Positions 1 through 64,000 of a DNA stretch of 64,000 bases are shown one piece after another. The position numbers and the translations under genes were made by a program. Under the pieces are notes generated by a model. That model was given only the letters and a program-made list of their open reading frames with translations. It was not told the DNA's origin and did not search any database. Each line of letters starts with the position of its first letter. The first letter of the stretch is position 1. Source of the stretch: an uncultured Phycisphaerae bacterium (GTDB lineage Bacteria; Planctomycetota; Phycisphaerae; SM23-33); NCBI GenBank assembly GCA_963760365.1, contig CAVXDC010000004.1, positions 27,452-91,451 on the forward strand, given 5' to 3'.

Positions 1-882
1 GCCTTCCGAACCTACCTTCGCGGGCAGGGCTTCACGGAGATCGTCACGCCCAAGCTGGTGCTCGCGGGGGCCGAGGGTGGCTCGGCCGTGTTCAAGGTGG
101 AGTACTTCGACCAGACGGCCACTCTGGCCCAGAGCCCGCAATTCTACAAGCAGATGATGGTGGGCAGCGGGCTGGAGCGGGTGTTCGAAGTAGGGCACGC
201 TTACCGCGCCGAAAAGAGCGAGACCAGCCGTCACCTGACCGAGTACGTCAGCCTGGACTTCGAGATGGGGTTTATCGAGTCGGTGCAGGACGTCATGCAG
301 ATGCATGCCGGGCTGATTGCGTTCATCTTCCGGCACGTGGAGGCCGCCTGCACGGACATCTTAAGCCACCGCGGTTGCACGTTGCCGCTGGTGAAAGACA
401 TCCCTCAGGTCTCCTACCCCCAGGCCAAGCAAATCCTGGCTGAGAAGTTCGGCAAGACGGGCGGCCTGCACGGCGACCTGGACACCGAAGGCGAGCGGTT
501 GATCTGCCAGTGGGCGGCCCAGGAACTGGGCAGCGAGCTTTTGTTCGTGACCGGCTATCACGTGGACCGTCGGCCGATGTACACGATGCCGGATAGCGAA
601 AACCCACCGCTGACGCATTCGTTTGACCTGCTGATGGGGGGCGTGGAGATCACCACCGGCGGCCAGCGGATTCACGATTATGCTCAGCTCGTCGAGAGCA
701 TCCGCTCGCGCGGACTGAATCCGGCCGATTACGAAGGCTACCTGGAAACGTTCCGCTGCGGCATGTGCCCGCACGGTGGGATGGGCATGGGCATCGAGCG
801 GCTGATGATGCAGATGCTTCACCTGGACAACGTCAAGCAGGCCAGCCTGTTCCCACGCGACCGGAATCGCCTAACGCCGTAG
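1..882 (+). CDS. aspS: aspartate--tRNA ligase, catalytic C-terminal part (5' end outside window)
   Basis: Frame 1 is open from nt 1. The translation FRTYLRGQGFTEIVTPKL...FYKQMMV...GHAYRAEKSETSRHLTEY...GMGIERL carries class IIb (archaeal/eukaryote-type) AspRS motifs. Stop at 880-882. Confidence 0.85.
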   Translation, partial: AFRTYLRGQGFTEIVTPKLVLAGAEGGSAVFKVEYFDQTATLAQSPQFYKQMMVGSGLERVFEVGHAYRAEKSETSRHLTEYVSLDFEMGFIESVQDVMQMHAGLIAFIFRHVEAACTDILSHRGCTLPLVKDIPQVSYPQAKQILAEKFGKTGGLHGDLDTEGERLICQWAAQELGSELLFVTGYHVDRRPMYTMPDSENPPLTHSFDLLMGGVEITTGGQRIHDYAQLVESIRSRGLNPADYEGYLETFRCGMCPHGGMGMGIERLMMQMLHLDNVKQASLFPRDRNRLTP

Positions 883-905
883 TGGTCGGCCAGGCCCGGG
901 ACTGT

Positions 906-2084
906 TTACTCCTTGAGCACCTCGGCCCCGACCTTAGAGTTTAGCAGCCCTTTGTTAACCGGACCGGCCAGAAAGGCCGCCGGGTCGATCACCGCCCAGA
1001 AGGCCGGTTTGGGCTTGCTGGTGCGGTCGAACAGAAGCGGGTGATCGGTGCGTCCCTTGACGGGGGAATGGTTCAGCCAGGAGTAGCGGTCCGTCGTCCC
1101 CCAGATGGTCACGCGGTCGATGATGTCGCGGTGGCGACGAAAAATCTCGAAAGCAGCGGCGTACCGAGCGGCCTGCTTGGCCAGCACCTCTGGCGGGACG
1201 GTGTCCTTATAGCGGTTGTCCGTCTGCTCTTTGGTGAACAGGCTTATGTCCAGCTCGGTGATGTTCACCTTGATGCCCAGGGCGGCGAACGTCTCGATGC
1301 TCCGCTCGATGTCCTCTAGCGGCGGCTGTTGGATATTCCAGTGGCCTTGGATGCCAATGGCGTGGACCTTGATGCCCTTGGCCTGGAGGTCGCGGATGAG
1401 ACGGACGGCCTTGTCTCGCTTGGCGGGGCGAGTCAGGCCGTAATCGTTGTAATACAGCTCGGCGTTGGGGTCGGCCGCGGCGGCCAGGCGAAACGCCTGC
1501 TCGACGAAGTCTTCCCCGACAATCCGCCGCCAGGGGGAATCGCGGAGCAGTTCCGGGCCTTTTTCGGCGATGGCCTCGTTGACCACGTCCCAGCCGCGGA
1601 ATTTGCCCCGGTAGCGCCCGACGACGGTCTGGATGTATTCCTCCATCCGCGAAAGCAGCAGCTCGCGGGTGGCGTCATTTCCGTCGGGGCCTTGGAACAC
1701 CCACGGGGGGGTCATCTCGTGCCAGACCAGCGTGTGGCCAATGAGCGTCATGCCGTGCTGGACAGCAAAGGCCGCGACCGCATCGGCCCGGGTGAAGTCA
1801 TAGACCTCCTCGCGGGGATGCGTGAGCGACCACTTCATGGCGTTCTCCGCCGTCAGGCTGTTGAATTGCTGCTCGACCAGGCGAAGGACGGCTGGGTCGT
1901 CGGTGAACACACGGGTGTCCGTGGCCACGCCGACCAGAAAGTCGTTCTTATAAACGTCCTTCAGCGCCGGCAGTGTCTCGCTCGGCCTAGACTCACTGCC
2001 GGCTAAGCAACACCGCGCCAACACCATCCCCATCGGAACCGCCAGGCACACGACCGTCAGGAGTCGGGTCCAAAACATTCTCAT
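906..2084 (-). CDS. secreted GH10 endo-1,4-beta-xylanase
   Basis: GH10 hallmarks are present: LTAENAMKW, WDVVNEA (acid/base Glu) and ITELDI (nucleophile Glu). There is a hydrophobic signal, MRMFWTRLLTVVCLAVPMG. I chose the ATG at 2084 rather than the ORF-track start at 2150. Confidence 0.85.
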   Translation of the reverse strand: MRMFWTRLLTVVCLAVPMGMVLARCCLAGSESRPSETLPALKDVYKNDFLVGVATDTRVFTDDPAVLRLVEQQFNSLTAENAMKWSLTHPREEVYDFTRADAVAAFAVQHGMTLIGHTLVWHEMTPPWVFQGPDGNDATRELLLSRMEEYIQTVVGRYRGKFRGWDVVNEAIAEKGPELLRDSPWRRIVGEDFVEQAFRLAAAADPNAELYYNDYGLTRPAKRDKAVRLIRDLQAKGIKVHAIGIQGHWNIQQPPLEDIERSIETFAALGIKVNITELDISLFTKEQTDNRYKDTVPPEVLAKQAARYAAAFEIFRRHRDIIDRVTIWGTTDRYSWLNHSPVKGRTDHPLLFDRTSKPKPAFWAVIDPAAFLAGPVNKGLLNSKVGAEVLKE

Positions 2085-2134
2085 TGTTCCTTGCGCCAGG
2101 ATGCCGCTGGGGGTATCTCTCCGGTACGGCCAAT

Positions 2135-4398
2135 TTACGGAGCACTCCATTGAAGGACGTTTTGGAGGATACTGCCGGCCAGGCCGCGATAGGTGGAATC
2201 AAACCGCAGTTCCACGGCCTTAGCTAAGTCCATGTCGTTGGTGCTGCGGACGGGCAGGGGATAGACGCGGATGGTCTCACCGGCCCGGGCGTACACAGGC
2301 ATCTGCGACAGGGGGCTGGCGACATTCCGCAACCATCGGCCGCCCGAGAGCACTTGGCCCGTCCAGAAGTCCACCCAATTGCCCTGCGGCAGGTACACGT
2401 CGCGGACGCCGCCGGGATTCATCACGGGCGCCACCAGCAGCGCCTGGCCGCAATAGAACTGATCGTCAATGTGCCAGCAGGCCGGATCGTCGCCATGGTG
2501 GAAGACCAAGGCCCGCAGCACGGGGTAGCCGGTCTGCGTGGCCGCTCGGCCCTGCTCGGCCAGGTAGGGAATCAGGCCATAGCGCAACTTCCACCATCGC
2601 CGCACGACGTCCGCCACGGCGGGGTACTCCCACGGCTCGCGCGGACTGGCCCCGTGGTAGCGCATGTGCGAGCTGAACACCCCCAACTGCGTCCAACGGA
2701 CGTACAGCTCCTCGCTTGGCCAGGAGGTCATGAATTGGGGCAACCCGTGGAAGCCGGGGATGTCGTGGCTCCAGAACGCCCAGCCGCTCAGCCCGATGTG
2801 CAGCCCGCCGCGAAGCGTTCCGGCCAGGCCGTCCCAGGTGCTCGCCGCGTCGCCGCCCCAGTGGACGGGGTAGCGGTGGCAGCCGATCCAGCCGGCCCGG
2901 GCCCAGAGGATGCCCTGGCCCTTGACCTGCTCGGTGACCTCGAAGGCGGCCTTTTGGTACAGCAGCGCGTAAAGGTTGTGCAACTTGGCGGCGGGCAGTC
3001 CGGCGTAGCAGGCCTCCATCTCGATTTTCTCGCCGAAGTCGGTCTTGATGACGGCTGCTCCCATCTCCAGCAGCTTGCGGAGCATCCCCTGGTACCACGC
3101 GACGGCCTGGGGGTTGGTGAAGTCGATCCGGCCGCTGTAGTCAACCTCCCCGAAGGCGGACGCGTCGCCGCCAGTCTTGGCCGGCAGAAAGCCGTGGTCG
3201 CGGGCGTACTCGTAAACCGCCGTGGTCTTCGACAGCGCGGGCGTCTGCCACAGGCTGATGCGAAAACCCTTTTCCAGCATTTTCCGCATGTAGCCGGCCG
3301 GATCGGGGAAGCGCTCCGGACTGAACTGCCAGTCGCATTGCCATTCCTTGGTGAACCAGCCGGTGTCCAGGTGAATGACGTCGGCGGGAAAGTCCTCCTC
3401 CCGCAGACGGTCGGCGACCTTCAGCGTTTCGTCGGCGGAGAAATACGTCATCCGGCTCATCCAGATGCCGTAGGACCACAGCGGCGCGTTGCGGGGGAAC
3501 CCGGTCAGCATGCGGTAGTGGTACAGAATTCGCTCCAGGTTGCCGCCGCCGATGAAAAAAAGGTCCAGGCAGTCGTCCTCGATGAGTCCCTGGGCGGCGC
3601 GGGTGGAGATGTCGGCCAGGCTCAGCCGCACGTGGCTGCTGGTCAGCGCCATCAGACCGTAGGGCCGGCTGGAGATGTAGAAGGGGACGTTCTTGTAGGC
3701 CCGGCGGCTGTTAACGCCCAGGGCATCGACGTTTTCCAGCACCAGCGTCTGCCCGGCCAGGTCCATCCGGGCGAACCGCTCGCCCGTGCCGGCGAAGTGC
3801 TCCCCGGGCGCCGCGTGCAGCGAGAACAGCACGCCGCGCACGCTTTTCCCCGCTGCACGTAGCCCAGTGGCAGCGACTCGGGCCGATCGGGATCGAACGT
3901 GTCGTAGGCCATGAACGGCACTTCCACCTTGCCATCGGGAATGACGGTTACCGTGAATCCCTTGGCTGGGCCGGAAGAATAGGTGCTCCAGGGACGGACG
4001 GGGGCGTCTGCCAGGTCGATGCGCATCCGCACCGTTCCGGATGAATCAATAATCTCGTATCCCCCCGGCATCTGGCGAAGCTGGAGGGGGATGGGCTGAA
4101 GCGACGGGTGCCGCTCCAGCATGACACTCTCGTCGCCGGGGACTTGGTCGCCGGTGGCCAGGCTCAGGCGAACGATCGAATCCCCGTACGCGCGGACGAC
4201 GACCTTGTGCATCTTCGTCGCGGGTTTTTCCCCTTTGGCAGGAACGGGCAACCGCTGCACGAAGGGAACGTCCAAAATCACCTGACCGCTGGCGGTGGAA
4301 GCACCCGTCGGTCGGCCGGCGGCGAAGACGACGTCGTCCTTGGCCTCCGGCAGGTGCAGGTCGAGCATGTCGTCGCTGAATCGGTTACCGGACTTCAT
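2135..4398 (-). CDS. GH31 alpha-xylosidase/alpha-glucosidase family protein, one apparent frameshift as assembled
   Basis: ORF 2135-3841 carries the GH31 catalytic core (DVIHLDTGWF, VIKTDFGE). ORF 3652-4398 is the matching N-terminal beta-sandwich domain in another frame. The two join at a T4C4 run (3844-3851). Confidence 0.8.
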
Positions 4399-4419
4399 GG
4401 TCTTGGCGCTCTCCGTCAG

Positions 4420-4437
4420 GTCCGCGCAGGCGCGGAC
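4420..4437. promoter_or_regulatory. perfect 8-bp inverted repeat GTCCGCGC-AG-GCGCGGAC in the divergent GH31/pflX intergenic region
   Basis: Read directly from the sequence. It lies 22 nt upstream of the GH31 start codon (4398, minus strand). It could be an operator or a 5'-UTR hairpin, and the function is unproven. Confidence 0.25.
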
Positions 4438-4552
4438 TAGTTAGGGCAAATCCTATCATCGCGGCGCGAGAGGAACAAGTCTCCGTCCCAGGAACCTTGC
4501 GCTCCCAACCACCCCGCGCTTTCCAGGGGTTTAGCGATGGTACAATCATCGC

Positions 4553-5455
4553 GTGGGCGAATTGCCGGACAATATCCATCGCCTTGGAGAATTAATCCGC
4601 GATTGCACGCTGTGCCCGCGGAACTGTCACGTGGACCGCACGGCCGGAAAGGTCGGTGCCTGTCGTATCGGCGCCCAGGCCGTCGTGGCCTCAGCCGGCC
4701 CGCACTTTGGGGAGGAACCGGTGCTGGTGGGGCACGGCGGCAGTGGGACAATCTTTTTGGCGGGCTGCAACCTAGGCTGCGTGTTCTGCCAGAACTGGGA
4801 CATCAGCCACACCACCGATGGCACACCGTGCAGCCCTGACGTGATCGCCCAGATGGCGCTATCCCTTCAGCGCCGCGGCTGCGTGAATGTCAACTTCGTC
4901 ACGCCCACGCACGTCGCGCACGCCGTGGCCGAGGCGGTCTGGCGGGCGCGGGCGGCAGGGCTGACCGTGCCGATCGTGTATAACTGCGGCGGCTACGAGG
5001 CCGTCGAGACTCTGCGGCTGCTGGAGGGCCTGGTGGACATCTACATGCCGGACTTCAAGTACGCCGAGACTACTCCGCCGAAGCTCGTAGAGCGAAGGCT
5101 GGACGCCCAGGCCGGAGAGAAATACTCCGGGGCGAAGAACTACCCGCAGGTGGCCCAGGAAGCGCTAGCCGAGATGTACCGCCAGGTCGGCCCGCTCCAG
5201 GTGAACGACGACGGAGTAGGCACGCGCGGCGTGCTGGTCCGCCACCTGGTGATGCCCGCCGACCTGGCCCACAGCCGCCAGGTCATCGACATCGTCGCCC
5301 GCACGGCCCCGGCCTGCGCCATCAACGTCATGGGCCAGTACCACCCAGCAGGGGAGGCGTCGCGATTTCCCGAACTTCTAGCCCACCCAGCCGCCGACGA
5401 AATCTCCGCCCTCCGCCGCTACGCCACCAGCCTGGGCCTGGTACGCGTGGATTAG
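4553..5455 (+). CDS. radical SAM protein, PflX-like (pyruvate formate-lyase activase homolog family)
   Basis: CTLCPRNCHVDR and GSGTIFLAGCNLGCVFCQNWDIS form Cys clusters typical of the PflX/COG1313 radical SAM family. The ORF is intact at 300 aa with a GTG start. Confidence 0.8.
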   Translation: MGELPDNIHRLGELIRDCTLCPRNCHVDRTAGKVGACRIGAQAVVASAGPHFGEEPVLVGHGGSGTIFLAGCNLGCVFCQNWDISHTTDGTPCSPDVIAQMALSLQRRGCVNVNFVTPTHVAHAVAEAVWRARAAGLTVPIVYNCGGYEAVETLRLLEGLVDIYMPDFKYAETTPPKLVERRLDAQAGEKYSGAKNYPQVAQEALAEMYRQVGPLQVNDDGVGTRGVLVRHLVMPADLAHSRQVIDIVARTAPACAINVMGQYHPAGEASRFPELLAHPAADEISALRRYATSLGLVRVD

Positions 5456-5658
5456 TCGCAAAAGTTTTCGAAGGGATATATTTATGCTGGCCGTGAGAGG
5501 ATCGGAGTGAAAACTTCAAAGCTCCGGGCCGGTCAGCCCTGTTCCCTGGGCGATGTTCAGTTGTCACGCAGCGCCATCGAATCACAAATTCGCCCCGGAG
5601 ATAAGCTGGCACTGGAAGAGACACGTTGCCGTAGTCATAATCAGCACCGAGGTGCGAC

Positions 5659-8040
5659 ATGGAAGGACGTAGGTACCCCGATAACGCCGGTATGCCCGTG
5701 CAATTGTCTGTCCGAATTCGACCTCAGCGAATCGCAGTATTGGTCGCTGAAGCCAGTGGGACCCACGGCTTCATGAAGGCCGTTGACTTCCTGTCTCGCG
5801 TCTGGGGCGGGAAGCATGGGCACATTATTGCAGTGAGCGAGACCTCCGATAGCCATAAGCAGGCTGATGAACAGCTTGCTCTTCTTCGCCCGGAAATCGT
5901 GATGTTTGTTGATCTAGACGGCAGGCAGTGGGCTGAGAGGTCTGCCTGCATCTGCCAGCCAAGAGCCTGCGCAACTCTAGACGATGCCACAATCCAATCG
6001 CTAGATGAGGCAAACCCACTCCAATTGATCCATGCCCACTGCATATTGCACGGGGAGTACGAGAGGAGACGCGACGCCATAAGAGGTAATCTGATCCTTT
6101 GGGAACTCGACGAATCGCACCCTTGGTTTGCATTCATGGGTGCCACTTTTGGATTACTGCCTCTTCGAGCAGCGGGCAAATACGATTTTCTCAATGCGCG
6201 CTTGGAGAGCCTCAACGGAACGGAAGTCACTGATTATCTGACAGCATGCCTAAAAACCAAAGGCAGCTGGTGCTGGCTCGATTTCGCCTCAAGTAGACTT
6301 AGTATCTATCATTTTGATGATCCGTTTTTTGTGGCTGCCCCGACCGTTGTTGTATGCAATGACAATTCAGTTGCTGATCTTGCTCTCTATTGGAATCTGC
6401 GCATGACAGTGGGGGTGGGATTCTCGAAGAAGATTGTTCTTTTCCCGGAAGCCAAGGCTGACGATGCCGTTGCTATAGACGCTCTTGCGCAGTGGGTTAC
6501 GGGATGTGCCGTCGATGCAAATTTCGTCCAGGTCATCAGCCGGACCTGTCGCTGTTCTTTGCTTCGTTCTCTGGCGATTGCACTTCGGCACAGGCTAGTG
6601 GCCAGCCAGTACAAGTTCGTCGAGCTCCCCCAACCCCCCTGGATCCGAAACAGCTTAGCATTTGAGGATGAGAGACAGATTACAGGTAGCTACAACGGTT
6701 CGTACGTTGCCTTCGAGGCTCCCCGTCCGGCCTGTGTAAGCTCGATCTCAGGGGGGGACGTGTGGATATGCGACCTTCTGAAAGATGTGGAGCGCGGACG
6801 GGCTCCTGGCGACTTAGTGTTGCCGCCTACGAAAGCCGCTTTTGAAATAATTAACGCACCTTTTCCGCCTCATATTCCGGGCACCCTGTTGATTGGGCGA
6901 GGAGTTGACTCGATCAACAGAAGCTGCAACACTCAGCTGCACACAGTACGTCTGGGTCTGCCGACAAACACTGAAATGCTTGAGGGGCGGCTGCTTGATC
7001 GAGGATTTGAGATAGAAAAAGATGAAAAACGCATCAGATACGAGCAAACACTGTTGATGTTTAGTGAGCTGAATACTGCTGCACGTGTTGTTTCTGGAGC
7101 CTTCGGAAGGGCCGTCAACGCTCTTGCTGGCAACACCGAGCCTTTGAGTTTTGGCGAGATCAGTACGGCCGTTGGGCGCCTGGATGAGCAGCCGGAGTCC
7201 CAAATAGACTGGGTCTTGAATCAGTTCACTCATGGGCATATGCGGCGGATAGGCAAAGAGCGATTCCGCAGATACTATGAAAAGGAAGTCGGAAGAAGCG
7301 ACTCGATAAAGGGGCTTCTCAGTGAGCTTTGCAGGTTGAATGTTCTTGAGCACCGATGGAGGTTCAGGTGTAAGCGATGCGATAAGACCTACTGGCCCCG
7401 TCGCATTAACTTTGAACAAGTCACAAGGTGTCCCGGGTGTAAAGAGCGAGTGATTTTCGAGGACAGGGTTAAGCTAGGCTATGAGCTGAATGAGCTATTT
7501 GCATTGGCGATTCGGGAGGGATGGGGGCCGGTCATTCAGACGGGCCGCTTTCTGTACAACCTCACGCGGCGAGGATTTATGTGGCTTCCGGGGGTTAAGT
7601 GCAGAAAGGAGAGCACACGGATAGACTTTGATGTGATGTCACTATGTGATGGCCATCTTGTAGCTGCTGAGTGCAAGACCCTTCGCAATCAGGCCGACGA
7701 CGCCGATTGGGATAACATAACAGGGCAACTATGCCGGGAGGCAGAGGGTGCTCTGATGGCTGGGGTGGAGTTGTTTGTCATCGCATCCCACGTAGACGAA
7801 TACCCCCATGCCGTGCAAGATGCGGTCGCACGGGGAGCGAATATTCCCTTACTGTGGCTGGACCACAAGGATCTTGAAGATGGGCGCCGCCGAGGCAAGA
7901 AGGATCGCCACTACTTAGATATTGACGATTTTGTTCCGCACACCATCCCGAGCGTGGCTCAGTCTCGGCGTCCCAGAAAGCGGAAGCAACCAAAAACTGA
8001 GCGATACGCTGTAGTTGGCCTTGGGAAACACATTCACTGA
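5659..8040 (+). CDS. hypothetical 793-aa protein with C-terminal zinc ribbon and PD-(D/E)xK-like nuclease motif (low-G+C island gene)
   Basis: One long intact ORF lies in a region of visibly lower G+C. It has CKRC (7369-7380) and CPGC (7429-7440), then IDFDV (7621-7635) and AAECK (7663-7677), which fits a D...ExK pattern, followed by a basic tail. I found no Walker A motif and recognise nothing in the N-terminal 560 aa. Confidence 0.75.
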   Translation: MEGRRYPDNAGMPVQLSVRIRPQRIAVLVAEASGTHGFMKAVDFLSRVWGGKHGHIIAVSETSDSHKQADEQLALLRPEIVMFVDLDGRQWAERSACICQPRACATLDDATIQSLDEANPLQLIHAHCILHGEYERRRDAIRGNLILWELDESHPWFAFMGATFGLLPLRAAGKYDFLNARLESLNGTEVTDYLTACLKTKGSWCWLDFASSRLSIYHFDDPFFVAAPTVVVCNDNSVADLALYWNLRMTVGVGFSKKIVLFPEAKADDAVAIDALAQWVTGCAVDANFVQVISRTCRCSLLRSLAIALRHRLVASQYKFVELPQPPWIRNSLAFEDERQITGSYNGSYVAFEAPRPACVSSISGGDVWICDLLKDVERGRAPGDLVLPPTKAAFEIINAPFPPHIPGTLLIGRGVDSINRSCNTQLHTVRLGLPTNTEMLEGRLLDRGFEIEKDEKRIRYEQTLLMFSELNTAARVVSGAFGRAVNALAGNTEPLSFGEISTAVGRLDEQPESQIDWVLNQFTHGHMRRIGKERFRRYYEKEVGRSDSIKGLLSELCRLNVLEHRWRFRCKRCDKTYWPRRINFEQVTRCPGCKERVIFEDRVKLGYELNELFALAIREGWGPVIQTGRFLYNLTRRGFMWLPGVKCRKESTRIDFDVMSLCDGHLVAAECKTLRNQADDADWDNITGQLCREAEGALMAGVELFVIASHVDEYPHAVQDAVARGANIPLLWLDHKDLEDGRRRGKKDRHYLDIDDFVPHTIPSVAQSRRPRKRKQPKTERYAVVGLGKHIH

Positions 8041-8090
8041 TTCTTGCTATCTCGCAGGTGAGTCTCTCTGAGTACTCCATCTGTCGAAGG

Positions 8091-8241
8091 TCATCCCCCC
8101 GATTTTTCCCAAGTGGTAAGGCGTCTCCCGCAGTAACGGCACTCCCGCCGTCGCATAATCCGTCCGCCCCATGCGGCGCGCGTATAGACCACGCGGAAGT
8201 GTTTGCAGCCGCAATGGCGGCGTCCGCCTTCGCTGAGGCAC
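8091..8241 (-). pseudogene. possible small NrdR-like zinc-ribbon ORF (no in-frame start codon as assembled)
   Basis: The minus-strand translation ...HCGCKHFRVVYTRAAWGGRIMRRRECRYCGRRLTTWEKSGG* resembles the NrdR N-terminal zinc-ribbon pattern (C..C...RRRR.C..CG.RFTT.E). The only ATG (8241) is in a different frame, and a 1-nt indel would join the two. Confidence 0.3.
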
Positions 8242-8311
8242 GCGCCTGCGCTTAGGGTACGGCGTACATAACGGTGGATAGGGCGGTGAAGGGGCAATAG
8301 GAGAAATCTAC

Positions 8312-8383
8312 AGCCGACCAAGGGATTCGAACCCTCAACCCCGGCTTTACGAAAGCCGTGCTCTACCGTTGAGCTAGGTCGGC
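8312..8383 (-). tRNA. tRNA-Thr (anticodon CGU)
   Basis: The reverse complement GCCGACC-TA-GCTC-AACGGTA-GAGC-A-CGGCT-TTCGTAA-AGCCG-GGGTT-GAGGG-TTCGAAT-CCCTT-GGTCGGC-T folds as a cloverleaf. Anticodon loop is TTCGTAA. CCA is not encoded. Confidence 0.9.
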
Positions 8384-8436
8384 ATGGAGGCGCCGAGCGG
8401 ACAAACGGGCAACCTGGCAAAAAAGCATGATACGTT

Positions 8437-9367
8437 TCACGGGTCGGCGGCGACAAGGGCTTTTCCGATTGGCTCATCCGCCGCGGCCACACCCGGCAGG
8501 TTCGGCGGCGGCCAGGACGCCGCCGTCAACCACGGCAGGACGTAGTGGGTGATGAAGCTGCTGCGTGTGGTGCTGGCATGGGGTCCGCTGGAACTGTTTC
8601 CTAGCGGCCCGGTGAGCTCGAGCTGGTAGAGCTTCTGGTAGGCCTGGATGCGCTCCGGTGAGGATCTTCGCGGTGGGCCGGTCGAAGCCGATGGCCCCGG
8701 CCGCCGGACCGCGGATACCGTCCACGTTGCCCGCCAAGGTCGTGGCGATAATCAGCAGACCAACGTCCTCGCGGGTGTAGATGTTCAGGATGCCCTTGCG
8801 GCAATGATGCAGGGCGTTGGTGAGGTCATAGGCGCTGGAGATGCTGGCCGACAGCAGCACCAGGCCGTCGATGGTGATATCCTTGGGCAGGCCTTCGGTG
8901 GCAAAGACGGCTATCCCGCCGCCTCCGCTGTGGCCGATGAGATAGACGGGTCGGCCCGGATAGTTTTTCTGGTAGGATACAATTCGTTTGGCGATCTCCA
9001 GGCCCTCCAGGCGATTGCCCAGGATGTCTATCTGGTTGAGCAGGGGTCCGGCGATCGGGACGGGCCGGCCCCAGCGATAGATGGATATGGCATAGAGCAG
9101 CCCGCCGTTCAGCAAACCTCGGCGGACGTCGTGATTCAGCGAGCTTTCGCCCTCGATGCCGGGCAGGATAATGACCAGCCCGGCGTCCATGCGGTCGGAA
9201 GTCGTGAAAGGCTTGTTCGGATCGGAGGCGCAGCCGCCGGCCGAGGATAGAATCAGGGCCGGCACGAGCCAGAAGAACAGCCTCGCGAACCGGCCGCTTC
9301 CGTGGGAGGATAAGGTTCTTGCGGCGGGTTCACCGGAAAGCAGACAGTAACCGGAGGCGATAGCCAC
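8437..9367 (-). CDS. alpha/beta-hydrolase (esterase/lipase-like) lipoprotein, probable frameshift near 8645
   Basis: There is a lipobox LSSAGGC and a nucleophile elbow LIGHSGGGGIAVFA. The C-terminal tail of ORF 8474-9367 turns low-complexity, while an alternative frame reads PERIQAYQKLYQLELTGPL...FITHYVLPWL and ends at 8437. Confidence 0.6.
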
Positions 9368-9487
9368 GTGCGTCTCCTGGAACGGCGAGGGCGGTTATTT
9401 TTTGATTGAAAGGTCCGCCGACCGCCTGGGAATATTATCATCATCGGCGTATAGGGATGTTAGTTGAAATTTACCGATAGCTAGGCC

Positions 9488-10024
9488 ATGGGCAAGGAAG
9501 ACATACCGGATTTCGAGCAGGAGGGAGGGGAGCTGGGTGACTTTGTGCCGGCGGTGTTTGCCCGCTCGGTCGAGGAGGCCGAGGAGTATCGCCAGCTCCT
9601 GGACGACCATGACATCCCTGCCATCGTGGGCGGTGAGGATCGCCCCGAAGGACGATCCGACCAACCGGGCCAGCGCGGAGGTTTCAGCCGCGGCGTGCCG
9701 GTGCTGGTTCCCGAGGCCCTGCTGGATGAGGCTGGGGAGGTCATCGCGGAGCGCGACGAGGCGGATGAGTTCGACCTGAAGAAAGAAGAGGCCGACGAAG
9801 AAGAGGACGAAGAGGAGGAGTTCGAACTCGACGAGAGTGACCGAGAGGGTGAGAAAGAAGACCTTTCTACGGACCTGGACGAGGAAGAGAACGAAGAAGA
9901 TGAGAAAGAAAAAGACGACCTGGAGGACGAGGACCTGTTCGGATACGATGACAGCGACGATGAAGAAGATGAAGACGAAGAAGATGGCAAACAGGACTCC
10001 GGCGAGGAGGACGTTAGCCTCTGA
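9488..10024 (+). CDS. hypothetical acidic protein (small globular N-domain plus D/E-rich tail)
   Basis: ATG start. The N-terminal ~90 aa look like ordinary protein (FARSVEEAEEYRQLLDDHDIPAIVGG). The C-terminal ~90 aa are almost entirely Asp/Glu. Confidence 0.55.
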   Translation: MGKEDIPDFEQEGGELGDFVPAVFARSVEEAEEYRQLLDDHDIPAIVGGEDRPEGRSDQPGQRGGFSRGVPVLVPEALLDEAGEVIAERDEADEFDLKKEEADEEEDEEEEFELDESDREGEKEDLSTDLDEEENEEDEKEKDDLEDEDLFGYDDSDDEEDEDEEDGKQDSGEEDVSL

Positions 10025-10147
10025 TTCCTCTTCGGCAGCGAGGGGACTTCTCGCGTGGAGGGGACGTTCACATCCAGCGAGGGTTTGGCCGATAGATAGA
10101 GGAAGCAGGCGGACTGGAGTTGGCTTTCCAACCACCGGAATCATGGC

Positions 10148-10486
10148 ATGACTGACAGTGAATCGAGCAAGCGTGCCGGCAGCGAGTCTTCAGAACCCGA
10201 AGGGACTGACCGTCGCCGCGGCGACCGTCGCGGTGTGATGGACCGTCGCGGCGTGATGGACCGTCGCAGCGGGCTGGACCGCCGCCGCGGTCCGGGCCGA
10301 CGCCGCAGCGACGAGCGGAGGGCCGCCGAAGAGGGCGAGATGACCGACGAGCAGTTCGAGTTCATCATGGCCCTCAACGAATACAAGGCCGTCAACAAGC
10401 GACCCTTTCCCACCTGGACCGAAGTCCTGGACCTCATCAAGGCTTTGGGCTATAGAAAAGTGGCCAAAAGGCGGAATATCCGCTAG
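10148..10486 (+). CDS. hypothetical Arg-rich protein with DRRG repeats and a conserved-looking C-terminal domain
   Basis: ATG start. The N-terminal half is DRRRG/DRRGVM repeats. The C-terminal MTDEQFEFIMALNEYKAVNKRPFPTWTEVLDLIKALGYRKV looks like a folded domain. Confidence 0.6.
   Translation: MTDSESSKRAGSESSEPEGTDRRRGDRRGVMDRRGVMDRRSGLDRRRGPGRRRSDERRAAEEGEMTDEQFEFIMALNEYKAVNKRPFPTWTEVLDLIKALGYRKVAKRRNIR
10208..10312 (+). repeat. imperfect tandem 18-bp (one 15-bp) coding repeats, consensus GACCGTCGCGGYGTGATG
   Basis: Units start at 10208, 10223, 10241, 10259, 10277 and 10295. They encode DRRRG, DRRGVM, DRRGVM, DRRSGL, DRRRGP and GRRRSD. Confidence 0.85.
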
Positions 10487-10510
10487 AATAACGTTAGAAT
10501 AGATAGCTTC

Positions 10511-11149
10511 ATGACCAGCATAGCGGACATCGCGATTTCCACCCGCGTGGTCACGTTGACCGTGCCGGTGGCCGTGTACTTCCTGATCCTAGGTTCGCTG
10601 AACACGCGCCGCCGACCGCAGATGCTCACGGGCCGGGCGGATTTTGCGCTGCTCATCGCCGCCCTCAGCCCGTTGGTCTTCCTGCCGATCACGAAATCTC
10701 TGGGCGGTTCGCCCCTGGCTGGACTGGCCGTGGCCGTCTGTCTGGCTGCGGCGATCCTGGTCCTGTCGCCGGCGGGGCGGTCGTGGGTGATCTACAACAT
10801 CTCACTGCACACCGCTCGCGACACCGTGGCCGCGGCGCTGCGAGGGATGGGAATGGATTTTGCCCGCTCGGCAGAGGGATTCACCGTTCAGGCCGCACAG
10901 GCCACCATAACGGTTGAGGGCTTCTGGCTGCTCCGCAACGCCACCATCCGCCTTCAAGGCGGCGACCGGCGCTTCGCCAAGGCCTTCCAGGCTGCCTTGG
11001 GCAGTCGGTTGGCCATCCTGGAATGCCAGACCTCGCCCATGGCCGTCTCGATGCTGCTGGTGGCCATGGTCATGCTGGCCGTCCCCCTGGCCCTGATGGC
11101 CCAGGACACCCCCCAGATTGTCCGCATCCTGACGGACCTGCTGCACTGA
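10511..11149 (+). CDS. hypothetical integral membrane protein
   Basis: ATG start. Several hydrophobic helices are present (VVTLTVPVAVYFLILG, FALLIAALSPLVFL, LAVAVCLAAAILVL, MLLVAMVMLAVPLALM). No family recognised. Confidence 0.55.
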   Translation: MTSIADIAISTRVVTLTVPVAVYFLILGSLNTRRRPQMLTGRADFALLIAALSPLVFLPITKSLGGSPLAGLAVAVCLAAAILVLSPAGRSWVIYNISLHTARDTVAAALRGMGMDFARSAEGFTVQAAQATITVEGFWLLRNATIRLQGGDRRFAKAFQAALGSRLAILECQTSPMAVSMLLVAMVMLAVPLALMAQDTPQIVRILTDLLH

Positions 11150-11169
11150 TCGGCCCCGGGGCAGGGGGG

Positions 11170-12375
11170 TCAACTCGCCAACCACCTTCGAACCCACGGG
11201 ATGGCTTTGGTACTATCCCAGCGGTGGCCGCCGTGGAACACGTCGAACTCCAGGCGATCCGGGCAGCCCAGTACCTGGTACGCCTGGCGGGCGATGTCCA
11301 CCTGGGGCTGGACGTTGGCTACGCCTTCCGGGCCGGAAAGCTTGTCTTCGTCACCGGTCTGGACCAGCAGCGGTCTAGGCGCGATCAAGGCGGCCAAGTC
11401 GCCAAGCTCCAGGTACTCCCACAAGTGCGGCACCATGTTGCACGGGCAGTTGTGCTTGTTGAACAGCAGCGGGGCGGCCACCGGGTGAAGGTAGCCGCTG
11501 ACGACCACGCACGCCGGCCGCTCGTCCACGACACTCAGGGCCAGGCTCTGCCAGCCCCCGCCGCTGAAGCCCACGCAGCCGATGCGGTCAGGCCGAACGT
11601 CGTCACGGGCCTGAAGGTGGTCCACCAGGCGCACCAAGTCGAAGGCGTGCATGCCGATCACCGAGATGCCCATCGGCAAGCCGACCATTTGAAGATAGGT
11701 GCAGGAGCTTTGCGTGGGGCTCTTGCGAGCGTCGGCCTCGCGACGCTGACCGAAGCCGCGGGCGTCGGGACAAAACGCCAACATCCCCTTCCGCGCGAAC
11801 TGCACGCCCATGGCGGCGTTGTTGACTGAGACGTCCGGTGCAGCGTCACCTTCCTCCGCGACGCCAGCGGTGGAGCCTTTTCCACCCCCGTGGCCGTGGC
11901 AGCAGATCACGGCCGGGGCGGGGGCGTTCAGGCCCTTGGGCCGCAGGAGATAAAACGGCATGGTGACGTCCGGCTCAACGTCGATCAGCCAGAGCTCGCG
12001 CATGAAATCACCGCAATCCACGGCCTGGGTCTGGCGGGGGTTCGGTGGCGTCGGCGTCATGCGGTCGAAACCCGTCAGCTCGATGAACTTGGCCCGGGCG
12101 GCTGAGGTCCAGGCCTTCAACTCCTTGGCCGTCCTAGCCTTCAGGCCCAGACGGCGGGGATGGGCGGCGTAGTAGTCCATCAGGTGCTTGCGGCTGTCGA
12201 AGAAGTCTTTCGTGGATCGTGTAGAAGCCATGTCGATTCTCCTGGCATCGGCGGATGACGAGGACTGAGGCTTCGCGGCCGTGGCGCCCAAGGCCAGGGA
12301 AGCGCCCTTGGCTGCGCTCAGGCCCACCGCGGAGAGGGCGGCCTTTAAGAAGCCGCGCCGAGTCATATCTTGCAT
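11170..12375 (-). CDS. Tat-signal alpha/beta hydrolase (dienelactone hydrolase/acetyl-xylan-esterase-like)
   Basis: Twin-arginine signal MTRRGFLKAALSAVG and nucleophile elbow GCVGFSGGGW. The ORF is intact. The start could be 12375 or 12366. Confidence 0.7.
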   Translation of the reverse strand: MQDMTRRGFLKAALSAVGLSAAKGASLALGATAAKPQSSSSADARRIDMASTRSTKDFFDSRKHLMDYYAAHPRRLGLKARTAKELKAWTSAARAKFIELTGFDRMTPTPPNPRQTQAVDCGDFMRELWLIDVEPDVTMPFYLLRPKGLNAPAPAVICCHGHGGGKGSTAGVAEEGDAAPDVSVNNAAMGVQFARKGMLAFCPDARGFGQRREADARKSPTQSSCTYLQMVGLPMGISVIGMHAFDLVRLVDHLQARDDVRPDRIGCVGFSGGGWQSLALSVVDERPACVVVSGYLHPVAAPLLFNKHNCPCNMVPHLWEYLELGDLAALIAPRPLLVQTGDEDKLSGPEGVANVQPQVDIARQAYQVLGCPDRLEFDVFHGGHRWDSTKAIPWVRRWLAS

Positions 12376-12464
12376 ATCACGCACACCAACTACCCCGGCC
12401 CAAAATAACCGGGAACTTGACCGGAGCTGAAAACCATCAGACGTTTCGGGGCTACGAAATTCAA

Positions 12465-12492
12465 TTGAAATCCTCCGCCTTGGCGTTAAACT
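12465..12492 (+). promoter_or_regulatory. candidate sigma70-type promoter for rpmE (TTGAAA-N16-TAAACT)
   Basis: The hexamers were read directly from the sequence, about 40 nt upstream of the rpmE ATG. Confidence 0.3.
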
Positions 12493-12533
12493 AGCCGATC
12501 TTAGGTTCGGGCCAAGCGGTCCAAGGTTAGGCC

Positions 12534-12758
12534 ATGAAAGAGAAGATTCACCCGCAATACAAGGAAAGCACGGTGACCTGCGCCTGCGGGAACACCTTTA
12601 AGACGCGCTCCACCAAGGGCAACATCCAGGTGGATATCTGCGCCAATTGCCATCCGTTCTACACCGGCAAGCAGAAGTTCGTAGACACCGCTGGCCGGGT
12701 CGAGAAGTTCCAACGCAAGTTCGGCGGGGAATACTTCAAGAAATCCGACAAGAAATAG
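12534..12758 (+). CDS. rpmE: 50S ribosomal protein L31 (Zn-binding type A)
   Basis: [27 protein letters not shown]...[28 protein letters not shown] is a canonical L31 sequence. Confidence 0.95.
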
Positions 12759-12774
12759 CTGCGCCCAACCGCCA

Positions 12775-12808
12775 CGCCGACGATCCTTGCGAGAGCGTCG
12801 GCGTTTTT
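12775..12808 (+). terminator. rho-independent terminator after rpmE
   Basis: Stem CGCCGACG (12775-12782) pairs with CGTCGGCG (12796-12803) and is followed by TTTTT (12804-12808). Confidence 0.6.
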
Positions 12809-12878
12809 CTATCACTGGTTTGGCCGACTGGTCAGGAGCCGGCAGGAACAAAGTCAGGACGTTTCGGTGTTATCGCCC

Positions 12879-13985
12879 ATGACGGCCACGAAAGAATCCT
12901 GGTTACAAAAGCTTCAAGAGCTGGACCGTCGTCTGGTTCAGATCGCGCAGGAGATGAGCGATCCAGCCGCGTCGGCCCAGCCGGCGCGATATACCGCGCT
13001 GGCCAAGGAGCACGCGCGCCTGGCCCGAACCGTCGAGCCGTTCCGGGCTTATCAGGCCATCGAGACCCACCGCTGCGAGGCGCAAGCCATCCTGGATGAT
13101 CCGGCCGCCGACAAGGATCTTAAGACCCTGGCGGCCGGGGAGATCGACTCGCTCAACGCCCGAGCGACTGAGGCGATGGAGAAGCTCAAAGGCCTGCTGG
13201 TCATGAGCGACGACCAGGAGATCGACTCGGTGGCGCTGGAGGTCCGCGCGGGCACGGGGGGCGAAGAGGCGGCATTGTTCGCCGCTGACCTGCTGGCCAT
13301 GTACCGCCGCTACGCCGAAGGCCAGGGGTGGCGGTTCGAGATCCTCTCAGCCAGTCCCACGGACATGGGGGGCTTTCGCGAGGTGATCGTGTCCGTCAAG
13401 GGCGAGGGCGCCTGGAGTCGCCTGGGCTACGAGGCCGGGGGGCACCGCGTCCAGCGCGTGCCCGAGACCGAGGCCCAGGGTCGGATCCACACCTCGGCCG
13501 CTACCGTGGCCGTGCTGCCGGAAACAGACGACATCGAAGTCCAGATCAACTGGGACAAGGACGTCCTGGAACACACCAGCCGGGCCGGTGGCCCCGGCGG
13601 GCAGAACGTCAACAAGGTCGAGTCGGCCGTGCGGCTGGAGCACATCCCCACCGGCATCACCGTCTCCATGCGCGATGAAAAAAGCCAGCACAAGAACCGC
13701 GCCAAGGCCCGGAGGATCCTGGCGCTTCGGGTCTACGAGCACTTCCGCAATCAACAGCTTGCCGCCGAGGCGGCCGCAAGAAAATCCATGATCGGCTCGG
13801 GCGACCGTTCCCAGCGCATCCGCACCTACAACTTCCCGCAGAACCGCTGCACCGACCACCGGCTCAAGGGCCAGGGCAAAGAAGGGACGAACTTCAACCT
13901 CGACCAAGTCATGGCCGGGGAGTTGGACGAGATGATCGATGCCCTGGTCACCCACGACAAGGCACAGCGCCTGGCCGATCTGTAG
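12879..13985 (+). CDS. prfA: peptide chain release factor 1
   Basis: It has the GGQ motif ([23 protein letters not shown]) and a PxT-type tripeptide (RVPETE) rather than the SPF of RF2. An upstream in-frame GTG at 12867 is an alternative start. Confidence 0.92.
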
Positions 13986-14008
13986 TGGTTGGGACCCGGA
14001 GCATCCAT

Positions 14009-14824
14009 ATGGCTGTACCCATTTATCAGGTTGACGCATTTGCCTCCCGCCCGTTTACGGGCAATCCAGCAGGCGTGGTGTTGCTGGACCGTTCAGCCGA
14101 AGCAGACTGGATGCAGACCGTCGCGGCGGAGATGAACCTCTCGGAGACGGCCTTCGTCTGCCCCGTAGCGGAAGGTTGGAACTTGCGATGGTTCACACCG
14201 ACTATTGAAGTCAAGCTCTGCGGCCACGCCACGCTGGCATCGGCCCATGTCTTGTGGGAAAGCGGCCATCTGGCGCCCGACCGAAAGGCCAACTTCCACA
14301 CGCAAAGCGGACTGCTTACCTGCATCAAACGGGAACAATGGATCGAGATGGACTTTCCCGCCCATCCATGCCAGAAGACGACCGTTCCGCCGGATTTACC
14401 GCGGGCCCTGGGCGCCGAACCGGTGGTGGTCTTTAAAGTCGGCGGGGCGACCGGCTGGACCTGGTTGGTAGAGCTGGAAAGCGAAGCTATCGTGCGGGAC
14501 CTGCGCGTGGATTTCGGCAAGCTCCTGGCCGTGCCGTTGGGCAGCGCGATCGTTACCGCTCGGGCGACGATGGAAGGTTTTGACTTCGTCTCACGGTTCT
14601 TCGCTCCCGTCGCCGGCATCAACGAAGACCCCGTTACCGGCTCGGCCCATTGCAGCCTGGGGCCGTACTGGGCGGGAAAGCTCGGCAAGAAAGAGCTGGT
14701 GGGCTTCCAAGTCTCCAACCGCGGCGGAGTAGTGAAGGTTCGCGTGGCCGACAGCCGCGTGACGTTGTCCGGCCAGGCCGTCACCGTGTTGCGAGGCGAA
14801 CTGACCTGCGAGCGACGTCCATGA
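14009..14824 (+). CDS. PhzF-family isomerase
   Basis: MAVPIYQVDAFASRPFTGNPAGVVL...SETAFV...RWFTPTIEVKLCGHATLASAHVL is typical of the PhzF/YddE family. Confidence 0.85.
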   Translation: MAVPIYQVDAFASRPFTGNPAGVVLLDRSAEADWMQTVAAEMNLSETAFVCPVAEGWNLRWFTPTIEVKLCGHATLASAHVLWESGHLAPDRKANFHTQSGLLTCIKREQWIEMDFPAHPCQKTTVPPDLPRALGAEPVVVFKVGGATGWTWLVELESEAIVRDLRVDFGKLLAVPLGSAIVTARATMEGFDFVSRFFAPVAGINEDPVTGSAHCSLGPYWAGKLGKKELVGFQVSNRGGVVKVRVADSRVTLSGQAVTVLRGELTCERRP

Positions 14825-15585
14825 CCCCCGAATCAGCCGACACTCCGAAGATCATCACCATCGCCGACGGTTTCCACGTCCGCCAGGCCGTGGACAACAT
14901 GGCCTGGATCGACCTGGGCGATTATGCCATCGTCGTGGATGCCCTGGAGCAGCCGGAACTGGAAACCGAGGTGCTGGAGGCCATCGCCTCGGCGCTGCCC
15001 GGCCGGGGAGTGCGGTACGTGCTGAACACCCACACGCACTACGACCATGTGGCGCTCAACGATGCGCTGGTCCGCCGGCACGGTGCGGAAGTGGTGGACA
15101 ATGCCCGCGGGGGGATTCCGCTGGAAGGGCGGTGGTTCGAAGGCTCGCGGCGGAAGGTGCTGATGCTGCCGCTTCCGTCCTGCCACACCGAGGAGGACTG
15201 CATCGTTTGGGCCCCTCAGGACCGCGTGCTGCTGGTGGGAGACATCTTCGGCTGGGGGTTGATCCCGCTGTCCTGCGAGTTGCGGACCGAGACGGCCCAG
15301 ATGCTCGTAGACGCCTACAGCCGCCTGACTGCCTTTGACGCCGCGGTCGTCGTGCCCGGTCATGGACCGCTGGCGACGACAGCGGATCTGAAGCGATGGG
15401 TGGACTACCTGCACTGGTTGGTGGCCGAGGTCCGCCGCGCCTGTCAAGCAGGCTTGGACGATAAGACCATCTTGCGTCAAACCGATCCGCCCGAGGACAT
15501 GAGAACCTGGTGGCGCTTCCTGGCCTGGAAGCACTCCGACAGCCTGACCAAGGTGCTCCGCGCCATCCGCCGGGGCAAGCTCTAG
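14821..15585 (+). CDS. MBL-fold metallo-hydrolase
   Basis: The metal-binding motif is LNTHTHYDHV. The start shares an ATGA overlap with the phzF-like stop at 14821-14824. Confidence 0.75.
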   Translation: MTPESADTPKIITIADGFHVRQAVDNMAWIDLGDYAIVVDALEQPELETEVLEAIASALPGRGVRYVLNTHTHYDHVALNDALVRRHGAEVVDNARGGIPLEGRWFEGSRRKVLMLPLPSCHTEEDCIVWAPQDRVLLVGDIFGWGLIPLSCELRTETAQMLVDAYSRLTAFDAAVVVPGHGPLATTADLKRWVDYLHWLVAEVRRACQAGLDDKTILRQTDPPEDMRTWWRFLAWKHSDSLTKVLRAIRRGKL

Positions 15586-15741
15586 GGATTGGCGGCGGAG
15601 TCTCCTGCCCGTCGAAGTTGATTCCAACCTGCAAGAGCGTTACCGTCTGTGTCGATGCTCTGTCCCCTAGGAGCAAGGCCGCTGACTTAGAATGGTTATG
15701 ATATGGTGCAGCACACCACACAGGCTCAGATGAGGTGAGGT

Positions 15742-16341
15742 ATGTCGTTTCGTAAGCTCCGCGTTGTCCTGGTTCGTTTGGCGTTCCTTCCCGTGATTTT
15801 CGTAGCCATCTTCGTGCGACCTTCCTGGGACCCGGAGTCTACAGGTGCTTTCTTTATAGAATTTGCAGGTTATATGTTCCTGATCCTGGGCCTGTCGGTC
15901 CGCATCTGGTCGATTCTCTACGTGGGTGGCAAAAAGTCCCAGGAACTGGTCACCGACGGTCCTTACTCGCTATGCAGGAACCCGCTGTACGTGGGGACGT
16001 TCCTGTTGACCATCGGGGCCGGGTTGTGTTTCGAGAACCTGCTGATGCTGCTGACCATGCTGGCGACCATTGTGCCCGCGCATATGATGGCCGCCCGGCT
16101 GGAGGAAAAGCACTTGGTGGCGAAGTTTCCGCAAGAGTATCCCCTGTACACCAAGAAAGTCCCATCCTTTTGGCCACGGGTTGAAAACTATCACAGCCGG
16201 GAGCTCCTGTCCGTCTCCATGCGGGCGATCCGGCGGATTGCGGTCGATACCTCCGGGATCATCCTGATCCCGATGGTTGAGGACTTTTTAGAGCTGCTTC
16301 ACCAGCACGGGATCGTGCCCGTTTTGTGGTACTTTCCGTAA
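15742..16341 (+). CDS. isoprenylcysteine carboxyl methyltransferase (ICMT)/phospholipid methyltransferase family membrane protein
   Basis: It has multiple TM helices and the motif GPYSLCRNPLYVGTFLL...EEKHLVAKFPQEYPLYTKKVP. Confidence 0.7.
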   Translation: MSFRKLRVVLVRLAFLPVIFVAIFVRPSWDPESTGAFFIEFAGYMFLILGLSVRIWSILYVGGKKSQELVTDGPYSLCRNPLYVGTFLLTIGAGLCFENLLMLLTMLATIVPAHMMAARLEEKHLVAKFPQEYPLYTKKVPSFWPRVENYHSRELLSVSMRAIRRIAVDTSGIILIPMVEDFLELLHQHGIVPVLWYFP

Positions 16342-16407
16342 CCGCTCGAAGGCCCCATCGTGGTGGGGTGGAGGGTTCGGGACCTGCGGGGGTTGCAGGG
16401 TAGGTGA

Positions 16408-18090
16408 TTACTTCGTCGATGGCAGGACCAGTTCCACGGGTGCCCCGCCGGGTGCGGCAATGCCACGGCGCTCCAGCAGCGACCCTTCCAGGCGAAACAA
16501 ATCCACCAAGGCCTCGAGATAGTTCACCACGGCTTGCACTTCGGCGACCCGGCTGCTCAGCAAGTCCCGCTGTGCGATGCTTACCAGAAGGGAGGTGGAC
16601 TTTTCCGCCTGGTAACGGGCCGTCTCCACCCGCAGCACCTCTTCTTGAGCCTTTCGCGTCGCGGCGGTTGCCGCGACTTGTTCCCTCGTCCGCAGCACCT
16701 CGATATACGCCGTTCGGACGTCCAGCTCTGCCAATTGAGCCAGGTTTGCGAGGGCCGCAAGGTATTGGTCGCGGGTAAGGACTGCCTTGCGGTGGAGGGC
16801 CTTGGCGTTGCGGTTCAGCGGCGGCTGTTCGAACTCCAGGCCTACCGTGAAGTCGTAGCTCTTGCCGTCGAACATGTCTCCCATCGAGGACCCGAAGGAC
16901 TCGGCGTAGCCGGTCTTGCCCAGCGTGATGAACAGGTCCAGCAGCGGCAGCAGGCCGTTTCGCGTCTTGACGATCTCCAGGTCGCCGCGGTTGACCTGAA
17001 GGCGGGCCTGGTTGAGGTCCGGCCGCTGTTGCAGCACCGTCTGCACGTGAAGGTCCATCGAGCCTAATTCCACGTTGGAAGGGATAGGGGGTTCCAGGAT
17101 CGTGATCTGGCGCTGGTAAACCGAACCATCCGACGGGCTAAGCAGCCGCAGCAGCGTCAGCCGGGTCTTGTCCTCGGTGCTGCGGGCGTTGATAAGGTCC
17201 TCTTGCCGCAGCGCAACTTCGGCCTCGGAGGCGGCCAATTGCGACCCGGCGAGCTTGCCGACGCGAACCCGCTCCTGCGTGTCGTTGAGCTGATCTTGGG
17301 CAATCTTGAGGGATTGGACGACGATTTCCGTCTGCCGCCGGGCCAACGCATAGTTCCAATACGCCTTTTCCACGTCCGAAATCAGCGTTTCAGCGAAGCC
17401 TCGCAGCTCGTATTGGCTGGTCAGCACGTCCAGACGGGCTTGGCGGAGGCTGGCCAGGTTGACGGCTGTGCCGAAGCCGCGTAGCAGCGACTGCGTGGCG
17501 GTCAGCGCCAACCGAGAGGCGTATTCATCGGCGCCGCTCTGGAGTATCCCATCCGTGCTGAGCGACAGGTCCAGGTCCGTGCCGGTGGGCAAAGTCTGGG
17601 TCAGGCCGATATTTCCTGAAACGCTCTTGGAGATGGTGTCCGAGCCGGATTCGTCCGTACGGGTGCGGCTGGCGGAAAAGGCGGCCGTCAGGTCGGGATC
17701 GAACACCGCCCGCTGCACGTCCACCAACGTCCTCTTGATGTCAGGGTTGTAGCGCTGCACGACCAGGGCCCGGTTGTTCTCCAAGGCCATCAAGATGGCC
17801 TGGGGCACCGAGAGCTCCAAGGCTTCTTTAGCCGGGCTGGTCATGGCTTGACCCTCTGGCACGGCCACCCCGGAAGGTCGTGTCGTGGTCGGCTGGCGAG
17901 TCGGTTGCGTCATGGGCGAAGCGACGGTTGAGGTCGGTTGAGAGCTTGCCCTCCTTGCAGCCGGCCAAAGCGCGATGGTGGGCCTGTTTTTTTTGGGCAC
18001 TTCCGCCGACGGGCTGAGTTGGGCCGGTCCCAACGTCGCGGCCAGGACTGCCACCAGGAAACCCCATCGCACCATGTGTCGGATGGCCAT
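16408..18090 (-). CDS. TolC-family outer membrane efflux protein
   Basis: It has a signal peptide and two internally repeated coiled-coil/beta segments typical of OEP/TolC. It lies immediately downstream of macB on the same strand. Confidence 0.8.
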   Translation of the reverse strand: MAIRHMVRWGFLVAVLAATLGPAQLSPSAEVPKKNRPTIALWPAARRASSQPTSTVASPMTQPTRQPTTTRPSGVAVPEGQAMTSPAKEALELSVPQAILMALENNRALVVQRYNPDIKRTLVDVQRAVFDPDLTAAFSASRTRTDESGSDTISKSVSGNIGLTQTLPTGTDLDLSLSTDGILQSGADEYASRLALTATQSLLRGFGTAVNLASLRQARLDVLTSQYELRGFAETLISDVEKAYWNYALARRQTEIVVQSLKIAQDQLNDTQERVRVGKLAGSQLAASEAEVALRQEDLINARSTEDKTRLTLLRLLSPSDGSVYQRQITILEPPIPSNVELGSMDLHVQTVLQQRPDLNQARLQVNRGDLEIVKTRNGLLPLLDLFITLGKTGYAESFGSSMGDMFDGKSYDFTVGLEFEQPPLNRNAKALHRKAVLTRDQYLAALANLAQLAELDVRTAYIEVLRTREQVAATAATRKAQEEVLRVETARYQAEKSTSLLVSIAQRDLLSSRVAEVQAVVNYLEALVDLFRLEGSLLERRGIAAPGGAPVELVLPSTK

Positions 18091-18105
18091 GGATCGGCCT
18101 CCTCG

Positions 18106-19314
18106 TTATTCGTACCGTAAGGCCTCTACCGGATCGAGCCTGGCTGCCCTCCAGGCCGGGTAGAAGCCGAAAAAGATACCCACGAACGCGGAAAACGATA
18201 AAGCAATCAGGATGCCGAACGCCTCGACCTCTGTCGTAAACGACGTGACCGCACCGATGACTTTGGCTGCGCCTGTGCCCGCGGCCACGCCGATCAGCCC
18301 GCCCAGACCGCTGGTAATCAAGGCCTCCACCAGGAACTGCATGAGGATCGAGCGCTCTTTGGCCCCGATGGCCTTGCGGACGCCGATTTCGCGCGTTCGT
18401 TCCGTGACGGTGACCAGCATGACGTTCATGATCCCAATGCCACCCACGAGCAACGAGATGCTGGCAATGCCACCCAGCAAAATCGTGAAGGTGCCAGTCA
18501 CCTCGGTGGCGGTCTGGATGATATCGGCCTGGTTACGGATGTTAAAGTCATCGGCTGTACCCTCCAGGAGCTTGTGCCGTTTGCGAAAGACAGCCGTCAG
18601 CGATTCCTGCACCTTCGTCAGGTCGGCGCCATCCTCAGCCTGGACATCGATTTCGCGGAGGTAATCCAGACCGAACACCTGCTTCATGGCCGTCGTGAAG
18701 GGGATGAGAATCTGGTCGTCCGGGTTGAACCAGCCCTGGTCGCCTTTGGCCTTCAAGACGCCCACCACGGTGAAGTTGATCCCATTGATCTTAACGGCTT
18801 CTCCGAGCGGGTCGTTTAGGCCAAATAGGTCCTCGACGGTGGCCGGTCCCAGGATGGCCACGCGGGTGGTCTGATCGACCTCGGTTTCGGTGAAGGGCCG
18901 ACCCTTCTCGACCACAAAGTCGCGTATGGGCAGGTAGGTCACGGACACCCCGGCAGTGGACACGCGGCTATTGCGGTTCATGTATTTGACCTGCACGTTA
19001 CCCATGACCACCGGGGCGATGCGCCGTACGCCCTTGGCCTCGGTCAGGATGGCTTGGGCGTCCTCGAGGGTCAGGTTCTGCCGGGTGCCGCTAGCCACCC
19101 CGTGCAACCCGGACTGACCGGGGCGGACGACCAGCAGGTTGGTGCCCATGGCCGAGATGCGGGACATGACCTGCTTCCTGGCCCCGGCGCCCATGGCCAG
19201 CATGGCGATCACCGCCCCCACGCCGATGATGATGCCCAGCATGGCCAGGAAAGACCGCATCTTGTTGGCCCACAGGCTCCGCATGCCGACTTTGATGGTT
19301 GTGCTCAGAAGCAT
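18106..19314 (-). CDS. macB: MacB-type ABC transporter permease (FtsX domain)
   Basis: MLLSTTIKVGMRSLWANKMRSFLAMLGIIIGVGAVIAM... has a large periplasmic domain and C-terminal FtsX helices ending in DPVEALRYE. Confidence 0.88.
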   Translation of the reverse strand: MLLSTTIKVGMRSLWANKMRSFLAMLGIIIGVGAVIAMLAMGAGARKQVMSRISAMGTNLLVVRPGQSGLHGVASGTRQNLTLEDAQAILTEAKGVRRIAPVVMGNVQVKYMNRNSRVSTAGVSVTYLPIRDFVVEKGRPFTETEVDQTTRVAILGPATVEDLFGLNDPLGEAVKINGINFTVVGVLKAKGDQGWFNPDDQILIPFTTAMKQVFGLDYLREIDVQAEDGADLTKVQESLTAVFRKRHKLLEGTADDFNIRNQADIIQTATEVTGTFTILLGGIASISLLVGGIGIMNVMLVTVTERTREIGVRKAIGAKERSILMQFLVEALITSGLGGLIGVAAGTGAAKVIGAVTSFTTEVEAFGILIALSFSAFVGIFFGFYPAWRAARLDPVEALRYE

Positions 19315-19318
19315 GGTT

Positions 19319-19990
19319 CTAACTCCGCGTCTCAGAGACGATGCGTCCGTCCCGCATGGCGATCTGGCGCCGGCAGCGGGAGGCAATGTCGTGTTCGTGG
19401 GTCACGATGAGGATGGTCCTGCCGGAGGCGTTCAGCGAGACAAACAGGGCAAGGATCTCCTCGCCGGTCCGCGTGTCCAGGTTTCCGGTGGGCTCATCGG
19501 CCAGGATGATGGCCGGGTTGGTGATGATCGATCGTGCGATGGCCACGCGCTGCCGCTGCCCGCCGGAGAGTTGGTTGGGCCGGTGGTGCATGCGGTCGGT
19601 CAGCCCCACGGCCTCGAGGGCCTCGTAGGCCCGCTGCCTGGCGTGGGGCAGGCCCGCGTACAGCAGGGGCAGCTCCACGTTCTCCAAGGCGTTCAGCCGC
19701 GGCAGCAGGTTGAAGGTCTGAAAGACAAACCCGATGCGGCGGTTGCGGATCTCCGCCAGGCGATCCCCGGACAGGCGCGAGACGTCTTCTCCGGCCAGGA
19801 CGTACCGTCCGCTGTCGGGGTGGTCCAGGCAGCCCAGGATGTGCATCAGCGTGCTCTTGCCGCTGCCGGAAGGTCCGGTGATGGCGACCATCTCGCCCGC
19901 CTCGACGGTCAGGTCCACGCCGTCCAAGGCCGCGACGGAGCTGCCGCCCATGCGGTAGTGTTTGATCAGCCCTTGGGCCTCGATGATCAT
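19319..19990 (-). CDS. MacB/LolD-type ABC transporter ATP-binding protein
   Basis: [12 protein letters not shown]..., Walker [10 protein letters not shown], signature [14 protein letters not shown] and Walker B ILADEPT are all present. Confidence 0.92.
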
Positions 19991-21339
19991 TGCCGTCTCC
20001 CGCCGCCGCCCGGTATCATCGGCATCCCGCCGCGGCCGGGGCGCTGCTCGACTGGCGTTCCAGCGGCTGTCGCGGCGCCGCGCGTGCACCAGGACCGTCT
20101 CTCCCTCCGACAGGCCCGAGACGACCTCGGTCTTCATGCCGTCGCTGATGCCCGACCTCCACCGTCGCTGCTCCTCCTGTCCGTTCTTGACCACGGTGGC
20201 GAACTGCTTGCGGCCCTTGCGAACGACGGCCTCGGCGGGCACGGTCAGCACGTCGGTCTTCTCGGCGGCCACGATCTCCACGTTGGCGGTCATCTCCGGC
20301 TTCAGCAGCAACGGTCCTCTGCCGGTCACCTCGATCTTCACCTCGAAGGTCACCACGTTGGACACGTTCACGCCGCGCGTGGCGATGCGAACCACCTTGC
20401 CGGTAAAGACCCTTCCGGGGAAAGCGTCGGCCGTGATGGTGGCCTCCTGGTCCGACGGCGACCTTGCCGATGTCGCTCTCGTCCACCGAGGCCAGCACGT
20501 ACAGGTGCGACAGGTCCGACAGCGTCAGCACGGTCGTGCCGCCGCCCGACGTTGCTGACGCCGCTGGCGATGATCTGGCCGATCTGGACGTTGCGGGCGA
20601 CCACCACGCCGTCCATCGGTGCGACGACCTTGGTGTCCGTCAGGCGGTCCTCGGCCTGGGTCTTGGTGACGGTGTCGCTCTCGACCTGGGTCTGGGCCAG
20701 CACGATGTCCTGGCGCTTGAGCTCCAGGGCCTCTTCCTGGGTCTTCAGCTCATCCATCGCCACCTGGGCGGTGATCAGGTTACCCGCCGCCTGGACGGCG
20801 GCTGTCTCGGCCGTGTCGCATTCCTCCTGGCTGCAGAGCTGCTTGGCCAGGAGCTGCTTCATGCGGTCGGCCTTGGCGCGGGTGTCGGTGGCGCTGGCCT
20901 GGGCCGATTGCAGATCCGCCTCGGTGCGCTTGCTTGTGGTGGCCAAGCTGCTCTCGGCGATGGCCAGGTTCTGCTTGGCGATGGCGAGCCGGGCCTGCGA
21001 GGCCGACAGCGCCACCTCCGCCTGGTGCAGCACGCGCTGCTCGTCCACCGGGTCCAGCTCCAGCAGCAGATCGCCCTTCTTCACCTTGTCGCTGATGTCG
21101 AAGGGCAGCTTGATGACTTCTCCGCTGGCCTTGCACTTGATGTCCACGTCCAGGTTGGCCACGACCCGCCCGGTGCAGGCCACGGCCAGACGGACGTCGC
21201 CGCGGGCCACCTTGGCCGTGGTCGGTTGGGAGGTGGGATTTTTGGACTCCCCACGGCCCCGCGATATCCACAAACCGCCGGCTAGGAGTACCACGACCAC
21301 TACCAAAACCGCGAGGAGAGCCTTTTTTTTGCGTCTCAT
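19987..21339 (-). CDS. macA: HlyD/MacA-family periplasmic adaptor, 2-3 apparent frameshifts as assembled
   Basis: Three collinear pieces in different frames rebuild one membrane fusion protein. The first is the signal anchor plus coiled coil down to about 20540. The second is LTLSDLSHLYVLASVDESDIGKV, and the third is EATITADAFPGRVFTGKVVRIATRG...VTFEVKIEV. The last piece runs into the ATPase ORF with no stop. Another frame ends ...[16 protein letters not shown] in an ATGA overlap at 19987-19990. Confidence 0.75.
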
Positions 21340-21410
21340 AGGTTTTCAGACCTCTCCCTCCGTCATCTCCGCCCGACCCAGGGACCGCGCGGAGGATACA
21401 CACGGTGTAT

Positions 21411-22775
21411 CTACAACCGCGCCTCATGCGGTGGGTCGCCGCATGGCCGGCCCAACCCGACGAGCGGGGTTTCACCCACGATGCCCATCCTTACGTAGAT
21501 GGGATGGACCAACCGCCCCAGTTGCGGCAGCACTAAGGCGAAGGCCGCTGCAGCCAGGATGCATCCGGCCCCCCCGACGATCACCGCCACCGGGGCGCCG
21601 AACGCCCCGGCCAAACCGCCGGCCAGCAGGTTGCCGAACGGCCCCATGCCCATGAAGCACAGGGTGTAGAAGCTCATCACCCTGCCGCGCTTGTCGTCAT
21701 CCACGAGCGTCTGGACCAGCGAGTTGGCGCCCACCATCTGGACCATCGTACCGAAGCCCGCCGCCATCAGCACCGCCATCGACACCAGCGGCTGGCGCGA
21801 AAGGGCGAAGGCAATCAGTGCCGCCCCGAACAGGCAGCAGGCCGCGACCATCACGCGGCCCAGACCTCGCACGGAACGGCGGGCGGCCATGTACGTCACG
21901 CCCGCCACGGCCCCGGCCCCGACGCAGGCCATGAGGGTCCCCTGCATCCGTGACGTGCCATGCAGGATGTCCTTGGCGAACACCGGCAACAGCACGGAGT
22001 AAGGCATGCCCAGCAGGCTGATCGCAGCCAGCAGCAGCAGGATGGATCGGATCGGGGCAAACCCGACGGCGTACTTGGCTCCTTCCTTCAAATCCGCCGA
22101 ACAGGGTGCCGTTGCCGACAGCGCGAGGGGTTCGACGGACGGCATGGCCAGCAAGGCCACGATCACCGCCAGGAAACTGGCCGAGTTCAGCAGGAAACAC
22201 ACTCCCTCACCCATCCGGTAGATGACCTCTCCGGCAATCGCCGGCCCGAGCATTCGCGGGCCGTTCACCAGCAGCGAGTTCAGCGCCAGGGCGTTGGGCA
22301 GGTCCTTGGGTGATTCCAGCATCTCCACGATGAACGATTGCCGGGTGGGTATGTCAAAGGCGCCTACGATTCCCAGCACCAGGCTCAAGGCCAGGATGTG
22401 CCACACCGCCACGACGCCGGTCAGGGTCAACACGCCCAGCACCCCCGCCTGGATCATGGCCAACGTCTGCGTGGCCACCAGCAGCCGGCGGCGGTCGACG
22501 CGGTCGGCGATGACCCCGGCCAGCGGAGCCAAGCAGAAGACAGGAATCTGCCCGCAGAAGGCCACCACGCCCAGCAGTAGCTTGTCGCCCGTCAGACGGT
22601 ACACCAGCCAACCCAGCGCGGTGGTCTGCATCCAGGTGCCGATCATCGAGGTGCCCTGGCCGAAAAAAAACAGCCGGTAGTTCCGGTGCCTTAGGGATCG
22701 CATCACGGAGGCCAGGCCACCCGGCGATTCGGGCAGACTCGCAGGGAGATCAGGTTGGTTCGGTAAAGAGGTCAT
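21411..22775 (-). CDS. MFS transporter (EntS/MFS_3-like)
   Basis: From MTSLPNQP... the sequence reads RNYRLFFFGQGTSMIGTWMQ...IADRVDRRR with about 12 TM helices. The upstream part of the 650-aa ORF overlaps the TetR gene and was discarded. Confidence 0.85.
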   Translation of the reverse strand: MTSLPNQPDLPASLPESPGGLASVMRSLRHRNYRLFFFGQGTSMIGTWMQTTALGWLVYRLTGDKLLLGVVAFCGQIPVFCLAPLAGVIADRVDRRRLLVATQTLAMIQAGVLGVLTLTGVVAVWHILALSLVLGIVGAFDIPTRQSFIVEMLESPKDLPNALALNSLLVNGPRMLGPAIAGEVIYRMGEGVCFLLNSASFLAVIVALLAMPSVEPLALSATAPCSADLKEGAKYAVGFAPIRSILLLLAAISLLGMPYSVLLPVFAKDILHGTSRMQGTLMACVGAGAVAGVTYMAARRSVRGLGRVMVAACCLFGAALIAFALSRQPLVSMAVLMAAGFGTMVQMVGANSLVQTLVDDDKRGRVMSFYTLCFMGMGPFGNLLAGGLAGAFGAPVAVIVGGAGCILAAAAFALVLPQLGRLVHPIYVRMGIVGETPLVGLGRPCGDPPHEARL

Positions 22776-23424
22776 AGCGACGCCAGGCTCCGGGGGGCTT
22801 CTGAACGGGGTGGGGAATCTACCGGATGCAGCGACTCCACCCTTGCCGTCGCACCGTGGAGAAACAGGTCCACGACCAACTCGTACCGACGCAGTTCCTG
22901 GGGTAATTCTCGCAGGTCGATCTCCCGCGTTCGCAACACCCCCAGCAGGAACCCGGCCAAGACTTCCGGCGGCAGGTCCGTGCGGATTTGCCCCTGGCCG
23001 GCACCTTGGCGGAGGATCTCGGCGATGGCCTGGAGCAGCGCCTGGCGCTTTTCCATCCACTTCTCGCGCAATCGTCCCTTGAGCAGCGCCACGCGATTGT
23101 CCTGGGCCTGCATCATGCCGAACAGCTTCCGGCGTTTCTGGAAAAACCCGCTGATCGCCACGCAGGCGCTGAGGAGCTGCTGAACGAACGGGGCGCTGGG
23201 GAGACCTCGCGGTGGAGTAGCTCGCACAGCTCATCGAAACCCCGGTGGGCCGTCTCGAAGAAAAGATCGTCCTTACTCTTGAAGTACCGGTAGATCGTGC
23301 CCTTGCCGACATGGGCCTCATGGGCGACTTGGTCGGTGGTGACCTCATGAAAGGGCCGGCCAAGGAAAAGCCGTTCGGCAGCCAACATGATCTGTTGACG
23401 TTTGTCCTTGTTATTACTTGTCAT
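22772..23424 (-). CDS. TetR-family transcriptional regulator, one apparent frameshift near 23205
   Basis: The N-terminal HTH (RQQIMLAAERLFLGRPFHEVTTDQVAHEAHVGKGTIYRYFKSKDDLF) is in ORF 23113-23424. The ligand-domain helices are in ORF 22772-23227. The stop overlaps the MFS start (ATGA). Confidence 0.85.
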
Positions 23425-23445
23425 TACTGCACTTATAAAAATAGC

Positions 23446-23465
23446 AATACTGACCAGTCAGTATT
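23446..23465. promoter_or_regulatory. probable TetR operator: perfect palindrome AATACTGAC-CA-GTCAGTATT
   Basis: A 20-bp perfect inverted repeat sits 22 nt upstream of the TetR start codon, in an AT-rich spacer. Confidence 0.5.
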
Positions 23466-23509
23466 ATAACATCTATTGGCTACACCGGTCAAGGCCTTTG
23501 TCAGCACGC

Positions 23510-25078
23510 TTACAGCGGTCCGGGAACCAGGGCGGGCAGAACTTCGCTCCTGCCAGCCAGGACGGCTGACAGGTGCAGCAGGGCCAGCGGATGCTCATCG
23601 TCCGGCCTCGCCGCCGGACCGTGCCAGCCCGAGACAAAATAACCGTCCTTGAACCGCTGGGTTAGGATATTATCGGCCACCCGGCGGGCAAGGTTCAGGT
23701 ACCCCTGTTGAGACGTGGCCTTGTAGAGTTGGAGCAGACCGAGCACTGCATAGGGGTCGGCACAGCTCGTAGACGGTTCGGTGGTTGGGGCAACGCCGAC
23801 CTGACCGAGATCAGCCAGGCCGATGCCGCGGGCAAGATCGCACGTCATCTTCCACAGGAACGCGTCTCCCGACAGACGGTAGCCCATCGCATAAGCCAGG
23901 AAAAACTGGCCGTCACCAGGAGTGGCGCTGAAGCTGTCCCCGGCTGGACCGTAGTAGCCGTCCTTCTCAAAAACCATGCCGGTGAGGATCGTTCCGTCGG
24001 TGTGGATGGCATGGAAGATGTTCTCCTCCGGGCGATAGGCCCATCGCCCGTAGGCAGCCAAATCTTCCAAGGCCGAGCGGACAAACTCCGCCCCTTCCGG
24101 CCCCAGCAGCTCTCCCATCGCCATGCGGATCATGCCTGCATTGATGCAGATGATCCTGATGTGCCTGGGATTGGAGGTCGTCCCTTCGCGCACCACGTGC
24201 CCGCACAACATGCCGCTGAACTGGTGGATGGCCCGATCGGTCCAGTGGTCGGCCCCGGGCAGGTAACGGATGCTGTACTGGTAACCGGCCATGCCGGTGA
24301 CGGGATCGCACGTCTGGCGGTAGCGGTGGTGCAGTCGCTTGGCCCAGGAAAGGGGCTTATCCTGTCCGGTGAAGTGGTGGAGCATGGCGGCGGCGTAGTA
24401 CAGGTCGCTGCCGGTGTTGGTGAAGGTTAGGCCCCGGCTGGTGAACCACACGCCCCTGCCGATGTAGGCATTGTTCCACAAGGCGCCCAGGGGCTTGCCG
24501 TAGGGGCCGTGGCGGTTGAAATCCAGCACGGACCAGTCCAGGACATGGGCGTTCCAGAAGGCCTGGATGAATCGCTGGGTGGCCTGGGCGTCCACCTGGT
24601 GCATCAGCGCGTAGTGGGGGTAGACGCTTTTGAGTTCATGGACGCCTGGCCTGTATCCCACCCAATCGTCGGCCAGGGCGTCGTAGGCGCAATGCCCGCC
24701 CCATCGCAGCAGGCCCGAGGAATCGGACAGGTGCTCGAAGGCATAGCGGAAAACCTCCACCGCGGCGTCGCGATACTCGGCGCTGCCGGTCAGGGCGGTC
24801 AGTCCGTCCAGCACGCGGAGGAACGTCTGCTGCCGCGCGAGATTGGACAGGATGATCTCGTGCTCCTGTCCGGTCCGCTGGTTCATCCGCCACGGGGCCA
24901 AGCGGGCCTTGGCAGCGGGCAGCTCGATCTCGTCCACGAACAGGGGGGTCTGTCGAGGCCCATAGACGTCCCGGCCATGCCGCAGGAGGTTATCGGCGTG
25001 CGTGCAGACGGCAGCGAGGTAGGGACAGGACGCCGAAGAGGTCTTGCCCACGTCACCGCCGGAGGGCGTTTGGCGCAT
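23510..25078 (-). CDS. hypothetical protein (possibly an alpha/alpha-toroid glycan-active enzyme; family not recognised)
   Basis: Intact 522-aa ORF with ordinary globular composition. No motif that I can name with confidence. Confidence 0.55.
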   Translation of the reverse strand: MRQTPSGGDVGKTSSASCPYLAAVCTHADNLLRHGRDVYGPRQTPLFVDEIELPAAKARLAPWRMNQRTGQEHEIILSNLARQQTFLRVLDGLTALTGSAEYRDAAVEVFRYAFEHLSDSSGLLRWGGHCAYDALADDWVGYRPGVHELKSVYPHYALMHQVDAQATQRFIQAFWNAHVLDWSVLDFNRHGPYGKPLGALWNNAYIGRGVWFTSRGLTFTNTGSDLYYAAAMLHHFTGQDKPLSWAKRLHHRYRQTCDPVTGMAGYQYSIRYLPGADHWTDRAIHQFSGMLCGHVVREGTTSNPRHIRIICINAGMIRMAMGELLGPEGAEFVRSALEDLAAYGRWAYRPEENIFHAIHTDGTILTGMVFEKDGYYGPAGDSFSATPGDGQFFLAYAMGYRLSGDAFLWKMTCDLARGIGLADLGQVGVAPTTEPSTSCADPYAVLGLLQLYKATSQQGYLNLARRVADNILTQRFKDGYFVSGWHGPAARPDDEHPLALLHLSAVLAGRSEVLPALVPGPL

Positions 25079-25231
25079 CGCGTGTGTCTCCTTGACCTTT
25101 GGGGTCGTCTAGGCAAAACGTCGCCGAGACTTCGTCATTGCCATGATAAGGCACCGAGGCTTGGCAGTCTTGCGGGAATCCGATATCATCTGCGACGAAA
25201 GGCCGAGTTCGCCGGCCAAAGAAATCGCAGC

Positions 25232-26381
25232 GTGAAGGTCGTTACTCTCCAGCAGCCCAGGCGCATCGTGATCGGGGTCGGCAGTGCCCCCCAAGCCGCG
25301 AAGGACCTGGCCGCCACAGGAGCGGAAAAGGTCCTGGTCGTCACGGCCCCGCCGATCGCAGCGGCGGCGAAGGCCTTTTTCATCGACCCGGCCAACAAGG
25401 CGGGCCTCACTGTCACCGTCCACGACTCCATCGACCGCGAGCCGACCGTTGCGATGTTCCACCGCGCGCTGGAGCATGCCAAATCCCTCCGTCCCGACGT
25501 CATCGTCGGCCTGGGCGGAGGTAGCGCGCTGGATGTCTCCAAACTCGTGGCCGCCTTGCTGAACTCACCTCAGAGCGTTTCGGAAGTCTTCGGCCTGGAT
25601 AAGCTGGCGGGCAGGACTACGCGCCTGGTCTGCCTGCCGACGACCTCCGGCACGGGCAGCGAGGTCTCGCCCAACGCGCTGCTGCTGGATACCGCCCGAG
25701 GAGCGCAAGAAGGCGGTCGTCAGTCCGCACCTGGTGCCGGACGCGGCCTACGTCGATCCGCAGTTGACCCTCAGCGTGCCGCCGGAGGTCACAGCCGCCA
25801 CGGGGCTGGACGCACTGGTGCATTGCATCGAGGCCTACGCCAACGTCAACGCCCACCCGGCCGTGGACGTGTACGCGCTGGAGGGCATCCGCCTGATCGC
25901 GGCCAACCTGCCGCGGGCGGTCGAGCACGGCGACGACCTCCAGGCCCGTTCGGCCATGTCGCTGGGCAGCCTGTTCGGCGGACTGTGCCTGGGCCCGGTC
26001 AACACCGCGGCCGTGCACGCGCTGGCGTATCCGCTCGGTGAGATGTTCGACGTGCCGCACGGACTGGCCAACGCGGTGCTGCTGGCCGACGTGATGGAGT
26101 ATCAACCTCGCCGCCGCACCGAGCCGCTACGCGGAGATTGGACGAACGCTTGGAGCTAGCGGCCGCAATGACCGGGAGATGGCTACGGGCCGGCGTCGCA
26201 GGCCGTTCGCGAATTAATCTCCCGGTGCGGTTTGGCTAAGCGGCTGCGGGACCTGGGTGTCCCGGCTGATGCCATCGGCTGCATGGCGGAAGCAGCCATG
26301 AAGGTGACTCGACTGCTGGTGAACAACCTCAGGCCTCTTACTCAGAGTGACATTGAGATTATCTATAGAAAGGCATACTAA
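25232..26381 (+). CDS. iron-containing (group III) alcohol dehydrogenase, three apparent frameshifts as assembled
   Basis: GLGGGSALDVSK, LPTTSGTGSEVS and LDALVHCIEAY are Fe-ADH motifs. Pieces change frame at about 25695 (a CCC run), about 26104 and about 26190. Stitched together they give a full-length protein ending ...IEIIYRKAY*. Confidence 0.8.
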
Positions 26382-26387
26382 AGGGTC

Positions 26388-27324
26388 ATGGCAAGCACAA
26401 ATGCACCAAAGCAGCGGCGAGGCGTGATCGTCCCGATGATTACGCCACTAACGGAGTCTGGCGAACTGGACGAAAAGGCCGCACGGCGGGTGGTGGACCA
26501 CCTGCTGGCCGGCGGCGTGGATGCGATCTTCGTGATCGGGACGACCGGGGAGTCGGCCTCGCTTCCCGCGGCCTGGCGGCCACGACTTGTGGCGGCGACG
26601 GTCGAACAGGTCGGCGGCAGGACCGGCGTGTATGCGGGCATCTCATCCAACTGCCTGTCTGAATCCCTGGCCGCGGGCAAAGAGTACCTGCGGATGGGCG
26701 TCGATGCGCTGGTAGTCCACTTGCCGTGTTACTTTCCCCTCAGCGATCAGGAGCAATATCATTATTTCAAGACGCTGCTGGACGGTCTGGCCGGTCCGCT
26801 GGTCATCTACAACATACCGCAGACCACCGGCATGAGCATTTCACTGGAGGTGGTGGAGCAGTTGGCCGAACATCCCAATGCCGCGGGCCTTAAGGACTCC
26901 GCTGGAGATCCTGCCCGCCTGTCCAAGCTGCTTCAACTTCTAAGCGGGAGGGATAAATTTCCGGTCTTCGTGGGCACGACGGCCTTGGCGGCTGAAGGGC
27001 TAAAGGGGGGCGCCGCCGGTTATGTACCCAGCATCGGCAACCTCACCCCCTCGCCGTGCCGTGACCTCTACGCGTCTGCCCAGGCAGGCAGATGGGATGA
27101 GGTTAAAGAAGCACCAGGCCTTGCTCGACACCCTGGGGAAGGTTTGCTACGGAGGGCGGACGATAGGACAGTCCGTCGCGGCACTGAAGGCACTGATGAG
27201 CGAGGCGGGCCTGTGCGGGCCGACTGTCCTTCCACCGCTGCAAACGTTAGACAGGCGGCAGAGGCAGGAACTGATGGAAGGTTTGAAAAACGAAGGACTA
27301 TCTCTGGCGGAACTGACTAGGTAA
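26388..27324 (+). CDS. DapA/dihydrodipicolinate synthase-family (class I aldolase/lyase) protein, one apparent frameshift near 27100
   Basis: GVIVPMITPLTESGELD...IFVIGTTGESASL...VIYNIP...GLKDSAG (the Schiff-base Lys context). The C-terminus continues in ORF 27022-27324. Confidence 0.8.
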
Positions 27325-28397
27325 TGGAAGATGGGCGCGACATGGTAGGGGCTAAAGACAAAAAGGGCAAAAGGCAAGCGGGCAAGCCGCGGGTGGCCAT
27401 CACGATGGGTGACCCCGCTGGCGTGGGGCCGGAACTGAGCCTGCGAATCCTCACCGCACCGGCCGTGCGGCGCGTATGCGTGCCGATCGTCTTTGGCGAC
27501 GCGAGCGTCCTGCGACGGGTGGCCCGGCGGTGCAAGCTGCCAGCCCCCCAAACGGTGATGGCTCTGGAGGATTGGCAGAGACAAAAGGCCAAGGCCCGCA
27601 GGCCGACGGTCGTGGATTTCCACACCCTTGACGGCCAAAAGGTCCAGCCCGGGCGGATCAGCGCCGCCTGCGGGCGGGCGGCCTACGAGTACATCAAGAT
27701 GTCCATCGCCGCAGCCCTGGCCGGCCAAGTCGCGGCCGTGGTCACCAACCCCATCCACAAGGAATCCCTCAACCGGGCGGGCATAGACTTCCCCGGGCAC
27801 ACGGAGATTTTCCAGTCCCTCACCGGCGCCAGGCGAGTCTGCATGATGCTGGCCGGTGACAAAATTACCGTCAGCTTCGTCACCACGCACGTGGGGTACG
27901 CCGACGTGCCAAAATACCTTTCCCGCCGGCGAATCCTGGACGTCATCGAACTGACCAGCCAGGCCATGAGCGCGATCCGAGGCCGGCGGGTAAGGCTGGC
28001 AGTCTGCGGACTGAACCCCCACGCCGGGGAGCACGGGCTGTTCGGCCGGCGCGAGGAGCAGAAGCGGATCAAACCGGCCATTCAGGCCGCCCGGGCCCGG
28101 GGCATCGACGCCAGCGGCCCCTGGCCGCCGGACACCGCTTTTCTGCCGTGGCGACTGAAGGATTGCGACGCTATCGTGTGCATGTACCACGACCAGGGGC
28201 ACATCCCCTTCAAGATGCTCGCCTTCGACACTGGCGTGAACGTGACTTTGGGTCTGCCGATCATCCGCACGTCAGTGGACCACGGCACGGCCTTTGACAT
28301 CGCCTGGCAGGGGCGGGCCAGTCCCAAAAGTCTGATCTCGGCGGTGCGATGGGCCGTCGCACTGGCGGGGCGGAGCAAAACGGGCAAGCGGACATGA
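27324..28397 (+). CDS. PdxA-family NAD-dependent 4-phospho-hydroxyacid dehydrogenase (PdxA2-like)
   Basis: VAITMGDPAGVGPEL...NPIHKESL...GHTE...SVDHGTAFDIA are PdxA family motifs. The start overlaps the upstream stop (TAATG) and the stop overlaps the next gene's start (ATGA). Confidence 0.88.
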   Translation: MEDGRDMVGAKDKKGKRQAGKPRVAITMGDPAGVGPELSLRILTAPAVRRVCVPIVFGDASVLRRVARRCKLPAPQTVMALEDWQRQKAKARRPTVVDFHTLDGQKVQPGRISAACGRAAYEYIKMSIAAALAGQVAAVVTNPIHKESLNRAGIDFPGHTEIFQSLTGARRVCMMLAGDKITVSFVTTHVGYADVPKYLSRRRILDVIELTSQAMSAIRGRRVRLAVCGLNPHAGEHGLFGRREEQKRIKPAIQAARARGIDASGPWPPDTAFLPWRLKDCDAIVCMYHDQGHIPFKMLAFDTGVNVTLGLPIIRTSVDHGTAFDIAWQGRASPKSLISAVRWAVALAGRSKTGKRT

Positions 28398-29542
28398 TCG
28401 CGATCCTCGCCGATGACTTTACCGGGGCAGCAGAAGTCGGAGCGGTGGCCCTGCGGTACGGGCTTTCGGCCCAGGTGCAGGACCGCTTCGGTCCCGACGT
28501 CGCGACCGACGTCATCGTCCTCAACACCGATAGTCGCTCCCTGCCGTCGTACCAGGCCGCCGCCGTGGTGGCTGAGACCACCGGCCCGATTCGCCAGACG
28601 GCCCGATGGGTTTACAAGAAGATCGACTCCGTCCTTCGTGGCCCCGTCGTGGCAGAAGTGCAGGCCGCCCTGTCCGCCTTGGGCCTGGAGCGGGCGATCC
28701 TGGCACCGGCCAATCCCTCGCTCGGCAGGACTATCCGCCAGGGACGGTATTACGTCAACGACGTGCCGCTGCACCAAACCGCCTTTGCGACGGACAAGGA
28801 ATATCCCGCCAGCACCAGCGACGTGCTGAGCCTCCTCAGCCGGGGCGGCGCGACACCGTCGGGACTGCTGGAACTTAACCAGGCGACGCCGCCTCAAGGC
28901 ATCTTCATCGCCGGCCAGGTCCAAAGCACCGAAGACCTAGCCGCCTGGGCCGCGAAGGTCGATGAGCGGACGCTGCCGGTGGGTGGGGCGGAGTTCCTCG
29001 CCGCCGTCCTTGAGGCCAAGGGACACGCACGAACCCGACAAGTCGTCCATAGTCCATTGCGAGGTGAAAGGGCGATGCTGCTGGTCTGTGGCAGCTCCCC
29101 ACCCTATGCAGCCAAGACGATTGAGCAGGCCCGCGGACGCGGCATAGAGGTTTTGCCCATGCCGCAAGCACTACTGGACCAGGCAGCCGACGCACCGGCG
29201 ATCATGCAGCGCTGGGCTGACCAGGCCTGCGACGCCCTGGCCCGGCGCGGCTCGGCGGTCGTGTCGATAGGGAAGGGGACGGACCGTCCCGGTTGTCCGC
29301 AGGTGATGGTGGACCGCTTGGTCGAGCTGGCGGTAGCCGTGCTGAGCCGGGCGCGAGTCGGCAGCCTCTGCGTCGAGGGTGGCACGACGGCCTGGACGCT
29401 GGTGAAGCATCTGGGATGGCAGCGGTTCCGCGTGCACCGCGAGCTTGCCCCGGGGGTGGTGGCGATGGGAGTAGTCGGCGGCGGCCCGCAGGTTACAATG
29501 AAGCCAGGCAGCTACGCTTGGCCTGAGGATATCTGGCCTTGA
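28394..29542 (+). CDS. DUF1537 four-carbon acid-sugar kinase family protein
   Basis: The N-terminal MIAILADDFTGAAEVG is the signature of the YgbK/DUF1537 kinase family. The ORF is intact. Confidence 0.85.
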   Translation: MIAILADDFTGAAEVGAVALRYGLSAQVQDRFGPDVATDVIVLNTDSRSLPSYQAAAVVAETTGPIRQTARWVYKKIDSVLRGPVVAEVQAALSALGLERAILAPANPSLGRTIRQGRYYVNDVPLHQTAFATDKEYPASTSDVLSLLSRGGATPSGLLELNQATPPQGIFIAGQVQSTEDLAAWAAKVDERTLPVGGAEFLAAVLEAKGHARTRQVVHSPLRGERAMLLVCGSSPPYAAKTIEQARGRGIEVLPMPQALLDQAADAPAIMQRWADQACDALARRGSAVVSIGKGTDRPGCPQVMVDRLVELAVAVLSRARVGSLCVEGGTTAWTLVKHLGWQRFRVHRELAPGVVAMGVVGGGPQVTMKPGSYAWPEDIWP

Positions 29543-29583
29543 CCTGCGGCTGAGAGATGAGGCTTGCCGATGAACTAATCGCA

Positions 29584-29621
29584 GGCCCGGTGGCAAAAAA
29601 TGGCAGACGCAAGGGATTTTT
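29584..29621 (+). other. degenerate copy of the 5' half of tRNA-Leu
   Basis: GGCCCGGTGGC....AGACGCAAGGGATTT matches tRNA-Leu positions 29670-29680 and 29689-29703 exactly. The D-loop region is replaced (AAAAAATGGC). Confidence 0.7.
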
Positions 29622-29669
29622 AACACAGCAAAGTTGCGTGAAGGTACTCATTCTCGTCGGTTATAGCCC

Positions 29670-29756
29670 GGCCCGGTGGCGGAACTGGTAGACGCAAGGG
29701 ATTTAAAATCCCTTGTCCCGAAAAGGGGCGTGTGGGTTCGAATCCCGCCCGGGCCA
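29670..29756 (+). tRNA. tRNA-Leu (anticodon UAA), long variable arm
   Basis: Acceptor GGCCCGG pairs with CCGGGCC. The anticodon stem AGGGA/TCCCT closes loop TTTAAAA. There is a long variable arm and T-arm GTGGG-TTCGAAT-CCCGC. Discriminator is A, and CCA is not encoded. Confidence 0.9.
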
Positions 29757-29836
29757 TCCGCCTTCACCGAGGCTTCGGCGGATGCTGTCGCAACCCTAGT
29801 GTGCTGGGTGAAACCCTCCGAAGCTTCAGCGAAGGA

Positions 29837-29859
29837 GGGTTCGAATCCCGCCCGGGCCA
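29837..29859 (+). repeat. exact 23-nt direct repeat of the tRNA-Leu 3' end
   Basis: GGGTTCGAATCCCGCCCGGGCCA at 29837-29859 is identical to 29734-29756. Confidence 0.9.
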
Positions 29860-29911
29860 GTGGGGGATGCCTGGCGATTCAGTGAGTTGGAAGTCTGCGT
29901 TATTGAGCTAT

Positions 29912-30708
29912 TTAGTCACTTATTAAAATCTCAGCGAAGAAGTCCTTCATCGCCTGCCAGGATCGCCGGTCTGCCTTGGCGTTGTACGCGACGTTCTTTG
30001 AAGGATCGTCGCCCGAGGCGGGGTTCGTAAAACTGTGGACGGCCCCGCCGTAGAGGACGACCTGGTAATCCACTTTACCTTGCGCATCTCGTCCCGGAAG
30101 GCCTCCACCTGCGACATCGGCACGCTGCGGTCGTCCGCACCCGTACACACCAGCACCGAGCAACGGATGTTCTTGGCCTCGGCCGGATCAGTCGCGTCGA
30201 GCCCTCCGTGGAAGCTCACCACGCCGGCGATGTCAGCCCCACTGCGGGCCAGTTCCAGCACCACCGTGCCGCCGAAGCAGTAGCCGATGGCGGCGATGCG
30301 CTTGGGGTCCACGCGCGGGTTGGACCGGACGGCTTCCAGCGCCGCGGTGATTCGCTGGCGCATGAGCTTGCGGTCCGATCGGAACTTCCCGGCCAAGTCT
30401 CCGGCTTGCTTGGCGTCCTTGGCTAGCACGCCTTTGCCGTACATGTCCACGGCGAAGGCGACGTAACCCAGCTCCGCCAGTTGGCGGGCACGGCCTTTGG
30501 CATAGTCGTTCAGGCCCCACCACTCGTGCACCACCAACACCAGCGGCCGGGGGGCCTTGGCCGACTCCTCGTAGGCCAGAACACCTTCCAGGACCGTCTG
30601 TCCGTCTTTGTACTCCACGGCCTCTGTTTTGATGGCCGCCAGCGCCGAGGTGGCCATAATGGCCACGGCCGCCCCAACGGCCATCGAGGACATCATGATT
30701 CCGCCCAT
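29912..30708 (-). CDS. dienelactone hydrolase family protein (secreted), one apparent frameshift near 30078
   Basis: It has a signal peptide, then LVLVVHEWWGLNDY and the nucleophile context IGYCFGG. The C-terminal GKVDYQVVLYGGAVHSF lies in ORF 29912-30163, and restoring one G joins the frames. Confidence 0.8.
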
Positions 30709-30910
30709 GGTTGTCTCCTTGAATGTATCTTGGTGTATGCAGAATTTTAGGCCTCATGTCTGTGGCTTCAGGGCCACCATGACAAGATGAGCGAACATTG
30801 CCCGCAGCCCGCGGCCCATGCTACCATCCCCGACGCTTGGCCCAATTTGATCGCGAACCGGATTATTCAGCGCATAAGGACGTTCCTATCGAGAAAGGGG
30901 CCGGCCAACG

Positions 30911-31966
30911 ATGCAAAGTTCCATCCATCGCGTTCGCGACGTGATCCACGGGCGGCTTCCCGATCGGCCGCCGTTGTTCGACATCCTCCGCAACGATGCA
31001 GTCATCAGCCATTTTGCAGACAAGACGCTGACGGTGGAGAACGCCCCCCAAGTCGTCTTCGCCGCCTACGCACCGGCCCTGGACGCGACGCGCGCCTCGG
31101 TCCGTCTGCCCAAGCACGAGGAAACTCGCACGCTGCCCGACGGGCGCCGGCAGCGGGACTATCGCTGGACGAGTTGGTCTGAGCACGTCCCGTATGCCGA
31201 TGCGGCCGACTACACCACCGCCAAGCGGAAGGTGCTAGACGCCTTCGACCCGGCCTGGACGGACCAAAAGCAGCAAAAAGTGGACGACTGGCTCGCTGCC
31301 CTGGCCGACTGCCGTCGGCGGCTGGGAGAGGTATTTTACTTCCCCTCCACCCGCGCGGTGAACCTAACCTCACTCTACGGCGAGGTGGGTCTGGAACAGT
31401 TCAGCTACTTCCTGGCCGACTGTCCGGACCTCATCGACGAACTACTGGAGCTGAACACAGTCCTCGCCGAGGCCTGGATCGCCCACCTGCCGGCCGACCA
31501 CGGCGCAGAAGCGGTCTTCCTGGCCGACGACATCGCCTTCAAGACCGGCCCGCTGCTGAGCCCATCCTGGTTGGACGTGCATTACTTCCCCAGGCTCGCC
31601 CGCGTCATCGCCGCATGGCACGCCAAAGGCGCCAAGCTCCTGTTCCACTCCGATGGCCATCTCATGCCCGTACTGGACCGGTTGGTGGCGTGCGGCATCG
31701 ACGGACTGAATCCCATCGAGATCAACGCCGGCATGGACGTGGGGGAGATCCACCGTCGGTATCCCGCGCTGTGGATGGCCGGCGGAATCGACATGTCGCA
31801 ACTCCTGCCGCACGGCACGCCGCAACAGGTGGCCGAAACCGTCCACCGCACTATCAAGGCGGCCGAAGGAAAGATCATGATCGGCTCCAGCGCCGAGCTG
31901 CAAGACTCCGTGCCACTGGCCAACTTCCTGGCCATGCGCGAGGCGGTGCTGAACTACCAGTACTGA
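30911..31966 (+). CDS. uroporphyrinogen decarboxylase (URO-D)-like family protein
   Basis: The C-terminal half (LFHSDGHLMPVLDRLVACGIDGLNPIE...MIGSSAEL) resembles URO-D/MtaA-type TIM-barrel proteins. The assignment is family level only. Confidence 0.65.
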   Translation: MQSSIHRVRDVIHGRLPDRPPLFDILRNDAVISHFADKTLTVENAPQVVFAAYAPALDATRASVRLPKHEETRTLPDGRRQRDYRWTSWSEHVPYADAADYTTAKRKVLDAFDPAWTDQKQQKVDDWLAALADCRRRLGEVFYFPSTRAVNLTSLYGEVGLEQFSYFLADCPDLIDELLELNTVLAEAWIAHLPADHGAEAVFLADDIAFKTGPLLSPSWLDVHYFPRLARVIAAWHAKGAKLLFHSDGHLMPVLDRLVACGIDGLNPIEINAGMDVGEIHRRYPALWMAGGIDMSQLLPHGTPQQVAETVHRTIKAAEGKIMIGSSAELQDSVPLANFLAMREAVLNYQY

Positions 31967-31988
31967 GGCCCCAAGATTCCCGTGGGGC

Positions 31989-33395
31989 TTACCACTTGCC
32001 CGTTTTGCGGACGGCCGGGACGGGGTGGCCCTTCAGATCGGCCAGGCCTTTGGAAAGCTCCTCATCCGACAGGGGGTAATCGTGCAGCTTGCCTTGGAGG
32101 TAATCGTCGTAGCCGGTCAGGTCCATCAAACCGTGCCCGGACCAGTTGAACAGGATGACCTTTTCCTTGCCTTCTTCCTTGGCTTGGCGGGCCTGGTCGA
32201 TGACTGCGGCGATGGCGTGGGAGGTCTCCGGGGCGGGGATGAAGCCTTCGGTCCTGGCCCAGGTGATGGCGGCCTCGTAGCACTTGAGTTGCGGATAGGC
32301 CTGGGCGCGGACCAGGCCTTCCACCAGCGCCTGGCTGACCAGGGGGGCCATGCCGTGGTACCGCAGCCCGCCGGCGTGGGTCGGCGGGGGCACGAAGCCG
32401 TGCCCCAGGGAGTGCATCGCCAGCAGGGGGGTCATCCTGGCCACGTCACCGTGATCGTAGGCGAACGGGCCGCGGGTGAGCGTGGGACAGGACTCCGGCT
32501 CGACGCCGATGATGTCGATCGTTTCCCCGTGAATCTTGTCGCAGACGAACGGGAAGGATAGTCCCGCGAAGTTCGACCCACCGCCGCAGCAGCCGAGCAC
32601 CACGTCCACCCGTTTCTCCCCGGCCTTGGCGAGCTGCTTCTTGGCCTCCAGACCGATGACGGTCTGATGCAGCAGTACGTGGTTGAGCACGCTGCCCAGG
32701 CTGTAGCGTGTCTTGCCGGTGGAGTCGCTGACGGCCGCCTCGATGGCCTCGCTGATGGCGATGCCCAGGGAGCCTGGGGTATCGGGCATCTTGGCCAGGA
32801 TGTCGCGCCCGGCCTGGGTTTGAGAGGAGGGACTGGCCACGCACTCGGCGCCCCAGACTTGCATCATCAGCTTGCGGAAGGGTTTCTGGTCGAAGCTGAT
32901 CCGCACCATGAACACCTTGCACTCCAACCCCAGCAGGCAGCATGCAAAGGCCAACGCGCTGCCCCATTGGCCGGCGCCGGTCTCGGTCGTCAGCCGGCGG
33001 ATGCCGAACTGCTTGTTGTACCAGGCCTGGGCGACGGCGGTGTTGGGCTTGTGACTGCCGGGCGGGGAAACGCCTTCGTCCTTGTAGTAGATCCTCGCCG
33101 GCGTCCCCAACGCCTTCTCCAGCCGCAGGGCCCGGCGCAGCGGCGACGGCCGCCATAGCGCCAGCAGCTCTAAAACCTCATGGGGAATGTCGATCCATCG
33201 CTGGGTGGAAACCTCCTGCTCGATGATGTTCATGGGAAAGACCGACGCCAAGCTTTGGGGGGTAATAGGTTTGCCGTCCGGACCCAAAGGGGGCAGGGGG
33301 GGATTGGGCAAGTCCGCGGCTAGGTTGTACCATTGACGCGGCAAGTCCCTTTCGTCCAGCAGGATTTTCTTCACATTCGTTTTCTTAGTGGCCAT
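31989..33395 (-). CDS. trpB2: TrpB-like PLP-dependent enzyme (tryptophan synthase beta chain type 2)
   Basis: [18 protein letters not shown]...[18 protein letters not shown]...[11 protein letters not shown] is diagnostic of long TrpB2 proteins. Confidence 0.9.
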
Positions 33396-33597
33396 CCCTT
33401 CGTCCTCCAGACAGCCTAACCGCCCCGTTGGTCAAGATATACCCACGGCCGGCGGCTCACGAGCCTATAGACACTGAGGATAACCCCAAAGGTGGACTGG
33501 GGCTATTTCTCTTTTGGGGTTCCGGTCAATGAAACAGGCCTGGAGGGAACTGTGGGGCAGGGTCGCAAAGATTTTTTTGCGAAATGAATTTTCCGGC

Positions 33598-33637
33598 TTG
33601 ACATACTCGCTTCTTATTTATACGTTTTGTAAAACGT
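33598..33637 (+). promoter_or_regulatory. candidate promoter (TTGACA at 33598-33603) with inverted repeat ACGTTTT-GT-AAAACGT (33622-33637) upstream of the merR-like gene
   Basis: Read directly in the AT-rich trpB2/merR divergent spacer. The -10 assignment is ambiguous (TATACG or TACGTT). Confidence 0.3.
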
Positions 33638-33679
33638 AAAATAAAATGCAAGGTTGGATGGACGCAGGTTGTGGAAACG

Positions 33680-34120
33680 ATGAGTACTGAATCACATCCC
33701 AGCCCATCTTCAGCAGAAACGGAAGGTATCGGCTCGATCAGCAGTCCGGCTAAAAGTGCTGAGAAGTTCTCATCGTCATCAGCCGGTCTCATCGGGACTG
33801 GCAGCGGTTCGAGGGCCGGACCGCCGCGACGCCAGAGACCGCCGAAGCTCTATCGGATCGGCGAGGTCGTGGACTACTCCGGCGTCAGCAGGCAGACCAT
33901 CCACAACTACGCCACGATGGGTCTGATCCGCGAGAGCCGCTGGACGCACGGCGGGCATCGGCTGTTCGATGAGTCCGTGTTCGAGCGGCTGGACTGCATT
34001 GCGGAGATGAAGGCTGCCAACAAGTCGCTTCAGGAGATTCGGGATCACTTCGCCCAATTGGATGGGCAGCGCGACGGCTTGGCGGCGGCGCAGGAGCCTC
34101 GAGACACAAGGTCACCGTGA
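33680..34120 (+). CDS. MerR-family transcriptional regulator
   Basis: YRIGEVVDYSGVSRQTIHNYATMGLIRESRWTHGGHRLFDESVFERL is a MerR-type winged HTH. A Ser-rich N-terminal extension precedes it. Confidence 0.8.
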   Translation: MSTESHPSPSSAETEGIGSISSPAKSAEKFSSSSAGLIGTGSGSRAGPPRRQRPPKLYRIGEVVDYSGVSRQTIHNYATMGLIRESRWTHGGHRLFDESVFERLDCIAEMKAANKSLQEIRDHFAQLDGQRDGLAAAQEPRDTRSP

Positions 34121-34154
34121 CGGACTCCGAGGCCATGGTCATGGAGGACTGGAC

Positions 34155-36056
34155 GTGACAGGGAATGTGATAGAAATCCTCGACCGAGTACGGTCGCGCG
34201 CCGCCGCCATGAGCCGCCGAAGCCGGTGGATCGCAGGGTTGTTAGCCGGAACGGTGCTGCTGGGCGCCTTGTGGCTGGCCGTCGCGGGTAGGGGGGCGGA
34301 AATGGTTCCCCTGGACACGCACGACCTGAGTTCCGCAGACCTTACTGCCGTTCAGGGGGTGCTTGCGGATCGCGGCATTTCGTGCCAGCTCACCTCCGGA
34401 AGACTCTCGGTCTCCCCCAAGCACTTGGCAGCGGCAAGAGAGATCGTCGCGCAGCTCACCAAGCAGCGAAACGACGCCACCGAATCGCTGGCGGCGCTGG
34501 CCAGGGAGGACGACATCTGGCGGACGGCCGCCCAGAACGACAAGCGCTGGCAGGCCGCCAAAATGGCCACCCTCAGCCGGCTGGTGGAGACGTTTCCCTC
34601 GGTGGCCTCAGCCACGGTGCTGTACGAGCCCGGCAGTCCGCGCGGCCTGGGCAGCGCCGGCCAGGAACCCACCGCGGCCGTGCGCGTCTCGATGAGGACC
34701 GGCGCGACGCTGACGCACTCGGTCGCGCTGGCCATCGCGGAGCTGGTCTCTGGCAGCATCGCGGGCATGAGCTGCCGGCACGTGCGGGTCGTGGACGCCA
34801 GCGGCCAAAGCTACCGCTTCGATACCGAGCCGGGCAATGAGGACAAGGCCCTGCAACACCGGCGCGAAATCGAGACGTATTATCACGAAAAAATCCACAC
34901 CGCCCTGAACTACATCGACAAGGTGGTGCTTGCCGTCTCGGCCATCGGGAAGGACGATCCAGCCGCCGAACTAGCCGTCTCGGTATCTGTGCCGCGGAGC
35001 TACCTGGCCGCCGTCACCCGGGGAGGCCGGGGTGATCCATCCACCGCCGATCAGGCGCTAGCCAAGATTCGCCAAGCGGTTCTGGCCGCCGCCGACAAGC
35101 CTTGCCAGGTCAAGGCCGACTGGTACTACGACACCGAGCCTGCCACACTGGCCGAGGCGTCCGCGTCTGGGAGCGGGACGTTCGGCTGGAGCGGTGTGCT
35201 GGTCGTCGCCGGCCTAGCTGCCGGCTGCGGCGCAGGTTCAGCGCTGCTGGTCCACCACATCGTGCGGCGTCGATCCAACCGTATCAGGCAGGGGTCGGAC
35301 GCTCCCGGCGGGGCGGAAATCACCGAAGGTGGGGTCGGTAGCCGTGAGGCGCAGGAGGCGGACAGGCCTTGGGATTTCCTGAAAAAGCTCACCACCGATG
35401 AGACCGTTTCCCTGGTTGCCTTCGAGCATCCGCAGACCATCGCGATCGTCCTGGGGCAGCTTGAACCGGCAAGGGCCGCGGCGGTGCTGACGGGTCTAAG
35501 CGAGGAAACCCAGGCCACCGTTGCCCGGCGCGTGGCCGTTCTGCACCAGGTCTCCCCCGTGGTGATCGTCGAGGTCGGCCGCACCTTGGCAGACCGCGCC
35601 GCCAACCTGACCAAAGGTCAACCGCCGGCGGCGGGGACCGAAGGGCGGATGGCCGAGATCCTCCGCCACGCCGGTTATGCCACCGAGAAGGTGGTGCTGG
35701 CCGCCTTGGCCGGCCAGTCGCCCTCGCTGGTGGAGGCCATTCGCCAGCGGATCTTCAGCTTCGAGGACATCGCCCAGTTGCCGACCGATCGCCTGCGCCC
35801 TGCGCTTGCCCACGTGGACAGTGCGGAGCTTGCGGTGGCCCTGCGAACGGCCGGGGAGGACGTCAAGGCAAAAATCTTTTCCGCGATGCCGGCTGAGGCC
35901 TCGCGTCGCGTGCGGGAAGAGATGGAGCAGATGGTCCCAGTCCGGTTGAGCGAAGTCGAGGCCGCCCAGCAGCGGGTGGCCGAGGCGGTGCGCCGTGCGG
36001 AGAGCGGGGAGTATCTCTCCGAGTCGGCCCGCCAGGAAAGGCAACTGCTGGCCTGA
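34155..36056 (+). CDS. fliF-fliG: flagellar M-ring/rotor fusion protein: short FliF fused to FliG middle and C-terminal domains
   Basis: The N-terminal part has TM1 (WIAGLLAGTVLLGALWLAVAG) and YscJ/FliF ring-building motifs (LTAVQGVLADRGISCQL..., TAAVRVSMRTGATL...VRVVDASGQSY). TM2 follows (WSGVLVVAGLAAGCGAGSALLV). About 50 residues later come FliG_M (EHPQTIAIVLGQLEPARAAAVL) and FliG_C (...MPAEASRRVREEMEQM). It is one uninterrupted ORF, with a GTG start preceded by GGAGGA. Confidence 0.75.
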   Translation: MTGNVIEILDRVRSRAAAMSRRSRWIAGLLAGTVLLGALWLAVAGRGAEMVPLDTHDLSSADLTAVQGVLADRGISCQLTSGRLSVSPKHLAAAREIVAQLTKQRNDATESLAALAREDDIWRTAAQNDKRWQAAKMATLSRLVETFPSVASATVLYEPGSPRGLGSAGQEPTAAVRVSMRTGATLTHSVALAIAELVSGSIAGMSCRHVRVVDASGQSYRFDTEPGNEDKALQHRREIETYYHEKIHTALNYIDKVVLAVSAIGKDDPAAELAVSVSVPRSYLAAVTRGGRGDPSTADQALAKIRQAVLAAADKPCQVKADWYYDTEPATLAEASASGSGTFGWSGVLVVAGLAAGCGAGSALLVHHIVRRRSNRIRQGSDAPGGAEITEGGVGSREAQEADRPWDFLKKLTTDETVSLVAFEHPQTIAIVLGQLEPARAAAVLTGLSEETQATVARRVAVLHQVSPVVIVEVGRTLADRAANLTKGQPPAAGTEGRMAEILRHAGYATEKVVLAALAGQSPSLVEAIRQRIFSFEDIAQLPTDRLRPALAHVDSAELAVALRTAGEDVKAKIFSAMPAEASRRVREEMEQMVPVRLSEVEAAQQRVAEAVRRAESGEYLSESARQERQLLA

Positions 36057-36068
36057 GCGAGGCAAGCC

Positions 36069-36858
36069 ATGGCACGGATTATCAAAGCTGACCAGGATGT
36101 GGACGGTACAACCACGGCGGTGTTGAGATTGACGGATTTCGTCGCCGAGGCGCGGGCGGTGGTACTGGAGGCCCGCAAGGAAGCGGCGAGGATCGTGGCC
36201 GAGGCCCGCGGCAAGGCCGAGCAAATCGAACAAGCGGCCACCCAACACGGCTACCAGGAAGGTTTTGCCCGCGGCCGAAACGACGGCTACAGCGACGGCC
36301 AACAGGCAGGATCGCGCCAAGGGCTGGAGGTTTCCGCCGGGGCGGCCGCCCAGGCGCTGTCCTGCGCCCAGCGGGTGGCCGAGGAGCTCGGCGCCGCCCG
36401 GAGCGAGCTGGTGGAGCAGGCCCGGCAAGAGCTGCTGGACCTGGCGCTGGCGATCGCGGAGCGGATTGTGGGCACCGTGGCGACCCGGGACGTCGCCGCC
36501 GCCCAGGCCAACCTGGTCAAGGTGCTGGAAATGGCCGGTTACGCCAAGGCAATCACGATCAAGGTCAATCCCGACCAGCTCCAGGCCTTGCGGGAACACT
36601 GCCACAAGGCCGTCGAGGCGCTGGCCATCAAAGGTCGCGTGGAACTGGTGGCCGATGAGACGCATCAGCCCGGGTGGCGTGAAAGTACTCACCGGCGCCG
36701 GGCAGATCGACGCGACTGTCGAAACGCAACTGGCCCACGTCGTCGGGGCCCTGCTCGGCTCGGCGGCCCAGACAGAACCGCCGGGACATTATGAGCCGTA
36801 CGGCCACGACGAGTCGCATGAAACTCCAAAGACAGGGACATTTTACGGAGCGGCATGA
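36069..36858 (+). CDS. fliH: flagellar assembly protein FliH, one apparent frameshift near 36660
   Basis: It has a coiled-coil N-terminus (EARKEAARIVAEARGKAEQIEQ...GYQEGFARGRNDGY) and a C-terminal domain (LLDLALAIAERIV). The tail SPGGVKVLTGAGQIDATVETQL lies in ORF 36265-36858. The stop overlaps the fliI start (ATGA). Confidence 0.7.
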
Positions 36859-38229
36859 AACCCTTTGAGACCTACCGGCAGGTGTTGCGTCACGTTCAGC
36901 CCCTGGGCGTCAGCGGGCGGGTGAGCGCCGTTCGCGGCCTGACGGTCAGCGTGTCGGATTTCCCCGCCCCCATCGGCGCCACTTGCCGAGTGGAGGGCAT
37001 GGGCGAGGCCGGTGGAGGCCCGCGTGGTGGGCTTTGCCGATGACCGGACACTGGTGATGCCGATGGGCGCGATGACCGGCATCTGCCGCGGCGCGCGTGT
37101 ACGGCTGACCTCCTGCCGCCAGACGGTGGCCCTGGGCGAGGGGGTCTTGGGACGGGTACTGGACGGCACCGGCCGGCCCATCGACGGGCGCGGACCGATC
37201 GCCGCCCGGGAGCATCTGCCCGTCTGGCCGGAACCGCTCGCGGCCATGCGGCCGACGGCGGATCAGCCAGCCGCTGGGCACCGGCATCCGGGCAATCGAC
37301 GGGCTGCTGACGGTCGGCCGGGGCCAGCGGATGGGCATCTTCTCCGGCTCGGGCGTGGGCAAGAGCGTCCTTCTGGGCATGATCAGCCGCTTCACCGCCG
37401 CCGACGTGACCGTCATCGGCCTGATCGGCGAGCGCGGCCGCGAGGTCCGCGACTTCATCGAGCAGGACCTGGGCCCCGAGGGGCTGGCCAAAAGTCGGTG
37501 GTGGTCGTCTCCACCAGCGACGAGCCGCCGCTGCTCCGCGTCCAGGCCGGGGCGGTCGCGGCGGCCGTGGCTGAATACTTCCGCGACCGCGGGGCCGACG
37601 TGCTGCTGCTGGTGGACTCCCTGACCCGCCTGGCCACGGCCCAGCGGCAGATCGGTCTGGTGGCCGGCGAGCCGCCCACCACCAAGGGCTACACCCCCAG
37701 CGTGTTCAACCTGCTGCCGCAACTGCTGGAGCGCAGCGGGCGGACCGAGACCGGCTCGATCACCGGCTTCTACACCGTCCTGGCCGAGGGCGACGACCTC
37801 AGCGAGCCCGATCAGCGACGCCGTGCGGGCCGTCACCGACGGGCACATCCACCTGTCGCGCGAGCTGGCCAACCGCGGGCAGTACCCGGCCATCGACTGC
37901 CTCCGCAGCGTCAGCCGCGTGATGATCGACCTGGTGGATGCCCCGCACCGGGCCTAGCCGCCAGGGAACTCAACCGCCTGATGACCCTCTACGGCCAGGT
38001 GGAGGATATGGTCGGCATCGGCGCCTACCGGCCGGGGGCGAGCCTCGACTTCGATTTGGCCATCCGGGCCATGCCGCTGATCCGGGCCTTCTTGACCCAG
38101 GGTATCAGTGAGCAGGAGGCCTTGGAGAACACGCACGGCAAACTGCTGGGACTCCACCAGCAGATCATGGACATTCGGGCATCTCTTGAAGGCGCCGCTG
38201 GGCATGGCGGCGATCGGAGGACGCAATGA
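36855..38229 (+). CDS. fliI: flagellum-specific ATPase FliI, five apparent frameshifts as assembled
   Basis: The stitched pieces give a complete FliI: [30 protein letters not shown] (Walker A at 37346-37366), [11 protein letters not shown] (Walker B), and [15 protein letters not shown]...[12 protein letters not shown]. Frame changes lie near 37010, 37255, 37495, 37808 and 37955. Confidence 0.9.
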
Positions 38230-38681
38230 ACGCAGACAACCAGGACCATCGTCTGTCGGTGCTATGGAAGGTGCGGCGCCAGAGCGAGGACGCTTGCCGG
38301 ATGGCGTTCGAGTCAGCCCGCACCCAGGCCGATTCCGCCGAGGTGTATGTGCGGCGGCTGAGGAACCTTTTGGAGGTCCACACCGCCGAGGCCCGCTCGG
38401 TCATGCTGAACGACCCGGCCACGATGGCGCGATACCGTCAATCGGCGGCGGAACTGGGCGCCGCCCTGGTCGATGCCACACGTTTTCTGGCCGAGGCACG
38501 CTTGAAGCTGGAACGCCGTCGGGCGGAGCTTGAAGAGGCGATGCGCCAAAGAAAGGCGGCTGAGGCGCTCCAGCAACGAGAGGCGACGGCGGCGGCAGCG
38601 GCGCAGAACCGCCAGGAAAACCGAACTTCCGAAGAACTGCACGCGGCGCGCTCGGCTGCCGAGACCACCGCGCGACCCTAG
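38226..38681 (+). CDS. fliJ: flagellar export chaperone FliJ-like coiled-coil protein
   Basis: A 151-aa all-helical, charged protein directly after fliI (ATGA overlap). The assignment rests on position and composition. Confidence 0.55.
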   Translation: MNADNQDHRLSVLWKVRRQSEDACRMAFESARTQADSAEVYVRRLRNLLEVHTAEARSVMLNDPATMARYRQSAAELGAALVDATRFLAEARLKLERRRAELEEAMRQRKAAEALQQREATAAAAAQNRQENRTSEELHAARSAAETTARP

Positions 38682-38699
38682 AGGCGGTAAAGGTCCATC

Positions 38700-38933
38700 A
38701 TGAGTGATCAGGTCAACGTGCGACTGGAGCTGGGCAGACAGATGATCCCGGCTGCCGAGGCCTGGCGTTTGGACGTCGGCGGCGTGGTGGAGCTGGACCG
38801 TCGCATTGAAGACCGCCTGGACATCTATGCCGATGGCCGGCTCATTGCGCGCGGCCAGGCCGTCGTCGTCGCGGGCAAGCTGGCTGTCCGGGTCGAGGAA
38901 ATCGTCTCCCCGCATGTAAGGTCCGTTGGATGA
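38700..38933 (+). CDS. fliN: flagellar motor switch protein FliN (SpoA domain only, 77 aa)
   Basis: VNVRLELGRQMIPAAEAWRLDVGGVVELDRRIEDRLDIYADGRLIARGQAVVVAGKLAVRVEEIV matches the FliN/SpoA pattern. Confidence 0.8.
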   Translation: MSDQVNVRLELGRQMIPAAEAWRLDVGGVVELDRRIEDRLDIYADGRLIARGQAVVVAGKLAVRVEEIVSPHVRSVG

Positions 38934-39520
38934 AACCGACGATGCCATCCCCATTCCGATGGGCTATTGCGGCCATGACGGTGGCCGTCTTCGGCGCCGT
39001 TTGGGCAATGGGTTCGGAGAATCAATCATCTCCCTCCACCGCCACAGTCGCCACGAGCACCGCGGCATCGGCGGACACTCTTGAAAGAAAGCCCCTGGAA
39101 CGCGGTGGCCAAGGCGGCGGCATTGGCAACCTGTGGGACTGGGTGCAGCCTCTGGCGGCTTTAGCGATCGTGGTGGCGTTGATCTTTCTGCTGCGAGCGG
39201 TGCTGAAGCGCCTGGGGCATAGCGGGCTAGTGGCCGCAGGTGGGCGGGGCGTGCAGGTGTTGTGGCGTTCGCGCCTGAGCGGTCGGTGCGAGCTCTGTCT
39301 GGTCCAATGGGGCAAGCGGCTGCTGCTGGTGGGGATCGGAGCCGATGGGCCGGTAAAGCTCAGCGAGATTACCGACCCCCAGGAGGCTTCGGCCATGCTC
39401 GCTGAGCAGGGCAGCTCCGCCCCGGTACGCAGCGGGGCGGTCCGCGAAGTGGCTGAGAAAATCCGCTCCCGCTTGGCGAGTGATGAGGCTGTGGAAAAAG
39501 GGCGCAAAGCTGATGGGTAA
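38930..39520 (+). CDS. fliO: FliO-like flagellar biosynthesis protein
   Basis: It has a single central TM (LAALAIVVALIFLLRAV) followed by VQVLWRSRLSGRCELCLVQWGKRLLLVGIG. It sits between fliN and fliP and overlaps both. Confidence 0.55.
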   Translation: MKPTMPSPFRWAIAAMTVAVFGAVWAMGSENQSSPSTATVATSTAASADTLERKPLERGGQGGGIGNLWDWVQPLAALAIVVALIFLLRAVLKRLGHSGLVAAGGRGVQVLWRSRLSGRCELCLVQWGKRLLLVGIGADGPVKLSEITDPQEASAMLAEQGSSAPVRSGAVREVAEKIRSRLASDEAVEKGRKADG

Positions 39521-40346
39521 GGACACGTTCCATCTTGGCCGGGAACAAAGGACCCAGGCGGCCTATTTTATGATTACCGTCGCCGTTGTGGCCATCCTGC
39601 TGTCGGTCGGGACGACCTGGGCGGCGGGTGGTGAGAAGACGGCGTTGCCCGCCTCTGGACCGATGGGGGCGGGGAATGTCTTGCCGGACCTCCAAAGTCC
39701 GACCGCCGCATCCGGCCTGGCGCAATGGCTGCTGGTGATTACCGTCCTGGCTGTCGCGCCGGCGGTGGCGGTGATGGTGACGTGCTTCACGCGGATCATC
39801 GTGGTGCTTGGGTTGCTGCGGCAGGCGCTGGCGACCCAGCAACTCCCGCCCAATCAGGTCCTCTTCGGCCTGGCGCTGCTGATGACGCTGGTGGTGATGG
39901 CCCCGACCTTCACGGCCGTGCACCAGGACGCCTTGGCGCCCTACCTCGCCGGCAAGATGAGCCGCCAGGACGCCTGGCAAGCGGGCCAGAAGCACGTGCG
40001 GGCCTTCATGATCCGCCAGATCACCTCCGCCGGCAACGAGCAGGATGCGTATTTGTTCCTGGACAAGGACCTGGCCGGCAAGAGCGACCTGACCTGGAGC
40101 GATGTGCCGACGCTGTCGCTGATCCCGGCCTTTGCGATCAGCGAGCTGAAGGTGGCGTTTCTGATCGGCTTCCGCATCTATCTGCCGTTTCTGGTCATCG
40201 ACATGCTCGTGGCCTCGATGCTGATCTCGATGGGCATGCTGATGCTGCCGCCGGTGCTGATTTCCATGCCGTTCAAACTGCTGATGTTCGTGCTGGCCGA
40301 CGGGTGGCACCTGGTGGTCGGCACGCTGATGAAAAGCTTTCAGTAA
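39513..40346 (+). CDS. fliP: flagellar export apparatus protein FliP
   Basis: MVTCFTRIIVVLGLLRQALATQQLPPNQVLFGLALLMTLVVMAPT...FAISELKVAFLIGFRIYLPFLVIDMLVASMLISMGM is canonical FliP. Confidence 0.92.
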   Translation: MGKDTFHLGREQRTQAAYFMITVAVVAILLSVGTTWAAGGEKTALPASGPMGAGNVLPDLQSPTAASGLAQWLLVITVLAVAPAVAVMVTCFTRIIVVLGLLRQALATQQLPPNQVLFGLALLMTLVVMAPTFTAVHQDALAPYLAGKMSRQDAWQAGQKHVRAFMIRQITSAGNEQDAYLFLDKDLAGKSDLTWSDVPTLSLIPAFAISELKVAFLIGFRIYLPFLVIDMLVASMLISMGMLMLPPVLISMPFKLLMFVLADGWHLVVGTLMKSFQ

Positions 40347-40369
40347 GGACAGTAAGGTTAAGGACGCGG

Positions 40370-40627
40370 ATGGACGCAAGCCAGGCCATCGACCTCGCCC
40401 GCCAGGCGGCCCTGCTGACGTTGGTGGTGGCCGCTCCGGTGCTGGGGGTGGGGTTGATTGCGGCGCTGCTGGTAGGCGTGCTCCAAGCGGCCACACAGGT
40501 GCAGGAGCAGACGCTCAGCTTCGTGCCGAAGATGGCGGCTATGGTGCTGACGGCGCTCGTGGTCGGGCCTTGGATGCTGTCGCGCGTCGTGGAGTTCGCC
40601 CAGGACATGTTCGGCCAACTGCCGTGA
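40370..40627 (+). CDS. fliQ: flagellar export apparatus protein FliQ
   Basis: An 85-aa protein, MDASQAIDLARQAALLTLVVAAPVLGVGLIAALLVGVLQAATQVQEQTLSFVPK, with a typical FliQ hairpin. Confidence 0.9.
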   Translation: MDASQAIDLARQAALLTLVVAAPVLGVGLIAALLVGVLQAATQVQEQTLSFVPKMAAMVLTALVVGPWMLSRVVEFAQDMFGQLP

Positions 40628-40652
40628 ATCGCGGAACGCGGCGAAAGATGCA

Positions 40653-41435
40653 ATGAACGACTTCTCTTTCAACTCGGCCTGGTGGTACACGGCGGTGCTG
40701 GTGATGACCCGTTGCGGCGGCATTTTCCTGGTCGCACCGGTGTTTGCCCACGCCTCCGTGCCGGTCCGACTGCGCCTGGGGATGAGCATCGTGATGGGTC
40801 TGGCCGCCGTGGGACGCCTGGCCAACATGGTCACCCCGCCGGACCATTGGGCGGAACTGGCCCCCGTGCTGGCCGTCGAGGTGGCTATCGGTGCAGCCAT
40901 CGGGTACCTGGCGCGGTTGGTGTTCGTCGGCGTGGAACTGGCCGCCATGCACATCAGCCAGCAGATGGGCCTGGGCCTGGCTGAGGTGTTCGACCCGTCG
41001 AAGGAAGAAGTCTCCGAAGCTGTCAGTCGGTTGCTCCAGATGACGGCGTTAGTGATCTTCCTGGCCATCGGAGGGCACCGGACGCTGATTCAGGCGGTTC
41101 TGGGCACGTTCGAGCTGCTGCCGCCTGGTTTGAAGGGATTACCCTCCTTTGGGGTGGCGATGCAGGCAACAACGGTGATGCTGGCGATGAGTTTCCTGTT
41201 GGCGCTGAAGCTGGCCGCCCCGGTGCTGGCAGCGATCCTGATAATGACCGCTGCGGCTGGGCTGATCCAAAAAACCATGCCGCAGCTCAACATCCTGACG
41301 GTCGGGTTTCCGGTGCGAGCGATGCTGGGCCTGGCGGTGCTGGCCATGAGCCTGGCGATGTTGGCGCCGCTGCTGGAGTCTGCGGTGGGAATCCTGACGC
41401 GGCAGTGGGCGGTGGCGTTCCAGGTTGTGCGGTGA
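40653..41435 (+). CDS. fliR: flagellar export apparatus protein FliR
   Basis: A polytopic 260-aa protein between fliQ and flhB with FliR-like helices (TRCGGIFLVAPVF...). Confidence 0.85.
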   Translation: MNDFSFNSAWWYTAVLVMTRCGGIFLVAPVFAHASVPVRLRLGMSIVMGLAAVGRLANMVTPPDHWAELAPVLAVEVAIGAAIGYLARLVFVGVELAAMHISQQMGLGLAEVFDPSKEEVSEAVSRLLQMTALVIFLAIGGHRTLIQAVLGTFELLPPGLKGLPSFGVAMQATTVMLAMSFLLALKLAAPVLAAILIMTAAAGLIQKTMPQLNILTVGFPVRAMLGLAVLAMSLAMLAPLLESAVGILTRQWAVAFQVVR

Positions 41436-41447
41436 GCGAGAAGATCC

Positions 41448-42233
41448 GTGGCGGAATCCAGAGAACAGATAGGTGAGCGGACCGAACTTCCGACCCCTCT
41501 GCGCCTGGCAGAGGCCAGGCAACGCGGTTGGGTTCCCCGGAGCAGTGAGCTCGTCTCGGCCGCGGTGATGCTGGCGGCCGTGGGGGCGGCGGCGATGCTG
41601 GGCGATGGACTGCTCCAGGCCGCCAGGCGTTTGACAGCGGCGATGCTCACTGAGGCAGGAACTGTCTCCTGCACCTGGAGCGGCCAGGTCGCCGCGGCCG
41701 CCTGGGTCCTGGCCGGCAAGGCGGCGCTGATGCTGCTGATCGTGATCGCCGCAGCCATCGCTGCCAACATCGTGCAGTTTGGCCTGCTGTTTTCCGGTGA
41801 ACCGGTGCAATTGGACTTCGCCAGGCTATCGCCGGCCGCAGGGCTGAGAAAAATCCTGTCGCTTCGCTCCGTCGTGCGGGCGGGGTTTGGCGTCGTCAAG
41901 GTGCTGATGACGGCAGGCATCGCGGCCCTAGCCGTGCGGGCGGCGATATCGCAACGGCTATCAGCCGCCAGCCTGTCAGCCGCCGACTTGGCCGCTACGA
42001 TCGGCCGGCAGGTGCTTGCCGCGGCCTTGTCGATTGCCGCGGCGCTGCTGGCCGTGGCGTTGCTGGACCTGCTCTACCAACGGTGGCAATACCGCCAAGA
42101 CTTGAAGATGACCCGCCGGGAGTTCCTTGAGGACTTACGGAAGACCGAAGGCGACGAACGGATGCGGCAGCGGAGGCGGCATCTGCGGTCCCATCTCCTC
42201 TCCCGTCGTCAAGAAACGCAACGGAGCGGATAA
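41448..42233 (+). CDS. flhB: flagellar export protein FlhB, lacking the C-terminal NPTH/FlhB-CC domain
   Basis: GTG start. AESREQIGERTELPTPLRLAEARQRGWVPRSSEL is followed by four TM helices and the linker KMTRREFLEDLRKTEGDERMRQRRRHL. The ORF stops at 42233, 9 nt before the flhA ATG, about where NPTH would begin. Confidence 0.85.
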   Translation: MAESREQIGERTELPTPLRLAEARQRGWVPRSSELVSAAVMLAAVGAAAMLGDGLLQAARRLTAAMLTEAGTVSCTWSGQVAAAAWVLAGKAALMLLIVIAAAIAANIVQFGLLFSGEPVQLDFARLSPAAGLRKILSLRSVVRAGFGVVKVLMTAGIAALAVRAAISQRLSAASLSAADLAATIGRQVLAAALSIAAALLAVALLDLLYQRWQYRQDLKMTRREFLEDLRKTEGDERMRQRRRHLRSHLLSRRQETQRSG

Positions 42234-42242
42234 ACCCCCGCG

Positions 42243-44384
42243 ATGCAAGGACGCGCGATGTCGAAAACGTCGACCATGCAGAAACTTCAAGCCGTCGTCG
42301 GCGCCATGGCACGATATCAGGGTCTGATCCTGCCCGTGGCGGTCGCGGCGATGGTGCTGGTGATCCTGGTGCCGCTGCCACCGGGACTGATGAACGTCCT
42401 GCTGATGGGCAACATCGCCCTGGCGGTCGTCATCCTACTGATGACGGTTTTCGTAGCTGGTCCGCCGGAGTTCAGCGTGTTTCCTTCGCTGCTGCTGGGG
42501 GTCACGCTGTTGCGATTGGTGCTGAACCTGGCCGCCACGCGGCTGATCCTGACCTGTGGCGCCGACGGACGGACGATCACCCAGGCCCAGGGGGCCGCGG
42601 GGGCGGTACTGTGGTCCTTCGGGCAGTTCGTCACGTCCGGATCGCTGGCGGTGGGCATCGTCCTGTTTGCGATCTTGGTGATCGTGCAGTTGGCGGTGGT
42701 GACCAAGGGCGCCGCCCGCATCAGCGAGGTGGCCGCCCGGTTCGTCCTGGACGCCATGCCGGGCAAGCAGATGGCCATCGACGCCGACCTGGCCGCCTCG
42801 CTGATCACGCCCGAGCAGGCTCACCAGCGACGCCAGACCATCGCCCGCGAGGCGGACTTCTACGGAGCAATGGACGGGGCGTCCAAGTTCCTTCGCGGCG
42901 ATGCCGTCGCCGCCATCCTGATCCTGCTGGTCAACGTCCTGGGCGGGTTGTACGTTGGTCTGGGACAATACGGATGGAATTTGTCCACGACCGCCGAGCT
43001 GTTTGTCCGCCTGACCATCGGGCTGGGGTTGGTGACGCAGATCCCGGCCTTGCTGGTCGCGATTGCGGCGGCGCTGATGGTCTCGCGGAGCAACATCGAG
43101 GCCGATCTGGGCAGGCAAGTTGTCTCGCAGCTCACCGCCAGGCCTGTCGCCTTGGTGATTGCGGCAGCGCTGCTGGCGGCAATGATGATCACCTCGCTGC
43201 CGAAGCTGCCTTTGCTGCTGCTGGGCGGCGGTTGTCTGGGCCTGGCGCTGGTCCTTCGGCGCCGCAGGCAGGTCGCGCCCGCCAGCGAAGAACGCGACAA
43301 ACCAGCACCGCCCAGCGCCCCGCCCGTTCAGAACGTCCGCAATCTGCTGGCCGTGGACGCGATGCGGATCGAACTGGGCTTTGCCTTGATTGGCCTGGTG
43401 GACTCCCCTCAGCCAGACGGTCTGCTGAACCGCATCGCCGCCCTTCGCCGCCGGATCGCCGCGGAACTCGGCCTGGTCCTGCCGCCCATTCGCATCCGCG
43501 ACAACATGGAGATGGACTCCCGCGACTACGCCCTCTGCATCCGCGGCGCGAAGGTCGCCTCGGGCAAACTGTACCCCCGTCAGGTCATGGCCATCGGCTC
43601 GACGGACCTGGCCGAAGCCCACGGAGAAGAAGCCGCCAGCGTCCTGATGGGTCGGCCGATCACGGAACCGACCTTCGGCGGTTGGGCGATGTGGATCAAT
43701 CCTTCGCAGCGGGGGAGGGCTGAGACGATGGGCTATGCGGTGGCCGACTGCACCGACGTGCTGATGATGCACCTGGCCGAGACTATCCGCCGCCACGCCG
43801 CCGAACTCCTCGGCCGACAGCAGGTGGCGGAGCTTCTGGACAACCTCAAGGCCACCGCTTCCAGCCTGGTGGCCGAAGTTACCGCCAGGCTGACCCCCGC
43901 GCAGATTCACAAGGTGCTCCAGAACCTCCTGCGGGAGCGCGTATCCATCCGCGACCTGGAGGCGATCCTGGAGTCCCTGTGCGACGCGGCCTGCCAGACC
44001 AGCCAGGTGGAAGCGCTGACCGAGCACGTCCGCTCGGCCCTCGGCCGATCGCTGTGCCAACAGTTCTGCGATCGCGACGGCAAGCTGTCATGCGTTCATC
44101 TGTCGCCGGCCTTGGAGCAGGAGCTGGGCGCCTACGTCGCCGAAGGACCGGCTTACAGCACCGCGGGCATCCCGCCGGACGTGGGCAAGGCCGTCTCGAA
44201 GGCTCTGGGCGACGGCCTGGTGTCTCTTGCCAAGCAAGGTCGTCGGCCGGTGGTGGTCTGTGCCCCACAGATCCGGCCGGTGATCCGCAAGCTGCTGGCC
44301 GGCGCTGTACCCGAGGCGGTTGTTCTGGGCTACAACGAGATCAATTCGGTGAAAGTGGAGTCGCTTGCCAGTTTAGGGATTTGA
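42243..44384 (+). CDS. flhA: flagellar export apparatus protein FlhA
   Basis: Intact 713-aa ORF. It has the N-terminal TM domain (FPSLLLGVTLLRLVLNLAATRLIL..., FVLDAMPGKQMAIDADL) and the cytoplasmic C-domain. An alternative ATG lies at 42258. Confidence 0.95.
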   Translation: MQGRAMSKTSTMQKLQAVVGAMARYQGLILPVAVAAMVLVILVPLPPGLMNVLLMGNIALAVVILLMTVFVAGPPEFSVFPSLLLGVTLLRLVLNLAATRLILTCGADGRTITQAQGAAGAVLWSFGQFVTSGSLAVGIVLFAILVIVQLAVVTKGAARISEVAARFVLDAMPGKQMAIDADLAASLITPEQAHQRRQTIAREADFYGAMDGASKFLRGDAVAAILILLVNVLGGLYVGLGQYGWNLSTTAELFVRLTIGLGLVTQIPALLVAIAAALMVSRSNIEADLGRQVVSQLTARPVALVIAAALLAAMMITSLPKLPLLLLGGGCLGLALVLRRRRQVAPASEERDKPAPPSAPPVQNVRNLLAVDAMRIELGFALIGLVDSPQPDGLLNRIAALRRRIAAELGLVLPPIRIRDNMEMDSRDYALCIRGAKVASGKLYPRQVMAIGSTDLAEAHGEEAASVLMGRPITEPTFGGWAMWINPSQRGRAETMGYAVADCTDVLMMHLAETIRRHAAELLGRQQVAELLDNLKATASSLVAEVTARLTPAQIHKVLQNLLRERVSIRDLEAILESLCDAACQTSQVEALTEHVRSALGRSLCQQFCDRDGKLSCVHLSPALEQELGAYVAEGPAYSTAGIPPDVGKAVSKALGDGLVSLAKQGRRPVVVCAPQIRPVIRKLLAGAVPEAVVLGYNEINSVKVESLASLGI

Positions 44385-44387
44385 GCC

Positions 44388-45583
44388 ATGGAAACGAAGA
44401 CTTACTGTGCCCCCTCGATGGCCGAGGCGCTAGCCGAGGTGAAGCGAGACCTCGGCCGGGACGCCGTGATTATGCACACCCGCTACTTCCGCAAGGGTGG
44501 GTGGCTGGGCATCGGTGGCCGGCCGATGTGGGAGATCACCGCTTCCTCCCAGGTGAACGTCCCGCTACGCCTGCCTTCAGGCCGATACGTGCCTGTGCCT
44601 CCCTCCGACGTCCTGGCCTTGCCTTCCGGAGGTCTCGCAGCCGCGGACGCCGGCACCACTGACACCCTCAGCGAGGCGCTATGCCAGAGGATGGGAGAGA
44701 TCCACCACATGGTGGCTAGGCTGCTCAGCCGCACGAGCGAACCTTTGTCCGGGAAAGCGACCCTGGCCGTGCCGGAGACCCTTCCCGAAGAACTCACCTC
44801 CTGGCGTTCGCACCTCTTGCGTCAGGAACTGGCTGAAGAAACGGTGAACCAATTGATGGAGCAGCTTCGCAAGGACCTGACGGCCGAGGAGATGACCCGC
44901 GCCGCCACGGTCCGCCAACGCCTCGTGGACCTGATTTCCGCGCCATCCCCACGGCCGACGTGAACGTGCCGTCGGCGACGGGTCGGCCCCGCGTGATTGT
45001 CCTGATCGGTCCGACCGGCGTCGGCAAGACCACAACCATCGCCAAGCTGGCCGCCCGCTACAAGCTCGCTGCCAACCGGCGGGTAGGACTGATTACCATC
45101 GACACGTATCGCATCGCGGCGGTCAACCAGCTCAAGACCTACGCCCAGATTATCGAGGTGCCGCTGCGGACGGTGCTCAGGCCGGCGGAGCTGTCTGAGG
45201 CAATCGCCTCCATGGCTGAGCAGGACTTGCTGCTCATCGACACCGCCGGGCGCAGCCCCGCCGACGCCCCGCGGCTACGTCAGATGCAAAGCTTCCTGGA
45301 AGCGGCGCAGGCGGACGAGGTGCACCTGGTCGTGTCGGTGACGGCGGGGCCCTCCTGTGCCGCACGGGTCATCGAGAACTTCATGCCTCTGGGCGCCAAC
45401 CGGTTGATCCTATCGAAGCTTGATGAGGCGGGGACCTTTGGTATGCTGCTGAACATCGCCTCCGCCGCCAAAGCCGCGCTGAGCTTCGTGACTACCGGCC
45501 AGGAAGTTCCGGACGATATCGCCCCGGCCAATCCCCGGCACCTGGCGGAACTGATTGTGGGAGAAGAGACGTATGGCGCTTGA
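44388..45583 (+). CDS. flhF: flagellar biosynthesis GTPase FlhF, one apparent frameshift near 44940
   Basis: The N-terminal B-domain is METKTYCAPSMAEALAEVKRDLGRDAVIMHTR. The SRP-type G-domain has VIVLIGPTGVGKTTTIAKLA, DTYRIAA and LLIDTAGRS. The two ORFs (44388-44963 and 44960-45583) differ by one frame. Confidence 0.85.
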
Positions 45584-46421
45584 AGACCAGGCTGGCAAAC
45601 TGCGTCGGTTAATGCAGCAGGCGCGACGCACGCGCACCATCGCCGTGACCAGCGGCAAAGGCGGCGTTGGCAAGAGCAACGTGGCATTGAACCTGGCCAT
45701 CCTACTCTCGGCGGCGGGCCATCGCGTGGCCCTGGTGGACGCCGACCTGGGACTGGCCAACATCGACGTCCTGGTAGACGTGAACGTGCGGAGCAACCTA
45801 TCGCACGTTATCGCCGGGCTGAAGCGGCTGGAGGAAATCGTCGTGGACTTGCCCAGCGGCGTGCAGTTCGTCCCCGGCGCCAGCGGGCTGACCCGGCTTG
45901 CTCGTCTGTCGGACTTTCAACGGGCTCAACTGCTGAAGGACTTGACCGCCCTGGAGGCCGACAACGACATTATCGTCATCGACACGGCCGCGGGCATCGG
46001 CCCGGACGTCGTCCAGTTGTCCATCAGCGCTGACAACGTCCTGGTCGTGACCACGCCGGAACCCCCGGCCGTCACGGATAGCTACGCCATGACCAAAGTC
46101 CTGGTCCGCAGCGGCTACAACGGACACATCAGCCTGCTGGTCAACTTCGTGGCCAACCGCCATGAGGCCCGCACGACTTTCGCGCGGATCTCTGGCGTCG
46201 CACGGCAGTTCCTTGGCACCGTTGTGTACGACGCTGGCTACGTCCTGACGGATCCCAAAGTCCCCGAGGCCGTCCGAAAACGCGAACCCGTGGTGCTGGC
46301 ATACCCAAAATGCCCAGCCAGTCAGTGCCTGGTGGCATTGGCGACAAAGCTGTCCGCCGGGGGTGCCCTTGTATCCAGAAAAGAAGGTTTTTTCAGCAGG
46401 GTCGCCAACTGGTTTGCATAA
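45573..46421 (+). CDS. flhG: MinD/ParA-type ATPase FlhG (FleN/YlxH)
   Basis: It has the deviant Walker A TSGKGGVGKSNVALNLA. It lies directly after flhF with an 11-nt overlap. Confidence 0.88.
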   Translation: MALEDQAGKLRRLMQQARRTRTIAVTSGKGGVGKSNVALNLAILLSAAGHRVALVDADLGLANIDVLVDVNVRSNLSHVIAGLKRLEEIVVDLPSGVQFVPGASGLTRLARLSDFQRAQLLKDLTALEADNDIIVIDTAAGIGPDVVQLSISADNVLVVTTPEPPAVTDSYAMTKVLVRSGYNGHISLLVNFVANRHEARTTFARISGVARQFLGTVVYDAGYVLTDPKVPEAVRKREPVVLAYPKCPASQCLVALATKLSAGGALVSRKEGFFSRVANWFA

Positions 46422-46511
46422 CCATTTATTCTGAAAAGAGTTGGGGGCATGGATGCCACCAAAAAATATCATCTTCCTCTTAAAACCCTTAGGAAAAACA
46501 AGGATTTTACC

Positions 46512-46539
46512 TTGACATATCTGATGGTATGCGTAGAAT
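46512..46539 (+). promoter_or_regulatory. sigma70-type promoter for fliA (TTGACA-N16-TAGAAT)
   Basis: Near-consensus hexamers were read directly in the AT-rich 227-bp spacer between flhG and fliA. Confidence 0.5.
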
Positions 46540-46648
46540 AGAAAAAATGCATAAAATACATAATATGGGTAATTCAATTGCAAATACACACTGAGGACAG
46601 CAAAGACTGGCTGCAAAACGCGATCAAGGACGATCCAAAGGAGCCAGC

Positions 46649-47440
46649 ATGAAGGTCAACGAAACTAAGACCAGCACGGATCAAGTCCAACAGTGGTGGA
46701 AAGCGTACCGCAAAGACAGGGATGAGGAGGCCAGGAACCGCCTGATGGAGCACTATCTGCCGATCGTCAAGTATACGGCCGAGAGACTGTACTCCAAACT
46801 GCCGAATGAAGTGGACATGGACGATCTGGTGTCCACCGGCATCTTCGGGCTTATGGACGCCATCTCGGCCTTTGACGAGAAGCGCGGAGTAAAGTTCGAG
46901 ACCTATTGCGCGCCTCGAATCCGCGGGGCGATGCTGGACGAGCTGCGCTCAATGGACTGGGTGCCTCGGCTAGTCCGCAGCCGGGCCCACAAGCTCAATG
47001 AGGCCCGTCACGAGCTGGAGGTGCAGCTAGGGCGCCGGCCGGACGATGGGGAGCTAGCCAAGAGGATGCGGATGCCCATGCGGGAGTTCCGCAAGCTCCA
47101 GCGCGACGCTCGCGCCGTGGGGTTGGTCAGCTTGAGCCGCAAGTGGTTTGAGACCGATTCGCACAAGGACGTCCGCGAGATCGACGTGCTGGAGGACAAA
47201 AAAAGCGACGATCCGCTTCGGACGGCGACCCGCAAGGACATCAAGGACCTGATGACCCGCGGACTGAGCCGGGCCGAGCGGCTGATTATCATCCTGTACT
47301 ACTTCGAAGAAATGACCATGAAGGAGATCGGGGAGACGTTGGACTTATCCGAAAGCCGCGTCAGCCAGATGCACTCGGCTATCCTGACCAGGCTGCGGCG
47401 CCAACTGGAGAAGCGACGCAAGGAACTCTCGACCGTGTGA
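46649..47440 (+). CDS. fliA: flagellar sigma factor FliA (sigma-28/WhiG family)
   Basis: Region 2 is LVSTGIFGLMDAISAFDEKRGVKFETYCAPRIRGAMLDELR. Region 4 is LSRAERLIIILYYFEEMTMKEIGETLDLSESRVSQMH. Confidence 0.9.
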   Translation: MKVNETKTSTDQVQQWWKAYRKDRDEEARNRLMEHYLPIVKYTAERLYSKLPNEVDMDDLVSTGIFGLMDAISAFDEKRGVKFETYCAPRIRGAMLDELRSMDWVPRLVRSRAHKLNEARHELEVQLGRRPDDGELAKRMRMPMREFRKLQRDARAVGLVSLSRKWFETDSHKDVREIDVLEDKKSDDPLRTATRKDIKDLMTRGLSRAERLIIILYYFEEMTMKEIGETLDLSESRVSQMHSAILTRLRRQLEKRRKELSTV

Positions 47441-47573
47441 ATCTTCCAGGGCCTATGGAACCGCGCGGCGGGATTGGGATTTTACCGCAATTTTCTTTTC
47501 TAGGGTTATGGGGTGTTGTGCAGGCCGGAGGGAGACTCTGTATAATGGCCAGGCCTATCTGAGGAACACTCTC

Positions 47574-48410
47574 ATGCGCTTCACGAAGATGCACGGTACC
47601 GGCAACGATTACGTTTACGTAGACTGCCTGAGCCAGCACGTCAACGATCCCATGAATTTAGCCAGGGCCGTCAGCGACCGGCATTGCGGCATCGGCAGCG
47701 ACGGGCTGGTGCTGTTGTTGCCCTCAGCCATCGCCGACGTGCGGATGCGGATGTTCAACGCCGATGGGAGCGAGGCCGAGATGTGCGGTAACGGCATCCG
47801 CTGCCTGGCCAAGTTCGCCTACGACCACGGCCTAGTGCGCGTGAACCCGATGCGCGTGGAGACCGACGCGGGCGTCAAGGTCCTGGACCTGACCATCGGG
47901 CCGGATGGAAAAGTTTCAGCGGCCACCGTGGACATGGGCGAGCCGGCCCTCCATCCCAAAGTCATCCCCGTCGCCATCGAAGGGGACCGGGCCGTGGACG
48001 TGCCGATCTCGGCCGGGGGGACGAAGTTCCGCATGACCTGCGTGTCGATGGGCAACCCCCACGCAGTAATCTACGTGGAAGACGTCTCGGCCGTGGACCT
48101 CCAGAAGGTGGGACCGGAGCTGGAGCATCACGCGATGTTCCCCAACCGCGTCAACGTACAATTCGTCCAGGTGCAATCCGCCGGTGAGGTGACCATGCGC
48201 ACCTGGGAGCGCGGCAGCGGCGCCACGATGGCCTGTGGGACAGGCGCCTCGGCCGTGTGCGTAGCAGGCGTGCTGACCGACCGAAGCGGGCGGGACATCC
48301 GGGCGCACCTACCCGGCGGTGACCTTCGTGTGGTCTGGCGGCAGGACAACAACCATGTGTATCTGACCGGCCCGGCTGTGGAAGTCTTCAGTGGCGACTG
48401 GCCAAGCTGA
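47574..48410 (+). CDS. dapF: diaminopimelate epimerase
   Basis: MRFTKMHGTGNDYVYVD...MRMFNADGSEAEMCGNGIRC...TWERGSGATMACGTGASA contains both catalytic Cys motifs. Confidence 0.92.
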   Translation: MRFTKMHGTGNDYVYVDCLSQHVNDPMNLARAVSDRHCGIGSDGLVLLLPSAIADVRMRMFNADGSEAEMCGNGIRCLAKFAYDHGLVRVNPMRVETDAGVKVLDLTIGPDGKVSAATVDMGEPALHPKVIPVAIEGDRAVDVPISAGGTKFRMTCVSMGNPHAVIYVEDVSAVDLQKVGPELEHHAMFPNRVNVQFVQVQSAGEVTMRTWERGSGATMACGTGASAVCVAGVLTDRSGRDIRAHLPGGDLRVVWRQDNNHVYLTGPAVEVFSGDWPS

Positions 48411-48432
48411 CCGGTCGAAAGGCACAGCCATT

Positions 48433-48882
48433 ATGATCATCGCCGATCTCAACATGATTGCCGGCCGAACCTATCCGGCCCGGAGACGGACGCAAAACCT
48501 CGTGGGCGGGAGTTCGCCCATCCAGGCCCGGAACTTCTGCATGGGTTACGTGACGCTGGAACCTTGCGGCGGCCAGGTGCCCTGGCACAACCAGGAACAG
48601 GAAGAGGTGTACTTCGTCATCTCCGGCATCGGGGAGATGTGCCTGGGGCAGGAGCGTCAGACGCTCCAGGCCGGCCAGGCCGCATACGTTCCCCCCGGCC
48701 AATACCATCAACTCACCAACATTGGCGACCAGCCGCTGGTGATGCTTTACTGCTATGGGCCAGCGGGCGACGTGGCGCACTGGCATCAGGAACTGGAAGG
48801 CACACTGCCCCGGGCCGGGGGCGAAGCGCCGCCGCTGCCCGAAGGCGCTGCACCGCAGTGCACCGAAGCGCCCAGGAAGTAA
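48433..48882 (+). CDS. cupin domain protein
   Basis: PWHNQEQEEVYFVISGIGEM...YVPPGQYHQLTNIG matches the cupin motifs G(X)5HxH-like and PxG..H..N. Confidence 0.65.
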   Translation: MIIADLNMIAGRTYPARRRTQNLVGGSSPIQARNFCMGYVTLEPCGGQVPWHNQEQEEVYFVISGIGEMCLGQERQTLQAGQAAYVPPGQYHQLTNIGDQPLVMLYCYGPAGDVAHWHQELEGTLPRAGGEAPPLPEGAAPQCTEAPRK

Positions 48883-48919
48883 TCCGGGGCTAGAGAGGAT
48901 GCATCAGCAAGGGACACCC

Positions 48920-50075
48920 ATGCCAAAGAAGAGCCACACGATTGGGATTATTGTGAACGGCGCCACCGGCCGGATGGGGAGCACGCAGCACGTCATGCGA
49001 TCGATCGTGGCGATCATCCAGCAGGGAGGCGTCAAGACGGCCGATGGCGAGACGATCATGCCAGATCCGGTGTTAGTAGACCGGTGGCCGGACAAGCTCA
49101 AGACACTCTCAGCCGCCTCGGGTGTAACAAAGTTTACCACAAGCGTGGATGAGGCTCTGGGGGACCCGCATAACGTAGTCTACTTCGATGCCCAGGCAAC
49201 GAGGTTCCGCGTGGCGAGCGTCTCGAAGGCCATCGCCGCGGGGAAACACATCTATTGCGAGAAGCCCACCGGTGTGACGGCCGAGGAGGCCTACGGCCTG
49301 TACCGCCAGGCGCGACGCGGGGGTCGAGCACGGTGTGGTACAGGACAAGCTGTGGCTGCCGGGTCTGATGAAGCTCAAGAAATTGCGGGAGGAGGGGTTT
49401 TTCGGGCGGATCCTGTCGGTCCGCGGGGAGTTCGGCTACTGGGTGTTTGAGGGCGACCGCGTCCAGGGCCAGCGGCCGAGCTGGAATTACCGCAAGGCCG
49501 ATGGCGGCAGCATCATCATCGACATGTTCTGCCATTGGCGCTACGTGCTGGACAATCTCTTTGGGCAGGTCCGGGCCGTCTCGTGCCTGGGCGCCACGCA
49601 TATCCCCCGTCGGTGGGATGAATCGGGCAAGCCCTACGACTGCACGGCCGACGACGCCGCCTACGCTACCTTCGAGTTGGAGGGCGGGATCGTCGCCCAG
49701 TTCAACTCCTCCTGGGCCGTCCGCGTGCGGCGGGACGATCTGCTGACGATCCAGGTGGACGGCACCGAAGGCTCCGCCGTGGCGGGTCTGCGGCAGTGCT
49801 GGAGTCAATCCTATAAGGCCACCCCGCGGCCGACGTGGAACCCCGACGTCGATTCGCCCATCAACTTCTTCGACGGCTGGACACCCGTGCCCGACACGCA
49901 ACCCTACGACAACGCCTTCAAGGCGCAGTGGGAACTTTTCCTCCGCCACGTGGTCAAGGACGAGCCCTTCCCCTGGACCCTGCTGGAAGGGGCCAAGGGA
50001 ATGCAATTGGCTGAAAAGGGTCTGGAGTCCTGGTCCAGGCGGTCCTGGGTGGACGTGCCTTCCCTGGCCCGTTGA
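48920..50075 (+). CDS. Gfo/Idh/MocA-family oxidoreductase, one apparent frameshift at the G5 run 49319-49323
   Basis: The N-terminal Rossmann part is [13 protein letters not shown]...HIYCEKP. The C-terminal alpha/beta domain is in ORF 49335-50075 ([25 protein letters not shown]...). Confidence 0.8.
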
Positions 50076-50266
50076 GATGCTTGGCCGCCACGGGGCACTG
50101 GGCTGGGTCTGGGGGCGGCTGGAGGGCTCTTCTTTGCTCGGCGCAGCCCCCAACAGGTGTCGGATAGTTTTTTTTCCGTCCCATAAAAGCTTGATCTCGA
50201 CGAAGGAGCGCGGCGGGAAGTTTTTAGTCTTGTCAACGTTTGGGCAACGGGGTACAAGTCAGCGGC

Positions 50267-50671
50267 ATGAGGACTTTGGCGACGATCATCCTCGCCGGCT
50301 TAGGACTGACGGCTGGCGGATGCCTGGAACGCCAGATGACCATCACATCCCAACCGGAAGGGGCGCTGGTGTACGTTTCCGACGTTGAGGTTGGCCGAAC
50401 GCCCGTGACCGTCCCGTTCACCTGGTATGGCGACTACGACATCATCCTCCGCCTGGACGGCTACGAAACGCTTCAGACGCACGCCAAGCTGTATCCGCCG
50501 ATCTACGAAGTGCCGCCGGTGGACCTCCTGAGCGAGATCGCGCCGTGGACCTATCGAGACCGCCGCTATCTGCACTACACGCTCCACCAGGCCTTCAGCC
50601 CACCGGATGATGAGCTCATCCAGCGGGCTGAGAACATGCGGGAAGAAAACCTTCGCCCGGTGAAGCGCTAA
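50267..50671 (+). CDS. PEGA domain lipoprotein
   Basis: Lipobox LTAGGC, then SQPEGALVYVSDVEVGRTPVTVPF, which is the PEGA motif. Confidence 0.7.
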   Translation: MRTLATIILAGLGLTAGGCLERQMTITSQPEGALVYVSDVEVGRTPVTVPFTWYGDYDIILRLDGYETLQTHAKLYPPIYEVPPVDLLSEIAPWTYRDRRYLHYTLHQAFSPPDDELIQRAENMREENLRPVKR

Positions 50672-50673
50672 AG

Positions 50674-51576
50674 TTACACGGGGACTTTGTGGGGTTCGCC
50701 GGACCCCAGCGGGGTAGGCTCTTGGATGTCCGCGTCGTCCGAGGGTTCGGGAGATTCCTCTTCCAGGCGCCGCTGCACCTCCAGGACTTCGGGAAACAGC
50801 CTCGCCAGGCTGCGAAGGTCGATCAACCGCATGCTGTCGCGGGTGAGGTTGTCGTCAATGCGGAAAAGCTCTCCTGCGGCGTCGAAGTGATACACCTCGT
50901 CCATCTGGCCTTGGAGGAAGTTGCTCCGCAGGCGGACTTTGCCGTCGCCCAGGGGGGTCAGGGTGACGGCCGTAAAGTGGACGCTGTTTTCCACGAGGGA
51001 CTCGGGATTATAGGTGAAGCAGAACCTCACTTCAGCCGACGTGCGAGACACCTGGGCCGCCAGGAGGGGCAGCAGCCCTTCGGGAATGTAGTTCGCCGGA
51101 ACGGGGCTTGTGGCCTGACTTGTGCTTCCCGCCCACGGCTTGGTTACGATGACCTGACCGTCGCGGAGAGTGATCTGCGTGTCGGGCAGATCCCGCCCGC
51201 CGAGGGTGGCCGTGTAGAATCCTTGGGTCGCGGCAGGATCTATCGTCCAGCTCTCTCCCTGTTGCAAACCCCCGATGCGCAGCAGGGTGATCCCGGAATA
51301 GCCTTTACCGGCCGGCTTCCGCGCGCGGACCATGAAGCCCACCGCCTGGCCGGACGAATCCCGAACCAGGTACCATCGCGACAACTCCTGCGAGCCCCAG
51401 TATGGCGATAGCGTCTTATCTCGAATCCCGCGCAGGAGGTCCTTGGCCCGGGCGGCTGGCGCCTGCCTGGACCGCACCAACGACCAGGCCGCCAGCACGC
51501 TGCCGACCAGGATCGCCAAAAGGACCAGGCTCAGCAACCATTGGCGGCGTCTTTCCAATAATCCCATGGCCGACAT
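50674..51576 (-). CDS. hypothetical membrane-anchored protein
   Basis: The N-terminal anchor is MSAMGLLERRRQWLLSLVLLAILVGSVLAAW, followed by a globular domain of about 270 aa. The upstream part of the 431-aa ORF was discarded. No family recognised. Confidence 0.5.
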   Translation of the reverse strand: MSAMGLLERRRQWLLSLVLLAILVGSVLAAWSLVRSRQAPAARAKDLLRGIRDKTLSPYWGSQELSRWYLVRDSSGQAVGFMVRARKPAGKGYSGITLLRIGGLQQGESWTIDPAATQGFYTATLGGRDLPDTQITLRDGQVIVTKPWAGSTSQATSPVPANYIPEGLLPLLAAQVSRTSAEVRFCFTYNPESLVENSVHFTAVTLTPLGDGKVRLRSNFLQGQMDEVYHFDAAGELFRIDDNLTRDSMRLIDLRSLARLFPEVLEVQRRLEEESPEPSDDADIQEPTPLGSGEPHKVPV

Positions 51577-51883
51577 CCTACGCGGCAAACTTACAAAGTA
51601 AAGCGCCACGGCCTTTGACCGAACCCTTGGGCGAGCTTGACGTCTTATACAGTAGCCGTGAGAATGACCCATCGTCGATGTCCGGCAACCCTTTTGACAT
51701 TCGCATGACCCATGCGATGGCCCTTCGCCATCCATCTTGCGAGGCTGGCTGCGATTCGCCTCCGGCGAATCGCTTTGGCAACGTGAAGTCCCATAGGATG
51801 TGCCCATCGAGGAAGGCAACGTCTTGACCAGGCGCAGCGGCCATGTCGGCAGTTCCGGGAAAACCTCTCCCACGCGTGGGGCG

Positions 51884-53674
51884 ATGGAGGACAATCTACC
51901 GATGGCGATCTTCCAAGGGCGGGTGGAGCTCCACCGGCGATGGAGCGTGGCGCTGCTGTGCCTGCTCACCTCCGTGTTGCTGACAGTTTCTTTTGCGCCT
52001 TTCGATTGCTGGATGCTGGCTTACGTGGCCCTGGTTCCCTGGACGATCGCCTTGGGCGGTGCCAAGGGCGTCTGGGCGGTGCTGTGGGCGACAGCGGCGG
52101 GGGCGCTGTTCTGGGCAGGTAACCTGTACTGGTTATGGTGGATCACGCTGGTGGGATACGGGGCGATGGTCATCTACCTGATGGCGTACTGGCTGGTGGC
52201 CGCCATAGTCCTGAGAGGAGCCTTCCGTCGCCGCTGGCCGATGTGGCTGGCGCTACCGATCGTCTGGACGGCCTTGGAGTATGCCCGTGCGCACATCATC
52301 AGCGGCTTTCCCTGGTTCTTCCTGGCCCACAGCCAGTACAGCCGCAGTGCCCTCATCCAGGTGGCGGATATGACCGGCCAGTACGGCGTGTCGTTCTTCG
52401 TGGCAATGGTTAACGGGGCGATCGTCGATCTGATCACGTTACCGCTGTTCGTCCAGCCGAGGGGTAGGGGACTTGCCAGGCTGTCGCCACACGTGCTGGG
52501 GGGGATGGTCATTTCGGCGGCCACGGCCGTCGCAATGGTCGCCTACGGCACTTGGCGGTTGGGCCAGCAGACGACCCAGGCCGGGCCCGTGATCGGCATC
52601 GTCCAGCAGGCCTTTCCCATCACCCTGCATGGACGAGACTGCCCCACGCAGGAGATTCTTGACGCCCACCTGACCGCCAGCCGCACCTTTTTAGGCGCCG
52701 GATGCGACCTGGTCATCTGGCCGGAGACGATGCTGCCGGAAGGACTGAACGAGGAGTTTTTAAGCCTCGACGAGCAGCAGCTTGCTCCGCAGGATCGCCA
52801 GACGCTCCAGGAACTCCACGGCCAGGCCCGCAGCGTGGTCCGCTTGGCGGAGCAGTTGGGTTGTCCCATCCTGGCGGGGGGCGTGACGGTCCATCGCAAT
52901 ATCGGCCCGCGGGTTGACGACGAGGAGGCGTGGCTGCTGCGCAACAGCGCCCTGTGGTTCGACGGTCAGACGCCCTGGGCCAACCGATACTACGCCAAGA
53001 TGCACCTGGTACCTTTCGGTGAGTACGTGCCGTTCAAACAGTCCTGGCCGGCGTTGCACAAACTGCTGCGACGGTTCGTGCCGCCGGTGATGTCCCAACT
53101 GGACCCGGGGATCATGCCCACGGTGTTCGACCTGGAGCGGCCGGCGGGTCGGTGGGCGATTGCGACCCCGATCTGCTACGAGGGAGTGTTCCCCAACGTC
53201 TGTCGGCCACTGGTCATGCGGGGCCAGCGGAAGGCGGCAGACATCCTGGTGAACATGTCCAACGACGGTTGGTTCGTATGGAAGTGGGGCACCGGCCCTT
53301 ACCGCGGCAGCACGGAGCACTCCCAGCACCTGGTGCAGTCCTGTTTCCGCGCGGTGGAATGCCGCGTGCCGGTGGTCCGCGCAGTCAACACGGGGATCAG
53401 CGCGTCGATCGACTCCTGTGGCCGGATCGTCGCCCTGATGGGAGGCCAAAGGCAAACCATGGTCAAGGCCACCCTGTTGCTGAGCTGGGACACCGTGCGG
53501 GTCCAGGACCGCTCGACACCCGCGTATGGTCCGAAGGTGCTTGTGGACCGTCGTATCAGTTTGTATAGTCTTGTCGGCGATGCCTTTGCCTCAGCCGTTG
53601 CACTGGCCGCAGCGGCGATGACGGCAGGGCTTATTCTCAGTAAATCCAAGGCAAGCAGGAAAGGCCGGCAATGA
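51884..53674 (+). CDS. lnt: apolipoprotein N-acyltransferase
   Basis: It has an N-terminal polytopic domain plus a CN-hydrolase domain (LVIWPETMLP, ICYEGVFP, NMSNDGWF). Confidence 0.88.
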   Translation: MEDNLPMAIFQGRVELHRRWSVALLCLLTSVLLTVSFAPFDCWMLAYVALVPWTIALGGAKGVWAVLWATAAGALFWAGNLYWLWWITLVGYGAMVIYLMAYWLVAAIVLRGAFRRRWPMWLALPIVWTALEYARAHIISGFPWFFLAHSQYSRSALIQVADMTGQYGVSFFVAMVNGAIVDLITLPLFVQPRGRGLARLSPHVLGGMVISAATAVAMVAYGTWRLGQQTTQAGPVIGIVQQAFPITLHGRDCPTQEILDAHLTASRTFLGAGCDLVIWPETMLPEGLNEEFLSLDEQQLAPQDRQTLQELHGQARSVVRLAEQLGCPILAGGVTVHRNIGPRVDDEEAWLLRNSALWFDGQTPWANRYYAKMHLVPFGEYVPFKQSWPALHKLLRRFVPPVMSQLDPGIMPTVFDLERPAGRWAIATPICYEGVFPNVCRPLVMRGQRKAADILVNMSNDGWFVWKWGTGPYRGSTEHSQHLVQSCFRAVECRVPVVRAVNTGISASIDSCGRIVALMGGQRQTMVKATLLLSWDTVRVQDRSTPAYGPKVLVDRRISLYSLVGDAFASAVALAAAAMTAGLILSKSKASRKGRQ

Positions 53675-54900
53675 TCGCAAGGTCACGGTGGTCTCCCAAG
53701 GCCAGGGCGATGGGATTTCTCGTCGCAACGGCAGCCTGCTTGGCCGGTTGCGGACAGCAGACTCCCATCGACCTCAGCAAAGTTTACGCCGACGCTCGCG
53801 CGACCTTGGACCGCTGTCTGGCTGACCCAGACGGCTTTACGCGGTCCCATGCCATCGAGGCGCTGGCGGAGACGATAGGGCCCCATGCCGGACAGGACTA
53901 CGAAAGGGCTTTGAGCGATCCTGCTCCGCCGGTCCGCTTTGCCGCGGCGATGGCCATTGGAGACACCCGCTACGTCCCCGCCAAGGACTACCTGGTGAGG
54001 ATGGCCGAGAACAAGGAGTTGGAGCCAGACCGCCGCGTGATGCCGGCGGTGATCTTCGCCCTCTACCGCCTGGGAGACTCCACCTACGCCGCGGAGCTGT
54101 ATCCTTTGCTCTTCGACACCGAAAAAGAGGTTCGCGCCAACGCCGCGCTGGTCATGGGCAAGATGCAGGAGCCGTCGGCCATCGGCCCGCTCAAGACGAG
54201 GATGAACGACGAGCAGGACCCCCTGGTGCGGTTACAGATCATCGAGTCGCTGGCCACGCTGGGCGACACCGCCAGCGCGTTGAGCCTGGAGGCCTACACC
54301 AAGAAGACGCCGTACCTGGACGAGCGGCTGGTCGCGATTCCCGCCATGGCCCGCGTCCGCTCGACGACCGCCCCGCAGGTACTGCACGAGTTGCTGGAGT
54401 CCAGCCAGCCGCCTCGCGTCCGCGTGTCGGCGGCGGGGGCCCTGGGTATGCTGGGGCAATCCAGCCTGACCGGTCTGGCGCTGTGCCGGTCGGCGGCGGC
54501 CAACCCGCAGAGGGTCTTGGACAACGCCTATGGCGGACGACGGGCCGGAAGCGAATTGGAGGCCGGTTCCCTCCAGAGGCTGGCAGCCATCGCGCTGGGC
54601 TGGATGAACAACGAAAGCGTTATCCCGGAACTGCACTCTCTGTTGAGCAACCCTGACGGGGCCGTCCGCGCCGCCGCGGCCATGAGCATCTTGCGCCTCC
54701 TGCCGGGCTACCAGCAGCCGCTGCCGCCCGCAGCCCTGGCCCCACCGCAACCCACGGAGCCACCGGAGGCGGTGCAGCCCCCGGCCGCAACGCCTGCTCC
54801 TGCCGAACAAGCCGTGACGCCACCCCCTCCGCCACCGCTACCTGCTCCCCACCCACCCGCGGGGACGTGGAAGCTGCGTACCTCCGGCGGCAAGGACTAA
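53671..54900 (+). CDS. HEAT-repeat lipoprotein with Pro-rich C-terminus
   Basis: Lipobox LAGCG. HEAT-like units repeat (RSHAIEALAE, PVRFAAAMAIGD, EVRANAALVMGK, RVRVSAAGALG, AVRAAAAMS). The start shares an ATGA overlap with lnt. Confidence 0.7.
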   Translation: MIARSRWSPKARAMGFLVATAACLAGCGQQTPIDLSKVYADARATLDRCLADPDGFTRSHAIEALAETIGPHAGQDYERALSDPAPPVRFAAAMAIGDTRYVPAKDYLVRMAENKELEPDRRVMPAVIFALYRLGDSTYAAELYPLLFDTEKEVRANAALVMGKMQEPSAIGPLKTRMNDEQDPLVRLQIIESLATLGDTASALSLEAYTKKTPYLDERLVAIPAMARVRSTTAPQVLHELLESSQPPRVRVSAAGALGMLGQSSLTGLALCRSAAANPQRVLDNAYGGRRAGSELEAGSLQRLAAIALGWMNNESVIPELHSLLSNPDGAVRAAAAMSILRLLPGYQQPLPPAALAPPQPTEPPEAVQPPAATPAPAEQAVTPPPPPPLPAPHPPAGTWKLRTSGGKD

Positions 54901-54935
54901 AAAAATACATCGCCCTGCGACGCTTTTGATTTTGC

Positions 54936-54963
54936 TTGACTTGGCAGAGGTGCCAAATAGAAT
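54936..54963 (+). promoter_or_regulatory. sigma70-type promoter (TTGACT-N16-TAGAAT)
   Basis: The hexamers were read directly, about 105 nt upstream of the TTG start at 55070, which is preceded by GGAG. Confidence 0.45.
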
Positions 54964-55069
54964 CGCCCTCTAGCCCCCTGCGCTGCGGAGGTGTCGGCCC
55001 CCAGGGATGGTTGTGTGATGTTCGGCCTAGCAGGGCGGGAAGGCGGAGCTTGTACGAAGGAGATAGCGC

Positions 55070-55921
55070 TTGGGTATCCTCACGAAAATTTCCATCGTGG
55101 TTCTCGTGGTGCTCATCCTGCTGGCCTGTCCGGTGTTCATCACCCAGGCCACGGTGGCGCCGGAGTACTTTCTGGCCTACAAAGCCAGCAAGACGGAGAA
55201 CGAGATCAATGCCCAGGCCGTCCGCGCCGGCATGCTTGCCCTCCAGCAGATGACCGCGGAGCGCGACCGCCTGGCGGCGGCGCTGACCAAGGACACCGGG
55301 GCGATGCAGGCGGAGATCGATCGCCTCAAGGCCGATTTATCATCCGAGCGCCAGCGGACGGCCAAGTTGGACAACGACCTGGCCTTGATCAACGGCGAGC
55401 TGGCCAAGCTCCGCGCCGATTACCAGAGCAACACCGAGCGAACCAAGGCCCTGGTGGAGCAGCGGGACGACGCATTCAAGAAGGTCCAGATGCTGAACGA
55501 CGAAACCCGCCGCCTGAGCGATCAACTCAAGCAGACGCAGCTCGACATGGACCGCCAGGGGGGAATCATCAAGACGCTGCGCGAGCAATTGGCGGAACGG
55601 GACGATCGCCTCCGGCAGATGGAGCAGCAGTTCGGCGTCAAGGCTCCTCCCGCCGCCGCGCCGGAGGCGCGTGAGGCCGCACCCCGTCCTGCCGTTCCCA
55701 TCAACGGGACGGTCACCAGTGTCCGGGGCGACCTGGCGAGCATCAACATCGGCTCGGCCAAAGGCGTCCAACCCGGCATGCAATTGATCATCTACCGCGG
55801 CGCGGAGTTCGTCGCCAAGCTTCGCGTGGACCAAGTTGATGTGGGCCAGGCCGCGGGGGTCATCTCCGACAAGCGACTGGACCCGCTCCAAGGCGACAAG
55901 GTCACCGACAGGCTGGAATAG
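55070..55921 (+). CDS. hypothetical membrane-anchored coiled-coil protein
   Basis: TTG start with an SD sequence. It has an N-terminal TM (ISIVVLVVLILLACPVFI), about 170 aa of heptad-like coiled coil, and a C-terminal beta-rich domain (GTVTSVRGDLASINIGSAKGVQPGMQLIIYRG). Confidence 0.6.
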   Translation: MGILTKISIVVLVVLILLACPVFITQATVAPEYFLAYKASKTENEINAQAVRAGMLALQQMTAERDRLAAALTKDTGAMQAEIDRLKADLSSERQRTAKLDNDLALINGELAKLRADYQSNTERTKALVEQRDDAFKKVQMLNDETRRLSDQLKQTQLDMDRQGGIIKTLREQLAERDDRLRQMEQQFGVKAPPAAAPEAREAAPRPAVPINGTVTSVRGDLASINIGSAKGVQPGMQLIIYRGAEFVAKLRVDQVDVGQAAGVISDKRLDPLQGDKVTDRLE

Positions 55922-55932
55922 CAGGAGCGAGC

Positions 55933-56136
55933 ATGACGCACATTCCGGTCCAGCCCCCCATCCAGGTCAAACCGCAGCCCGACGTGTATACCGTCTTGAT
56001 CGTGGTGGCGATTCTGATACTGGCGGTGACGGTGGGAGTGTCGCTATATTATCTCCTGGCCGCTCCACCCACCGGGTGCGGTCTGTCGTTCGGCGACCTG
56101 TTCGGCAAGGTGGCGCCGCCGGGCGCCGGAAAGTAG
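55933..56136 (+). CDS. hypothetical small membrane protein
   Basis: A 67-aa protein with one TM (VYTVLIVVAILILAVTVGVSLYYLL), 11 nt after the preceding gene. Confidence 0.45.
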   Translation: MTHIPVQPPIQVKPQPDVYTVLIVVAILILAVTVGVSLYYLLAAPPTGCGLSFGDLFGKVAPPGAGK

Positions 56137-56231
56137 CGGACATGAGGCCGCCGATCCGGCTTGGGCAGGGATGCTTTCGAGCGAGACGCTGCCGGGCCGG
56201 TTGGGAAACCGGCTGAGAAAACGGTTCTACC

Positions 56232-57288
<1,057 letters not shown>

Positions 57289-57298
57289 CTTAACAACA

Positions 57299-57352
57299 GG
57301 GAACAGGGATCAGGAACCAGGGACTGGGGGAAAGGGAAGGGGGGACAAAGGG
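57299..57352 (+). other. G-tract cluster (eight runs of 3 or more G within 54 nt)
   Basis: GGGAACAGGGATCAGGAACCAGGGACTGGGGGAAAGGGAAGGGGGGACAAAGGG was read directly, in the convergent mreB/cinA spacer. Confidence 0.8.
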
Positions 57353-57382
57353 TGTTACCTTCAGCAGCCGCCCCTCCTTTCG

Positions 57383-58624
57383 CTAGTGTCCGCCTTGACC
57401 CATCAGCGCCAGCCTGAGGTGGTTGAGCGCCGTAAGGGCGGCACGCAGGCGGACGATCTCCCGCGTTCCCGGCAAGAGGTATCTGTAGACGTCCACGCCC
57501 GCCTTCCCCGCCAGGCCCACGTAAACCAGGCCCACGGGCTTGTCCTCGCTGCCGCCGCCCGGACCGGCAATACCGGTGACGCCAAGGGCCCAGTTGGCCT
57601 TCAAGCGTTTGCGGCACCCTTCGGCCATGGCCGCTGCCACCTGCTCGCTGACCGCCCCGAAGCGCTCCAGCAACTCCACCGGCACATCGAGCTGCTCGCG
57701 TTTCAGCCGGTCAGCATAGGCAACGACGCCCCCAAGGTAATAGTCGCTCGACCCCGGCATGGAGGTGACGAGCTGGCCGACCAGGCCCCCCGTGCAGCTT
57801 TCCGCCGTGGCCAGCGTGGCCCGGGCCTGGCGGAGTAATTGCCCCACGACGTCAGGCAGGGTCTGCTCATCAACCCCGACGGCCAGGCTGCCCAGCCGGC
57901 GGTTGATTTCCGCGATGGTCTGCTCAGCCAGTTCCGCCGCCTCCTGCCGGCTCGGGCCTGCTGAGACCACGCGGACGGTCACCAACCCGGCTGAGACGGT
58001 CGTGCCGACGGCGGGATTTTTACCACGTTGCATCAGGTCGGTTAGTCGGCCGGCAATGTCCGACTCGCCTTCACCAAAGCAATGCACCATCCGGTGCACG
58101 AAGCACCGGCCGGCTCCATGTAGGCGGGGCGCGACGGCGCTGTCGAACATGGCCTGCATCTCGTGTGGCACGCCGGGCAAAACATAGACGTTCGTTTCGC
58201 CTAGCTGCGCAGCCAAACCCGGCGCAGTGCCGGCCGTGTTGGGAAGGGACTGCGCCCCGGCGGGAACCATCGCCTGGATGCGGTTGGCCGGCGGCATGGT
58301 CCGGTGGCGGCGGAGGAAAAAGTCCTCGATCTCCGCTAGGCGGTCACAGTCCAGCACCAGCTCAACGCCCATGGCCGCTGCCAAGGCCTGGCGGGTCAGG
58401 TCGTCGGGCGTCGGTCCCAGCCCGCCCGTGACCAGCACAACGTCCGCCCCCGACGCCGCCGAGGAAATGGCCTGGGCGATTGTTCGCTGGTCGTCGCCGA
58501 CCGTCCTGTGCTCGACGACGAGGATGCCCAATTCCCCCAGCCGCCGGGCCAGGGAGGCGCTGTTGGTGTCTACCGTCTGGCCGCTGACCAGCTCGTCGCC
58601 GACAGATAAAAGGATCGCCTTCAT
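57383..58624 (-). CDS. cinA: CinA-family protein (MoCF-binding domain plus nicotinamide-nucleotide amidohydrolase PncC domain)
   Basis: MKAILLSVGDELVSGQTVDTNSASLARRL...VLVTGGLGPTPDDLT... followed by the C-terminal ESCTGG motif. Confidence 0.9.
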   Translation of the reverse strand: MKAILLSVGDELVSGQTVDTNSASLARRLGELGILVVEHRTVGDDQRTIAQAISSAASGADVVLVTGGLGPTPDDLTRQALAAAMGVELVLDCDRLAEIEDFFLRRHRTMPPANRIQAMVPAGAQSLPNTAGTAPGLAAQLGETNVYVLPGVPHEMQAMFDSAVAPRLHGAGRCFVHRMVHCFGEGESDIAGRLTDLMQRGKNPAVGTTVSAGLVTVRVVSAGPSRQEAAELAEQTIAEINRRLGSLAVGVDEQTLPDVVGQLLRQARATLATAESCTGGLVGQLVTSMPGSSDYYLGGVVAYADRLKREQLDVPVELLERFGAVSEQVAAAMAEGCRKRLKANWALGVTGIAGPGGGSEDKPVGLVYVGLAGKAGVDVYRYLLPGTREIVRLRAALTALNHLRLALMGQGGH

Positions 58625-58959
58625 GCCAAATAGACCTTATCCATAGCCACGCCGCAACGGGGACAGGTATCAGGGGTGGTGGCTTCTTCCGGTGCGAACA
58701 GGCGCAGGCAGTGTGGGCACCTCCGCATGCCACCGGCCGCCGGCTGCGTGGCCGCTGCGCCTGCGCTTGACAACTGCCTGGCCGCGCGTCGCAAAATCAC
58801 CCAAGTCGGTATCGCCGTGATCGCCAAAGAAATAAGAAACCACTTCAGGCCACCGCGTCTCAACCGTCGCATCCGCACCGCGGCTACCGCGCACGTGGCC
58901 AGATGCACACCCGCAGCACCGGCGACCAGGAACCCCAGCGTCAAGGAAGCGGCGTCCAT
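58621..58959 (-). CDS. hypothetical membrane protein with C-terminal zinc ribbon
   Basis: It has two TM helices, then CPHC...CPRC. The stop overlaps the cinA start (ATGA). Confidence 0.5.
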   Translation of the reverse strand: MDAASLTLGFLVAGAAGVHLATCAVAAVRMRRLRRGGLKWFLISLAITAIPTWVILRRAARQLSSAGAAATQPAAGGMRRCPHCLRLFAPEEATTPDTCPRCGVAMDKVYLA

Positions 58960-59105
58960 GTCGATATCTTAGCGACTCACCGTCTGCAAAAAAGCCCCGG
59001 CAGGCTGCGCTTTGGCCTCAAGGCGGCAGAGAGTATAATACGCGTTTTACACCGCCGGCGTGGCGGGTGTCGAGGATAGTCATAGTTAAGGGAGTCTATT
59101 CGCCA

Positions 59106-59582
59106 ATGGCGTGGCGTGGATGGCTGTGGATCACCCTTGCTGGTTGCCTGACCGGTGGAGGGTGTGCGGGTAATATTTATGATGAAGGTCGAGCAGAGGC
59201 TGCGGCCATCTCGCTGCGTCGCACCTGGAAGGTCACCGGCGATATGCAATCCGTCGCCTCGGCCATCGATCAGAACATCGGCACTGCTGCCGTCAGCAGC
59301 ACCTCGGACGGCAAGGGCACGATCACCATTGATCTAAGCAAACCCTGCCTGTTCAACATGGTGGTGATCGAGCATGGCAACAACGAGATGGGTTTTGCCC
59401 GCCGCGTGGCCGTGCTGACCAGCCTGGATGGAGAAATCTTCACGCAGCGCTATGCCGGCCTGGGGACGCGGCGGGTGACGATCCTGTATATGGGCGCCCC
59501 GGTGCTGGCCCGGTTCGTCCGCCTGCGAGCGTTGGTCGCCGGCGACCACCCCTGGTCCGTGGCTGAAGTTTATTTGCAATAG
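59106..59582 (+). CDS. discoidin (F5/8 type C)-like domain lipoprotein
   Basis: Lipobox LAGCLTGGGC. The C-terminal ...ARFVRLRALVAGDHPWSVAEVYLQ is the typical end of a discoidin/galactose-binding-like domain. Confidence 0.6.
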   Translation: MAWRGWLWITLAGCLTGGGCAGNIYDEGRAEAAAISLRRTWKVTGDMQSVASAIDQNIGTAAVSSTSDGKGTITIDLSKPCLFNMVVIEHGNNEMGFARRVAVLTSLDGEIFTQRYAGLGTRRVTILYMGAPVLARFVRLRALVAGDHPWSVAEVYLQ

Positions 59583-59645
59583 CAACCACCACATCGACCG
59601 CCGATTTGCCTGCGGGGCTAGGCGGATGGGAGCCACCCAGGCTGT

Positions 59646-61550
59646 ATGACGCGTCCTGCCCATGCCGACTTCTGCACGCTGCGGCCGATGCGCCGCCGCA
59701 AGCTTCGCCTGATCAACCCGCGCAGTGCGCTGTCAACCATCACCCTGCCGGAAATCATCCGCCGGATGACCTTCTCCCGCCGTGCCCTGTTCATGCCGTT
59801 GAACCTGGCCATCTGCGCTGCGGTCGCCCCGGAAGGCTGGGACGCAGAAATCGTCGATGAGAACGTCTCCGACGAGCCGCATCGCCCCGACGCCTCGGGC
59901 ATCGACGCCGTGGGCCTCGGCGCCATGACGACGCAGGCCCGCCGGGCCTATGCCCTGGCCGACGCCTATCGCGCGCTGGCCGTGCCGGTCATCCTGGGCG
60001 GCATCCACCCTTCCGCCATGCCGGAGGAGGCTTTGGTGCATGGCGATATCGTCTGCAAAGGCGATGCGGAGAGCACGCTGCCTCGCGCCCTGACCGACCT
60101 TGCCGCCGGACAGGCTAAAAAAATCTACGACTGGCAGGATTATCCCGATCCGCCCATCGCCACCCCGCGCAAGGACCTGCTGGACCCTTCACAGTACCTA
60201 GTGTTCAACCCCATCCAGACGACCCGCGGCTGCCCCCACGGCTGCACGTTCTGCACGACGCCGTCTGTGTTCGGCAAGAAGTTCCGCCAGCGGGACATCA
60301 GGAGCATCGTGGAGGAGATCCGCCAGGCCCGCGAGGCGTTCGGCACCCGGACGTTCATCTTTTCCGACGACAACGTAGCCGGCAACCACGTCTGGGCCTT
60401 GGAGCTGTTCGAGGCCCTGCGGCCACTGAAGATCACCTGGGCCTCGCAATGCGACATCCTCATCGCCCGCAATCCCAAACTGCTGGCAGCCATGCGCGAC
60501 AGCGGCTGCATCGGCGTGATCCTCGGGTTGGAAAGCCCCAAACCCGCCACGTTGCGGCGGACCGGCAAGCAGTACGCCGATGCCAGGGACTACCTGGCAA
60601 CGATCGCTATGCTTCAATCCTACGGCATCAGCGTCTGGGGGAGCTTCATCTTCGGATTTGACGGGGAGGACTGGCGCGACTGCATGAACGCCGTTCGCTT
60701 CGCCCGGCGGGCACGGCTGTGCATGAGCTGTTATCCCATCCTGACGCCGTTCCCCGGCACGGCGGTGTTCGAGCAGTTCCAGCGGGAAGGAAGGCTCCTG
60801 ACGACCGACTGGGACAAGTACAACGGCGCGACGGTGGTGTTCCAGCCCGAGCGGATGACCCCGCAGGAACTGAGCCACGCGCAGATGGCCGCGTTTCACG
60901 AGTTTTACTCTCCCTCCTCGGCGCTGAGCCGGCTGGGCATCTGGCCTTTCAAGGTGCGAAGCTGGCTGGCGAACCTAGCGATTCACCGCGGGTTGACGTA
61001 CTACTATGCTCGTCGGGGCCGGTCGCTGCCGCGTTTCAGCGACTTCCTGGCCGCTGACCGCCAGGCGCGCATCACGCGCAGCCTGGGCTTGCGCTCGGGC
61101 TTGCGCCAAAAGCATCCCCGACCACAGGAGAAGGCCATGAGTCCCATCCGGATTGAGTCGAGCGAACCGGCGAAGGTGGACCTGAAATACATGATTATCG
61201 TCATCGCGCTGCTGGTCCTGATCCTCACGGTGCTGACCCAGTTATGGCTGATTGAACGGAACCGGCGCATCGCCGCCGAGGGCCGGCTGGCGGAGTTGTA
61301 TCTGAAGGAGGACCTGCTTGTCGCCGCTAAGAGCCTCGAGGCCAAGGGACAGGCGACTATGGGGCCGCTTCGTCCGGTCCGCCGCCAGGAACTTCCTCTC
61401 CAGTCGGTCAATTGGAACGGTCAAAAGAGGTTTGCGCTGTTGCTGAGCGCCGCCACGGGAAAGGCCATGGGATTTGCTCCGGGCGACATCCTCGTCATCG
61501 CCCCGGAGATTTCCCCTCTGACGACGCGCGACGCACCCCCAAGGCCCTAA
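59646..61550 (+). CDS. B12-binding radical SAM protein with in-frame C-terminal transmembrane extension
   Basis: It has a cobalamin-binding-like N-domain (AVGLGAMTTQ...VILGGIHPS) and a radical SAM core TTRGCPHGCTFC. From 61137 an SD-preceded in-frame ATG opens a 137-aa segment with one TM (MIIVIALLVLILTVLTQLWLI). A likely N-terminal start is MRRRKLRLINP at 59688. Confidence 0.8.
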   Translation: MTRPAHADFCTLRPMRRRKLRLINPRSALSTITLPEIIRRMTFSRRALFMPLNLAICAAVAPEGWDAEIVDENVSDEPHRPDASGIDAVGLGAMTTQARRAYALADAYRALAVPVILGGIHPSAMPEEALVHGDIVCKGDAESTLPRALTDLAAGQAKKIYDWQDYPDPPIATPRKDLLDPSQYLVFNPIQTTRGCPHGCTFCTTPSVFGKKFRQRDIRSIVEEIRQAREAFGTRTFIFSDDNVAGNHVWALELFEALRPLKITWASQCDILIARNPKLLAAMRDSGCIGVILGLESPKPATLRRTGKQYADARDYLATIAMLQSYGISVWGSFIFGFDGEDWRDCMNAVRFARRARLCMSCYPILTPFPGTAVFEQFQREGRLLTTDWDKYNGATVVFQPERMTPQELSHAQMAAFHEFYSPSSALSRLGIWPFKVRSWLANLAIHRGLTYYYARRGRSLPRFSDFLAADRQARITRSLGLRSGLRQKHPRPQEKAMSPIRIESSEPAKVDLKYMIIVIALLVLILTVLTQLWLIERNRRIAAEGRLAELYLKEDLLVAAKSLEAKGQATMGPLRPVRRQELPLQSVNWNGQKRFALLLSAATGKAMGFAPGDILVIAPEISPLTTRDAPPRP

Positions 61551-61619
61551 GGCAGCGGATTCGCCCGGTGGAGCCGGCGGAAGGATGGTGAAACTTTCCC
61601 AGGGCGATATACTAGCGGC

Positions 61620-62610
61620 ATGAAGCTCCTGGGCAGGATTACCAAGCGGCACGTGATGGCGGTTTTGATCGCCGTCTCGGTCGTGACTATTGCCTTGGGA
61701 AAACCTGCCGCCTGGAGGCTCCGAAACCTTCTCCAGCCGATCCTCTCTCCCCTGGGCGACGCGGGGATGTACCTGACCGTGGCCATGCGAAAGAACATCA
61801 CCGCCGCCGCCGACAGGGGGCTTTCGTTGCAGGAGCAGGAGCGGCTTCGCCATGAATTCGATGTCCTGCGCGGCTACGCGGCCTATTGGAAATGGGAGTC
61901 GGAAAAGCGTCTGGAGCAGTTGGAGACACTGCGGCGGTTCCAGCAGAGCTATGGGCCGGTGAAGGACCTGCCCTGTGAGTTAATTCCGGCCAGGGTGGTA
62001 GGGGAGGTTTCCCTGCCCTATGAGCAAGGCCGATCACTCAACGTCGGCAAAGACGCCGGCGCCGAGCCCGGCGAACTGGTGCTGTTCGACGGATCGTTCG
62101 AAGGCCTTGCCTTCGGGCTTGGCGGTCGTGGCGGCCTCGGCGCTGGCCGGGCGCGTGACGGGGGCAGGGGCGTTCTCGGCCCAGATGCAGTTGGTGACGG
62201 ATCGCCGGTTCAAGACGGCCGGGCGGATCCGCCGCATTCCCGACCCTGACCATCCGCGCGAAATTCGCCTGACCGGCGACGGCAACGCCCGCGTCGAGAT
62301 CCTCAACGAGAAGAACAACCGCCCTATCGACGTCCAAGCCACGGGCGATGGAGCGGGCGGTCTAACCGTCGCTGACGTGTGGCGCTACGACAACGTCCAG
62401 GTGGAGGACTTGCTGGTGACCGCCGAGGACAAATTCCTGCCCCTGGAGGTGCGCATCGGCGGCGTGCAGCAGGTCAAGCCGGATCCCATGCACCCGGAGC
62501 GCGTGATCCTGTCGGTGCGTCCCGAGGCCGACCTGGGGGTGCTTCGCGACGTGTTCATCGTGAACAGTCTCACCGGGCACGTCGACCGGCCTGCCGCCAG
62601 GAAAAAGTAA
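61620..62610 (+). CDS. mreC: rod shape-determining protein MreC, one apparent frameshift near 62090
   Basis: The N-terminal anchor and coiled coil are in ORF 61620-62249. The beta-barrel domains (GRVTGAGAFSAQMQLVTD..., LLVTAEDKFLPLEVRIGGV) are in ORF 62020-62610. Confidence 0.75.
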
Positions 62611-62611
62611 G

Positions 62612-63169
62612 ATGCGATGGGTTCCCTTCCTCATCCTGGTGTACCTGGTCCTGCTGGCGCAGACGACCGTGGGCAAGGTGCTGACGTTTCAGGAGACCAC
62701 CTTGGGTACCATCGGCCCGGACCTGGCCGCGATCGTGGTCGTGTTCCTGGCCTTGCGGTTGCGTGAGGGGGTGGAGCTGGCCTTGGCCAGTTGGGTGCTC
62801 GGTCTGGCGGTGGACCTGACCACCGCCGGCCCCGTCGTGGGACCGATGCCCCTGGCCTACGTGGCAGCGAGCCTGGCCGTGCTCAAGATGCGCGAGGCGT
62901 TCTTTCGAGAGCGGGTTGCAACGCAGATGTTCCTGGCGATGGTGTTCTGCCTGCTGGCCCATGGGATCTGGGTGACCGTGGAATCCATCCTGACGCCGGC
63001 GGTCAGCCGATCTTGGGGGGGATACTTTCAGATGGTGAAGCAGGCCTTGGCCTTGGCCATCTACACGGCGGTGTTGATGCCTTTGGGGCACTGGGTCTTG
63101 GGCAAGTTGGACCGGTTCATCATCGCTTCCCCCGGCCAGCGCACCCGCGGCGTCCGGGAGACAAGATAG
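62612..63169 (+). CDS. mreD: rod shape-determining protein MreD-like membrane protein
   Basis: A polytopic 185-aa protein starting 1 nt after mreC. The assignment rests on position and hydrophobic profile. Confidence 0.6.
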   Translation: MRWVPFLILVYLVLLAQTTVGKVLTFQETTLGTIGPDLAAIVVVFLALRLREGVELALASWVLGLAVDLTTAGPVVGPMPLAYVAASLAVLKMREAFFRERVATQMFLAMVFCLLAHGIWVTVESILTPAVSRSWGGYFQMVKQALALAIYTAVLMPLGHWVLGKLDRFIIASPGQRTRGVRETR

Positions 63170-63214
63170 CAGCCGGCAGAATCGTCGTCGGGCGGGGTCG
63201 TGAGTTTCTGAGGC

Positions 63215-64000
63215 ATGTATAAGCGGCGCGTCAAGATGCTCCTGGCCCTGGTGGGGCTGATCTTCCTGGTGATCGTAGCCAGACTGTCTCAACTGCAATT
63301 GTTTTCCGGCGAAAAATTCCGCCAGGAGATCGCCCGGCGGACGTGGCAGGATGAAATCCTCCCCGCCAGCCGCGGGCACATCCTGGACCGGCAGGGCGCC
63401 ATCCTGGCCGTGGACGAACCTTGCTTTGACCTCTGTCTGGACTACCGATTGCTTTTTTCCTGGACCGACGGATCCGGCGACGACCCGGCCAGGAAATCGT
63501 TCCGCAAGAAAGTCGCCTGGTGGGAAGGCCAGCAGCGTCAGCACCTCCTGGCCGGGATGAGCCTGACCGAGGCCCGCTACAGCAAGGAGCAGTTGCGCGA
63601 TCTGGGGACGGAGATGCTCCACCAGCGCGTCGCCAACACCTGGCGGGTCGTGCGTGACCTGGCCGGGTCGGACGCGGTGCTGACGGAGACGTGCCGGGCC
63701 ATCGTCGCGCGGGTCGAGCATCTGCGTGACCTGAGCCGGCACAAGAATCCCCGAGAACAGTTCCTGGCCCACCCGGTCGTCCGCGGGTTGGACGAGGCCA
63801 CGGCCGTGGCTGTCAAGTTGCAACTGGACGATCTGGTGGGCGTCACCGTCCAGCCTAGCTTCAAGCGGCGCTACCCCTACGGGAGGCTGGCCTGCCACGT
63901 CATCGGCTTTACCGGCCAGGTCAGCCCCGAGGAGCAGGAGCAACGAGCCCAGGCCAACGACGGCGGCGATCCTTACCGGGACGGCGACATCATCGGCAAG
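63215..64000 (+). CDS. mrdA: penicillin-binding protein 2 (elongasome transpeptidase), N-terminal part (3' end outside window)
   Basis: The frame is open from ATG 63215 to the window end. MYKRRVKMLLALVGLIFLVIVARLSQLQLF...ILPASRGHILDRQGAILA...HVIGFTGQV matches the PBP2 dimerisation domain. It is not in the ORF track because it has no stop. Confidence 0.8.
   Translation, partial: MYKRRVKMLLALVGLIFLVIVARLSQLQLFSGEKFRQEIARRTWQDEILPASRGHILDRQGAILAVDEPCFDLCLDYRLLFSWTDGSGDDPARKSFRKKVAWWEGQQRQHLLAGMSLTEARYSKEQLRDLGTEMLHQRVANTWRVVRDLAGSDAVLTETCRAIVARVEHLRDLSRHKNPREQFLAHPVVRGLDEATAVAVKLQLDDLVGVTVQPSFKRRYPYGRLACHVIGFTGQVSPEEQEQRAQANDGGDPYRDGDIIGK

Follow-up and report, generated by a model that had tools for sequence, protein, structure and literature searches.

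A natural FliF–FliG fusion without the FliG N-domain heads a flagellar-type export operon in uncultured Phycisphaerae

Can a flagellar-type basal body do without the interface by which FliF docks into the N-terminal domain of FliG and, if it can, what sort of machine results? That interface is regarded as the essential link, the one by which the stoichiometry of MS-ring to C-ring is set. The question is raised by fliFG, a gene in a 64,000-nucleotide stretch of DNA from an uncultured Phycisphaerae bacterium—here called the window, to which all coordinates refer—that runs without interruption from FliF into the middle and C-terminal domains of FliG (FliG_MC). Its parts, including two membrane helices (TM1 and TM2) and the ring-building motifs (RBMs), are as follows:

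34155–36056, + strand: fliFG, a single ORF of 633 aa with a GTG start; FliF plus the FliG middle and C-terminal domains
34224–34289, + strand: TM1 (aa 24–45, RWIAGLLAGTVLLGALWLAVAG), from the sequence and an AF2 helix at 21–44
34332–34502, + strand: RBM1-like domain (aa 60–116), from AF2 secondary structure and a profile collinear with Salmonella FliF 19–256
34527–34796, + strand: RBM2 (aa 125–214), from Pfam YscJ_FliF, invariant columns and Foldseek matches to FliF RBM2
34836–35126, + strand: RBM3-like domain (aa 228–324) without the beta-collar insertion, from MAFFT alignment with canonical planctomycete FliFs
35187–35252, + strand: TM2 (aa 345–366), from the sequence and an AF2 helix at 346–380
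35253–35366, + strand: linker, basic then acidic and predicted to be disordered, in the place of the FliF C-tail and FliG_N
35364–35612, + strand: FliG_M (ARM_M), with EHPQ at 35424–35435 and the conserved Arg in VARRVA at 35520–35537
35706–36002, + strand: FliG_C, from Pfam, profile and alignment
35748–35771, + strand: MFxF-type hinge (RIFSFEDI), from alignment to T. maritima FliG
35886–35933, + strand: torque-helix equivalent (MPAEASRRVREEMEQM), followed by the invariant (G/V)PVRLSEVEAAQQ

The open frame around the gene spans 34062–36056 (+ strand); the GTG at 34155, which is also the start of the database protein P0001, fits the alignment of homologues and yields 633 aa. In a Pfam scan (664-aa numbering) the protein matches YscJ_FliF (PF01514) at 87–249 (75.3 bits; cut-off 24.4) and, above their gathering scores, FliG_M at 450–517 (69.5 bits) and FliG_C at 549–647 (99 bits). 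In Foldseek searches with its AlphaFold model, the N-terminal part finds MS-ring chains of FliF, and the C-terminal part finds crystal structures of FliG_MC (1LKV, 38% identity); the match between the family profile and FliG_MC of T. maritima has E = 5.5e-67. The equivalog cut-offs of TIGR00206 (23.1 versus 129.75 bits) and TIGR00207 (161.2 versus 226.7 bits) are both missed. A sequence-only reading of this DNA had proposed a natural FliF–FliG fusion in one 633-codon ORF, with EHPQ exactly where it is found, and had predicted that Pfam would return YscJ_FliF, FliG_M and FliG_C without FliG_N. Pfam, AlphaFold and Foldseek bear this out, the lone FliG_N match sitting on top of FliG_M; TM2, too, is present, although at 35187–35252 rather than the proposed span of about 35181–35265. 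The identity and architecture of fliFG as a FliF–FliG_MC fusion are, in our judgment, very nearly certain. It is a genuine gene under selection in an uncultured lineage of Phycisphaerae (Planctomycetota), with FliF and FliG_MC on one chain.

Judged from the alignments, what the protein lacks relative to its nearest unfused counterparts, a FliF of ~530 aa and a FliG of ~340 aa, is the beta-collar insertion, the cytoplasmic C-tail of FliF, and FliG_N together with most of helix_NM; the deletions were mapped against canonical FliFs and the closest unfused relatives, P0156 and P0171. The C-terminal tail by which canonical FliF binds FliG_N (...LxGxELDxxxxRxQ...WI...) has no counterpart in the fliFG alignment, and the TIGR00207 alignment covers positions 107 to 327 of 338 in the fliG profile, leaving the first ~105 FliG positions unmatched. 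Between TM2 and the first FliG_M helix lie ~30 low-confidence residues rich in Arg, Ala, Gly and Pro (AF2 pLDDT < 50 for aa 378–402), and across the fused family the distance from TM2 to EHPQ has a median of 50 aa. Model, profiles and alignment thus support the proposal that FliG_N and the docking peptide of FliF are absent, and that a short linker stands in their place, instead. A divergent FliG_N hidden between TM2 and FliG_M would make this a full-length FliF–FliG fusion, and one that does contain FliG_N occurs naturally elsewhere (P0154, 838 aa). Pfam does report FliG_N at 34 bits, but the match coincides with FliG_M (456–514 versus 450–517) and scores half as much, FliG_N and FliG_M being homologous ARM folds; with only ~30 residues free, these disordered, compositionally biased and unconserved, and with the TIGR00207 and PDB FliG alignments both starting at FliG position ~105, a hidden domain is extremely improbable, and we reject it.

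The FliF half is reduced as well. As had been proposed from the sequence, its periplasmic part is short: aligned by MAFFT with canonical planctomycete FliFs, RBM3 shows the clean loss of an insertion of ~70–90 residues between its strands, the deletion point lying immediately 5' of SVSVPRSYL (34980–35006). The Pfam scan finds no match to PF08345 (YscJ_FliF_C) in fliFG, whereas the canonical FliF of locus L032 has one. In Salmonella FliF the RBM3 insertion forms the beta-collar, which surrounds the proximal rod. RBM2 carries the family signature DIWRT..Q..KRWQAAKM. One relative, the 520-aa protein of locus L022, has lost RBM3 altogether, and its periplasmic part resembles that of SctJ.

The architecture recurs in related genomes. 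There are 44 homologues of fliFG at 33–81% identity; 159 of the 184 proteins collected possess both halves, and 140 of these are at least 560 aa long. The ~140 full-length fusions come from Phycisphaerae/Planctomycetota metagenomes (JGI, NCBI, ENA and Logan assemblies) and extend down to 33% identity; the junction is repeated in independent assemblies from many samples, and columns invariant throughout the family indicate purifying selection on both halves of the fusion. Fused-type operons are present in GCA_964385465.1, in the assemblies to which CAYUYH01, JBKHJB01, CAZHEH01, CAZXOC01, CAYRVX01, JAKJER01 and CAZSBS01 belong, and in bins that include IMG contigs Ga0480576_000119 and Ga0494770_0000003. 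A neighbor-joining tree, with long branches and no support values, places all fused forms in one clade. P0044 (395 aa), accompanied by a 164-aa FliG_C ORF, was considered as an unfused relative and rejected: its contig is ridden with frameshifts and the two pieces overlap, and so amount to one broken fused gene. The window has blemishes of its own—many frame-changing insertions of 1–2 nt relative to the 81–98% identical locus L001, in fliH, fliI (five), flhF, Fe-ADH and DHDPS, and a split dienelactone hydrolase, also—but because ~140 full-length proteins share the architecture the fusion is not an assembly artefact, and because frameshifts strike housekeeping genes, too, they suggest sequencing error, not decay of the flagellar cluster. 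Outside the flagellar genes, frame-changing sites lie near 25700 and 27110. The fused ORF itself is intact, and differs from its 81%-identical homologue at L001 solely by in-frame indels (of 3, 3 and 9 nt), in keeping with the earlier argument that no single indel could have produced it. That the fusion was made by a misjoin or deletion during error-prone assembly or by an annotation artefact, or that the cluster is made up of dying pseudogenes, is therefore so improbable that it need not detain us; misassembly and single-indel origin were rejected on the in-frame indels and the conservation across assemblies.

The genes around fliFG are these:

33671–34120, + strand: MerR-family regulator, directly upstream of every fused-type operon
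36069–36858, + strand: fliH, with a 1-nt frame-changing insertion near 36661 relative to L001
36855–38229, + strand: fliI, with five frame-changing insertions of 1–2 nt relative to L001 (near 37009, 37252, 37486, 37811 and 37950)
38226–38933, + strand: fliJ (38226–38681) and a minimal fliN of 77 aa (38700–38933), from profile matches
38930–41435, + strand: fliO, fliP, fliQ and fliR, of flagellar type; FliP and FliQ exceed equivalog cut-offs
41448–42233, + strand: flhB, 261 aa, ending ~28 residues past its EGD motif, without NPTH or the C-terminal domain
42243–47440, + strand: flhA, flhF (frameshift near 44943), flhG and fliA (FliA/WhiG sigma factor)

The order—merR, fliFG, fliH-I-J, fliN, fliO-P-Q-R, flhB, flhA, flhF, flhG, with fliA in the window, too—is conserved, and the fused-type operon is the same in 13 independent loci. 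No separate fliG lies between the fusion and fliH, as was claimed; fliH starts at 36069, 12 nt past the stop codon of fliFG. Searched by tblastn with canonical planctomycete FliF and FliG queries, the 64 kb window holds no further FliF or FliG. In the best 80 matches of a pattern-based contig scan, each fused-lineage assembly had one locus with fliG; since the scan was pattern-based and covered those matches, this is weak evidence against a second, canonical fliG. FliE, FlbD, MotA and MotB, which adjoin fliF or fliG in most canonical loci, were found in none of 14 fused-type loci, and no motAB, rod, hook or filament gene, or fliM, occurs either in the window or, at 13 related operons, within 10 kb. 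In eight of the 10 fused-type loci examined for it, FlhB is 242–271 aa long and without a C-domain (the 242-aa one, at L007, reaches the locus end), and no FlhB_CC-like sequence is found elsewhere in these loci. FlhA, FliP, FliQ and FliR score clearly better against flagellar than against Sct models, whereas FlhB scores about equally (155 bits flagellar, 153 Sct). Membership of the injectisome lineage was rejected: the export gate is of flagellar type, FliO is present, and the operon contains neither secretin nor SctD.

Within the FliG half, the switch motifs have been kept and the torque residues have not. Among 71 fused proteins, the EHPQ..R motif has E in 68, Q in 68 and R in 67, with its five positions spanning 55–68, and MFxF has M in 40 and its two Fs in 55 and 67 (here IFSF). 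At the positions of E. coli R281, D288 and D289, all 23 canonical planctomycete FliGs have R, E and D/E, whereas the present protein has E, E and E; column entropies are 3.29, 2.86 and 2.0 bits in the fused proteins versus 0, 0 and 0.67 in the canonical. Only six of the 71 have R at the R281 column; the D288 column is R20/E18/Q8 and others, and the D289 column is E39/Q15/R7. Buried residues of the helix are still conserved, as are the equivalents of K264 and R297, and conserved basic residues have been acquired elsewhere along the helix: R/K at 76% three positions past the R281 equivalent, and at 90% at the 287 equivalent. Other fused families (P0154, P0160–P0175) mostly lack the triad, too, P0160 and P0162 retaining Arg at the R281 position. 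To call this the ‘torque domain’, as was done from the sequence alone, is right for the fold and for most of the sequence; the charges that contact the stator are not conserved, and the function implied by the name may be overstated.

What, then, does the fusion do? On balance we lean towards a single-chain ring scaffold for a reduced flagellar-type basal body and export apparatus, in which the classical charge interface between MotA and FliG is no longer used, or which does not rotate at all. With two TM helices inserted and both termini in the cytoplasm, RBM1–3 would polymerize, and the resulting collar-less MS-ring would encircle the FliPQR/FlhB/FlhA gate. The flexible ~30-residue linker past TM2 would suspend exactly one FliG_MC beneath each FliF, covalent attachment substituting for the co-folded FliF_C/FliG_N interface. 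FliG_M should still bind a FliM-like partner, since EHPQ..R is kept, and ARM_M/ARM_C stacking would chain the FliG_MC subunits into a ring that carries FliN and docks FliH–FliI–FliJ. The apparatus is probably for export and not a standard torque motor because the stator-contact triad is unconstrained; because an operon that is collinear in other respects has no fliE, hook genes or flbD-motAB; because FlhB lacks its switch domain; and because the beta-collar is gone. There is precedent of a kind: rotor proteins without filament genes are present in 11% of genomes predicted to be non-motile (PMC12199754).

Unless we misjudge these losses, that is where the evidence points, but an ordinary motility flagellum with a fused rotor is a live alternative, if short of an even chance. 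Stators, rod, hook, filament, FliM and the FlhB C-fragment would be encoded at other loci, and the stator would have co-evolved with the re-charged helix. The operon retains flhF, flhG and a FliA/WhiG sigma factor, which as a rule serve true flagella and late genes, among them flagellin; FliO is present; FlhA, FliP, FliQ and FliR are all of flagellar type; and the EHPQ..R motif and MFxF switch hinge are retained. Conservation of EHPQ..R implies that FliM exists outside the operon, and therefore that other flagellar genes could be elsewhere, too; planctomycete flagellar genes are often scattered. The torque-helix equivalent still bears conserved charges, and a stator that has co-evolved with it could pair with its newly conserved basic residues; FlhB_CC might have a gene of its own. 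A Salmonella deletion-fusion without the C-end of FliF and about 94 N-terminal residues of FliG is reportedly flagellated and motile (Francis et al. 1992). FliF–FliG fusion mutants of Salmonella are flagellated and motile (PMC10941966). Cultured Phycisphaerae are motile, too, swimming with one flagellum (PMC13514998); none of them is among the fused-type matches listed in the pattern-based contig scan. Weighing against rotation, constraint at R281/D288 has been lost completely, where canonical relatives keep it in 23 of 23; the beta-collar and FlhB_C are lost, also; and the operon, although collinear in other respects, has had fliE, flbD and motAB cut out of it. No motile bacterium is known to us in which all of these—triad constraint, beta-collar, FlhB_C and operonic fliE/flbD/motAB—are lacking at once.

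The reading of fliFG as the scaffold of a reduced export apparatus can be carried further, as a tentative suggestion that we would not be surprised to see fail. The fused FliF–FliG_MC might mark a widespread, undescribed class of non-rotating, flagellum-derived machines in uncultured Planctomycetota, sharing ancestry with the FliF–FliG_M/FliI/FlhA remnant of chlamydiae. Such machines would combine a collar-less MS-ring with a FliG/FliM/FliN platform, covalently tethered to it, and the export gate of a flagellum, for secretion or some other polar function. Their FliFs would form a graded series—with collar, without collar, without RBM3—resembling the simplification, toward an SctJ-type ring, that injectisomes are believed to have undergone as they arose.

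Whichever reading holds, nature has performed an experiment on the MS-ring/C-ring junction, a tether of ~30 residues replacing FliF_C/FliG_N in more than a hundred sequence clusters. The fusions reveal which parts of that junction are dispensable, and the single chain could supply a self-contained MS-ring/FliG ring for cryo-EM. If the losses mean no rotation, they offer a rare view of rotor proteins without a motor, and the lineage would be the counterpart, among free-living bacteria, of chlamydiae with their unexplained flagellar remnant. It would be a living example, too, of how a flagellar basal body can be pared down toward an apparatus for secretion, and would bear on a question that is still open (PMC12199754).

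Among known systems, injectisome SctJ resembles fliFG in its collar-less RBM ring, but is a lipoprotein without FliG domains; against TIGR02544 the fused proteins score 15–30 bits, with a cut-off of 162. The closest sequence relatives of both halves are the canonical planctomycete fliF and fliG (L012–L036; P0156, P0171). FliG_MC is about 40–44% identical to theirs, and the FliF part aligns collinearly with their FliFs over RBM1, RBM2 and the two halves of RBM3. At L012, L032 and L034 a MerR-family gene lies several kb upstream, and L032 has the order fliH-I-J ... fliN-O-P-Q-R-flhB-flhA. The canonical genes are separate, however: FliF has the beta-collar and the C-terminal tail that binds FliG, FliG has its N-domain and an invariant R/E/D torque triad, and fliE lies upstream and flbD-motA-motB downstream.

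Salmonella FliF–FliG fusions were reportedly described by Francis et al. in 1992 and Thomas et al. in 2001, the deletion-fusion reportedly by the former, and nearly the same segments as in fliFG would have been removed from it. Fusions in Salmonella and Vibrio (PDB 8z4d), whether spontaneous or engineered, share with fliFG a covalent 1:1 link between FliF and FliG, and rings still form. They differ in being laboratory mutants or constructs of canonical proteins, whose beta-collar and torque helix are intact and whose hosts have all the flagellar genes; FliG_N, as well, is kept in the Vibrio construct (945 aa).

The architecture is not wholly undescribed, although the sequence-only reading was aware of no description. 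In Chlamydiaceae, FliF is fused to a FliG_M-like domain and its periplasmic region is also shortened (Bergeron 2016, PeerJ, PMC4768692), and this fusion, retained by non-flagellated Chlamydiaceae (PMC4768692), is a precedent for ours; the type is therefore not new in kind. For a planctomycete FliF–FliG fusion, literature searches found no prior report. The CT719-type chlamydial fusion (NF004606) and fliFG have much in common: TM1, a short RBM region without the FliF-specific domain, TM2, and a short linker leading straight into a FliG_M-like segment, with neither FliG_N nor FliF C-tail. Both hosts, moreover, belong to the PVC superphylum. NF004606 scores 24.2 bits against fliFG and 22–29 against its relatives, where the cut-off is 297, and fliFG is therefore not a member of that family; the weak matches fall in the RBM region of some fused proteins and the EHPQ region of others, and in none of three canonical planctomycete FliFs, the one hint of common descent between the chlamydial and planctomycete fusions. 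The chlamydial protein is ~330 aa long, with two RBMs, a partial FliG_M and no FliG_C, in genomes that hold few flagellar genes beside an injectisome (PMC4768692). What is new in fliFG, relative to that precedent, is three RBMs, a complete FliG_M and FliG_C, and a place at the head of a complete operon for flagellar-type export that includes flhF, flhG and fliA.

FliF and FliG are joined in a single chain here, as the sequence-only reading had observed, and domains, structure matches and conserved homologues confirm that the fusion is natural. Pfam finds in the one ORF the expected set, YscJ_FliF, FliG_M and FliG_C, and its sole FliG_N match is superposed on FliG_M; the FliG equivalog, TIGR00207, matches only at profile positions 107–327 of 338. 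The claim that FliG_N is absent thus stands, and the positions proposed for EHPQ and TM2 were essentially right. Correct, too, was the claim that no separate fliG precedes fliH: tblastn with canonical planctomycete FliF and FliG queries finds no second copy of either in the window.

Features of the fused gene
34062–36056 (+), open frame
34155–36056 (+), fliFG from GTG 34155, the start supported by homologue alignment and used in the database copy of the protein (P0001, 633 aa)
35187–35252, TM2
35424–35435, EHPQ
36069, start of fliH, 12 nt past the fliFG stop codon

Domains of the fused protein (Pfam, 664-aa numbering; AlphaFold2 model, 633-aa numbering)
Pfam YscJ_FliF, residues 87–249, 75 bits
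Pfam FliG_M, residues 450–517, 69.5 bits
Pfam FliG_N, residues 456–514, superposed on FliG_M, 34 bits
Pfam FliG_C, residues 549–647, 99 bits
Model TM1, residues 21–44
Model first ring-building motif (RBM), alpha/beta, residues 60–116
Model second RBM, residues 125–214
Model third RBM, residues 228–324
Model TM2, residues 346–380
Model low-confidence segment, residues 378–402
Model FliG_M, all-helical, residues 408–486
Model FliG_C, all-helical, residues 495–616

The model was built with 17 homologues as input and has a mean pLDDT of 70.9. By Foldseek and profile search against PDB sequences, its N-terminal part resembles FliF MS-ring chains and its C-terminal part the FliG_MC crystal structures (1LKV, 38% identity, E = 5.5e-67 with the family profile).

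The same architecture recurs in related genomes, where the earlier reading had proposed to look for it. A word-indexed search returns 44 homologues at 33–81% identity, most of 594–683 aa, and those that are named come from Phycisphaerae or Planctomycetota MAGs; all have both FliF and FliG domains, the exceptions being two with the FliF part only and a 948-aa sensor kinase that is unrelated. An exhaustive profile search across 1.84 billion cluster representatives recovers, at the 50% identity level, well over a hundred that are full-length. Both halves are present in 159 of the 184 proteins collected, 140 of these being at least 560 aa long, and both contain invariant columns (RWQA..M, PRS, E..Q and PVR..VEAA, for example). 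Between fliFG and its 81%-identical homologue in locus L001 the only indels, of 3, 3 and 9 nt, are in-frame. The fusion junction is independent of the window's own assembly.

Elsewhere the window is either error-prone or in partial decay. Measured against L001, which is 81–98% identical, insertions of 1–2 nt break fliH (~36661) and flhF (~44943), and fliI has five (~37009, 37252, 37486, 37811 and 37950), among which two +1/+2 pairs restore the frame. Housekeeping genes are broken as well—Fe-ADH at ~25700, DHDPS at ~27110—and because of this sequencing error is the simpler reading; the breaks look like the product of an assembly prone to indels, not of one decaying cluster. A dienelactone hydrolase at 29912–30708 (-) is also divided between two frames.

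Many other Phycisphaerae and Planctomycetota (among loci L012–L036) have separate, adjacent fliF (~505–575 aa) and fliG (~340 aa) genes, and comparison with these defines what the fused proteins have lost. In MAFFT alignments the fused proteins are collinear with canonical FliFs from TM1 through both RBM1 and RBM2 and halfway into RBM3; there follows a clean gap of ~70–90 residues, after which the alignment resumes at a conserved (S/A)V.VPRSY strand. The missing insertion we take to be the beta-collar of Salmonella FliF structures; PF08345 is found in canonical FliF and not in the fused protein, whose MS-ring part thus has no beta-collar. The C-terminal tail that follows TM2 in canonical FliF is wholly missing. 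The stretch between the end of TM2 and EHPQ has a family median of 50 residues; ~22 of them fall within the first FliG_M helix, and the others are unconserved, with Arg, Ala, Gly and Pro abundant. In this single-chain FliF-FliG_MC a short, flexible tether takes the place of the FliF_C/FliG_N interface. Among database proteins, the nearest unfused relatives (P0156-type FliF; P0171/P0174 FliG) still have the collar and the tail, along with FliG_N and an ordinary torque helix. One member of the fused family (L022, 9974–11533, 520 aa) lacks RBM3 altogether, with only RBM1 and RBM2 before TM2, and has a shortened M–C linker region; its periplasmic part is SctJ-like, yet it is fused to FliG_MC.

The operon is reduced in parallel. 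Its order is merR, fliFG, fliH, fliI, fliJ, fliN (77 aa), fliO, fliP, fliQ, fliR, flhB, flhA, flhF, flhG, with fliA next in the window, and 13 further loci from JGI, ENA and NCBI assemblies have the identical gene order. By profile score every component belongs to the flagellar and not the injectisome type, FlhB by a small margin only: FlhA has 714 bits with the flagellar model versus 509 with SctV, FliP and FliQ exceed their equivalog cut-offs, and the sigma factor is FliA/WhiG (257 bits, cut-off 190). In the canonical locus L032, by comparison, the order is merR, TPR, histidine kinase, sigma-54 regulator, ORF, fliE, fliF, fliG, fliH, fliI, ORF, flbD, motA, motB, ORF, fliN, fliO-P-Q-R, flhB. 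FliE, FlbD, MotA and MotB lie beside fliF/fliG in most canonical loci, and in none of the 14 fused-type loci. FlhB, too, is cut short: in eight of ten fused-type loci it has 242–271 aa (the 242-aa case, L007, reaches the end of its locus) and stops ~28 residues past EGD(P), near the expected NPTH autocleavage point; the window's copy (41448–42233) is likewise ~260 aa long. No FlhB_CC-like sequence occurs elsewhere in the short-FlhB loci. The C-domain survives in L010 (8907–10007) and L011 (15005–16096), where NPHG or DPHG stands at the NPTH site, and L003, riddled with frameshifts, also has FlhB_CC-like sequence. The canonical FlhB of L032 (19192–20295) has APDG, and the autocleavage switch may be unusual across Planctomycetota.

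The MerR-family protein (33671–34120) is likely the operon's regulator. It stands immediately upstream of every fused-type operon whose flank is available (L001–L011, L022, L037); in three canonical loci (L012, L032, L034) a homologue precedes fliF/fliG by ~8 kb, and in L032 it heads the operon. The rest of the window holds no further flagellar genes, only polysaccharide degradation and housekeeping. GH10 xylanase, GH31, a glucuronyl-esterase-like hydrolase and a periplasmic pectate lyase (906–4440, 11170–12384, 23510–25078) suggest that the host degrades plant polysaccharides, as would suit Phycisphaerae of soil or sediment. A 793-aa ORF without Pfam match (5659–8040, +), in the window's only clearly lower-GC stretch (52.7% versus ~64%), may be a foreign insertion.

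Within FliG_MC, conservation is selective. We aligned 71 fused proteins with 23 canonical planctomycete FliGs and T. maritima FliG_MC. The E, H, P, Q and R of the FliM-binding motif are kept in 68, 55, 63, 68 and 67 of the 71, and the second Phe of MFxF in 67; the E. coli K264 equivalent is R in 65, and that of R297 is R in all 71. R281, D288 and D289 are the residues classically required for torque via contact with MotA (E. coli numbering, which we take to follow Lloyd & Blair and Zhou et al.), and at these the fused family diverges.

Torque-site residues in canonical (23) and fused (71) proteins
R281 equivalent: canonical R 23/23; fused A17, S9, E8, P7, R6, D5, others; 3.29 bits
D288 equivalent: canonical E 23/23; fused R20, E18, Q8, others; 2.86 bits
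D289 equivalent: canonical D19, E4; fused E39, Q15, R7, others

The window's protein has E, E, E at these positions. The helix's buried positions (L, A, A, V, M) and the subsequent GPVRLSDVEAAQQ are conserved, and the helix gains basic residues three and four positions past the R281 equivalent. The comparison is not circular, because the pattern used to gather the canonical set falls beyond the torque helix in the sequence. Other fused families, of 715–838 aa with a longer FliF part, one retaining FliG_N, show the same tendency. These signatures suggest changed or lost motor function, and operon content agrees in direction.

How might such a protein work? Two TM helices would anchor the chain and its RBMs would form a ring around the export gate; with its own FliG_MC under each subunit, stoichiometry would be fixed at 1:1. 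FliG_M could still recruit a FliM-like partner, and FliN and FliH-I-J would complete the cytoplasmic export platform. The losses fall exactly on the stator-contact, rod-housing and rod/hook-to-filament substrate-switch parts, which is why we favour, as somewhat probable, a pared-down apparatus of flagellar type other than a standard torque motor, possibly one that is centred on export and does not rotate. Its chief competitor, to which we give appreciably less than an even chance, is a normal flagellum with its other genes elsewhere and a co-evolved stator. Speaking for this alternative are flhF, flhG and fliA, all retained in the operon, a helix that remains charged, the need for a FliM encoded outside the operon, and the motility of Salmonella FliF-FliG fusions (PMC10941966).

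Other unusual rotor proteins occur outside the window. Further natural FliF-FliG fusions (P0154, P0160–P0170, P0175) all group with the fused family in a quickly built NJ tree. FliG_N is kept in one of 838 aa; those of 715–791 aa lack it and have a FliF part that is longer, and one of 657 aa is labelled Pirellulales. P0165/P0180 (996 aa) combine FliM, five DUF4116 repeats, FliG_M and two FliG_C in one chain, and P0045 (948 aa) joins FliG_N/FliG_M-like domains to HisKA, HATPase and receiver—a sensor kinase with FliG-type ARM domains.

Full-text literature searches turned up no account of a FliF-FliG fusion in planctomycetes, and a survey of motility loss that reports rotor proteins without filaments in 11% of predicted non-motile genomes mentions neither fusions nor Planctomycetota (PMC12199754). 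Laboratory fusions in Salmonella and Vibrio (PMC10941966; Vibrio PDB 8z4d) are functional analogues. The architectural reading made from sequence has held up with one correction, to its remark that it was not aware of any description of the architecture: the Chlamydiaceae, bacteria without flagella, have a FliF-FliG fusion of ~330 aa with two RBMs and a FliG_M-like segment directly past TM2 (Bergeron 2016, PMC4768692), the closest natural case described. The junction is of the same type and both hosts are PVC bacteria, but the chlamydial protein has no FliG_C. Fused-family proteins give weak matches to NF004606, the chlamydial model, some at the RBM region and others at the EHPQ region; three canonical planctomycete FliFs give none. 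At 22–29 bits, far under the cut-off of 297, these matches indicate resemblance and hint at kinship, not membership. What is new here is the full FliG_C, the spread across free-living Planctomycetota, and the company of a complete but stripped-down flagellar export operon.
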